This document shows, piece by piece, positions 1 through 64,000 of a stretch of DNA of 64,000 nt. The position numbers were made by a program, and so were the translations under genes. The DNA comes from Ascidiella aspersa (Eukaryota): the NCBI GenBank assembly GCA_963924565.1, contig OZ004613.1, forward strand, positions 4,898,001 through 4,962,000, read 5' to 3'. Under the pieces are notes generated by a model. It ran no database searches, was not told where the DNA came from, and saw nothing but the letters and a program-made list of their open reading frames with translations. Each line of letters opens with the position of its first letter. Within the stretch, counting starts at the first letter, position 1.

Positions 1-3000
1 GATTTTAGGGAACTTTAAGTGTATTATGTGGCTGCACAAAGTAAATGTACGTATATAGGTAATAACCGCCTGTTCCATTCTGTGATTGTTATGTTTTTCA
101 TATAAGTTTTATTTTTCGCGAGCGTTTACCACATTGTTCCAGTAACTCAATTAATCTCAGTTTTGATAACGTTCTGTATTGGCGGCATTAAAGAAAATCT
201 TGTTGGGGCCATTTTACAACTTTACATAAAGTATAGCGTACATGTAAAAAGTTTCTCAACAGCAATATTTTCAAGTACGATTTAGATAGGGGTCACCGAA
301 CGTTTTTTGTTAAAGGGACGGTTAACTGTAACGCCTGAAAATCGATGTCTTTATAAAGTTTTGTGTTAAACGCTATTAACATCATGATTATTATCTAACG
401 AAGAAGGTATTAAAACTCTATTAAATGAATATACTGTTGCTGCCAGGCATGGTATTAATTGTAAAATTGTTCTTCTGGCAATATTTTTTATTAAATGTAC
501 CGACGTTTTCATCTTTTCTCCGAGTTACAATATCATTGCACTGATGAATATTCCTGCATAGGTTATCAAAACTTCGGTAAATATAATTAAAAACACAGCC
601 GGAGCTGTATTAAAACTGTACTCAGTCGTATGAAATGTCGTTCAGTTTACAAATCGTAAATTAAGCACAATATGCCGTTGGACGAGTAAATGTACAAGGT
701 TTTGTGACCCCTGATGTCGAGCAATGCTATGACCGCTTTGTGTTTCTTATGAGGCGTGAAGCAATGCCATCTCTTTAACTAAGAACAGACGAATTTCACG
801 ATTTTGATGTCATATGAGAAACTTGAAATTGCCGATGTATGTACATAGTTTTTGCTTATTAATGTCAAGCGTAGTTGTAAATAAAACTAGAAATATGTTA
901 TCTCAAACAAGAAATTGGTGATTGTTTCAGCTTTTTAATTACAGTCATAATGTTTTATGAAACAAACAGTAGACTTACTAAAATCTATTTTAAAATTAAA
1001 CGGTCATCAAAAAACAAACGCCATTTTAAAGAAAAATCTTTAACACGGAAGAATATCACTTTCACATGCTGCAAAAGGGTTCAATAGTTTTTGGCATAAA
1101 ATAGGGGATATTTCGGGAATCATTATGTTAAAAACTTTATAGAAAGAAAATTCTAGATTTTATTCTACAATCGAACAATATTAACAGAAGCGTGTTAGCC
1201 AACCTTTTGATGACAAACAGGGTCAGTAATACATTATGGAAAAATCAAATTATAAACGGAAACCTCTCATCCAGCTAACGACCATTTACTTTTGTGTATC
1301 GCCATATCGCCCCGAAGTTCGCACAGAAGATAACATCACGAAAAAACGTAACATAGTCGGGGCACTTTCGGAATATTTACATTGATAAATGACGTACCTT
1401 ATACATTAAAGGACACAATTCACAAATGTTTTGCACGCTTCATTTTTTTTTTATTACTCCGAAGAGTTATTGCTCGGCGGAAAGGAACATCACTATCACG
1501 TGTGAAAAAAGAACTAATAACAACGACCACTAGCGGAAGTAACTTTGCTATTGTGTCCATTGATAAATTTACGTCATTACATTGTTGCTTGGGGTCGTCT
1601 ATTAGTTTTAATAATGTTTATAACTGAGTCAATCGGTGTAAATACATTGCCATATATTATTTGTGACAAACATACTATAAAAATGTGAAATATGTCATCG
1701 GGTAAGGCAGGAATGTGTAACCTTTAAAACGTGCCAAATAGTTTATTGTGTATATGTGAGTTATATTACTGGTCAAACGCATTTCTGCTGATTGATACGA
1801 GAATTTGGTCTACTTGAATCAACGTTCGTCAAATAAACGCAAATTGTACAGCCAAGAGAGTTGCCAGGCCACATCAAAAACGATTTCAAGTTAGAGTGAC
1901 AACGCATTAAACCTAATAGTACTGCTGTTAATTAAGTCTAGCAAATTTAGTAATTTAGGTCAGACAATTTTTATGTGAAAAGTTATAAAAGAAGTGTCTG
2001 ACCTGAATGTTTTTAGTGCGTATTTGGCCTTATTAAGTCGTTGGTCTTAATACTATTTCATATAAAGCTGATCTGTTGCTAAGGGTGACCAACCAAATGC
2101 ATTCCACAATTGGTTGCCGCCGTAGGTTCAAGCACAAATTTTTTTTGCTGAAATCCTATACGCCCAAATCCTGGGATAAATATGCATAAAAGGCTATGTT
2201 TCATTGCAACCCGGCGATAATTGACGCCAAATGACCTCACTGGCGTGTTTTTCGACAGCATTCCATGGCGAGAAAGCACTGGAAATGCAAAGCACTGCCC
2301 TTGCAAACCCATATTAATTAAAAAAATGCCAATAAATTCTGCTTTACTATTTTGAAAATTTGAGTGTAAAATTTAAACAAGTTTTAGCGTTGAAATTTCC
2401 AACAAGGTCGTTCAAAAAAATATGTACCGGTATATCTACTGCAGGTTATTATTTTGTTTGATTTATTTACGCTTCACACGGCTTCGGAAACAAAATTGTG
2501 TTCCACTAAAATTTCTACTCACCATTTATTCGCGGCATCTTAATAGAATGGCTCCACAGCAACGTTGAGCAGTGTCTTCAAAACATGATGTGTTAAGTAC
2601 AACCAACCAAACTGGCACACTGCTGTACAATCCAGTTCACGTTAGGCAAAAGACAGCAAGAACTACTAGAGAATCATTTTAACTGTGAATATAATCTAAA
2701 TAAACAATGTTTTTAATCAGTAAGCTAAAAATCCAATTTGAACGCGAAATTTCATTTTAGCTGTTGACGTTTTATTAGTCTACTAGTCTTAAAGTTGTCA
2801 ATTTTCTTCAAATTTGTTTCTGATGTTAACACTACTGCTAACTTTGCTATGAACAAACAATTTGTTTTTCGCTTCAAATTCCCAAAGAAGCTACACTTGC
2901 AAATAAACTGTTTCAGTCTTAAACATGAAGTGCTGATTGTAGCCTACAGGAGGTTTGTTTCGTCACAATCACAATCGGGCCTCTGGGAAAGACGAAAGCG

Positions 3001-4942
3001 AGGGAAAATAATAATTATTACCTTTTCAGCTTGGACCACTGCATTATTTGTTTAGTAACTGATATTAATAAAACGTAGCGTGCTAGTCAGTTTGTTTCCA
3101 AAAACATTTGTAATGTAACGCGGCGGTTAACAAAGTAAATTTTACAACCCCAATGTAATCGAAAAATTTTATTTTTAAATGCCGGAACTTCAATAAAATA
3201 AAATCAATTTCAAAGTCATTCTTTGAGAAAAAGACAAAACAAAGGGGCAAAACTACTCAATTAACTGCTTGTTTGTTACCAAAAATTGCCTAAAACACGT
3301 AAATTGTAAAGGTTAATTTTTCAAACATATAGAGATTCAAAACATTTTACCACCAAAAGAAAATAAAAAACTCAATTGCTGTGTGTTGTAGCGAATTTTA
3401 AATTTATCCTGCAGCTGGTAAAAAGTTACGTGGCATTAAACCCGATAGATTATTTTTAGTTTATCCGCGAAATAAAATTGTCCCTAAAGCACCATGTCAG
3501 TTCTTGGAATTATGTAAATTCGGCAAATATGTTGTCAAAACAATATTGGAAGGGGCTATTCACCCGGACAACAAAGTAGTTCAAATCGATATACAATTGC
3601 TAACGGGTGCCAGCGTAAAGGAGTGATCTGTTCAAATAGTCTAGCCTATAGGCGCCTCCTGAGCTTATTTACACGGCTAATAAAGTAATTTAAATAGATT
3701 TCTGAAAAAATATTAAAATTATGAAAAACTTGGAAAATCAAACAGCACTCAAACCCAAACGCTAACCCTAAACCTAATAAAAATAAAAAAATAAGCACAT
3801 ATTAGTGCAAGCGTAAAATGCGATCCGGTTAAAAAACGACTTCCAACAATATTTGTCTTTGTTGTGTATGTTGCAGAAATATCCATCTGAAGCGGAGTTT
3901 GTTGTTGTCAAAAGAGTTCATGCAATTGTCCAACCAACTAACATTCAGAACCCAATTATAAACCAATTACCGTTTTGTACTTGTGGTGTTTAGATTGCGT
4001 AGCTGGGAACATTAAGGCATATGGACAATGCAGTTGCCGCGGGGCTAATAGGTTAGTTAGTCGGTTGTTTATGTGGTAAGGTATTTGTATTTACCAATGT
4101 GACAACCTAATTTAACAGGCATTTGAAATTAGCACTATAAGTAAAAATGTATATTATTTATTGAGTGGTTTTACTTGGTTATGGGTAATAATGGCAAAGA
4201 GAATAAAACTATGAAATTAAATCAAAATGAGTTTGCATTTTAATTTAAATGCGTATTTTTTTAGATGGATGAAACCTAATTTACTAATCAATTGTATAAG
4301 ATAATTAAAAGGAAATATATTTGCACTATAAAAGTATTATAAATGCAATTAATTTGCATTTTATATAAATTAAATCTATTCTAAGATATAAGAAACCTAA
4401 TTTAGTTGGCAATTGCACAAGATAATAAAAAAGAAATATTTGCGTAGGAATGGAATCATTAGTACTTATGTTCGAAAGAAATCTGTTATCAGTATACAAT
4501 TGAAAATCAATCGCCTTGTCTGTGGTGGATAATTTAGATTTTATACAATAAGTTAAAATTGAAAACGTTAAATAAATAATTGTCAATTTATGAGATGTTT
4601 TGGAAACAAACTTATTTCGCAATGTAATTCATTAAGGTCGACTTGCTATTGTCTTGTTACATTTGTTTTTAACAGTACATCCTAACTTTATTTCGAAAGC
4701 ATTTCTTTATGATTTTTTAGATAAATATGAACAAAAATACATCTTTGTGGATGATGTCGAATTCGACACCACAGGTTGTTGAAGTTACTGCTGGCTGTTT
4801 TAGTTTTTAAAAGCTGTTTTAAAGGGGATTCCAAATCAATTTTTAGAATTCTTAGATCCAGAATGATATGCTCACCGCCCTAAAGGCCCCCAATTTCAAA
4901 AGTCATATTTTTAAGGATTTTATCATTTGTTTAACTGCAGAA

Positions 4943-7900
4943 ATGGCATTTAGTCTTGTCTTCTTCGGGGTTATCTGCTGTATAACACGAGTACCAGCTT
5001 TACAATGCGTCCTTGGGAACCGGACCAACTCTGGGGGGCAGAGTGTGGTATCCACTACAACAGGGAACTGTCAACCGAACCAGCATTGCTTTAGAATGGA
5101 GACTGTGCAGAATCCGCCAGGTAAGTGGTGAATTTGCTGTTTGTCAGATTGGAACGCACAATAAGACCCACAAAGTTGCCCGAAAAAACAATAACAAACG
5201 GCCGAACTATACCGCTTGGAACTGTAGGTAGGTGATATGGACGATCAGGGGCCATCGGTCTGGCATCGGCTCTTTTAGTGTCAATGTTTGGACGCCCTAG
5301 TTTGACCGGCGCCGCTGTTTTTGGCCCCTGATTTATACCCTTATTTTGGGTTAGTTGGACGTAATGGTAAGAGTCTAAATTGGTTTAGGGTTAAAATTAT
5401 TAGGAAAGTTAGTGATGTACATACGGGTGAGGTTTGGTAAAGTGTTGTATAGGACTGATTTTGCGTGGATTTAGGACTTATTCTGATTTAGATTACGACC
5501 ATTAGGTATTAGTGCACTTTGGTCTTATTTCGAAATGTATTTTATTCCGACGTTGATTTCTTATTTAGGTCTTATGGCCGGAGTCCGATTAAATATGTTG
5601 AAGATTTTATTGTTCGTCAGTCGACGCATTAACCAAAAAATATTTTCAGGTTTAATCACCTGAAAAACGTTTCTACGATCTGATCGGTTTGTTAGCGCAT
5701 ATAAAACTCTTATAAACTGTTGCTACCAGTCATAGTAATAATAGTCAAAAAACAGCTCCTCTGGTAGTTGTAATTGTTAACCAACCTTTAGGCAACCTAA
5801 TTTAAATCGCCTTTGTCAGGGGACTAAAAAAAACTGTTGTTTACATACTAACAAGTTGGCGTTCTCGTTGAGATTTTTTGACAAATGTTAATAAATGTAA
5901 AGATTTTTTTGTTGTTGTAAGTTATTACCGTGGTACCTATGCTTTAAATATTTTATACATTTGTTTCTTAATAAGCAAAATTGCATCACAGCTTAAAGCT
6001 AATTTTTAGAGAAATCGGCCCCAGTGTTGCCTTTACTAAATTAATTTGACATTGTGAGACAAAAACAAATCTAATTCGATTTATCATAACAAACGCGAAA
6101 AAAATCTAAGCAAAAAGTAGCATGTCATAAAAATAAATATTTGGAAAGGTGTGTAATATAAAACGTTAGGAAACAGTCAGATCTGTTTACTTACTAAAAA
6201 AATGAACCCCAGTTATTTGATTTTGGTGAAAACCATCCTTAAAACTAAGTTAAAACTAGTCACGTCATTTGATAACAAAACCTTCAGTGCACACTGCAGA
6301 CTGATGTAGGTTTCACAACATTGTATTTCTATTCAGGTGGAGTTACTTTCCAAGTAGTGAGCCTGATGTGTCAACCCTCAGCAATATGCGGCAATATAAA
6401 CGCACTGCTCTGCCAGCCTTTGATGAGACAGCGACCAAACAAAGACAGTCAACTTCGTGTGACGTAAGCAACTCTAACAGTGACGTTTACCCGGTCTGTT
6501 TGACGTCATCGAAATACGTCAGTGCAGTGTTGCTCTATCTTTTTTCGCGGCGACACAAACGAGTAAAGGAACAGTTCTAAGCGTATATGTAAAATAGCGA
6601 AATTTAAAGAGTGAATCGACTCAGTTCACTTCATTGAACATTTCGTAAGTCTATTGTGAATAAAACACAAATCAGACGAAAGCATAAAAAATCCAATTTT
6701 AATTAAAATGAGCCATGTTCTAGCATTGTATCCGACTTTTCCTAAATTTCGGAGCAATATTAAAACAATTTTAATAAATATATATAATTGTAAACTTTTA
6801 AATAGTATAATCGGCAACACAACAAAATCCAAAAGTCACTAATTTAAACACTATTTTTAGAAACACCATTTTTAAACTAAGTGCTATCTATAAAATTGTT
6901 ATTTTTTCAGTGTAATATGCTATTTGCAAACTGAATGTAAAACAAAACTCTTAACATGCACATATTCGTTCTAAAGCAAACAACAAGAAATCTTATGTTT
7001 TAAACTGATTAAACCTAGTCCTTTAAGGGGTCGCGTAATATCTTAATAGGTACATAAAAAGGGGTCGCAGAGTGAAAAGTTTTGAAAGCCCTGAAAGAGC
7101 AAGCTTACATTTCAGTTCAAGTTGTGTACTCTGTGTCCATAGCAAGATTTTAACTTTCGCGTGTTTCGGCAGAGCGTTGTAGTTAATGCAACTTTGTAGC
7201 CGCATATTCAGTTTCCAAATTACCAGGAAACTTTCGGCCGTCAACAAAGCGTGTTGTGTTTCATGGCTGGGTAGTTGAAGCGTTGCAAAGTTAAAACGGA
7301 TGCTTTTCATCTAATCATAAAACGATTACCTAATAAGAATATCAAACCCCATACAGGAGTAGGGCATCCCTTGAAGATGTTGAAAATGAATACAGAGTTA
7401 TTCGAAAAGTTCAAAATGCCACCTGCTTCTGTATGGGCTTTGATATTCTTGTTACGTCTTACTACAATTTCCAACCATAATGCTTTAAAACTATATTAGG
7501 TTTTCATTGTAGCTTTGATTTATCTTTGATTGAACGCTGTGTGTTAAGCTAACCTTGTATTTGTTCGATACAGAGCTTGCGAAGTAAGTTGCTGTAGTAG
7601 GGACTTGTGCAACATCATGACGATCGCACAACAAGCCGCGTCACCTGGGAACGAAGTGGTTCTTGCGACACCAGAAACAACCACACAAACCACCAGAAAT
7701 GAAGGGACCACGGCATCAGAAGCAACCACACAAACGATCAGAAATGACGGGACCACGGCACCAGAAACAACTACACAAACGACCAGAAATGACGGGACCA
7801 CGACACCAGAAACAATCACCACAGTACAAGCAACCAGTGATGATATTACACCATTACAGACCAATTCTGTACCACTAATTGGAAATCATTCACTAACAAC

Positions 7901-8246
7901 CAATGCTGTTCAACCACCAATCAATTTGCCACCACAAAATGGTAATGTTGGTCTATCAACAACCAATATTGGCCTACCACCAGCAAATCAGTCACCACAA
8001 AACAGAAATGGTCCACCACCGACCAATTTATCACCACAAAATGGTAACGGTGAGCAAACATCTAGCAGAGTCCCTGTACCACATTCACATGGAAACGTGT
8101 TATTGTCGTTTAACTCTTATCTTTTTAATCCTTACACCAACACCATATCCACGACCAGCAAGGCACTGGTTTCGTCCTACCAGGATGGTATTTCAGTCGC
8201 TATCATGGTGCTTATTGGAATGTTTTTCTGTGTTATTATGATGTAG
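4943..8246 (+). CDS. Ly6/uPAR (three-finger) domain protein with mucin-like stalk, predicted GPI-anchored, paralog 1 (~325 aa; exons 4943-5120, 6337-6463, 7574-8246)
   Basis: Signal peptide MAFSLVFFGVICCITRVPA then LQC. GT-AG introns of phase 1 and 2 join in frame. 10 Cys in the mature domain ending ACEVSCCSRDLCN (LU signature CCxxDxCN). T/P-rich stalk with 15-aa repeats (PETTTQTTRNxGTT). Hydrophobic C-terminus with no tail. Confidence 0.88.
7331..7483. mobile_element. Family A MITE copy
   Basis: Same aagaatatcaaa.cccataca / tgtatgggctttgatattctt inverted arms. Confidence 0.75.
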
Positions 8247-10106
8247 GAAACAGTTGTATGTGGATACTCGTGTCGCATAGTAAACTCGTGCTGAAAAATG
8301 AGCAACCTGCATGACGAGCACAGTAACTCAATGAAGTATATGTGCTAAATGCTTATTATATTCATTAATTTAATTTTTATGTTGACATGGTATTTGTATA
8401 TAACTTTTTACTGACATAAAATCGTATTAAATTGTGTGTATACTTTTGGGTAGTAAGTGTTTTGCTTACATATTGTGCCACGCTCAAAACTTTAGGCTAC
8501 TGTTGGCATGGTAATATGATGATAAACCATTCATTGTTCAGAAATACTGACAAAAGTTTTATGTCATACCTCGGCAAAATCAAACAAAGCTTCCGGTTCA
8601 TTATAACGACAATACAATCGTTGACACACCCCAGCAAAACGTGTATGTGAAAGCAATTTGTCACCGGTTATTAACAATTCCACGTAACCCCTGTACATTC
8701 ATGGTCTTTCGTGTTTTAAACCGCGACAGGCATTCTGTTTTCGATCACTTCTGGTGTGCGCCTTTCGTACCAAGAATTTTCAAGGATCTCGGCTACGAAA
8801 GCGCTAAAACTTTCAACAGACGCGATTCTGTAAAACGCGATAACACAAGCATAACGCTCTAAATGCGGTGGTTGAGTGTGATGAATATGTGCAAACAGAT
8901 GGCCTGCTTTTTATTTAAAGGCTGTCTTACAAATGTAGGAAAGGGAGTTTTCTATTTGAAAGCAGGAAAATTAACTATGTTAATTAATTATTTGGGCTAA
9001 GGAAACTAAATCAAGCCAGTGTTAATGATTTGACTTATGTGTAATTAAATCACTTTTTAAGTGACTTGACTTGACTTAAGTATTTTTTGTAAATAACTTG
9101 GGTGTAAATGAAGTGTTTTCATTAACCTAATTTTTTACAATTTGATTATTTCGCCAAATTAGGCCTATTTCATTTTTTTTTTCTGTTTACTTTATTTTCA
9201 GTTGAGCTCGTAACGACGATTTTATTTATTTTAATAGTTTATTACCGTTTAATTTTGATGACAAGAACTTGACTTGGAACTGACTTTCTCTAATTATGAT
9301 TTTACTGGGGCTTGACTTATTATATTTAATATAAAACCCCCAATAAACAGCATGGCAATAATAAAAGTTCTGTTCATATATGCCAGCATTATTTATTGAC
9401 ATTTTATCGTTGTTACATTTTGAAGCAGGACTAATGACGTATTTTACGTAAATTTAAGGGACGGATAGCTTAAAATAATAGCAAAGCGTTAGAGTTAAAA
9501 TTAAAAAGCAGGATAATTTAACTTTTTGTGTTTTTTTATGGCTGAACTTAAGTTTTTACAACTATTTGAAAGTTTTCTATAAAGCATTTGTTAACAGCAC
9601 TATAAAAAATATTTCACCGTGTTATGCTTTTTCTGTATATCAGTATTTTAACAAACCTAGCTTATAGTATGAAATGCAAATACTGAAACAACATTGTCTT
9701 GTTGGTGAGGCACAATTTTAGCAGACTGAAAGCGATCTGTAGCTTAAGCCTTAAGGTAGGCCCTAAAGACTTCAGAATGAAGTTGGAAGTTGTTATGACC
9801 GGAAGTTGGACGAACAGATAACCAATAAATATGTATATATCGATATATAGAAAATCTGGAGTGAACGTTACAATCGAACAATACATTTAAATAATAAAAC
9901 ATACTGTAATAAGAGGATTTGATTTAAAAATTAAAATCAAATCTTCAGTTTTCGGTGTCTATAACGGGCATTTTATTTTTATTTATTTCGAGCATGATAT
10001 AAGAATATTTTAAGCAATTTATTCCACCTAAGTAACACTGCTATTAAATGTTCATTTGTAGCTAGAACGTAATCACAACTTTGCGAAAACATTATAGACC
10101 ACAAAA

Positions 10107-11711
10107 ATGAAATTCAAAGTTGCTGTTTTGTTTCTGGCTTCTTCCTTTGTGTGACGCAACAATCAGATGTTACGACACTTCGGTGTTCGCCTGGGGAGAC
10201 CAAGCTCCGGTTGCCCAGGGAACTGACTTTTGTGAATTAGGATCCAACTGCTTAAAAATCGACTATTCTGGATACGGACAGAACATCACTGGAGGTGAAC
10301 CGATGCGAGTTAGTGTGAAATAATCTTACTTTTAGCCGCTATATAAGGCAATCACCAAATGTCATTTTAATCCTGGCGACTCTAGCACGAAAAAGCGTTC
10401 ATAAAAAACGCATTTCAAAAACCTACAAACACACAAACACGCGAAATACAAACACACAACGTGCAAAGTCACAAACGCACTAACGCACCAGCGCACAAAC
10501 GCACAAAAACACAAACTCACAAACGCACAAACTCACAAACGCACAAACATAACAAACGCACAATCTCACAAACGCGTAAACTCACAAACGCACAAACTCA
10601 CAAATTCACAAACTCAAACGTACTTACGCACAAACTCACAAACTCACAAACGCACAAACGCACAAACGCACAAACATAACAAACGCACAAACGCACAAAC
10701 GCACAAACGCACAAACGCACAAACGCACAAACGCACAAACGCACAAACGCACAAACGCACAAACGCACAAACGCACAAACTCACAAATTTACAAACTAAC
10801 AAAAGAAAAAAACGCAGAAACGCAAAACTCATAAACACTTTACTTTCAGAACGTGCCGCTCTATTCACCGGTTACCTTGAAATATGTTTGCCTGAAAACC
10901 AAACGTGTGGAGACTTTGCTGAATGCACAGGTTCAACCATGGACTACGACACCCCATACTTAAACAACGTAACGTAAGATAATTGATTTGTATTAAATCT
11001 TAAAATACACAAATATCAGACGACATAAAAAAATTATAATAAGTAAAATATGACTGTTACTAATTTTATTTTAGGGGGAAGTTCGTATGCCAAGTTTAGA
11101 ATATTTTAGGTTGCAAAATTCATGCAGGTTTGGAAAATTAAATCAGAACTAAAATTAGCGCAAGCAATTGACAAATTTGCCAAGTTTAGAATTAGTATCT
11201 CACCTTAATATGTCAAAGTTTGGGACAACTAAAATCATTTTGTTGTCTAAATCCATAGGCTAGGTATTCCCCATTTGACCAAAAAATACGGGTTATCCGG
11301 TTAAACCTTGTTTTTAGATCTTGCAATATTAACATTTGCTGCAACGGATCGGATTACTGCAACCGACCTGACAATACAACTTCAACAACTCCAAACACTT
11401 TCGTAACTACACAGACATCTGATATGCCAGTTGCCACTTCCATGCCAGTTGCCACTTCTATGTCAGTTGCCACTTCTATGTCAGGTGCCAATAACATGAC
11501 AGGTGCTACTAATATACCAGGTGCCACTTCCATGGCGGTTGTCACTAATCTGTCAGTGGCAACTGCTAATGTGTCAGTGACGCCCAACAGCATGCCAGGC
11601 GCCAGTGTGAATTTAACGACAAAACCGGGAGGTTCGGCTGCACACTTGAACCACTTGGGATTGATTGCTACACTTTCTGTAGCAGCTGCTGCAGTTTGTT
11701 ACTTACGTTAG
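10107..11711 (+). CDS. Ly6/uPAR three-finger + mucin stalk + GPI-type tail, paralog 2 (exons 10107-10294, 10850-10973, 11318-11711); frameshift near the start (pseudogene or sequence error)
   Basis: Same phase-1/phase-2 exon structure. IRCYD...FCELGSNCLKID | ICLPENQTCGDFAEC | SCNINICCNGSDYCN; MPVATS repeats; hydrophobic end LGLIATLSVAAAAVCYLR. The ATG at 10107 is 1 nt out of frame with the rest. Confidence 0.8.
10420..10830. repeat. 7-bp microsatellite (ACAAACG)n in intron 1 of Ly6 paralog 2
   Basis: Pure core at 10680-10777 with degenerate flanks. Confidence 0.93.
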
Positions 11712-13936
11712 CACTATAAACGCATTTTAATTTACAAATTAAAACCATGGAAAGTTTACCTTGGCCAACTATAGTTCCGTAATTATCTTTGACACAATTA
11801 ATGGTTTCTTGAGGCTAACTGCTGGTATCAAATTAATTTCGATGTTTTATGACGATTAATTAAACAACTAATTAAGTTAGTGGAATAAAAAGTCAAAGTA
11901 ATTTAAACTCAGATTCTTACGTCCACTGTTTAAGTTTTTTGTGTCAAAGGTCATTTATTGTACAGAAAAGTCATTCAATCTTTGAAGTTTATATTATTCA
12001 TCCATTGCGTCGTATAAACCAGAAGTCTCTTAAAATGTTCACGCTGTATGTACACGTGTTTAACTGTATTGCTTGTGTTAAGGTGACAAATGACGCAAAC
12101 GACAGCGGCTAATGGATGTATTTAATCGTATTGTGCTTTTCTAACTTGGGAGATATGAATTATTTTGGTCTCCCTTGTCTGGGCATTTATTTCAGCGATG
12201 TACTTTAAACGCATTCACTAGCATTTAAAAAAAGAAAAACTTATGCGAACCATCCGCACAGCGATTAATATATACGACTCTAATTAAAGGCTGTAAAATA
12301 CATAAAAAATGCTAATAGCCACATTTTTAGTTCTTATTATATTGGTCAAAATTAAGCGTAGCCTATAAGTCTTAATACAAGTCCAGAGTTGCATGAGTCA
12401 AGTCCCAGTCAAGGTATTTTTAGAGCTAGTCAACTTCAAGTTAAGTCAAGTCATTGATATAAAAGTAAATCGTTAAACTAATAAAATTGGTAAACTTGCC
12501 GCATACAGATTAAAGTGGTATTGTACGACAATGAAGAAGGTAATAGAAATTCTTGTTAAACAAAAAGGGCTATTTAAAACATTTCAAACTTTCCTTTGTT
12601 GGCTGCGTTTTGTGGTTTATTTACGGTATGTTAAACATTAATATTTCGAATGTATAGAAAACTTCCTAAATTTTATCACTTATCATTTATCCGTTTAATA
12701 GGAAAATACTAGAGATAAACTATACTTGGAATTTGTTGATTTAGACCGAAGTATGAAGAAGTAAACATTATAATCGCAATTTAATCATACATTAGGGTTG
12801 TCTCGGTCGCAATGAATTGATCAGTTGAAACAAGTAATTAGATTAGAGTTGAGCACCTTAACGATGAAATATAGCGGCCAATTTAGTTGCCTGGACATGT
12901 CAGGTGACCTCCTTTCAAGCGCATTCATCGCTACCAAGATAACGTCGAGATATCTATTCAAAGACTGTTGTCGTTTTTCGCACGTTGCTGGATTAGCAGT
13001 TCAACATATTTCAACTAATAGGCCGCTTATGCATTTGTAAAGAGAGGAGCGGTTAAATTAAAGGAAAATAATTTTTTAAGTTACGCAGCACCAAAAAGAA
13101 AAGTTTTATTTTAACAGGCCATGTCCTTTTTTATTTCTTTTTTCCTACTAAGATTTCAGTTGCATATTTGTGCACGACTTGAACGATATCCGCAGGTTTC
13201 CAAAGGTTACTTGTTTAAGACGTCCCATTGTGACGTAACTTTGTGACGTCATGTCTAATTTTTATGGTTCTGGTCAGAAAGCTCTTCTAATTTTAGCTCT
13301 AAAAGACACAAGAAAGTAGCCGACGATAGACGAGTTGCTTGAAAAGTAGAAAATATTGCTGTTGTCAGTCCAACTCGTGCGCAAATATGGGTCTAAATAT
13401 ATTCAAGGAGGCAAAAGACTTCATCTAAAAATATTAATACAAAACTTAAAGTTTATGTTTAAGCTGTTGTACACATTACGTTAGTTTTAAGCTCAGCTGC
13501 TACAAATAATGGCAAAATAGAACTATATGGTCATCTGATTAGAATTTCTTTAAAAATTCTGAATAGAATTTCTTTGAAATTTAAGAGAACAAAAAACAAC
13601 CTACACCATATTACAATTAGCTGTCTTAAAGAAGACAATAAGTAGCAAAACAGGCTTAAAGTACCAAAATCGCTGCAATACTCATTGTGCAAATGATAAC
13701 ACAAAATTTGAAGAAAATTGAATGTGAAAGGTAGTCAAAACAAACGTTTATTTCAAACAAGTGGTAAAAATTCAGTTTATTTTTAAGACTACTAAAAGTC
13801 GATTATAATTCTCTCTAAACTAAACGAGTGTAGCGCTTTATACTATTTATATTGTAAATGAGATTTTGCTGTCGCAGAGGAGTAGTGAAGAATTGTTTAA
13901 AACTCTTTTTTACCGGCTCTGGTGAAATCGCCGAAA

Positions 13937-16077
13937 ATGAGAAATCCCTTTTACTTGACATGGGCGGTCGTTCTAGCTCTTGGCTTGACAGGATCCGAAG
14001 CGTTGGAGTGTTTGGGGGGTACCAATGCGACCGGTGCAATTGACACCACCTCCGCTTACGTGCATTTCGAGAACCTTACGACCCTGAATTGTGGATCTGG
14101 TGAAAGCTGTGGACGCCTGGAGGCAGACGGGACATTCCTGAACGGTTGGTGGCGAGCGTATGGCAGTGTTGTAATCACTCAAGTCTATGACTTGACTTAA
14201 CTGCACTTAAGATACTATTTTTAAATGACTCAATCTAAGTACAATGTAATAAGAATATCAAAGCCCATACAGAAGTAGGTTACCTACTTCTGTATGGGCT
14301 TTGATATTGTTATTACGTCTTACTACAACCTCCAACCATTATTCTCTAAAGATCTAAGTATACACTTTCAGTAAGTTACTTTTTTCAAATGACTTGAGTT
14401 TTTTTGGGCAAAATTACTTGACATGACTTAGGTCCTTTACACAAATGACTTGGGTTGAAATGAAGTGTTTTTCTTAAATTTTATTTAAAATTGTGCTAAT
14501 TATTATCCACACTTTTGCACAGAAAACAATTTACTTGCTGAATTTTGCATGCTTGGTATTTTTGCAATACGAATCGACTTGGCCAAATTTTTAGAGAAAA
14601 ATGACTTGATTTTGACTTTAGTAGCCACACATTTTTCATTTTTGTTTATTGTTCGAAATTCAAGTTGACCCCAAGTATAATTTTTGCGTATTAAAGATAT
14701 GCCCTTATATTCAGTTAATGGTTCTTATCTACAGCTGTATTTGCGTCATAACTAGGGTTATTGATAACCTTTATCTTTTTCAGCCCATTTTGACATATTT
14801 GCCAACCACTGCAAACAACGCTATTGTTTCAGGTACAAATGCTATCCAGTTTACCAGTTACATCGGACTGTGCGTGACCACCTCGCAATGCGAAGAAGTC
14901 GTTACTCTCTGCTCGCAGCTAAAGGACATTCTGCCTGAGAATGAGAATATAACGTACGTTTCTTGTTCTAATAGTGTCTGCGTTTATGGATGTTGCATTT
15001 TAGAGACAAATAACATTTTATGGCAAACAAAACACACTTGTGTAATACAATGATTGGTGTTTAAATATGTTATTAACGTTGAAAATTAATCTTAAAAAAC
15101 ATAAGCGTGAACAAATACAGCCTTTAGGGTTTTGTTAGTAGAAATGTTTACTCATAAAGTCATTTCTCTTTTAATGGTAAACTTGTTTTTAATGTTTTTC
15201 TTTCTAAATTTATTAAAGTGGTGAACCATGTCTAATATTTTACTTGGCAACTATTGGATAATATTTTACGTTCAGGTTTTGTCAAGCCCAATGTTGCAAC
15301 ACTAGCAGCTGTAATGTTGAGCCTGTAAATACAGCAACAACAACAATCGCAATAGGCACAACTGAAGTAGCAACAACTACAGCAACAGCAACAGCAACGG
15401 CAACAGCAACAGCAACAGCAACGGCAACAGCAACAGCAACAACAGAAACGCTTGGAGGAGCTACAACTACTACGGAAAGCAGTGTAACTGCAGTAGGGTC
15501 GATTGAAAACACAACAACAGAAAAAGTCGCATCACTAACAACAATAAATGGCGTGGCTTTAATAACAGAAGAAGCAACAGCAACAACACAAGCTACAACT
15601 GGAACAGCAACAGAAGAAGCTACTACAGTAGAATCAGCAACAAACACAGATGGTCTAAGTGTACAAACAGACGCAGCAACTACAGAAGTGACAACAGGCA
15701 CAGCAACAATAGCAACTGAATCAGCTACAAATACAAATGTAGCAGCTACAGAAACAACAGCATCAACTGAAACCGAATCAACAGCAACAAACGAGTTACA
15801 GTCAACCACCGCTGCATCCGACCAATCAACAAGCAACTCATTTCAAGCGCAAGCAAGCACAAGTTCTGTCACAACTGCAGTAACTAACAGCTCTACAGCG
15901 ACCAGTTCAAGTAACACCAGCACAGCAGCAGTTTCTTCCACTTTAACTAGCACAACTTCAACTGCTGCCACTAAATCTCAAGCTCCTGTCACTACCACAA
16001 GCTCCTGCAAGCGTCCGCAGCTGTGTGGTATCTTGTGGCAGTTTGCAGTCGCCATTTTTGTTGCCATCGTTTTCTAA
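13937..16077 (+). CDS. Ly6/uPAR three-finger + long Thr/Ala mucin stalk + GPI-type tail, paralog 3 (~376 aa; exons 13937-14144, 14833-14953, 15276-16077)
   Basis: Signal peptide MRNPFYLTWAVVLALGLTGSEA then LEC. Phase 1 and 2 introns. FCQAQCCNTSSCN motif; ~230 aa T/A/S/E stalk including (AT)n; C-terminus GILWQFAVAIFVAIVF*. Confidence 0.88.
14246..14340. mobile_element. Family A derivative: near-perfect ~35-bp-arm hairpin
   Basis: gtaataagaatatcaaagcccatacagaagtaggt-t-acctacttctgtatgggctttgatattgttattac. Confidence 0.8.
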
Positions 16078-17098
16078 ATGTTTATCCCGCAAGTTGGCTT
16101 AAAAACGTGGTTTTGTGCAATATTGGTAAACAAATTTAAACCCTTAATTTTCGTAAATGTAATACTTTTGTTTGTTTGGTTCAGCACTTTCCCTCGAATA
16201 TGTTTTCAAGGTGAAAGTGGTGTTCTCTGCTGTACATGTACATATTAAAAATAGCCTAGTTAGTTTTGTATTTGTTGTACACGTGTTTGCACAATTAGAT
16301 AAATGTTGCATTTTATTGGTTTGTTGTTTGAGTAAATCATCGAAAAATTACTAAATATATCAATTGTGTAAAGTAATGTTTTCCAATGTTTAATAGCAAC
16401 TTTACCCAATACAATAACTATGTATTTTTTCTTGCCTAACTATAATAACATTAGTCTACTAATTGAACCAAAATGACTATTCCTAAGGTTGACAAATTGG
16501 TGTTTTCTTGGCACAAAGCCTAACCGCTGTGTTGACTTCATGATATGTAAAGCCCTGGTCAACATTTTTAATCAGTCCTCTTTTCTGCTCTTGGTATCGT
16601 ATAAAATTGCCATCGCCCGTAAAAATTGGTTTTTATTTTCAAACCTTTGAGCATTCTTACCGTGCATAACGCAATTAACAAATTCCTAAAGGACTGAAAG
16701 CATCACGCAACGTAAGCTTGGTTTTTAGTCTTCCTGTGTGCTTTGTTCTTTCTCGAGTGGCAATCATTACTTAGAAAAACGAATGTTGTTTTCATCTGAT
16801 TTGATTTCAATGTTTTATAGTTCGGCAAAAGGAAATTCGACAAGATTGCAAGGAATAAAATTTCAAAATAAGCCGTTCATTTAAGACTATATATATATAA
16901 CAGTGGTTCTCATAGTAGGACGGTGTTTTTTTTGTAGTGACAGAGCAACGGCATATTCTGATGAAACAGATAGTAGACCTATGGCCTGACATTGTTTTGA
17001 ACAAAAGTAATGCCTATAGTCAACAAAGTCTAAAAAATCACTGCTCTGAAACGAAAGCTAACCGCACCGGAGAGCCAAGGAACACAGACAAAACTCGT

Positions 17099-20000
17099 TT
17101 AATGAGAACCGGAAGGCAATCGAGATGCACTTTCATAACTTGGTAACTTAAGCTTGTGTTCACCATCTTCTAACGAAGCACGTTTCTGCTCCGATTCTGC
17201 CAAATTCCGCTCGCAACCAGTTGGAACCGGTTCTCCCACCAGCTCGTTGTAAACAGGAGGGGAGTCGGAATAACGGTGAGAGCTCAAGTAATCAGCATCC
17301 CAGTGTGGATAATTCTGGATGCTTTGCCCCTGATCCAAAGCCCCAGCTTCTAAGGTGTTGTGAAACACTCGCTCCAGCCATTCCTCAGGCTCTGTAAGCG
17401 CAAAAGAAAATCGTTCAATTGTTCCTTGGCACTTACTTAACCCAAAAGTGGTGTAAATAAATGATCAAAATGATGGTGAACTGTTAATTATTTCGCCACT
17501 GATTGTAAACTAGCACACGTGTGTTTGTTGTTTGATTTTCTTTGGGGAAACATATATCACAAAGAGGAAGTGAAAAACACTGATCTGTTATATAGTGTTA
17601 GGTGATGTACAGGCAAAGCTTAAAGGCCTATTGATTCCACTTGAAAAATGACTCAGGCCAGTTACACTTGGATTCGGGTAGGTCAACTTCAATATTTCAT
17701 TTAAAAATTTTCAGAGGTACATGTATGACAGTTTGAATTCATTCCTTGCTGTTACATGGATTATGATAGCATTTTTAAATATTTATTGACCGACTATATC
17801 GGTTAATATATTATTGCCTTATTCAATGTTAGCTTACTAGGAGTATTTTTAATTTTTTTTGTATAATTCGTTTTTTTACCGGGAGGAATGTTAAGACCCT
17901 TAATTGTGGTACTGAAGTATTTATGTTTCAAAATGATTTCGCTAACACAAGTTCATGAACACAATTTTATCAACCTTAAGTATGGGTAGGCCTACTATAT
18001 TTCAAATAGTAACGTATTTCATAGTAATAAATTGAAATAGTCTTGCTTGAAAAAGTTTTCGTTTATTTAGTTATTGCAGCCCTGCAAACTAAAAAATCGA
18101 ATAGGGGCTCGACGGAGTCGGTTTGTTTTGCTGCAGTCGTTCTTGAGTAAGACTATACGTAAAACTACCGAGTCCCGAGTTCAACGTACGCATCACCAAA
18201 ATTTCGAAACTGATAAGGCCACAAACTGCAAATTTTAAAAGTGCAATAGAATAGTGTAATATTTTCCAACCATGGATTGCGGGTTGATTAAATACATGAC
18301 AACCTCTGAGTTGATTGCTGAATATGTCCACCCTATTTTAATTACCTAAATGTGTGACATACAGACTGTAGAGTCGGAACTGGATTCGAGACTCGACGAT
18401 CGTATTTTATGGCGGGACTCGAACTCGGGAGTTGGACACTGGTTGTTTTCAATCGACTCCGCAACCCTTCCCAGAACTCACCGTTATCGAGACACATCTT
18501 GAACCCGACAATAATCGTCACCATACCGGCCACCAAAAGGACAAGACCACCAAACCAGCTGAGAAGGCTGGCAACTACAATGGCTCCAACTATAGTCACA
18601 CCACCCGAAGACATCATAACGAAAGCTGCTAATCTGCACTTGCGCTGCCTCCTTCGTCCGTTCTGGATCCTATATATAAGTGAGAGAAGTGAGGGAAGAT
18701 TATTTGATAAGTGAGAGAAATAAGATAAGTGAGAGAAAATAGAGGAATTAGAACAGATCCCATATATAATCGAGAAAAGTGTGTTTGTTTTGGGGATACG
18801 ATCAAGGTTTGAGTCATAACTAGTTTCGCAGAATTTCAGGGGCATTAAAATAAGATACATTAAAGCCTATGCGGTTCAATAAGTAATCTGAGTTTTGTTA
18901 AAAGCAGCAACCAGAGAAAAAATAAAAATGATCACAAATACGTATTCAAATATTTAATATATTAAGCGGTTCTATTTCATTTTAGTGTCCACTAGTTACT
19001 GTCCCACTTAAAGTTCTGTCAGTTTTAAAGGTTTAATTTATCTAAGTTTTAAACCCACTATAGTTTCATAAACATTTCAAGATAGACACATTGTATTAAA
19101 CCGTAAATCATTACTTAAGTTCTTATATCAATTTGATATCGTATCGGCACCGATACTACTTGGATCGGTATTATCGGGCGTCAATGAACGCAACCACAAA
19201 CTTACCATTCAACCCCCTTAATCTTACCTTTATAGCAATTGTGGCCCGCAAACCTATTCAGTAATCAGCCCAGGGGTAAAAGGCTTTTGAGTAGAAACCC
19301 AGCATAACACTCCTAGTATAGCAGTGCATAGTTTTGGAGAACAGATCATGGTTTGAGTCGCAATTAGTAATGCAGAATTTCAAGCTAAGTCTTTCACGAG
19401 GTGCAAAGAAAGATTGATTGTTCTAAGCGTTATCTTTGGGGGTAATTTTCCTAACACTAATATACAGCTCTTAATTACACAGAATATCTGGTTCTTAATA
19501 GCACAGTGATAATATCTATATATAAGTGAGAGAAGTGTGTTTGTTTTTCAGATAAGATCGAGGTATCGGATCGATTGCGATACTTTTTAGCGAATTATCG
19601 GACCTCTGCAGCTGTCTTACGCAAAAGCAAAAGATAAACACCACAAGTTCTTACCTGGATGACGCCTGCGTTCGGTTCCGCATCAGTGAATGCGCCCTGC
19701 GTTCCTGACGTTCGGGAGGCACCAGGTTACGCGAGAAGTTGCGCTCGGTAACCGGCGATACGACTGGTAAACTAGAACTCCTCGGCCTGGTTTGACTGAA
19801 ATCCTGCTCGTCCTGATGGTTGTGCTGGTTGTGCTGGTTGTACTGGTTGTGCTGCTGGTTCCGCTGGTTGTTATGCTGGTTCTGATGGTTGTTGTACTGG
19901 TGCTGCTGGTTGTGCTGCTGGTTCCGCTGGTTGTTGTGCTGGTTCTGCTGGTTGTTGTACTGGTGCTGCTGGTTGTTGTACTGGTTCTGCTGGTTGTTGT

Positions 20001-20175
20001 ACTGGTCCTGCTGGTTGTTGTACTGGTTCTGCTGGTTGTTGGATTGGTTCTGCTGGTTGTTGTACTGGTTCTGCTGGTTGTTGCACTGGTTCCGCTGGTT
20101 GTTGTATTGGCTGGTGCTGGATTCTGATTGAGTTTCGGCGCTTCTTATTGCTTGGGCGCCCAGAGCGAAAATCAT
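17099..20175 (-). CDS. Uncharacterised membrane-hairpin protein with N-terminal Q/N-rich heptad repeat and C-terminal PY motifs (~333 aa; exons 20175-19655, 18669-18482, 17391-17099)
   Basis: Donors AG|GTAAGA (19655) and G|GTGAGT (18482), acceptors TATAG| and TTACAG|; phases 2 and 1 join in frame (1002 nt total). Basic RRRQRKCR precedes two hydrophobic helices. SPPVY and LPSY occur in the tail. Confidence 0.78.
19815..20108 (-). repeat. 21-bp coding tandem repeat (~14 units) encoding NNQQNQY-like heptads
   Basis: Plus strand (ctggttctgctggttgttgta)n with variants. Confidence 0.92.
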
Positions 20176-22379
20176 GTTGAAGAACTTGAGTCAAATCTTT
20201 CACGTGCAGCCAAAGGGCATAATTTTAGGCGACTGGATTTTTAAGAAACAGTTTGAGCGTTTCGTTCTAATCTTCAGCACAGTCATGAACAGAATTCCGC
20301 TTTTTACAGTTAAGATACCTACTGTTTAAAACATAGCTCTGCCATTGTTTTTTACAAATATGTGAAAATCTTGAAAGAAATTGAGACCCACAAAATCTTA
20401 GCATTTACATGCAAAAATAAATAAAATGAATTATCGAATGTTGTTTCATTTTTTAAGGCTTTTATTTGCATTTCTAAAAGCAGAAACTTTTTATTAAATC
20501 GATATCCCATCAATTATTCTCCTAAATCGATGTCCTTTTTAAAATTGCAATGTACGATAGGATACGATTAGCTTGCCGACAGGAATTGTCCGGATTAAGG
20601 ATGTTAAACTTTAGAAACTTTCACCAATAACTTGCACTTAGCGAGCATAATCATAAAAAATTGCCAACCTGAAGTTTAAATCTTTAGAACCGACTTAAAG
20701 TTTGATTAATTATATTGATCCTTTTTCTAGAGTTTTATAAATTTTACAAGACGTCTTAATTTTTCTAGAACTAAAGCAAAAGCAGAGATAGTGAAGTACT
20801 ACTACAGTTTAGCGTTTTAACACTAAAGAGCCGTTTAGTGTATTTACTACGTCTTTGCGATAATATTTTAGTGAGCGACTATACGCAATATCCGATTCTA
20901 CGTTTCCTCTTTATAACGTTTCATCCCTTTATACGTCACAATAAGCACAACAGCATTTTGTTTTGAAAGTAAACAACTGAAATCGAAAAAAAGCTCGCAC
21001 CAGACAAGCGATCAATTATTTTGTGCCTTGCTATAAACATTTAACAAGGCAGTAGCAGAAAATTGCTCCAATTTAAGAGTTCTATAGGTATTTTTCAGCT
21101 GGCGACTTTCATAAGGTCATTTAATGCTAAACGTGGCGGCGTAACTGGCAGGCCAAACGAGCTGGAAATGGTTTATTTCGGGCATACCAGTATTTCACTT
21201 TAATTGCTTGCAATCTTTTGTTACATAGTTTTATTTAGGAAACTAGTATTTCTCTTGGATTTATTGCAATTTTTAATACATAGACTTCATAGTTGCACAT
21301 CTTGAAAGGCGTGTGGCATCAATAAACTAAGAAAAATAACATAACTAATCTATGTTTTATGTTTTTTTTTGCCCACAGCGTTTTTTGTTTAAACCTTCCG
21401 TCCATTCAATTTTATGTTGGTCAAGTCCACAATTGGTAGACAAAAATGAAAAAAAAACGAGTAACCAGTTTAGAAGTGCTGATTTAAAGGGCGGCAAATT
21501 TTCATTATTTTTTTTCCATTTTGTTGCCGCATACCACATAGTGATTTTTGCAGTCACTGGTTACCACATAATACAATGTAACTCACAAAAACTTGCTTAC
21601 AGTCAAAGACATTTAAACATACCAAGAAAACACTTTGTTCGCAAGTTAGGCACCACTTACTTTGAGAAACCAGTCACCTTAGAAATTGTGTTTTATTTTT
21701 TTTGTATGTTTATTTCGGGTGGTAATGTTGCTAAACTAAACGAGACGTTATGTTGCTGGAATGCTTCGCAGTTCGCGCTAGTGATTTAATAGAATAATTT
21801 ATAATTTGCTGTTTCGTGCAATACATATAAAATCACAAGGGTAGGCAGGTTTTTCATCACATCGTTTTGATTCTTTAAATCAGCACCGATGTAATGTTAC
21901 ATGCGAGGGTAGACTAGTTTAATGATGGGTTCAAATGAATAAACATTCCTGTTTTATCAAATACGAGGCTTAGCTGCCTTTTTTCAATTTGTTGGATATA
22001 ATTCTTCGAATAAAGTAGCCACAAAAAACACACATCAAAGAGCCACATGTGGTTTGTAAGCTGCAGTTTTCCTACATCTGTAATATCAGCATAGTTAGTT
22101 CCTCTATTCGGTAGACAAAAAGTTTGTGAATGCATTGGATTTTATTAGAAAGAAGATATAAAAGCGAGAGAGCACTACGCCTGCAATTTGAAGAGAATAT
22201 TGTGATCGAATTTAGAATTATTTCAAGGACGCGAAAATATACAAAACAGCCTTTTAAGGACAGCTGAATTGCTTTTTAGACAACTCAGCACCAAAATATA
22301 ATAAACCAAACCATATTTGCTGTGTAACAAAAATAGTTCAACTTGTTATCACGTGACATTATTAACTGTCCGCCTCACT

Positions 22380-22612
22380 TTCTCGATGACGTCACGTTTT
22401 TGCTCAGATGAAGATTACGTCATAGATACGTGACGACAGCAAAAGAGAGATACAGGCCGAGATGCCGATATTCGCGTTAATACTACATTATGCAATAGAA
22501 GCTAAAGCAAGAGATTAAAGAAGATTACGTCATCTAGTTTGACGTCAAGAGTATAGTGACGTCATAATTTTTTACACGGTACGGAAGTCGATGTCAGATC
22601 CGCCTTCGGAAA
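22380..22612. promoter_or_regulatory. Cluster of CRE/ATF-like sites, candidate promoter/enhancer of the Q/N-hairpin gene
   Basis: TGACGTCA at 22387, 22540, 22557; TTACGTCA at 22415, 22524; about 2.2 kb upstream of the - strand ATG at 20175. Confidence 0.35.
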
Positions 22613-23444
22613 CTCTGAAAGGGAAGATAAACATAAAAAAGTTAATTACATGGTGAAACATATATAATATTATGGTATCTAATACCACATTTTTGTTATT
22701 GCGCAAACCGTTATCACAATGGTGAATTTTGAATCAAATAAAATCACTAGAGACTATCTAATCTTAAGTTGCTCTATCGCCAGAATATTTAGTTATATTC
22801 GGTTGTAACTGATTAGTAAAATTTAGTTGATTGTACGATAGTGACCAAATACAATTTGGCTCCATATGGCACACTACGATAGTTTAAACCTTTCGAGAGG
22901 GCTAGGGGCTTGTTAAGGCCCTTGACCCTGAATAATCACCCCTATTAACCCCTTTTTGATGGTTGGTGGTCCTGGTAGCGTTTGGAGCAATCGGACAAGT
23001 CATGACGACAACTATCTCCATATCAAGGTGGCAATCCAACATTACAGACAAAAAACAACGTTGTCTATGAAAATTGTAAATCAGCTGATACATTTTTCCA
23101 ATCTCGACAAAAAAATTAAGCAACCAAAAAAATGAGAAAAATATTGCTGTTTTTTACAAAGGATAAACCAGCTGATACACTTTTCGAAATAAAAAATAAA
23201 AAAATAAAAAGTTATTGCTTGTAGAGTTGTTATATCTAATACGGTATTGTATAGGATTGTTGTGTACGACCTTTTATGACGTATTACTGTGTCTGTATAT
23301 AAGGGTGACTCTTGCATTACTTGATCGTTATTCATTCCTTGTGATCCAAGACGTCGGTGTGCGTTAAAATTATTGTTTTTTAAACAATGGATCAGAAAGC
23401 CAATCGACACAAAAATGCTTTCAACTTTTTAAAACGCTCCCAAT

Positions 23445-23629
23445 TTAAAACTGCAGCCTTCCTGACCTGTATTTGTCGCTTCCCTGGCGCTCAATGATGT
23501 GGTCGCTATACTGCAAGTCCACGTGCGCCCTCCGATTTCGTTGCCAGTATACAACAGCCACAGCCAGGGTGATGAGAAGCAAAACCGCCGCAATTACACC
23601 AACCACGATCGCTGCTATAACGGCTCGAT
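23445..23629 (-). CDS. Giant mucin: alternative terminal TM exon B with cytoplasmic tail
   Basis: Acceptor CTTGCAG|, phase 1; [62 protein letters not shown] possible internal donor at 23467 cannot be excluded. Confidence 0.75.
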
Positions 23630-26600
23630 CTGCAAGTAGGTGAGAGGGGTAAGGTTAGGTTGCTTTACAGCAGGGTGGTCCAACTTCTTTTGGTCCGCGG
23701 GCCTGCAGTTGGACCACGCTGTATTACAGCAAGAGTGGGCAATTGCTTTGACTGGGGCCGCATTAGAGAAAGTGTGTTGGAGAACCGGGTTAAATATTGG
23801 AAAAACACATTTAATTAAGTGTTGCAATTTCCAAAAACTGTATATAGCATTGGTTACTTTACAGCAAGGTGGGCAACTGTTTTGATTGGGGCCGCATTAG
23901 AGAAAGTGTGTTGGAGAACCGGGTTAAATATTGGAAAAACACATTTAATTAAGTGTTGCAATTTCCAAAAACTGTATATAGCATTGGTTACTTTACAGCA
24001 AGGTGGGCAACTGTTTTGATTGGGGCCGCATTAGAGAAAGTGTGTTGGAGAACCGGGTTGAAACCGGGATTGGAAAAACACAATTAGGTGTGAATATTTA
24101 AAAAATGAGCAAAAATCTATATAACATAAGAAAAAGCGGGTTAAAGGGCCGGGTAAACGAAAATCGAATCTATTTAATGAAGTGTGACTATTAAAAACAC
24201 TGGTCGGCCTATATGGCCATGTTTGCGTTAGCAAGACAACGGTTTAAACAGAGGCAGTGCGTTAGAATGCTGGGTTAGAACGGGGATTGGACATACACAT
24301 TAAATGAAGTGCGATTATTTAAAAAAAATATGTAGCCTATAATGTAAGGGCTGTTAATTGTTTTTGAAGGTGGAGAGGTGGAGTGGTGCGTTGAGAAGCC
24401 GGGTTAGTGCGGGAATTGGAAATATACGTGATATAAAGTGTAATTTAGCTTAATAAAATGAATACCAAAGCGGAAAATCGGCATCATCTTGATAAAGTAC
24501 GTTTCGATACGTTTTTGAATTTTTTTAAGTTTAGTCGATTTACTCGACCTTTTTGACTTTGACATATATTTGTAAGCTACTATACAGATCCGTGTAGAGT
24601 ATACCCAAGTATAAAGTATGATTCTGTTAAAACCAAAGCTGTGTCAGCATTGTTTTTCAAACTGGTAAGTTGAGGAAAATGTTAAAGCTTCCTAGCGACA
24701 GTGTTTGGGTTACATTTTGAGCAGAATAAACTTAAATTATACCGTGCGAAAATTAAGTTCCAAAGCGTTTTTGAGTTGGTTGCAAATATGACTTGTGTAG
24801 TCCATTGGCTGTAATATAGCTAAATGACAAAGTCAGGGTAATATATTTGACGTGATTAACTTTTATTAGGAGCAGTTTCTATAGGTATTTAAAAATGGGA
24901 TTTAGATTTCTTTTTTACTAATTTAGTGGGGAATTTAGTTTAAAACTAATGTAATAGTCCATTGACCGTAATATAGCTAGATGGCCTTGAACAAAGTAGA
25001 ACACATGTGTATAAGGAGTATCAAAGTGGGAAGCATTTTGTCAACATTTCGAAAAATTTCTTATTCGTTCTTTTATAAAATCCGTTTTATAATCTACAAC
25101 TTGTTTAAAATGAATAAAATTATTCCAAACGTTTAAAATGCTACCAATTTCATTTCACTTATTACAATCTCCAGCCAAAATGCTCAAAATAGAACACATA
25201 TATTATTTGTTTCTGGTTGACCAAAACATGGTAATATTAGTGGTATAAATGCAACTTATAACGCGGTCGTATTGCAGAACTGAAGACTAATGCATAAAAA
25301 AGCGGCAAAACAAGCACTAAAGTGCAGCAGCACAAACAATGTGAACAAAAGGTAAAGGTTAGTTGGTGAATGTGGGTGAAAGGTCACGGTCAATAAACCG
25401 TTAGTATGTCGAGAATTGAGCCACTTTTCGACTGGTCTGCCCAGTCGCAGTAACACTGCAAAGAAACGAGTCAAAACCATGCAATGAAAGTCTGTTTTGT
25501 CACCGCTCATTGGGTATGGGACAAAAGTGTGCGGATTAGTGCAAATGGAAAGACGTGCTTTTGGTTAGCAGAGTGTGCTTTGGAAACGCTTGCATATATT
25601 TACTTGTACATAGCCAGGGCAATTACGGCTATCAGTATGATAGCTCCGAGGATAACTGCAACGATGAGACCAATAAGAGCTCCGCCTGCAAATTAACAGC
25701 AACAAAAACACGAGTTCACTTGGAAACCTAATGGGTTTTACTTCCGTTTCCGTTTCAACTAAGACCTATTATCAAAGAGGGTCAAATGCAAGACAAAATA
25801 ATAAATTGGTTCTAAGAAATAATTTGGGAATGGGAAAACTTATATAGACAGTATCCATTTTAATGCAAAATATTTTGTCGCTGGTTTGGACTATTATTAA
25901 GGGGTTCCTCAAATCAGAAAATACAGACGACGAATTTTTTCTGCGCTGTTTTATGCAAATATGAAGAAGATCAAAAGTGACGTTAATTCATTCAGTGACG
26001 TAAGTATGTGGATGACGTTGTGTCAAGGCATGCATTTCAGTCAACGGAAGTAAGTTTAATGCACTAACTGATGTTATGAGGGAGAGAATTTTTTTAAATG
26101 TTTTAGAAAGTATATTTGTTGTGGTAAGCGCATCTTACATTAATAATAAAAGTAGTTTTTATTGTTTCCATCATTTATATTACAAAGTGACACGAAACAT
26201 TAACGTTTGTGTTTAATAAGCAAAACAAAATATAGTTTTTTTATTCTTTTGGAAACGCAACAACTACTAAATAATGTAGTAAATATTCTAAAACTTAGTA
26301 AAAAATCTGATATACCCTAACATGTGTAATGCCCTAATTCAAACATAAAAATAAGCAGAGATTTTACAGCCGCACATAAAAGCCGCAATAATACTCCTCA
26401 GCCGAAATCGCTCAAAAACAAACTGAGAAAACAGAACACAACAGCATTTCGCGGTTAGTCCTTAATCCTCTGCATAAGCAAAGATAAAACAACAGAAGGT
26501 AGGTAGGCCATGCGCAATCGTTCTACTTACTTGTGCTTTCGCAACGAGCCCCTTCGTACCACTGAGAGCAGCTGCACCTGGGTCCTTCATTCACTGGGGT

Positions 26601-29600
26601 GCATGTGGCGCCGTTCAGGCAGTACGCCCCCCCTTCGTAGTCGCAGAAAGCTTCACAGCTGCGATTTAACACGGAGGTTTTGTAAGTTTCGAAATACTCC
26701 GTCGGTTTTAGTAGCACAGAGAAAAAGTGGTTGAAACTTTAATTCCGCATGTAACTTTATCATCATTTATTTTTGATCTCGATGTTGGCGTCAAGTTTGG
26801 CTTACGACAGCTTATTGTGAAAAAGTGTATGTTTTGGAAAATATTTTAATGCCTTGAGGTTTCACACAATCTTTTTTCGTGTATTCTAAGCCATTTAACA
26901 AAAAGTTTTACAGCTGCGATTGAACAAGAAGATTTTGTAAGTTTTTAAATGCCGTCGGTTTTACTAGAACAGAGAAGAGATTGTTTAAGGGTTTCATGTT
27001 CAAAGTGCGATTTTTTCCCCTGGTATCAACCACGTTTCAGCAGTGTTTTGCACACTTGTTTATCAGTTAAAAAATATTTTTTTTATTTCTTGTATAACTT
27101 TGTTCTGTACTGTAGGTTTACACTGTATGCCGGAAAATTAATAAAATGATTTGTTTTATAGCAAGCACAAAGAGTTGTGTGTTTCAGTTAACTCGGCCTC
27201 TTTAAGTAAGTTAGGTAATTCTTTGCGCTCTTGATGAAATAATGTTGAACAAATTTTACAAGAGTGTATATTCAAAATGTGATAGAAACGGAAAAATTCC
27301 TTAAAATCGAATGTTGTATGTGATTACAAAAACAGTCGCCGGTTGAAATTAACGTCACAATAAAAAGCGGTTATTCCCCGCTCACCTGCGCCCACTAGTG
27401 GCGACACTGGTCTGGTTGAGATCTCTGAATCCTGCCTTACAAGCGCAGCTGAATCCTGGGTGACTCGTCGTACTCACACAAGTCGAGTTGGTCGAACAGT
27501 CGTTGTACTCGGACGAGGAACACTCGTCGTAATCTGGAAGCAACGCGTTTCAATATAAATATACGCTGAATAGTTTAAGGCTTTCTGTTGGATCACAGGT
27601 TGGAATCCTAAGTTATAAGTTATTTAAACAATCGGAAGCCTTCGACAGATCAACCGAATCTGTCGAAATACAAGTAAGGCAGGCCAAAAAAGCAACTTAA
27701 GCCTATCCACGTGACTCAAATGTTAAAAATGTAACGTTTAAAATAACGTTTGACACCAAACAAAGAATTTTCTTTCGTAAATTAATTGAATTTCTTTCCC
27801 ATGTTTAATGATTTAAGCGAACAGGTGTGTATTGTGTTGTATTTTTCCGGCACGGCCAAAAGTTTACAATACACATTCTCAACACCAGTCGCACAATGCG
27901 TGACGCAGTTGAAGTAGAAAAATGGGCTCGCTTTTTAAGATGCTGAAACTCATATACTTTGGAATTCAATTTCCAAAGTATTATTATATTATGCTCAGTT
28001 TAAATAAAATTTATTTTGACGTCAAAGATATTGTGCAAACTATATCGAGATTTGCTGACAGAAAAATATACTTTTGAATAATATATCTGTCCAGAAATAA
28101 TTTTCAAATAATTTTTTTCAGAACCTGTTTTTTTTAACAAATACTAATATAATATAAAAAGGCTGAACAATTCCAATATTTTGCAGCATAATGGTTGGAG
28201 GTTGGAGCAAGACGTAATAGGAATATCAAAGCCCATAAAGAGATATCGAATAAGTCTTTAAAATGAAAAGACTTATTCGAAACGTTCAAAATGCAACCTA
28301 CTTTTGTATGGGCTTTGATATTCTTATTATGTAATACCAATATTAATTAGCTGAAAAACAAACAACATTTAATAGTTGAGCCTCAAAAACGAACAAACCT
28401 TCAACAGTTATTCCGATCACTTTGTAGGTGCTGAGTGCCGGGAGAGTTCCAGCGTTTACAGCGCTGTTAACACTTGCCGCAACATCAGCCGTGTCGTTTA
28501 CGTTCGCAAGTTGAACGTTGCTCGTCGCGACGATGCTACCGCTCGCATAATTCACCGAAATCTCTTGCACCACTGTGATGTCAATACTGGAGAACAACGC
28601 ATTCAGCTGCGGGAAAACATAAAGCGTGTTTAATTGTGGATGATGCTACTACAGTCAGGCCTGCGAAGTCGGTTAAAAACTACACGAGTCCGACTCCAGC
28701 TAAAAAAAAAAAACCGAGTCCCGAGTCCTGAGTCCGACTCCAAAGTCAGACACTTGCCAAACTAATGAACCGACCTGAGTCCGACTCCGGCTAAATGTGC
28801 GATTTCGTCGAGTCCGACTGTCACTCTACAGCCTGTATTTCCCTCATTTAGGAAACTTAAATAAGGTGCATAATCAGCAAAATCCACTCCTGGAAGTGTT
28901 CTAACTCATCCACTCACAAAACATGGTAGGAAAAATACTCTACAACATGCTATTCTACTTTACAATTTTTACTTTTCGGCCTTAACAGTTTCGAAATTTG
29001 GTACTGCGCATGTCGGACTAGTGACCCGGCAGTCAGAATCGTGTAGCAGTTGCTATACCCTTCAATAAAATACTACTTGTGACCACTTTTTGAAACGTAG
29101 AGGACTATGACCAAGTGGAGTCTAACCATTTGAAACACGCAAACAAAACAAACGACATAAACTTTAGTCTCAACCCATTTTTTTTGTTACTTGTTCCACA
29201 TCTTGAATTCTTTGACGCACTTAGAATTTTTCAATAGTTTATTTACCGAAAAAGAATGACCAACTACACAGGAATAAAAAAAATCATTATAGTGTTATGA
29301 AAACAGGTGAACACATATGTCAGGCCCTAATAACAAGCAAAATTTTAACCCATTTACGTCGACCATGCTTGTTTTGTAACGACACATACGACTTGTTACG
29401 TCACAGACGATTTCTTATACTTACGAATGCTCTGTTTGTTGTGCCGAAGCTCGAAACAGTGCTCTGGGTGTAAGTGTAGTTGTATCTTACTATCACTGTG
29501 GCGATTAGGGAGTCTAGAAAAAATGACAAGGCAGTAAGTTTTAAGTTAAGCTGAAAAATATGTGGTTTACACTTTAAGGTCGCCATTTATGTACTGAAAT

Positions 29601-32600
29601 ATATGTAGCCTTATCAAGCATTACTCCACTACTTATGACGTCACATGTCTGGGAGAGTAAGGCATGACAAGGCTACAGTTTCATATTCAATGGTTTGTAT
29701 CGGTTAAAAGTGTGCTTTACAATAAACACTTTTAAACATAGTTCGTTGTACCATACTCGCCTAGTTTCCTATAACCTAGATTTCCTTTTGATACGTTTTA
29801 CACATTTGCAAATAATTTTATTCTGTGTATGGTGAAAAATCATATGCTTACTTATAGCAAGTAAGCATATGAGCCTTGCATGCAAAATAAACTTTAGACA
29901 ACTCATAATTTAATGGTATTTAAAAATCAAAATAATGATGTACCACAGTTTTTCTTTTATCCTGATTTCGATTAAACAACCTAATGTTAATACCTGATTC
30001 ATCTAATATTTCTAAAAATATACCGCGTAAAAAAGCAAATGGTAGTGCCCAAACGAATATGGGATGCTTTCTGTCAGTTTAGAAATTACTGCTGCAATAC
30101 GAAATATACTCACTCTTGCATGTGCTTCCAACAAGGCCAGTGAACTGGGGACAAGTGATAGACGGATCAGTGGTTGGTCCTGTGGTTGGTCCTGTGGTTG
30201 GTCCTGTGGTTGGTCCTGTGGTTGGTCCTGTGGTTGGTCCTGCGGTTGGACCTGTGGTTGGTCCTGTGGTTGGTCCTGCGGTTGGACCTGCGGTTGGACC
30301 TGTGGTTGGACCTGTGGTTGGTGCTGTGGTTGGTGCTGTGGTTGGTGCTGTGGTTGGTGCTGTGGTTGGTGCTGTGGTTGGTGCTGTGGTTGGTGATGTG
30401 GTTGGTGCTGTGGTTGGTGCTGTGGTTGGTGCTGTTGTCACTGTTAACACAAAGTTGCCGTTAGTCTGTAAGGTTTATTATTGCATGATACCTAAACCAT
30501 AATGTCCCTGATTTTCAGGAGAATTTTGAGTTAAGTTCAGCAACAAACAGACAATTAAATCATTTCTAATTGGATCATACAAGCAGAGTACTGTTCAATT
30601 GGATGAAAATCAAAAAATTCTAAATATAAGCATTTGTTGCTTATATATTTGCGTCTAATGCACAACAAAAAGCTGTTAAAGCCGAATACTATGATTTACA
30701 AACAGACTTGTTAAAGAAACAATTGCCTAAATAGATTACATTCAGTAAGTAAAACAGTGGTAAAACAATATTTGGGCAGGGAAGTCGAAGTTGATAGGAC
30801 TTACCAGCAGTCTCGCAGCGATCACCTTCGAACCCGGTCGCACAGCTGCAAGTGGGGTTGACGGTGCTGACATCAGGGGTGCACGTGCCACCGTTCAAGC
30901 AGTAAGCAGAACCGCCGAAAGTACATTGGTCTTCGCAACTAAACGCAACATACTTGGAGGTTAGTTTTGTACTTTGCAAAACTCGTTTACTTATCAATGT
31001 TGTAGGAGTGACATAGCAACTGTTTTATTACAGATGAATGTCATAAAACTGAGTACACGTGATCACTGGTAGTCCTTACCTGACATTTTTATTTAGCACA
31101 ACAGATTGTAACTTACAAAAAATGGGAAAATCTCAAGGCGATTGCTGTACGATTTTGCCTATTTTAAGAGTTTAAACACTAGACCTATTTTAACTATAGG
31201 TGCCTGTTATTATAAACGCTAAGTTGGACGCAACTGCGGCATCCATAGGCGCTATTTGATTTACAAAGCTTCATACTACTATAGTTTAAAAAATATTGAA
31301 TATCGCAAAAAGTTAAACAGAAGATTGCAGTTTTTCTAGTATTAATCAAAAACATTTGATTTAATTGCTGCTAATTACCGCCCATATTAATATACCAAAC
31401 GACGTAATCACTATGCCAAAATAAGCATATTAGACGAAATTTAAACGCCCAAAGGTAATTGTTGTCCAAGTTAATTGGTAAAAAATTACTTTAGTGTGAA
31501 GTTTGAGAATTACCGCCGTAAATAATCAAGGTTGGTTAATAAAAGCAACCGTACGCGTTAACTATGTGCCCTGCATACTGACACACTACATGATAAGATT
31601 ATTTTACTTCGTTCCCGGATTGGAAGTGTTGGTGTCCCTGTAGATGGGTTTGCACTGGCAAGTGAAGCCCGGGTGTAAAGTGCTGTCGGTGCAAGTCGCG
31701 TTCACAGAACAATCGTTCATTGTTACGTTAAGACACTCATCCAAGTCTGAAAATTAAAAGGATTTGTTTTGTTAAATCACGCGGTTGTTTTATGCCAATT
31801 ACATCTGCTTTGATTGCGGGTTAAGACTGGAATTGAAAAAGTAACTGCGGTCCAAAATAACAATCTGAACGATTGCTTTAAGAACTTAATCTGTCTTGGT
31901 CGCTTTAACACAGGGCTTGTTAAACTTTTTAAGACAGACCCTTATATATATAATTTTTTTTTTTGGGGGGGGAGGGGGTGGGGAAGTCGTAAACCTGAGT
32001 TAAAGTTGAACATAGATGACTTCAAAAATTGACGTCAAAAACCAAACAGACCTAAGAAATTTGGTCAAAATATGAAACTTTAATGAAGTCTAAATACAAT
32101 CAAGGAGAAGCGTTTTATTTTAAAGAATATTCATTTAGGAAATTTATTCTTTTTATAATAAACAAAAAATACGGGTTTGTTAACCGACTTCGAAATTTTC
32201 CAAAACACGTATGTATAATGAGTGACTAAATTATATGACACCCTTTGAATGAGTGAATGGCTGTTTATTAATCCTATTTATAAGTAAATGGGTAAAATAC
32301 AGGGCTGTAGAGTCGGAGCCGGAATTGCAATTTATTTTTGCAGGACTTTGCTTGTTTTAACTGACTTCGCAGCGATGCTTCAAACACGATTGTCGTGATT
32401 TTTCACGAAACTAACAAAGAATATTACGATTACTACGTACTGTTAATGGCGACTGTAGTGACGTTTTGAAGCTCAGTCAAGTTGCTGGTAGCGATGACAT
32501 TTTGCACTTCGGTGGCGGTGTCATTCACGTTGCTGACGTTAGCTAGTTGAACGTCTGTCGTTGCTATAACACTTCCACTGGTGAAGGTTATGGTGACGAT

Positions 32601-35600
32601 TTGGACGACTGTAATGCTCAGCTGATCGAAAATCGCCGTCATCTGTTGGGTAAAGTTGGATTTATTGACAAACTGCTTTTAGAACGTTTATATACATGAT
32701 AGAGAGTTATCGTAAGCTACCTGTGTTAAAAATGTGTTAATTTCTGTTATTAACTTTACAAAAAAATAGAATAATTTTTGTATCACAACCATACATATCT
32801 ATAACAATTTCTCCATTGCTAATTTTAGGTCTTTCGCTAATGCAATAAAAAACGTTTTTTGCTAATATTATCGCAATTTTATCAAAAAGATGAGTTTTCC
32901 AGAACATAAACTATAATCATTTTTTTGCAAAGGGTGAACTTTATTACAGAATAATCAAAAACAATCAATATTGCTATTTTATGGCAATGCTACTTTTAAG
33001 TATAAGTACATTTTTACATAATGTTAAAATTGTGAACGCATTCAATATTCTCAGTAATGTAAAGGTAAAAAGTTGTGCGCAAAATTGCTCTGTTTATTCA
33101 TATAGCAGTGAAAAAAGGTTTTACTGAAATTTCCAGAAATGACGTCACAACAGCACGTTCCAAGCAAGTAAAAATTTTCTTTATTTTCTAGTGTAGCATT
33201 TCATAGCATATTTTATTGGCGTAAAGTTTAACTAATGGAAGGGGTGCATTTTATCAGAAAAAAATACTAACTAGGCCGTTGGTTCCTTTCTTACCTTCAC
33301 ATTTATCGATTTAAAAAGACAGCAGTAGCCTACTTTAAAAGCTTCTCAATGAACCGAAATAAAAATCCAGTCAAATTTTAAAATAATTAGTAAACTTGAT
33401 GTTATTGTTCTGTGTCGTGCACAGATATGCAACTGAATTATTAGTTTAAATACAGTTGAATGGCCTGGTATAATTTGACTGGTAAGGCGTGCTTGCAAAA
33501 ATTGTTTCACTCGAAAACCGTTCCGGACCGTTTCGGCCTGCTTTCAACATTTAACCTTATTACAATAAGTAATTAACTAAAATTTGACAATTGAAGGTGG
33601 GTTGCTTTGACAATGACATTTGATGCAGTTGATAAACGCAAAATGAAATATCAAACGTTTGGTTGATATTATAATCATTCGAATGTAAATTGTCTTTATT
33701 GTGTTTTTTATTCGTTAATCAACTAAAATCCGAATTATTTTCAACGCTAAAGATAGTAAAAGGGTTAGGAACCAATCATATATAGGCTGAAACACTTTAG
33801 TTTGCAAGTAACATAACATAAAAACATTCTTGTTTAAATCTGTTTACTTTTAGACTGTTTAGAAAATCAAGAATAAAGCATAACTTTATGTCGTTTACCT
33901 GCTTTTACTAAATCGAATAGATTTTATAACGAGTCTCTACTTAACATTAAAATGAAATGTAGAAAATTGAAATAACTTACGACAACCAACACTTTGTTCC
34001 TCATTGTGACATAAGCCACACTTGTTACGTCACTTAGGGCACTGTCGAACACTTCGTTAAACGTAACAACTACATTTGTTGTTTGATAATCTGGAAAGAA
34101 GAGAACAATTAAACACCAAACAAGTTAACTCCAGCTGGAATTTTATCGAGTCCACAACATCATGAGGCTGACTTTGGTGCTCACTGCTTAGTATGTCCGA
34201 TAATATCGGATCGGAACAGCCACCTGAGACCATGTGGTCGTTCGATATTTTGTTGGTATCGGTGCCGATCCGATACCAAAATAATGTAGGAGTTTTAGCC
34301 ATCATTCGCTATCCCACGCAGTCAGTTCTACAGTGAAATCTCTTTAAATTTTGACGAATTTAACTACTTGAGGTCACTAAACTTTAACGCTAAGCAAATT
34401 TGGGCCTTAAAACCTGGTACAAAACGACTTTTAAACAATTTCATTGCTTGTTTGTCCGCATTAATGACGTCATTTTTAATCGGATGAAAACACGATACTT
34501 TTTGTCCAAAATATCGGATTTCATTAACCGATTAAAGCAGTGCTTCTCAACCTATGGGTCGCTGTTTGATTTGGTTGGGTCGCCGACCGCAGTAGTCACA
34601 TGTTTATATACTAATTAAGATTGGTGCTGAGAAATAAATTTGGAAAATTAAGAAAGCAATACAAATAATGACTTATAATAATTTTTTAAATTAGAAATTC
34701 TTTATGCTAATGCCTATTATTCGTTTGCTTACAAGAAAAAACAATTGGGTCGCCAAAGCTTAGTTGTAATACTTACGCTTAATAGTTGGGTCGCCACGAT
34801 AAAAGGTTGAGAAGCACTGGATTAAAATGTCAAATATCGGACATCTTTACTTGCGAAGATTAAACGGTTCCTGGTTTCGTTAACCACGCGTGTGCTGTTT
34901 TGAACTTTAATATCGTCACGCTCATAACCAAATTTCCTAAGTCATTTTTTACTGATTTTCAAAGTTTTTGATTCAGTCACTCCTTGTTACCCTCCCCATC
35001 CACAGAAAAAGTTCTCTGGTCATTTTTAGGTCATTTCCCACTCGCTTGTGCAAAAAATTTCCCACTCGCTTGTGCAAAAAATTCACTTAAGCACTTTTTC
35101 TGTGGATAGGGAAGGCAACAAGGAGTGACTTAGGCAAAAACTCTAAAAATCTTAAAAAAATGACTTAGTCAATTTGGTTATGAGCGTGACGATATGTAAG
35201 CCTGGAGTTAAAGTTCATAGGAAGTGTCTATTTGCGTCAGTCGCTCAAGTATACATAACTATTAATAGAGGAATCAGGTGGCACTGTATAAAGACAAATT
35301 GTATTTGATTCTCGACAAGCATTCGCCCAACCATGCTTCATCAGGTCAAAGTATGCCACCTGATTCCTCTATTTAGAATTAGACAAATACGGCCATATAC
35401 AAAGATAACTATTAATAATTATGTTGATAAAATAACAATATTACTGATATTTTAACTGTTTATACTGGAAATGTTAAGCCTCTTCCAATACTTCTAGTTG
35501 TTTTTTTATCCATATTGTAAGACCCAAACGAATCACAAAGGTTATAAAAAGAATCATTTTTATAACCTTTGTGGCTTTGTTTTGAATCTAATAATAAGAA

Positions 35601-38600
35601 TAATACATCGATTGGAATATAGTTGTGGTTAGCGTTTGAGTTCAGATGGCGGTATAATTGAGTTTAACCAATTTGGATTGTTTTTGTAATTTATTTCTTA
35701 ATCCATTAACACTTTTTGTAGGTCGGGTAATAGCCCCATGAAGTACATATCGGTTATTTGCCTGACAATTGCAAGTACGCATACACAGACTAATAATTAA
35801 ACATTCAAAGTTATTTGTTGTTTGGGTAACAGTTCCTCCTAATTATTTTCATTAAAATTTGTTGTTATTACATGCTTGTCGAAATAAAAGAATTCTTTGA
35901 CCTGGCACATAGATCTACCATGGGACTATTAAATACTAGTGCTCTACCGTCATATGTTGTAAAATAACTTACTGGTACACACTCCTCCAACATTCGTTGT
36001 AAAAGCTGGACAGGTTGTAGCTGCTGCAGTTGTTGCTAAAAAAGATTGACGTCCAATAATGACGGATTTGTATGCAGTTGAATATTTAAAGTCCAGCACA
36101 ATAACATACAGTTTCATGCAAAAAATCGACTTAATACCACTAGTTCATAACATTCTTAGCTATTTTTGATTCATTTATCATTCCACTAGGTGATAAAATT
36201 CAAAGCTTTAACCAATAATAAGACGTCATATAAACTTTATTATTGAACCACATTATTATTTTTGAATCACCACCTAAACCGCTTCACTACAGTACGTGAT
36301 CATAGTACATTGAAGACAACAAACTGCTCTTAGTTTCAAAAAGTAACTTCTTATGTAAAGACAATAATATTTTTAAAAAAATAACATGGCAATTCGCAAC
36401 ATTTTTGTGCTAATTTTGTTATAAGAGTGGCAACCAAATGTTTGACGAATCGTTACACAGCCAATTGTCTAATAGTTTAAAAGAGATGATTCAACAGAGC
36501 TGGCTGGGGGAACATGCATTTATAGCTTACAATTCCAGCAAACGAATAGTTCAGCCAAAGTTTGCAAAGGACAAAGCTGTGAAGTTAAAATAACTATTCT
36601 GCTACTGAAAAAAGGCTATTCCTTCATGTAAACTATTAACGATTTTCCGAATCCAGTAAAATACTCAATAAAAAGGTTATGTATGAGCAAACATTAAGAT
36701 AAGTTTTACAGGCAATATATTATTTCCGATAATAGTAGTGGTTTAAATTACGATGAAGCAGTGAACATGCATGATACAATAATTACTATGTGGTGGTGTA
36801 AGTACATCAATTCAACGTAGAATTATGCAACTGCTATACTAGAATGAGTCAGATGACGTACATGTCAATTACGCTGACTAGTAACACTGAACAGTTAAAT
36901 CAAACAAAGGCAGACGACAAAATAGGATTAGTAAAGGTTATTTTTCCACACGAGACACAGCCTTTGAAGCAGCCACCTTGAAGAAACGTGCTACTAATTC
37001 TGATCTTAGTACCAGTTGTTGGTGCTGCAGTTGTAGGTGCTGCAGTTGTAGGTGCTGCAGTTGTAGGTGCTGCAGTTGTAGGTGCTGCAGTTGTAGGTGC
37101 TGCAGTTGTTGGTGCTGCAGTTGTTGGTGCTGCAGTTGTTGGTGCTGCAGTTGTTGGTGCTGCAGTTGTTGGTGCTGCAGTTGTTGGTGCTGCAGTTGTA
37201 GGTGCTGCAGTTGTTGGTGCTGCAGTTGTTGGTGCTGCAGTTGTCGGTGCTGCAGTTGTTGGTGCTGCAGTTGTCGGTGCTGCAGTTGTAGGTGCTGCAG
37301 TCGTAGGTGCTGCAGTTGTAGCTGCCTGAGTTGTTGGTGCTGCAGTCGTAGGTGCTGCCGTTGTAGGTACTGCGGTTGTTGGTGCTGCGGTTGTTGGTGC
37401 TGCGGTTGTTGGTGCTGCGGTTGTTGGTGCTGCGGTTGTTGGTGCTGCTGTTGTAGGTGCTGCAGTTGTAGGTGCTGCAGTTGTAGCTGCCTGAGTTGTT
37501 GGTGCTGCAGTCGTAGGTGCTGCCGTTGTAGGTGCTGCGGTTGTAGCTGCTGCAGTTGTTGCAGTTGTAGCTGCTGCTGTTGTAGCTGCTGCAGTTGTAG
37601 CTGCTGCAGTTGTAGCTGCTGCAGTTGTAGCTGCTGCAGTTGTAGCTGCTGCAGTTGTAGCTGCTGCAGTTGAAGCTGCTGCAGTTGAAGCTGGTGCAGT
37701 TGAAGCTGGTGCAGTTGAAGCTGCTGCAGTTGAAGCTGCTGCAGTTGAAGCTGCTGCAGTTGTAGCTGCTGCAGTTGTATCTGCTGCAGTTGTATCTGCT
37801 GCAGTCATCGATGTAGCTGCTGCAGTCATCGATGTAGCTGCTGCAGTCATAGATGTAGCTGCTGCAGTCATAGATGTAGGTGCTGCAGTTGTAGCTGCCT
37901 GAGTTGTTGGTGCTGCAGTCGTAGGTGCTGCCGTTGAAGCTGCTGCAGTTGAAGCTGATGCAGTTGAAGCTGCTGCAGTTGAAGCTGCTGCAGTTGAAGC
38001 TGGTGCAGTTGAAGCTGGTGCAGTTGAAGCTGGTGCAGTTGAAGCTGGTGCAGTTGAAGCTGCTGCAGTTGAAGCTGCTGCAGTTGTAGCTGCTGCAGTT
38101 GTATCTGCTGCAGTTGTATCTGCTGCAGTCATCGATGTAGCTGCTGCAGTCATAGATGTAGCTGCTGCAGTTGTATCTGCTGCAGTCATCGATGTAGCTG
38201 CTGCAGTCATAGATGTAGCTGCTGCAGTTGTATCTGCTGCAGTCATAGATGTAGCTGCTGCTGTTGTAGCTGCTGCTGTTGTAGCTGCTGCTGTTGTAGC
38301 TGCTGTTGTTGTAGCTGCTGCTGTTGTAGCTGCTGCTGGTGTAGCTGCTGCTGTTGTATCTGCTGCAGTCATAGATGTAGCTGCTTCAGTTGTAGCTGCT
38401 GCAGTTGTAGCTGCTGCAGTTGTAGCTGCTGCAGTTGTAGCTGCTGCAGTTGTATCTGCTGCAGTTGTATCTGCTGCAGTTGTAGCTGCTGCAGTTGTAT
38501 CTGCTGCAGTTGTATCTGCTGCAGTTGTAGCTGCTGCAGTTGTATCTGCTGCAGTCATAGATGTAGTTTCTGTAGTTGTAGCCGCTGCTGTTGTAGCCGC

Positions 38601-41600
38601 TGCTGTTGTAGTCGCTGCTGTTGTAGCCGCTGCTGTTGTAGCGGCTGCTGTTGTAGCCGCTGCTGTTGTAGCCGCTGCTGTTGTAGCCGCTGCTGTTGTA
38701 GCCGCTGCTGTTGTAGCCGCTGCTGTTGTAGCTGCTGCAGTTGTTTCTTGTACAGTTGTATCTGCTACAGTTGTTTCTGTCTCAGTAGTAACTTCTACTG
38801 TTGTGGCTTCGGTTGTAGTAGGGGCTACAGTTGTTGTAACAACAGTAGTAATTCGGCCTATGTCGTACTGCCTGCCATGGTGCCAATACTACTAGTCGAG
38901 CCAACAATGGCAATTGGTGTGGTGTCTGCGGTTGTCATGGTAACAGTTGTCAACTCTATTGCAGAATGCGGGAGACCAAACAGTTCGTGTCGCACACACG
39001 GGGGTGCAGTGATATAAAGCCGCCAAAATCAAATTAAAAAAGTGATTTGCCTAAGTTAGTCTAACGTGATTGTGGGCACAGCAAAACACTTAAATTGAGC
39101 ACAAAAAATTAAACGTTACACGGCAGGAAACTTATTCCAGCGCTCAATACTACTTCCAATCACATACGAGAAGATTGGCAAACACACACGTGCAAACAAC
39201 AAATAGTACTGTACCTGGCGTGGTTGTCGGTACGGCAACTGTTGTCACGGGAACAAAAACTGTGGAATAAGAATAAAGTTTAAATCAGGGATGACACAAA
39301 CGGAGTAAAGTGTAAACATTTGTGGTCGATTTCTTGTTTACTTCCAGAGATAGTAAAAGATGAAATTTCGAGCTGCTTGATTTCCTTTGGTAACAAACTG
39401 TACGGACGTAAGTGGTGCTGGATTTTCTTACTGGTGTCTCTCGCGATTGATTCACGGTTTCCACACATTGTTATGGAACAAATTTAAAGACTTTTCAAAG
39501 AACCTTTATGTTTTTTTCGTACATTGAAAACAGTTCCTCGTCCCTGGTTATAATGTTTGAAATGACACCTATTTTACAACCAGGATTTTATGTATGTTAA
39601 GTTGAAAAAAAGCAGTAAACAATAAATATGTATGAGCAAACATGGCGCCAAATATGACCTTATTTTATTACTCCACACTGAACGATACTAATATCGCTCG
39701 AATTGTTTTAAGTATGATTCGAAAACAAAGCAGTACATATGTCATTGTGCACGGAATATTAAATTTGCAAAATATCGTTTTATAACGGCAGTTTCTAAAC
39801 TTGTACCATAATCTGCAAATAAACTAAATTCTTAAACTGTTCAAGAAAATAAAAAAAAATATAGGTTTCACCAACACTTATGGTTAACCATCCTACTAAA
39901 CGTTTTTAAGGTCGCGGAATTGAGCGGCATTTTAAGAACCTCTCTCTCGGCTAAAAATATGCAATAATTAGGAATACTAATAATCAATTCGATGTGATGG
40001 TATCGGTGCTCACTGCTCATACAATATTAGCCAGGAACCGGTGCTAATGCGATACATTTATAATTAATGTAATTTACAGCAAATGGTTAGCGATCCTACG
40101 AAACGTTTTTTACTGTGTATAATTGCTCCTAAAATAAATCAAATAAAGCTGGATCGAATATTATTTCTGCTATTTTTAAAACCATTATGTTTTCTATGCG
40201 ATTGGTTCAAATTATTTGCTAATCGTGTTGTACATGTTGTTTCAACATATTACACAACCGCTTATTTTAATTATTATCAGATTGCGTTGCGCTAAATTCT
40301 TCCTATCCCTTTTAATGCAATGATCGATGTATTTCTTTTTCCATACTCACCAATCGCAGTCACCGCTGAACTGGAAAGACCACCTAGTTGTGACGTCACA
40401 GACATGGTGTAACTGACGTCAGGCGAAAGCGAAGTAATTGTGCCGTTGGTCGGGGAATCTATTGGGCACAAAAGCAAGAATTATGTACTGGATAAATATA
40501 AATTATTTAAATTTCGTTTAAAAGCTGTTTATGTCTATTTCTGAAACTGTCAATTATGTGAATGTTTACAAATCAATGGTTTTTGAAGCATAATGGTTGG
40601 AAAAAAATATGACTATTTTGAAAATAAATAAAGAGCTATTTGAAACGTTCACAAAATGTTACCTACTTCTGTATGGGCGTTGATATTCTTACTGTAATTG
40701 TTTTTTTAATATTGATAAACTGTTAACTAATACAACATTCATAACAATTCTTTTTTACTTTGGTTAAGGTTGTTAAGTATTCCCCTGACTTACAGATTAT
40801 AAAAAGGCCCAAATGTACTGACTTTCTTCGTTTTTTATGCTTACAAAAAGTTTAGTCAGCGAACAAGGTTGAAAAACACTGCTATAGAACAAATATGTTT
40901 AAATCAAGTTTATCTGTTCAAGGTGACCTTGGGTGAAGGTCGGTCCGATGGGCGTGAAGGTCACGGAGTAACTCGTTGCGATTCCAAGCACTGGTGGCCG
41001 CCAGGTGGCGGTCATGACCCCATAAGTTGCCCCGGATGTGATTGTTACGTTGCTTGGGGGGTCGGGGGCTGAAAATAAGAGGGGGGTGGTTAAATACACT
41101 GATTTATTTTTTCAAAAAAGTCATGTTTAATATGTTCACTTTCAATCCATGTGGTAATTTAAAATTCTCATTTTGGCAGACATGTGTAGCCAAAGTTCTC
41201 GTAAATTTTGATTAATTTAGGCATAATCAATCGTTCGTGTTATTTAGTTCAACGTTCAATCAAGCTGCGGCCGCATGTAAATGCTGATTTCATTTTATAA
41301 AAAGGTCGGAGACCACTGGTTTATATCCCCTAGTTATCGTGATTCACACGTATTCACTCACCGGTGTATTGAGATACTGTTACCGCCGCACTGGAGTTGT
41401 CACCAAACAGTGTGAAAACAGACAAGGTGTACTGAGTTCCAGGTGTGAGACCAGATAAGGTCGACTAAAATCAAAGCAAAGTTTAAATTTATAATAAAAG
41501 CACATCCTAATGTTTTGCTGCATATACACTATACAGTCAAAACAACACCCTTGACGAAACCCTGAGCAAACTGAACACGCCGAGATTTTTATAGAGTAAG

Positions 41601-44600
41601 CTACATAGTTGAACTTTTCACACAGTCCTTACTGGCTGAAGCTCTCCAGCAAACACACTTTGAACAAAAATATTTCAAAACATAATATTCTAAAATGAAT
41701 ATTAATATTCAGCGATATTAACCCTTAACTGTCGAGCAAACAAGTTCAAACTTTGCCGATATAAACTAGAAGGCATATTTTTTTGCTATATTGTGTTTGC
41801 TGAAAACCTTAGCCAATACAAGGACTGTGTAAAAGTTTTAACTCTGTGGCATCACAACTTTCAGAGATATTGCTCTGCAAAAATCTCGGCGCGCTCTTCG
41901 GCAACCAATTTCTCTAAACTGAGGTAATTAGAATTAAATATTAAGAGCCATTTGTTCTTATTTCTTCCGTAGTTTACTTAAATTTAAAGATATCTTGACC
42001 CGAGCGCATCACAGTAAATCTAACCATGTTAAACTACTGCAGTCGGCGATGCAACCAAATCAAACGAGCCCCCCAATTTTATGTCGCTGCCTGGGGTTGA
42101 CAAACACTGCTTTAAAAAAATAGGACAACCTTTGTAAGATGTCACGGGATATTCTAAGACACTTTGGTGTATAAGCAATCCCCATCAGACCATGACATGT
42201 AAAAGAACGATTTAGGCTTTTGAGTCAGCACTTAGATCAGGGGTTCTGAAACTTTTTTTGTACCGCGGACCCCTAAATTTTTTTTTGGCTTCGCGTGGAC
42301 CACGGTAGGCAAAAAAATTAAAAATATGACGTCATAAATTGACGTCACAATACAAATAGACTTTATAAATTTGCTGATGATGAAAATAAGTCTAAATACA
42401 TTGCTCTAAAACGTTCTATTTTTAATTAAACTTATTTCTTTGAAAAGTTGATTACTTCCCAAATATACACTAGTATTTCAATTTGGCCTTCATGGACCCC
42501 CTAAAACTAGTTCACGGACCACCAAGGGGTCCGTGGACCCCAGTTTAAGAACCCCTGATTTAGATTGTTTAGTAAAAAATCTGCATGTTTTATACGGCGA
42601 AATATATCTCTCAATACTTAAACTAGAGAAGTATGTGAGAAATTTGGATGAAAATGAAAAATTTAGGTAAACAAACAAGTGTTATTTTTTGGCTGGAAAA
42701 TGCACTTTCAAGGTTAAATACTAATCTATTTTGCTCTAATGAAGTATAAATACTTTGGTCGAAAGCTTAAAATTTTACAGTTAGACTTGTAGCGGCGAGG
42801 TTTATTGTTGTTCCAGATGGTTGAACTGAAATCCTGTAACCAGCGACGGGCACAGATGCATCTGGACGAGTCCAAGTTATCTGAAGCGAAAAACAGTTTT
42901 TAACTCCAATTTCGTCGTGAATTAGTGCATATTATAGGGTGAAAACTACTTGGATGGCAAATTATGTTTTCCTGTTGAAGTGCTTTATGTTGCTTTCGGT
43001 CAATGTGTTTTTTACCAATGTTTGGGGTGATAGGTTAAAATAAAGCGTCAGAAATGAATAATTAACTACGAACTGCAAAAACTCTGAATGCCTTTAAAGC
43101 ATACTTTTGTTGTCTTGTGGTATTTTTTCCGAAAGTATCTCAAGAAAGACAATTTTTAAGATAATAGTTGGAGGTTGTAGTAATACGTAGTAAGAATATC
43201 AAAGCCCATACAGAAGTAGGTATCATTTTGAACGTTTCAAACAAGTCTTTATTCATTTTCAACATAGTGAAAAGGCATTGAGTAATATATTTAGAATCAG
43301 TGCCTTTTCTTCTCACTATATGTTGAAAATGAATAAATATTTATTCAAAATGTTCAAAATGCAACCTACTTCCGTGAGGACATTGACATTCTTACTACGT
43401 ATTACTACAACCTCCAACGGTTATACTCCAAAATATCTTTAGAAAGTTAACAACTAAGTACTCTTCCATGCTTACCGTTATGCTGTTGGTCGTGACGCTT
43501 GTGATTGGCTGCAAAGTGGGTGGGACGAGGGCGGGGTAGGTGGTAAAGGTCATGTTGCTTGTTTCGCTCGTGACCGAACCTTCCATAGCGAAAATGTGGA
43601 CTAAAGGAAAAAATACAAGCGTTAAAGCAAAGATAAGACGAAAATATAATAGAAGGTTTATAGCAACACAAACAAATACAAACTATAGTCTCCTACTAAC
43701 CTAAGTGAGTACAATGTTGTAAAAAGTAACATTAATGTCCATTTTACTAGTTATTTAGGGAAGGATATTAGATAAAAAATAAGATTTTGGGCGAAAATTG
43801 CATCATTTAGAAAAGCCTCCCATTAATTTTACTTTTAATGGACATTTGATTGTGAATGATGACATCATTTTTGAGTTAATTTCTAATAGTTGATTACAAG
43901 CTGCATTTTTTATTTATTTTTTCAAATATAGTGATTAAAATCCATCATGTTCTTTCTAGGGATACCGATGTTTAAATGCTTAAAACCGCTGCGTTAGCAC
44001 ATTTAATTTGATTGACATGCCAGTTGGTATCGAATCAGTGGTACCAATTATGTATATATATTGGTCACCCGTGGTCGTAATGCCCTCTGTTCAACCTACA
44101 CGTGTATGTTGTGTTCAACTCCAGGCCTGAAAACGTCCACGAGGTGTCGCTGCTGGTGAGATTTGATTTCAGCAATCGGGTAGCGCTACCACCGGTCGTC
44201 AAATAAACTCTGTGAGATAAAATAATCGACTTAGATTGAGAAAAACGTATTTGTATGTGATGAATAATCAAATAGGCACAGTTTGGATAATCTCGCATGT
44301 TTTATATATTTATTTATTTATTTTAATTTTTAGCAAATGCAAAAGTACGTAATACAGATGTAAAAGTATAGAGAGCTACTGAGGGAACACATTCGACTTA
44401 GATTAAAGAAAAAGCGTATGTTTTTAGTTGATCAATAATAATCAAATAGACACAGTTTGCATAATCTAGCAACTTAAAGGTTTGTTTTTAATTTTTCGCA
44501 AAGGTACATATTAAATATTTATAGTACAAATAAAACTATATTTAAGCATCTAAAGATATAAAGAGTTCACTGACCCCAACTGACTTCCTGGAGGGGAACC

Positions 44601-47600
44601 ATCCCAGCGCACTGTGACGGAAGAAAGGCCTTTGTCGGCATCTTGCATCATTAGAACGATCGGAGCACTCAGAACTGAAAAGCAAGAAAACATTTTAATT
44701 GACAACAAACACCTTTACAAATAAATAGCGCCATTTATATCAGGTTGTTGTCGGCTGAATAGGCAACTTTTCTGTAAGACGAAATATTTCTTAAGGTTAC
44801 TTGATTTGACGTCACGTTTATGTATAACTTTGTGATGTCATGTTCTGACGTAACTTTTTGTTATTTCACGTCACGACATAACTTTGTGACGTCGGTTGGA
44901 AATCATTATCATGCCCCCCTCCTAAACATAAATCCTAAACCGCGTCTGTTTATGGCCTGTTATAGGTACATAATTAAAAGGCTAAAATTTTATTTTCAAG
45001 AACGAAATTAAATGCAATCTGCCATTAGAGTTACAAGCCTGTTTCAGTAAAATGCAACAAATTGTTGAATAAAACGGTAACCTTTCTTTAACCGTAATAT
45101 TGACATCAAACCTGAGTGGTTCATTTGGGAAAATCTCAAACTTCAAGCCCTGTAGCCAGTAGGCACAAAGTGCTTTCCAGAAACAAATAACGTCGTTTTA
45201 AGTGAAGCGAAGGGTGCTTTAATTAAAAAAACAAAATTTTGCCAGAATAAATGGTTTACTTGTAATACAAACTAATACTCACGCGTGCAATTTCTTCCCT
45301 GGGCATTTCCAACACCAGAAATGTCGACGTAATGAGCAGAACAAGCACAACTGAAGAAAGGAAACAAGAAATAAGCTTACATCCTGCAACTTGTGTCCTT
45401 TTCACAACTATGTATTGTAAGCAGTCTGTTAAGTTAAATTACACAATAGAGGTCAGACGAAAGCCCAGGGCTTATGTACATTTGTCTGTTCCTGATTACA
45501 TGCAAGGTCAGTTGGACTCACCAGTACCTTGACAAAGCTGACTATTTAAAATGATTTATTTTTGGTTTTTTCATTGTTAAAAACTTGAAGGTAAATTAAT
45601 ACTTCTTAGGTTTTTTATTGGACTGGAGTTTTACGCAATTCTAGGGTGTTGATTAGAAATCTGGTAGACATTTTAAGTTGAGAAACGTTTCGTTATTCAA
45701 CATAGTTTTGTTAATGACTGATTTCCACTTTTATCAAAAACCTTCGTAAACACAGTGGTAAAAAAGTGGCGCTAAAATTTACAATCTCGTATCCAATGTT
45801 GTGTGCTGTGAAGGTGGTTGTTTTATCGTAGGGATGTCCGATAATATCGGATCGGAGCCGATACCCGATGCCGAGTGGTAGTATCGGTACTCGTCCGATA
45901 CTAGGGTTGTATCGGTGCCGATCCGATACTAAATTTGTTCATCTGACACAGCGATTTTACATTAAAATGTAAATTTATCGGAAAAACCTAACCACAATAA
46001 GGCAAATTATGGTAAAAAAAAACTTTTAAATTAAATTTTATTTATATTGTTTTTTGATTATAGTGACGTCATATTTACTTTTTTGGTCCAAAATATCGGT
46101 ATCGGAATAAAATATCGAGTATCGGAAATTACCTACTTTATAAACTGTCTCACCTATATGAGCCTGGGATGTTGGTACAAGCTGCATTACCGTCGCAGTT
46201 ATCAATACTCAGCCCACACTCATCGATCTCACTACAAGCAGTAGCGTTGTGTGTCGTGTAGCCTACGAGGAAAGAAAATACATACAGATTTAATCCTAAT
46301 GGTAATTCTGTGGACGAAAAAAATTGTAGGCGCATTACTAACGACAATATTATTGGATATATTATTAGAAGTATACCTGCAGTGGTTCACGATTTGTTTA
46401 CCTTGCATAGAGTAAGGCAAACAAAGCATATCTCCGCCGCACAGTTCACAAAACAATAATATCATAACATTAAAGTAGCCCCTGAACACAAGGCGAAAGA
46501 CTAATACCATAATAAACCGGTTATTTCATGAATGTGTTTATCCAGTCTCGGTTGCTTGTGGTGTATGCCGTTTAGTGACACCAAAAAGACATTTTCCAAA
46601 ATTACAAAAAGTTTTGCGGCTCACAGTTTGAAAGTGACTGACTTAAAAGTTTTCTGCTAAATGTGTTTAGTGTTTAGGGAAGTCCTGATCATTTGTAATA
46701 ATGAAGAAATTTCAACAGTCTTTTGTAAATCTACCCGTAGAATCGACAGGTTATACAGCACGGTAATTATAAAAGACCATAACGCTTGTTAATTTAATCG
46801 CTCAACTATTTCTGCTCAAACTAAAGATATTTATAAGACGGCCTAAATTCGTTATTTTGTCAATAGCGAACGGTATGAAAAAGAAACGGTGCTAAAAAGC
46901 AGCGAACGGTTGTAAAAAAATACATTACGAAAAAGCAACGCATTTAATTCGCAAGGCACAACCAGAAATATATTCTAAACCAGTCAGGAAAAAACACGTA
47001 CCTCTGTTGCAAGTGCATATTGGTGTTCCAGTGCTGTTTACACTGCACATTGAATTGGTGCACACGACGGTCGACAGGCACGTGCTATTGGCCACACAAG
47101 TTCCGTTCTCAAGGTGGAAACCATCGAAGCAAGTGCACATGTACGAACCTGGATAAACGACAGTTGATATACAAAACTTACACGTGCCCAGTACTTGAAG
47201 GTATACAGCAGTCCGTACCGATATCAAGCCTATATTATGAAGGTTTAATATATAAAATTAGATCATACTGTTGTGGTAAATAAGATTTTTACTTTGTTTT
47301 TGGGCGTAAAAGAGTTTGTATGCTAACTTATTTATATTTTGGTTGTGGCTGCGTGAAGTACTGCTAGAGATAGAAGAAGCTAATCATTTTTTTAGTATAG
47401 ATTGATTGTTGCCTTTTAATCTAAGTGAATTGATTTGAAACTGTTTCAGGTAACTTCTTTTTTTTAAAAAGCCCTAACTTGGACTTTAGTTACTTTGCGA
47501 CTGGCCTACCTGTGCCACTCAAGCCCCGCTTATTTACTGGTTCGCATAAGTTCGCATATGTTCGCGTTAACTCGAGTAAGTTCGCGCAAGTTCGCGCAAG

Positions 47601-50600
47601 TTCGCATAAGTTCGCATAAGGGCGCATAACTTCTTTCCGCTGATTCTTGTCAACTGACGGTTAATTATTTGACCTTGAAAAAGTTGTGACAGAATTCACC
47701 GTGACCTTGTGTGACCTTGACACTCTATCGCAATTTTAAAAGGTTAAAGTTCACTGAAACAACTCCTACCTTCTGTATTCAAGCAATTCTGCTGGCACGT
47801 GTTTGTTCCCTCGCATTCGTTTATGTCAGAACAATTCACTTTGTCCGAGTTTAGCTGGTAACCGGTCGGGCAAGAACATGTGTACGATCCTGTCAGAAAG
47901 AAAATGTGTGTTTTTAAAAAGTGGCTGAATGTAAAATGTGTTATTTGAAGACAAACAAACATGGTTTAAAATGTTACCCACGATTCGGTGTATATTATAG
48001 TTGATTCTATGTTTTCTAGTAAGTATAATGACTTGACTTACGTGCATTTAAGTAACTGATGACTTTGAAAACTTAAAAATATAACAGAAAAGGATGTCCG
48101 AATAAACGGAAGTAAGTCAATTTTCTCAAAATAGTAGAAATCATAGTTTTTTCTTTGTTACCAAAAGGTAATAGGTTTTTCAATTATGACTTGAAAAAAT
48201 TCGATTTTTTTTTTTTTAAATTCGATTTTTAACTATTTGTTTTGACAATTTATTGAATAAATTTGCGAAGTGCGCTCACTGTCTGTGTTATTACAAAATT
48301 CCTGGCAGGGACCCTTTCCGCCGTTGGATGCGCATTCATTGACGTCATCGCAGTTGTTTGTGACGTTGTTGAGTACGTGGCCGGTGTAGCAGGAACAGCT
48401 GTCAAAGAAATCACAGGAATTTTAATGTTAAATAACTTTGTTTACTCAAGTAATTAAAATACTAGCACCAACTACATATTCATAAGGAAACGTGCCCGTA
48501 CGAGTAAATATTTATAATATATTACAAAACATGTTTATCAATATTACACGCCACTCTAACTTACAACTCTGTGCTCAACAATTTTTTTTATTTATTTGTT
48601 TGGTTAAAGTTGATGTTTTGATCGCACGCAATTATTTTTTATTGTTTTTAACAGAACTTTATAAACCGGTTTTGGCCTGATCTTACCAGAACCATAACTG
48701 ACCCTGGACGGTTTTTCTGACGATTTTAAGGAGCAAAAGCTGAACCGAGTGTTTAAAAAAAAAACTGAAGAAGAAAATAACTTGAACCTGTCAAAAGAGT
48801 GGTTCACTTCGGCATGACGTCACAACTTGTGTTTCAAGGAGTCAATTTATACCACATTTAAATTTGACGCCGTTCGCGAAAGAATTACAAAAAAAATGTT
48901 TGTAATTTAATAAATGATATCACAGGATAATTTTTATTGGTTATTTTAACGCGTAGGTATTCAAATAAATGTAAATCATACAATTACTAATCATAGATGA
49001 GCCAAAAGTTGATAGGCTATACTTAGGAGTTGAGTCGTATATATCTGATAACTGCCAAAAAGGTGATATACGCTGCAAGCGCGAAAATGGTGGATAAATA
49101 AAAGCATAATCATTATTAAACGTTGTTATTTTATTGTTTATAGGGTTCCATAATAAGCTGCTCGTATTCTATAATACCTCATGAAAGTGAGATTAATTAT
49201 ATACGAGTTACAATTCTATAAATATTCTGTAAATTGAATGACCCACAGTTTGGAGGTTTAAAGCAGCTTATATTGAACCCGAACTGGAACTTTATGAAAA
49301 AACAAGAGCTGAACCGGAATTTGCAAATTGCTCCGAGCCAAAACCAAAACCGAACCGGATTTCAAAAAATATCCGTGACCTTGAAGCGAACCTGTACCAG
49401 AAAAGTAAAACGAATCGACTGCTTGCCTGTAGCTTCCAGCGAAGTTATCGCATATTCCGTTTGCAGGGCAGAGAGTTCTGTTGGTCTTGCATTCATTGAT
49501 ATCGACGCACGACCCAGCTTCAAGGGTGTAGCCGCTCTCGCAGGGACAACTGTCAAAACGTCAGGTTGGATTTGTTAACATTAACAGTGAGTTTGCCAAA
49601 GCGCATTTAGATCATTTATTTATAAGAATTAAGATATGGATCCCTTTGTGTAAGCCTTTGTGTTATTAATAAATTCCTGTATACACTAATAAAGACTTCA
49701 GTATCGGATCGGATCCTTTAGTTTGCAGGATTCATTCAGATTAACACCAAACAAACTTGGGAAACCAATTTTTTTTTTTTGTAAGTAGAAGATGAATATA
49801 TTCCATTCCTTTGGGCAGACTTCGGCAACTAGATAATCCTGGTTTTGTAAATCAGGGAAGTATTGCAAAACGCGAGTAATTCAATTTTAATCTAATTTGT
49901 GAACAGCTTGTGGCTTTAATTCAGATTTCACCACAAATGCTTGTCCAACGGCATTTTTAGTCTCTCAGTCAAAACAAGGACTTTTAATTGATACCCCTTG
50001 GTCAAACTGAGTTGTAGATCATTTGTACATTCTGAAAGCATGGATATGCCAAACGCATAAAAAAAAATTACCATTCGCATTCTTATTAGAATGACTTGCG
50101 GTTTAAATTTAATTGATTGCGAATAATCAAATGTAATTCTAGTTCAAATTCCATTAGAATTCGAATTACCGAATCCTTCAAAACCAAAATTTAAACTAGA
50201 ATTACAATTTTTATTATGTACAATCAATTTAATTTTATCGCAATTTATTCTTATAAGAATGTAAATGGTAATTTCTTGTGTGCTAACCTTTTTATGTTTT
50301 AGCATGGCCTATGCTATCCAGATTGTAAAATCCACCTACCAGTTGTTCTGATCAAAGGTTATTGGTTTAAATTCTTGTGGACCAAATTGGTGTGGGACAA
50401 ATTAGCATTCTTGGTAAAATCCGAGTTAGATTAGAACAAGCCATTCACAACTTAGACTAGAATTAGAATTAGCCGCGTTTTGCTCTAATTCCTTGAATTG
50501 GAAAATTACAATTATAGACTTGTGCAAGTCTGCCCTAAAAGAATGGAATATTTTCATCATTTATATCACACACACCCGGTGTACACCACACTTACCTGTA

Positions 50601-53600
50601 GCTGCCTAAGGTGTTAAGGCATTGTGTGTTCCCGGTACAAGTCGATGTTCCAGCTGTACATTCGTTCACATCTTGGCATCCACTTCCACTGGAGTTGCTG
50701 AACCCGCTCTTACATACGCAGCTGTGGAATGTAAAAGTTAGAAAGCGGTTTAGGTGTGTTGTTGTTAATAGTTTTTGTAATAACAATGTTGTACACAAGT
50801 CTTTTTGAAATGATTTAAGACCCAGTAATTTGCAAAAATAACTAAAATCCAAGTCAAGTCTTTTTAAAATGACTTTAGTCAGACCCTTTGGCGGTGAGCA
50901 CCAAAGCAAGGGGTACGATATGCGATGTGAAGTGATGCGCTATTTAGGCATATTTGTGTGGAATGCGTAATTTACAAAAAGCAACACCAAAAAAGCCATT
51001 ACTGAATCGACTTTTTGTTTGGGTGTTGTAAATATTGTTAAACTATCAAGACTGATTTTCATGCATTTAACACGTAGGTGATAAATACATTGAGTTTAAT
51101 TCCTATTATTAAAATTTTTTATTTTAAATTTTTATTTACTTCCGTAGGCCTTTGTAGATTTCATGAAAGCTCAAATGGTATGAACTCTAAAAGGTTAAGA
51201 AGCACTGGTTTAATGGACAATATTCTCGCTTAGTTTGCTAATTTGTTCGACAAAGAATCTTTTGTGATGTTTTTTTATTTTCACCGCTACTCACCTGAAA
51301 GAACCCGGGTTGTCAACACACTGCTCAGTGGTTGCATTGCAGACGTTCGGGTTCAAGCACTCGTAGATGTTAGAGCAAGTCTTGTTCACTTTGTTGAATC
51401 CGCTCGGACAATTGCAGCTACAAATAAAAAACAACGCAAACTAGATAGGAGTGTACAATAAACGTAATCTAGATAGGAGTGTACAGTAAACGTAATCTAG
51501 ATAGGAGTGTACATAGAGAACTAAAACGATGACGTCACGCTATTTTAGGTTTTTTGTCCCCCCAATTAAAGGCTCTTAGTGGACAGACTCCTAAACCTGT
51601 TGTAGCCTATGCACCTACATACCACTCGCCTTGTCTAAAAAAAGTTATTTCTACGATGTCTACTTTTTCTGTTTTTTTTTTTTTTTTTTTTTCCGTGGAA
51701 AGTTCTACGGTTTAAACTTTGCAACATGGCGGCCGAATGTACAATTTTTTTATTGATCTATCTTGGCTGTTCATAGTACCCTAGAACTGAATTTTCATAC
51801 GAATATGCGCCATGTTTGAAAATTTGAAAGTTGTGCGATTTAAACTTTTTAACATGGCGGGCCGGATGAACAATTTTTTTTATCTTATTTGGCTTTTCGT
51901 ATGGTCTCTACATTTGTGTTTGTTTGGTGGTAAATGCTATTTAGTAGCACACTGATTAGCGCAGACTTCTGTGTTTTGGACCATTTGGGCTATGCGCTTA
52001 GAAAGCGGGTTTTAGTGATGCAACAAGTTGATATGGACAATTGCATATTTTAAATTCTGCACTATAGTTGGTGGCGAATCATTATTATTGGCCTTGCACA
52101 AACCTTGGTTAGTGAGTTACAAGCGTTTGTAAAATAATGATTAGCTTACACTGATATTGTTTCTGTTTTAATAACATTGTTTTGTATTCATTTAAATTAA
52201 GATATTAATTCACTTGATTAAGCCATTGTGTTCCTGCCTAAAGACATAGACTTCAGAATCAGATCGGATCCGACAGTTCTATAAAGCTTGAATGATTTTA
52301 AGAAAAAATCAATTTTGTGCTTCCTTAATTAAACCAAGTAAATAAATTTGAACACATCTGGTCAGCGATTGTTAGGACTGACAGTTTTCCGACCATCTAT
52401 CAAAAAGTTCAATCCTGCTGCTCTAGGACACAGTACCAATGTGTTTATCAGCATTGTGCAACGCTCTTCTCCTTTAATACCTGAATGATCCCGGGGTATT
52501 GCTGCAGGTTTGTCCAGCCGGACAGGCGGAGCTCGATGCACATTCGTCCACATCAACACACTGAGTGCTATCGGTCGTATCGACTGTATATCCGTCGAAA
52601 CAGCTACAATAAACACCAACGGGATTGCCTGTGCAGTTGTGCTGGCAGTTGTTGCTCGTTGTAAGGCAAACTGGAAAAAACACCACAAACAGGTTAACTT
52701 GGCACAGTATTTGTTGAATGTAGTTGGGTATAGTTACGGAGTACGGATGTCCAATGTTAAGTTATTAAAATTGTGTAAGTGTTATGTTTTTTTTCGTATC
52801 TCTCATGCGATTTATTTCATGTGTTGGGCACATGTGACTATAATCTTAGTTTGTCCCTCACTTTGTGGTTGTACTTTAAGCAGTATGGAGTTTTCTACTA
52901 TAGCTTGTTAGTCTTTTATCTCAATTGAAGTTGCTTACCGTGCTAATTTGTTTATTATTTGTTTTTGTTATTACTATAAATACTTGTTTTGTATAACATT
53001 GTTGTGTTATACTGCAATCGAATTAGGTTGCACATGATACTGTGCTATTTTAATTGATGTAATTATAACAGATAATGACTTCTGTTTATTTAGGAATAAA
53101 CTGCATAAGCACGATACTTGTCATTTTATCGGGTTGTCGATACCCGATACTAATGACATCATTACTGTGCTCACACAAGCAAACTAGTCAAGCAGGTTAA
53201 CACAGTGTTCCAAACTGTAATTGGTATACTTATGGACACTTATGAAGACAAAACGAGCCTCTTGGCAGACTTGGACAACTAAAATTATTTTAGCTTTTTG
53301 AAATTAGGTGAAAATTAAAAAGAACGAATCTCAGTTTTCCCAAATTGAATTAGAATTAATGTTTACGCGAGTTAGAATCACCGAATTCATGACTATTAAT
53401 CAAACTATAATTTGAACTAGAAATCCATTACAATTTTAGTTTAAATCGCAATTTATTTAAATGTGAAGGTTAAAAAAATGTAAAAGTGGCAAACAATATT
53501 AATTCAAATTCTTTGTTTCTTTTTTGTCTTTAAACTAAATCTCAATTTATTTTACGTATATTTCGGGCCGCCTTTTTAACCAAGTGCAAAACATTTTCTG

Positions 53601-56600
53601 TTTCCATGTGTCCCTCTGTCAAAATAATTCACTAACCCTGTTTTATTTCATCAGAAGGGCTCTAGTTGAAGCTTTAATTTGAGACTCCAAAATCAGGTTG
53701 CGTGACTAACTAGCGGGCCAATCACAATATAAGGAAGTGGTTAGAATAGTGTTGATTGATGAACAAACCACCAGTTTTAAACTATAGATCAGCGGGGCAA
53801 AATAGGATAAAGCAGATATCACTCACAAAGTACCTCAGCGCAGTTTACAGAACTCCGGTTGGTGATTAGGAAGGTTCTTTGTGGGCTCAAATGAGCCCGT
53901 AAGTAACTGTTGTGTTATCACTTATAAAGCCAATACAAAATGCCCAATAATATGTATCACTATAGGGTGAGTTAACATTGCTTCGACCACTAAATGAAGG
54001 TCTGTAACAATTATTGAGTCCTAAAACTAACTGACTCTCCAATCTCGAGCACTTATGAAGCCAATACAAAATGCCAAATGACATGTTTCACTATAGGTTA
54101 AAATTAGCATGGCTTCGACGCAGAATGCGTATAACATAAATCTCCAATAACGCAGTACATTGCAAATAACACAGACGTCATAGTGCGTAAGTGCGAAAGA
54201 ATTGAAAAAACTTTACAATGACAACTTACGGTCAGCAAAGCAGAAGAACAGAGGGTCTCCCAGTTCTGGACAAGGGGCGCAGGAGAAGCCGGTCAGGGGG
54301 GCAATTGCGTCTATGCAGGTGGAATGACAAGCTGTTCCACACTCGTTTTTGTCGTCTGTGCAGTAATCCCCATCCCAGGCGGCGGTACAAGTACAGAATG
54401 GAATCTGGGAATTGAGAAGTTACTTGAAGTGTTAGCTGTAAATGCGGGTCAGTGCAGTGAGACAGGCTAAATTGCATGTCTTTTTTGACATTCAAACTTG
54501 GGAAACTGGAGATAATTATATCCAAGACTGGAACTACTAAATTTTGCCATTTGGCGATCTATACTTGCATATAATGTCATTTTAAGAGTTAACCCTATAG
54601 AAATGTTAAACTAAGCGTTTTGGAGTAGGCTACTTATACCTGTTAACCTTGCGCGTTACAGTGTAAGTTTTTTATGAATAGTTTAATTAAGTAGCCATTT
54701 TGTTACTCGCTGTCAAAGGTCACCGAGTACATGGCGCCTTAATTGGCAGTGTAGTTGCCCTTTGAGCAGTTGGTGTTACTGCCTTGTCGTGGTAGGAGTT
54801 CGCCTTGTTAGTTACTTGTAAGTGTTCAGCAATGAGGTGTGAAACTACTGGACCCGACTCAATATTCAAGTCATTATTCGTTAACAGGAATCAATTAACA
54901 AAACAAAGGCTCAAACAAGTGGATATATGTTAATTCAAATGAATATAGAAAACAGTATTATTAAAACAGAAACAGCATAAGTGTAAGTTAAACATCATTG
55001 CCAAACACATACAAGTAACTTACAGTATAAGCTCCTACCGCGACAAGGCTAGTAACACTAAGCGTCGTAAGAACAAATACAATGTCAAGGCACCTTAGTG
55101 ACCTTTAACCGCTTAGTGACATTTGACCTTAGTGACCTTTTAAAAGTAATAGAATGCGTACATAATTAAATTAGTCTTAAAACACTTACACTAGAACAGG
55201 CAAGGTTAACAGGTAACTACTCCTTTTTTATGGGGGTGAATTCTTATACCGACAAAAGCTAGCAAAGACCCCTAAGGTAAACATGTAGTATATAGGCACA
55301 TGAGCGCCCCCACGGGAGGGGCGAGCTGGCCACTTGCCCCTCTGAAATTTTAAAAGCGATTAATAATATTGTTTATAAGTGTATTATGCATAACATATGA
55401 AGGTTATAGAATAATATTGATTTGTATAAAAACTTCTACTGATATAAAAAATCGTATGTACATATTAGTATCATAGGTACTGTTAAATTATGTGAAAATG
55501 CTAGTATTTCCCCCTCCCCTGAAAAAGCCTCTGTATAGTATAGATCCTAAAGGTCAAAATGGAGTAGGCACAATAAAAGCACTTAAAAAACTCACGTAGA
55601 AGGAGTTGATGTTGTCGGAAACTTTGAACTGAGTCATGCTGGTCGAACACGTCCCGTTGTTGGCGCATGCGCAGAGGAACGTGGCAACGTTAAGGCTAGC
55701 AACGGCGCCCTCAGTATCAGTTGCAAAGATCTGAATACTGACCGATGTACGGTTGGTAGGAGTCCAAGTGAATAAGCCGTCTGAATGGGGAAAAATCGAT
55801 TAAATAGAGGCCATTTTCTGAAATAATAGCGGATCACTCGAATGGTTTACCAACATGAAAAGGCCTTTGCTTTCAATTGAACTTTCCAATAACGTTTAAA
55901 GTCATTATTTGTAACATAATGGCTGGAGGTTATAGTATATAAGACGTAGTAAGAATATCAAAGCCCATACTGAAGTATAGGTATCATTTTGAACTTTTAG
56001 GAATAAGTCTTTATTTATAATCAACATAGTCACATTGTTTTCTATGCTGAAAATGAATAAATATTTATTCGAAAGGTTCAAATGGATACCTATACTTCAG
56101 TATTTTGTTAAGTTAGATAGCGGTTTTTCAGCTGAAAACTAACCGTTATCAAAGAGTGAAATATGATTATTACTATAGTACAGTTTGTAACCAGAGTTAT
56201 TTAAATAATGACTTAAGTCCAAGTCAAGTGATTTGAAAACATTGACTTCACTACAACACATTCGAAAAACTAAAGTTTAAAAAAAATATAAATAATTAGC
56301 TTTTATTAGCCACACACAAATATAACCCCTTTTAACTCCGAGTTATGTTAAATGACTTCCAAAAAAATAAAGACCTGTTAACGTACGGGCTCGTTAGCAG
56401 CATTTTGTGGACATTGTCGCTAACAATTTTCACCTAAATTGCGGCATGGTAACCTGTTACCAGTATGACATGTTACCAGTATGACATGTTACCAGTATGA
56501 CATGTTACCAGTATGACCTGTTACCAGTATGACCTGTTACCAGTATGACCTGTTACCAGTATGACATGTTACCAGTATGACATGTTACCAGTATGACATG

Positions 56601-59600
56601 TTACCAGTATGACCTGTTACCAGTATGACCTGTTACCAGTATGACCTGTTACCAGTATGACATGTTACCAGTATGTACTGTTACCAGTATGACCTGTTAC
56701 CAGTATGACCTGTTACCAGTATGACATGTTACCAGTATGACATGTTACCAGTATGACATGTTACCAGTATGTACTGTTACCAGTATGACCTGTTACCAGT
56801 ATGACCTGTTACCAGTATGACCTGTTACCAGTATGACCTGTTACCAGTATGACCTGTTACCAGTATGACATGTTACCAGTATGACATGTTACCAGTATGA
56901 CCTGTTACCAGTATGACATGTTACCAGTATGTACTGTTACCAGTATGACCTGTTACCAGTATGACATGTTACCAGTATGTACTGTTACCAGTATGACCTG
57001 TTACCAGTATGACCTGTTACCAGTATGACCTGTTACCAGTATGACATGTTACCAGTATAGGTTAAAGAGGGAAATTACAACGATAAGAATGACACCGCAA
57101 AACCCCCGAGGGTACTAAGCCTTCAAAAAAAAAATAGTTGTTCAACCACTACTAGACACAAATCCCATATAATGACATTGCCAGCTCTATCTTCATACAG
57201 GTAAACCTCTCCACTTACCAGGAGTAATGCTTGCTGAAGAGTCGTTCACGATTGAGCCACCGAGCGAAAAAGTGACGTTTTTGCCTTCAGGGTCAGTTGC
57301 AAAGAATCGTCGGGTGAAGTTCTGATTGATCCTTGGTCGGATCTCACCACTGCTCTCATTGAAGATTGGCAGCTGGTTCACTGTTGCGGAAAAACGGTTT
57401 TTAAACGTCGTTGGAGATTGGTCTTAACGGTGCCGGTTTAAAACGTTGCGTTGTAACTCAATATCTTTTGATATAGAAATATAAGTGTTTTTGAAATTTT
57501 TTTCTTGAATTATGCCTGTGGCATAAAATTAACCTGATACAAGTGAATTATGCCAAATTACATGAATGACGCTATTTAAGAAAGATTAAATAAAGGTTTT
57601 TAACGATTTTCATTACAAAGTAATTTTTATGTCACTTACTAAGTAAAAATAGCTGGGTCGTTTTGCTACCTTTACTAAAAAGTTGTTATATTCATCTGAT
57701 AGTTTGGACGCATGTAAATAACCTTAGGAGTCCTGATAAAAGAAATGCTCTTGTTTTTATCTTATACAGTAATGATTGAACTTAAACATAATTTTAAACA
57801 TGGCAATAAAACAAAAAATAGCACCTATTACCTAACAATTTCCTAGGTATAACCACAGCAATACAGCAGATACAACCTGTAACTAAAGCACATGCTGCTA
57901 TGATCCCTAACCTTGTCCTCACAATTAACCAACATGCTTAGCCAGACGTTTACAGCTAATGCCTTGTATTCTGTAAGCACGAGATACTTACCGACAGGTG
58001 GTGGTTGTAGAATGTCGATGATGGATTGGCCTCTGCTCGGGTCGTTTGATATGAGCACATCTTGCATGCATTGTGGGGAAACTGCCCCGTTGCTCTAAAA
58101 TAACGAGGGAAACTTTTAGGAATTATTCAGGATGATAACGATAGTAAAGCGCGTGTGGAAATGTCGCCAACGGAAATGTTTATTTTAAATTAATTACAAT
58201 CTGCCAAATTCAAAACCGGATTTTTGCCAAATAACAACAACAAATGGTAACATTTTGCCAAAAAAAGAAAGTACTATTTTTACGACTAAAAAACAAAAAT
58301 TGGTTACATTTTGCCAATTAAAAACAAAAATTGGTAACATTTTGCCTAATAAAATTAAAACATTGGTAACAATTTGCCAATTAAAAACAAAATTGGTAAC
58401 ATTTTGTAATATGACAAACTTTTATAACTTTATTTGTACCTCATAATATCGTTGGAACTCTTCAACGAAAAATTATCCTGACCCGATTGAGTATTGCGCA
58501 TCAAGTTACTGGCCCAAGTTTTAGTTTAAATAAAAACGTAATTTGGAACTTTTATTTGTCAATTTACCTTTTTCGCAGATATAATCACTCACGGCACGCA
58601 TGGCATAAAATACTGATCTTTTGTGAAACTATTTGAAATACAAAACTTCACTGTTCCGCAAACAAATGGGAAGAGCATGACTTCTCAAAACACAATGGAT
58701 TTATCAAAAATGCCAATATCCCCAGCCGAGTTTTCCTACTCGTATTTCACCACTGCTACTCACCGTACAAGTCGTTGCTGCTGCTTCGATACTCGCATTG
58801 GTTCCCGAGGCGAGTAGCTCCTGAAGGTAGACGGCTTGGAAGTCGAGTATGTTGTAAGTAGACCAAGTCTCGCCACTCGAGTAGGTGAATATCGACTCGG
58901 GAGCGCTCACTCGCCCTGGAACGAGTACATTTAAATGTTGGATTGTAAACACCCCCGACTCAGAAACGGTAGAATTTAAAATTAGAACGAGTAGAAAATG
59001 TCATGGTAATGGAGACATATATATTACAACGAATGTTCGTTAAATTCCTAATATATCTTTGATCTAAATTCGCACTTCAAGAATAAAAGTTTTTATGTTG
59101 GAAGACACAAGATAAAAACATAGTACACAGCGATATAAAATAGAACTCACTTTTACTTACTTAGAACATTTTAAAATGAAATCTCATGAATAAAACTACA
59201 ACTCTATTCCATTTATACGTTATTACGACTATTAGGTATTAGTTCTATTTTGGTCTTATTCCGAAGTGTGTTTTATTCCAACGTTCATTTTGTTCTCATT
59301 TCGGGCTTACGGCTGAAGTCCCTTGACACAAGCCATATCAGCACAAAAAATACTTACATGATTCGGCAAAGGGTTGGGTCAGGGGTCCCAGGAAGGTTCC
59401 AGCAGGAATATATTCGTTCCACCTCACTTCAGCCAGATTGCTTGGTGACGTAATGGTCTTGTACGTCAGAGTGTCGATCTGTGCGTAACTTCCGTTGCGG
59501 AAACGGAAGTCGTTGCTTTTGTTGCCGTCCTTGTAACCTAAGTAGAAGTGATGTATTGACTTAAGTCTATAACTTGACTTAAGTGCACGTAACTGATGTC

Positions 59601-62583
59601 AAATGGCTTGGTTTGGATTCAGTCTTTTTAAAACAAATGACTTGATTTTTTTAAGTCACCGGGCAACATGACCTGACCTAAGTCTTTTAGACAAATGACT
59701 TTTTTTGTGGGAAAATGAATTGACTTGACTTAAGTCTTTTGGACCAATGACTTGAATTGACTTAAGTCTTTTGGACCAATGAATTGACTTGACTTAAGTC
59801 TTTTGGACCAATGACTTGAATTGACTAAATTTTTTTTGGCAAATGACTTGCCTTGACTTAAGATTATTGGACAAATGACTAGACTTAAATTCACTTAAGT
59901 TACATTTTTAAATAACTTGATTTTTAAGTTCTTTGGGCAAAATGACTTGACTTAAATTAGGTATTTTAGGCCAATAACATGGATTGCAAAAAGTTTTTTT
60001 TTTAGGCACTTTCTTTTTACATTTTTTTTATCTTGATTGTAGCAGTTAAAACAAAATGTTTGCTAAATGTTGCGTTTTTGTTATTTTTTAGTTGAGATAT
60101 TTCTCACAATCGGACTAATTTGCCTATTTTAAAAGTTTAGAGTTTCATTTTTATGGCAAGGACTTGGCTTTCTCTAATTATAACTTGGCTGGGACTTAAG
60201 TTATTTTATAAATACCTTGACTAAAACTTAAGGGATTTCAAATTGACTTGCTTTAAACCACTGTAAAGTAGCTTTCATTTAGGATAGCTTTCTTGTAGTC
60301 CAAACGCGCCTCAAAATAAAGCGGTGGTATGTAAGCTTTTTGATATCACGAACCCACCTAGTATCGGACGAGTTCCGGTACCACTCTGTATCGCGTACCG
60401 GTTCAGATCCGATATTATCGTAAATACCAAGTGAATCCACTTACCATTCAGTCCAACGACCCTCGTGTTGTATGACGTGCTAAGTAATGACGACACAAGT
60501 ATTATTCCAGAAGATTCCGAGAGCGTGAACGTCACTTCGTCGTCGTTGTTTAAGTTCTGGTAGAAGAGCTCGAGGGTATTCCCCGACATGGAGAGGCGCG
60601 TAGTTCCGTTTATGAGACCTGAGCGGGCAAAACAAACTTGGTCAAAACGAAGAGTGTTGATAGAGTCTAATTATCAGGTTTCCTTTGGATGTAAATTCGT
60701 ATCCTTTCTGTTTGTTTTACATTTATTAAGTGCTATTGTTTTAGGGGACAAAACTAATTTTTTTTTTCGGTTTTTGATGACCGTTTGATTTTGGTTTTGA
60801 TTACTGTTTTAGCCCTGCAGAACTAAAAAACGGTGTGCTTAAATAAACGCTTAAAAAGTGGAAATGTAGAAGACTTATTCGAATATTTATATTCGGCTAA
60901 GTATGTTAGGGCCATTAGTAAATTGAAAAGGCGGACAATATTTACTTTTAAGATAATAAGACAGAGCAAAATTCCACGGACAAAAAATAACAATTGCTAA
61001 ATTGTTAACGTTTTAAGAAATTTAGATTTTTTGCCAAACGAATGTAATTTGCATGTATATTTTTAAGTCGTTGTTCTGAATGTATTTAGTCTATCTTCAT
61101 GGTTTCTTAACAAGGGGTGCTCGTACCCCTTGGGGGTGCGCGAACTGTTTCTAGGGGGTACGGGGATGCTCAATCAGACACAAAAAATGTATAACTGTAT
61201 TGTATTTCTTTGCTTAGGGAAATATATAGGCTACCTCACATTTTGTTATTGTTTTAAGTTGCCTAACTGCATAAAAATAAAAATAAATGTAGAAAAATAA
61301 GTTCTCGTCAAACCCCAAAAAGGGGTGCGAGAATTGGTTGGTGATTTTAAGGTTATGCATCAAGAGAAAAGGTTCAGGGCCACTCTATACCTATAGCTGA
61401 CTGGCGTCAGTTTATTCCTTCGTGAAGTTTCGCGAATAGATTCTTACCTGGGTTCACTATGCACGGATCTGTAATGTAGCTTGATAATAAATTTCAAAGC
61501 CAGAAAGGTCGAGTAGATCGACAGCATCTTGATTAAGACGTTTTGATACGAACTTGTATTATCTTCAGTTAATGTGAAGATAATATAGCGTATTTACGGA
61601 ATCTTGTACGAAAAGTCAAACTTATTTTGGCCAGTAAAAATATCAAAACCAACTTAACAGGTACACTATGCACGGGTCTGTTATGTAGCTTGATAATAAA
61701 TTTCAAAGCCAGAAAGGTCGAGTAGATCGACAGCATTTTGATTAAGACATTTCGATACGAACTTCTATCTAGGTTCTTACCTGATCCTGAGGTGACTTGT
61801 GCCACTTGGGCTGAGCTCGCTCTCACCCCATCGATGTATATCGTCATATTGCCTACGTCACCACCTCCAGTGCTATTCACGCGGAACTCGAAAACCGTGT
61901 TCGAGATTGCCTTGTTGCGAATGGCGACTGCCGTGATCACTGAAGCGTTCACGAAGCTGCCGTTGACGTCACGATTGCGCGTCATACGAACCTGACCAAT
62001 AGGAAAGCAGCAGGGTGAGTGTTGTTGCTCTAGTCGGGTTTAGTTAAGATTTTCGCTGTAAATTTATGTGCGCGAATTAACTTATTAATTATACTGTTAC
62101 CTAACTTTTAATGATTTTTAGTTGTAAAATTTGTAATTCGTTGATTGTACAGAAACTTTACTTTTTTTTAAATAAAGTTTGAATTTAAAACGCATTTGTT
62201 CTGCTTTTTTTTACATTTATCCCAAATTTCTGTGAAACCCTTTCGTAAACATAATAATCTGCAACAAGTAAGGAATGTACAACTGGCTCTGGTAACGCTA
62301 ATTTGCTAATCTTGGTGTGTCTAATAAATCTATATTTCACCAAAAAAACACATTAAAAACAGAATAAAACACATTCAAGTAACAAATAAATTTTGTAGCA
62401 AATAAGGAAACAAAACATGATTCGGACAGGGTAAATCCCCTGTTACGATACCACTACTGACCTGAACATCCAACTCGTTTGTGGTTGAGTTGTCGGCCCT
62501 GATTAGCACGAACTCGCCGAGTCCCGAGAATGAGTAGAGGTTGCTGTCGAAGGTCTGCAGATGGGGATCTCCCGCAACGCGAA
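23445..62583 (-). CDS. Giant transmembrane mucin-like protein (VWD-EGF-FN3-PTS-SEA-EGF-TM), 5' end outside the window
   Basis: At least 38 exons joined with consistent phases (one apparent 1-nt indel in the PTS exon). Domain segments are listed separately below. Confidence 0.85.
23727..24058. repeat. 134-bp tandem duplication (~2.4 copies), with degenerate copies extending to ~24430
   Basis: ggggccgcattagagaaagtgtgttggagaaccggg recurs at ~23754, ~23888 and ~24022. Confidence 0.9.
25600..25685 (-). CDS. Giant mucin: alternative terminal TM exon A (tail-less)
   Basis: Acceptor TTTGCAG|, phase 1; [28 protein letters not shown]. Confidence 0.72.
26531..30440 (-). CDS. Giant mucin: module 2, PTS-Cys loop-SEA-cbEGF-EGF (exons 30440-30114, 29513-29425, 28606-28399, 27533-27386, 26658-26531)
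   Basis: (TTAP/TTGP)n; [13 protein letters not shown]; SEA with YASGSIVA; [19 protein letters not shown]; YCLNGATC...WYEGARCE. Confidence 0.85.
28187..28331. mobile_element. Family A MITE copy
   Basis: Same inverted arms. Confidence 0.75.
28655..28835. mobile_element. Family B MITE rich in GAGTCCGACTC motifs (related copies at ~18078-18465 and ~32300-32375)
   Basis: Recurrent gagtcgg/ccgactc units with cagg(g)ctg ends. Confidence 0.6.
30805..36035 (-). CDS. Giant mucin: module 1, Cys loop-SEA-cbEGF-EGF (exons 36035-35973, 34090-33981, 32642-32441, 31746-31608, 30938-30805)
   Basis: [13 protein letters not shown]; SEA with FTSGSVIA cleavage-type motif; [19 protein letters not shown]; YCLNGGTC...GFEGDRCE. 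Confidence 0.85.
34538..34819. mobile_element. Non-autonomous hAT-like MITE
   Basis: 15-bp TIR CAGTGCTTCTCAACC/GGTTGAGAAGCACTG; 8-bp TSD gattaaag/gattaaaa. Confidence 0.85.
34910..35195. mobile_element. Foldback MITE with ~100-bp imperfect TIRs
   Basis: atatcgtcacgctcataaccaaatt... / ...aatttggttatgagcgtgacgatat; short internal direct duplication. Confidence 0.8.
35264..35373. mobile_element. Small MITE
   Basis: TIR aatagaggaatcaggtggca / tgccacctgattcctctatt. Confidence 0.72.
37013..38955 (-). CDS. Giant mucin: ~1.9-kb PTS (Thr/Ala/Pro/Ser) tandem-repeat exon
   Basis: 15-bp repeat array encoding TTAAA/DTTAA/STAAP/PTTAA; donor G|GTACTA at 37013; T-rich ORF 36900-38558. Confidence 0.88.
39215..44674 (-). 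CDS. Giant mucin: three fibronectin type III domains plus linker (exons 44674-44575, 44209-44100, 43600-43476, 42880-42779, 41464-41362, 41068-40928, 40458-40351, 39259-39215)
   Basis: SVTVRW...[16 protein letters not shown]; SITITWTRP...GYRISV...[14 protein letters not shown]; APDPPSNV...ATWRPP...[12 protein letters not shown]. Confidence 0.85.
41577..41892. mobile_element. MITE with imperfect long TIRs
   Basis: cgccgagatttt...cacagtcctt...cagcaaacaca / tgtgtttgctg...aaggactgtg...aaaatctcggcg. Confidence 0.65.
42238..42557. mobile_element. Non-autonomous hAT-like MITE
   Basis: TIR CAGGGGTTCTgAAACT/AGTTTaAGAACCCCTG; 8-bp TSD acttagat/atttagat. A related partial copy lies at ~31911-32130. 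Confidence 0.85.
43161..43424. mobile_element. Foldback/MITE family A, near full-length palindromic copy
   Basis: Long inverted arms gttggaggttgtagtaatacgtagtaagaatatcaaagcccatacagaagtagg... and the reverse complement. Confidence 0.8.
45283..57380 (-). CDS. Giant mucin: Ig/cadherin-like domain followed by 11 EGF/calcium-binding EGF repeats (exons 57380-57219, 55780-55596, 54404-54230, 52670-52481, 51417-51295, 50721-50596, 49549-49427, 48398-48280, 47889-47770, 47148-47002, 46262-46154, 45350-45283)
   Basis: NQLPIF...ATDPEG...DGLFTWTP...ATDTEGA; repeated D[VI][ND]EC...C.N..GS[YF].C.C..G[YF] motifs. Confidence 0.9.
45830..46130. repeat. Family D dispersed repeat with ATCGGATCGG/CCGATAC units (another copy at ~34190-34280)
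   Basis: atgtccgataatatcggatcgga...tatcggtgccgatccgatac is shared between the copies. Confidence 0.65.
47537..47628. repeat. 10-bp tandem repeat (GTTCGCATAA)n
   Basis: About 9 visible units. Confidence 0.8.
51441..51512. repeat. 28-bp tandem repeat x~2.5 next to an acceptor site
   Basis: ctagataggagtgtaca at 51441, 51469, 51497. Confidence 0.85.
54637..55215. mobile_element. Foldback element with long imperfect TIRs, TA ends (Tc1/mariner-type MITE-like)
   Basis: tacctgttaaccttgc...agtgtaagt / acttacact...gcaaggttaacaggta, with further internal inverted matches. Confidence 0.75.
55916..56103. mobile_element. Family A MITE copy
   Basis: aagacgtagtaagaatatcaaagcccatactgaagtatagg...cctatacttcagta. 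Confidence 0.72.
56453..57058. repeat. 16-bp minisatellite (TGAC[A/C]TGTTACCAGTA), ~38 copies
   Basis: Directly visible; three unit variants (GACA, GACC, GTAC). Confidence 0.95.
57992..62583 (-). CDS. Giant mucin: von Willebrand D domain and following Cys region (exons 62583-62462, 61991-61781, 60618-60445, 59537-59358, 58915-58764, 58094-57992)
   Basis: [26 protein letters not shown] (GDPH motif) and [16 protein letters not shown], typical of MUC4/SUSD2-type VWD. Confidence 0.88.
59558..60260. repeat. Family C dispersed repeat made of TGACTTGACTTAAGTC units (other copies ~9026-9320, ~12365-12452, ~14385-14620)
   Basis: Many gacttgacttaagtc units. Confidence 0.7.
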
Positions 62584-62957
62584 CTGCCACGGTCAAGGTC
62601 AAATAGTAAATGCACAACAATCTCAAGGTCATTTCTTGGCCATTGGTTTTCTATTTAGGAAACTATGGAAATATTGTTCGGATTTTCTACTTGAATAAAA
62701 GGGATTTCGTAAAAATATTTTTTTATTCTTCGTTTCAATAAAATCAATTTGGTAAAAATATATCGATTTTTGTTAATACAAAATAAATTTTAAAAGCGTT
62801 TAAGCTAATTTTGTTAAATATTATGCTACGTTTTCAGTTTTTTTTTTTTCAGTTTTTTGTAATTTTTGCCAAGGTTTTAGCCATAGTCTAATCCTGCACA
62901 GGTGGTCCGAGGCGATACAAGAAATTAAATGGTTACACATTCATATATGTTGTACAG

Positions 62958-63357
62958 CAGGGGCCGACAACCTACGGCCCGTGGGCCGGATCCGGCCCGC
63001 AAATGTAATTTATCCTTTTACAAACCAGACACGAGTCCATTTCTCATACTTTTGGACTATTTTAACTATGTAAGTGCGAAACATTTTCGCGCTTTGCATT
63101 AACGATCTTTATACGTCAGGTTTGTTTACATTATGATGATGTCATTTGAGCTAGATTAGCGCTTCTTGCTCTGTGGAAGACTGACTGCCAAAGTGCCAAA
63201 GTGCGTGGCGTACAAACGGAAAACGTATTTAAAAATATTGGACATACATTTTTAATATTTTGTTTTGAAATGTAATAAAAACTTTCATTTTGAAAAAAAT
63301 GCCAGTATCTCCAAAAAAATCGCAAAAAAAAGGTCCAAAAAAGTTTGGGAAACCCTG
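62958..63357. mobile_element. hAT/Charlie-like non-autonomous element
   Basis: CAGGGG...cggcccgtgggccggatccggcccgc subterminal motif; ends aaaccctg; no clear TSD. Confidence 0.55.
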
Positions 63358-63772
63358 GTCTAAGCTTTTAATTGAAATTTGTTTAGATCACACGCATGAA
63401 CAATGAAAAACATGTTCATTAGACGATGAATTTCCTAAATTCGGGGCAGCGCAGCAAGTTTTAGTCTGACTGTAATGCTCCAATAATTGTGTACCTAAAC
63501 ATTACTTGCTTACAGCGTTTTTTTTTATAAAATGCTGCTATACCTTACGGTAAGAGTGTCAATAAAATAGATTGCAGATTAAAGATTCAGGAAGCCCTAG
63601 ATTATAGAACCCACAATGGATTGCTGCAAATATTTTTTTTAATCATGCAAACAACCTATTCGCTTTATTAGATAAGAAGTGCCCTTAATAATAACTATAT
63701 GCCTCTTACAAAAAATCAAGTTTTCTGCAACTCTGCTATCTATTCAACGGCCTGTTAGTTTTTACAGTTGTA

Positions 63773-64000
63773 CTAAGAATATCGAAGCCCATACAGAAGT
63801 ATATCTAACTTTAACCTCCAACAATTATATTAACATGTATTTCAAACGATCAAAATGTTGCCTATAGTTCTGTATGGGTTTTAATATTCATTGTACGTCT
63901 AACTACAACCTCCAGCCATTATCTTAATATTGATTGGAAACGTTCACAAAATGCTACCTAACTTTGTATGGGCTTTGATATTCATTCTACGTCTAACTAC
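63773..64000. mobile_element. Family A MITE copies (compound, run off the window edge)
   Basis: aagaatatcgaagcccatacagaag and two tgtatggg.ttt.atattcatt arms. Confidence 0.7.

Follow-up and report, generated by a model that had tools for sequence, protein, structure and literature searches.

A predicted tunicate membrane protein with tail PY motifs and a minisatellite-encoded Q/N block

Gene model and setting of the locus

The window, a stretch of 64,000 nucleotides within contig C7 of a 308.6-Mb host genome, contains a three-exon gene on the minus strand. Its spliced open reading frame, proposed in the initial annotation and recovered here, joins segments 20175-19655, 18669-18482 and 17391-17099 into 1002 nt, encoding 333 aa and a stop. 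The coding part of exon 1 (19655..20175) runs from the ATG at 20175 through a 22-aa leader, a Q/N block and an R/S/P-rich linker to a phase-2 donor, with a GC content of 51-58%. Exon 2 (18482..18669) holds, by translation and hydropathy, a basic patch (18656-18633) and a hydrophobic run (aa 187-233, 18632-18492), with Cys185 and Cys233 flanking. Exon 3 (17099..17391), in which this frame has the best codon score, encodes an acidic, presumably disordered tail that carries both PY motifs, Lys306, Lys316 and Lys318, and the TAA stop codon.

One flank of the gene is occupied by small Cys-rich genes (three-finger-like) that carry Thr stalks and are clustered on the plus strand, and the other by a minus-strand gene resembling an EGF membrane mucin, whose last exon apparently ends near 22572 (exons read by eye). 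For exons 2 and 3, this locus is the sole match in their own genome, and the gene is single-copy. A single glycosyltransferase exon of the cellulose-synthase type is also present in the genome, followed 3 kb downstream by a GH6 match on that strand; the fusion of cellulose synthase and GH6 is a tunicate hallmark, which makes a tunicate source a reasonable assumption.

Splice junctions were deduced from the DNA. Both donors match the consensus at 8/9 positions and rank top of those listed (three for exon 1, four for exon 2), the pyrimidine tracts of both acceptors are the richest among the AGs listed (5 and 11), and the intron phases agree across both introns. GC content is 50-58% in the exon segments vs 33-36% in introns and flanks. 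We rejected an extension of exon 2 to the donor at 18346, whose phase does not fit exon 3 and which would cross a high-copy repeat element inside intron 2 (17930..18440, boundaries approximate, no strand assigned). Summed contig depth over this element is 1,876-14,631 vs ~70-110 in most other bins, and the frame that reads through past the exon-2 donor is a chance product of it.

Because the repeat strand of exon 1 is almost T-free, three frames (Q/N, Pro-rich and Thr-rich) are nearly open. The Q/N frame alone stays open from the ATG to the donor, the rival frames meeting stops at 19873/19774/19729 or 20174/20147/19685; frame openness by itself is weak evidence, because 6% of shuffles leave the 74 non-repeat codons of exon 1 free of stops. 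When scored against 4,135 codons from long frames of the same genome, the proposed frame outscored the other five in every one of the five segments (leader, repeat, linker, exon 2, exon 3), a test that is partly circular because stop codons penalise the rival frames. For one repeat unit, genome codon usage favours the Q/N reading ~7-fold over the Pro frame, while the silent share among repeat copies points against the Q/N frame (2/9, vs 4/9 in the Pro frame). The C/G-ending codons of the repeat were considered as an anomaly and rejected as such, since the genome prefers AAC, TAC and CAC and uses CAG as often as CAA.

Alleles were compared between two DNA-type contig sets, for which 40/171 differences and 12/21 indels were listed. 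Neither set shows a joint where the splice junctions are predicted. Eight of the 40 listed differences are coding, five of them silent; in exon 3, 4/6 listed differences are silent. At 20119, an allele that changes no residue of the Q/N frame creates a stop in the rival Pro-rich frame. One exonic indel occurs among the 12 listed, an in-frame 9-nt loss inside the repeat, a weak tally given that ~1.6/12 would be expected in exons. The reading frames are intact in the second individual, and the allele differences give modest support to the Q/N frame. Positions 20152-20398, start codon included, have almost no cover in one contig set, a gap that proves nothing. On the DNA evidence the three-exon model holds, and the gene is presumably transcribed.

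Homologue searches used single exons as queries, which are less sensitive than a whole protein. Against longer proteins, none of the 382 candidates for exon 2, none of the 74 for exon 3 and not the single one for the exon-1 linker was retained. With phmmer, exon 2 gave two matches at E<=0.001 among 1.84 billion representatives, both long repetitive proteins of low identity, which we rejected as chance. Foldseek with the exon-2 model returned no matches, none of 180 stretches from JGI metagenomes was confirmed, and the Atlas search yielded no usable match (best 0.84 with low recognition), its blanks meaning neither absence nor novelty. None of the four exon-level queries reached any cutoff in the Pfam scan, CYSTM included, exon-wise queries again being less sensitive. 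Genome scans with PF15462, PF15345 and PF14927, the profiles covering barttin, TMEM51 and neurensin/TMEM74, gave no match at this locus, their matches lying elsewhere or below cutoff; the neurensin profile reached E=6.9 at best, on exon 2 plus its read-through. Judged by these exon-level searches, the gene is probably a fast-evolving or lineage-restricted tunicate gene.

Origin and composition of the Q/N block

The Q/N/Y/H block (aa 23-121) is encoded by a 21-nt minisatellite on the minus strand (19813..20109), as identified by Tandem Repeats Finder. Its 99 aa comprise 39 Q, 36 N, 10 H and 8 Y, with Q or N at 75/99 positions. It had been described as about 100 aa of ordered heptads; the length stands, whereas the order extends over ~9 copies (19918-20110, 91% match), the remainder being decayed. 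The periodicity of the block is strictly seven residues, one position of the unit being taken by Tyr or a substitute, a pattern that selection on a structure might produce. All ten genome matches to the repeat unit (<=2 mismatches) fall at this locus, on which ground we rejected the repeat as a mobile element. The block is a minisatellite expansion of tandem origin, and a putatively young one.

The prion-like make-up previously attributed to the block was borne out on three compositional measures: 112 bits/60 aa vs a 50-bit cutoff, a PAPA-like score of 0.096 vs 0.05, and 63 Q+N/80 aa vs 30. The bit scale and its cutoff follow PMC3654983; the measures are not PLAAC itself, and the PAPA-like and Q+N/80 measures were taken without a disorder filter. 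Passing the 50-bit score is cheap, because 3/230 stop-to-stop frames in the window exceed it and two of the three are shadow frames of Thr-rich repeats. The usual cutoffs for the other two measures are 0.05 (PAPA-like) and 30 Q+N/80. Compositional classifiers are described as yielding false positives (PMC5402983, PMC3654983), and Q/N-rich proteins can remain soluble inside cells (PMC11537047). The step from a 21-nt minisatellite to a predictor-positive "prion domain" in one move makes the locus a useful example.

Exon 1 has seven matches in its own genome; three of them, counting the locus itself, were examined. A second Q/N heptad frame, on C3 (95 bits, PAPA-like ~0), is located 3' of the UBA and RGG-rich exons of a gene that we take to be TDRD3-like. 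It was rejected as a paralogue, as it follows those exons and has no hydrophobic/PY exon among the GC-rich frames listed.

The initial annotation had called the repeat Sup35-like, a label that carries no specific sense here. GNNQQNY and NNQQNY are absent from the block, the unit being NNQQNQY with three exact copies. The pentamer common to the block and Sup35, NNQQN, is present in 14/140 arrangements of such a heptad and arises in 52% of 20,000 block shuffles, so the likeness is not above chance. Q/N/Y-rich composition and this pentamer are what the Sup35 prion domain has in common with the block, which differs in having no GNNQQNY, no Gly and 10% His. A PDB sequence search gave no match at E<=1, and a search of largely openly accessible papers for GNNQQNY together with scrambling found none. 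Prion propensity is reported to follow composition, not primary sequence (PMC5402983).

In an AlphaFold run that used no alignment, aa 19-126 came out as a single helix, mostly at pLDDT>90. A confident single helix is a common AlphaFold default on Q-rich low-complexity sequence; the model may reflect that default, or may hint at a polar coiled coil.

Membrane segment, tail and linker motifs

Exon 2 contains a charge-free hydrophobic run (aa 187-230) that holds two non-overlapping 21-mers with KD values of 2.1 and 2.25. The basic patch noted earlier lies at aa 179-186, and the net charge is +7 preceding the run and -4 following it. Under the positive-inside rule, these charges place the N-side in the cytosol, which agrees with the topology first proposed and is a prediction like it. 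The claim of two adjacent hydrophobic helices fared less evenly: there is room for two 21-mers, but the single-sequence AlphaFold model of exon 2 (pTM 0.39) has a short helix and one continuous 38-aa helix, with no hairpin. Hydropathy and charge nevertheless fit a two-pass, N-in protein, and a two-pass or re-entrant hairpin would be the simplest way to place the tail in the cytosol. Cysteines occur solely at residues 31, 185, 233 and 296.

Both PY motifs reported in the tail are present. The first, PPVYNEL (17240..17260, minus strand; PPVY from aa 281), conforms to the extended PY consensus PPxYxxL (PMC2582799), which appears in 0.27% of shuffles (p=0.0027). The second, LPSYESA (17126..17146, minus strand; LPSY from aa 319), is an LPxY-type motif under the L/PPxY consensus (PMC2824488) and adjoins Lys316/318; Lys306 also lies beside it. 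Two L/PPxY motifs in the tail have a shuffle p of 0.0015. In the linker, RPRSSSLP (19765..19788, minus strand) is found at aa 130-137 as annotated, overlapping RxRxxS and RSxSxP around Ser135. The combined motif RxRSxSxP is seen in 0.4% of linker shuffles (p=0.004); RxRxxS/T alone is unremarkable at 42% of shuffles. By consensus we take Ser135 to be a candidate basophilic-kinase, 14-3-3 mode-1 or Akt site. All motif p-values are optimistic, because the motifs were picked after the fact.

Recruitment of a NEDD4-family ligase by the PY tail, also suggested at first, appears feasible from the two motifs and from the ligase repertoire of the genome: WW and HECT matches are adjacent on one strand at four loci (C3:30.06 Mb, C1:7.16-7.18 Mb, C1:8.59 Mb and C3:32.62-32.64 Mb). 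The two tail PY motifs and RxRSxSxP are, as judged from sequence, the best-supported features of the predicted protein, and suggest an adaptor or substrate of a NEDD4-family ligase, laid out like Sna3 or barttin.

Interpretation and comparison with known systems

We lean towards the reading in which the protein is such an adaptor or substrate and a young Q/N expansion is its passenger, and consider this somewhat probable. The N-side would lie in the cytosol, and the hydrophobic run would cross the membrane twice or dip into it. The cytosolic tail, through PPxYxxL and LPxY, would bind the WW domains of a NEDD4-family HECT ligase, which might ubiquitinate the protein itself (Lys306/316/318) and/or a membrane partner and so route it to endosomes and lysosomes in the manner of Sna3 or barttin; phospho-Ser135 may add 14-3-3 control. 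The Q/N block would be tolerated in a disordered cytosolic head; it may aggregate in vitro, would be dispensable for ligase recruitment, and would not have been selected as an amyloid. Against the block being a passenger stand its scores, well above the prion cutoffs on all three compositional measures. If this reading is right, the gene presumably adds one more to the orphan membrane adaptors with PY motifs, here with a low-complexity insert, and is of value to annotation.

A different role for the block, as a self-assembly module (coiled coil, condensate or amyloid) that clusters the PY tails and turns a NEDD4-family ligase on, with phospho-Ser135 and 14-3-3 as a gate, seems to us unlikely. 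It would account for the compositional scores, the heptad period and the single modelled helix at aa 19-126, the last being also what AlphaFold gives by default for Q-rich sequence. Set against it, the Sup35 motif match is due to chance, and the block is a simple minisatellite whose length differs between individuals by the 9-nt deletion. The literature likewise cuts both ways. Coiled coils are described as able to drive amyloid conversion in Q-rich prion-like domains (PMC7997880), and yeast Lsb2, which forms a prion, is under ubiquitination control and couples its prion state to ubiquitination (PMC6767215). PY-bearing proteins that are polymerised or aggregated are reported to activate Nedd4 ligases (Ndfip, Dvl2-WWP2; PMC5892558), which gives the scaffold idea a real mechanism. 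However, membrane tethering alone suffices for PY-dependent activation in the same account and already replaces polymerisation (PMC5892558), and false positives from compositional classifiers weigh on the same side (PMC5402983, PMC3654983).

The amyloid or condensate scaffold of the initial annotation is left without support, the block being a locus-unique minisatellite and the second Q/N heptad sitting in an unrelated gene. In its full form, a Q/N heptad domain of recent minisatellite origin would polymerise on the membrane (from helical bundle to amyloid, or as a condensate), array the PPxYxxL/LPxY tails and switch on the ligase under a phospho-Ser135/14-3-3 gate; we regard this as quite improbable. 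Were the block to assemble and control a ligase, the protein would offer a natural test of the activation of Nedd4 ligases by PY clustering, an animal example of a Q/N assembly switch that is tethered to the membrane and arose by repeat expansion, and a ubiquitin-ligase adaptor with a prion-type assembly switch in the same chain.

About as improbable is a real membrane/PY protein that lacks the block, either by starting at Met165 (ATG 19683) or by having exon 1 replaced or entered past the repeat, which would then be 5' UTR or intron. The ATG at 19683 is in frame, a T-poor repeat strand would have three nearly open frames regardless of function, and the in-frame upstream ATGs at 20286 and 20220 run into a stop before 20175. 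Yet the ATG at 20175 has A at -3, as opposed to C for 19683; GC climbs to 52% from the leader onward, vs 33% upstream; leader, repeat and linker each score top in this frame; and RxRSxSxP lies upstream of Met165 in the same frame.

We give still less credence to another topology, with one long helix that leaves the tail outside and the PY motifs idle, or with the first ten residues as a signal peptide and an extracellular Q/N stalk like the Thr-rich stalks of the neighbours. The single 38-aa helix would suit the former, as would the acidic C-side flank, which is unusual for a cytosolic end. For the latter speak a mildly hydrophobic N-terminus (KD 2.3 over residues 1-7), three N-glycosylation sequons in the head and neighbouring genes that resemble mucin-stalk surface proteins; the N-terminal patch, however, falls short of the neighbour's signal peptide in both length and strength, the 7-residue windows of the latter reaching 3.0. 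A 44-residue uncharged run is long for a single pass, the charge of +7 stands immediately before it, and, if the tail were not cytosolic, its two good PY motifs would be a chance event of ~0.15%.

Least probable of all is that the locus is not expressed as modelled, either because the gene is decaying or because the repeat is read in another frame (Pro/Gln-rich PVQQPAE or Thr-rich STTTSRT) as part of some other transcript. In favour of this, the exon-level sequence searches detected no relative, and the PVQQPAE frame uses A-ending codons only and has the higher silent share (4/9 vs 2/9). Against it, that frame has no ATG, three stops before the donor and another from an allele, the Thr frame has no ATG and a stop at 19685, codon usage favours Q/N over Pro ~7-fold, and phases agree across two introns with frames intact in the second individual.

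The favoured reading, an adaptor or substrate of a NEDD4-family ligase, has a close counterpart in yeast. Sna3p has two TM domains and a cytoplasmic C-terminal PY motif that binds the Nedd4-family ligase Rsp5, a tail lysine is ubiquitinated, and the protein is sorted to the endosome and vacuole (PMC2171029). Small size and a C-terminal PY motif are common to both, as the two TMs would be if the predicted hairpin is right. The Pfam scan gave no sequence likeness, and a second PY motif, a 186-aa head and the Q/N block set the present protein apart. In animals, barttin is described as a two-TM membrane protein regulated by Nedd4-2 via a PY motif (PMC7314819). It is similar to the predicted layout in combining two TMs with PY and different in that its profile does not match the locus. 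TMEM51 and neurensin/TMEM74 have a similar layout, and we know of no Q/N head in these proteins or in barttin.

Other systems resemble other parts of the protein. Ndfip and Dvl2-WWP2 would be comparable in activating Nedd4 ligases through PY motifs that a membrane or polymer brings into an array; the PY motifs of Ndfip are N-terminal in contrast, Dvl2 owes its polymerisation to a folded DIX domain, Lsb2 does not span the membrane as an integral protein, and none of the three showed a link by sequence. CYSTM proteins are membrane-anchored with a cytoplasmic prion-like head, and Ybr016w among them has five perfect GYNQQ repeats and prion-like behaviour (PMC2804304, PMC4006944). The likeness lies in the prion-like Q/N/Y head on a membrane anchor; CYSTM, however, is a C-terminal Cys-rich module with no tail beyond it, whereas the present protein has a central hydrophobic run, a PY tail and no Cys patch. 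A search of largely openly accessible papers found none on Q/N, two TMs and PY in one chain. The protein had been put forward as the best candidate for a new system, a claim left without support, since two TMs with PY (Sna3, barttin) and membrane-anchored Q/N/Y heads (Ybr016w) are each already in print; it is a new combination of known parts.

Q/N heptads and frame calling in repeats

A second Q/N heptad repeat is found on contig C3 (C3:4459300-4467260), in a frame that follows UBA and RGG-rich exons; it is of the NNQRNQQ type, scores 95 bits, and is an expansion independent of the one in the main gene. We take this gene to be TDRD3-like, and it likely encodes an RNA-granule protein. Within the window, shadow frames of Thr-rich mucin repeats on the minus strand (30012-30474 and 36900-38888) also exceed the prion-score cutoff of 50, at 55 and 53 bits, which calls for caution when calling frames in repeats. 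On contig C9, a satellite of short period (C9:13040783) yields the same translation in three open frames, each 389-457 codons long, and these frames are probably non-coding.

Elements in and upstream of the main gene

Intron 2 of the main gene contains a very high-copy element (about 17930-18440) that resembles a MITE or SINE; it carries motifs of the GACTCGG type and shows many loose ends. A cluster of similar motifs lies at about 28700-28800. An upstream ORF (20286-20200, minus strand), in the same frame as the main ORF, has ATGs at 20286 and 20220 and terminates just before the ATG at 20175. Further upstream on this strand, an acceptor-like site of good quality at 20369 could serve in cis- or trans-splicing.

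Candidate surface proteins and a cellulose synthase locus

Three tandem genes lie on the plus strand (7548-8246, 11259-11711 and 13937-16077). In each, the last exon codes for a CC...CN motif together with a stalk rich in Thr and Ser and a C-terminus that is hydrophobic, and in the third gene a signal peptide is clearly recognisable at 13937. Their exons, searched singly, had no Pfam match. Taking the CC...CN motif as a Ly6/three-finger signature, the predicted products resemble proteins of this kind that are GPI-anchored and carried on mucin stalks.

Read by eye, an EGF-containing membrane-mucin-like gene (about 31024-22572, minus strand) has two distinct transmembrane-coding exons (about 25685-25603 and 23629-23467) of identical start phase, possibly representing mutually exclusive anchors or two genes.

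On contig C5, a cellulose synthase GT2 exon is followed by a GH6 match (C5:19610700-19614090), and this combination is a tunicate-type CesA.
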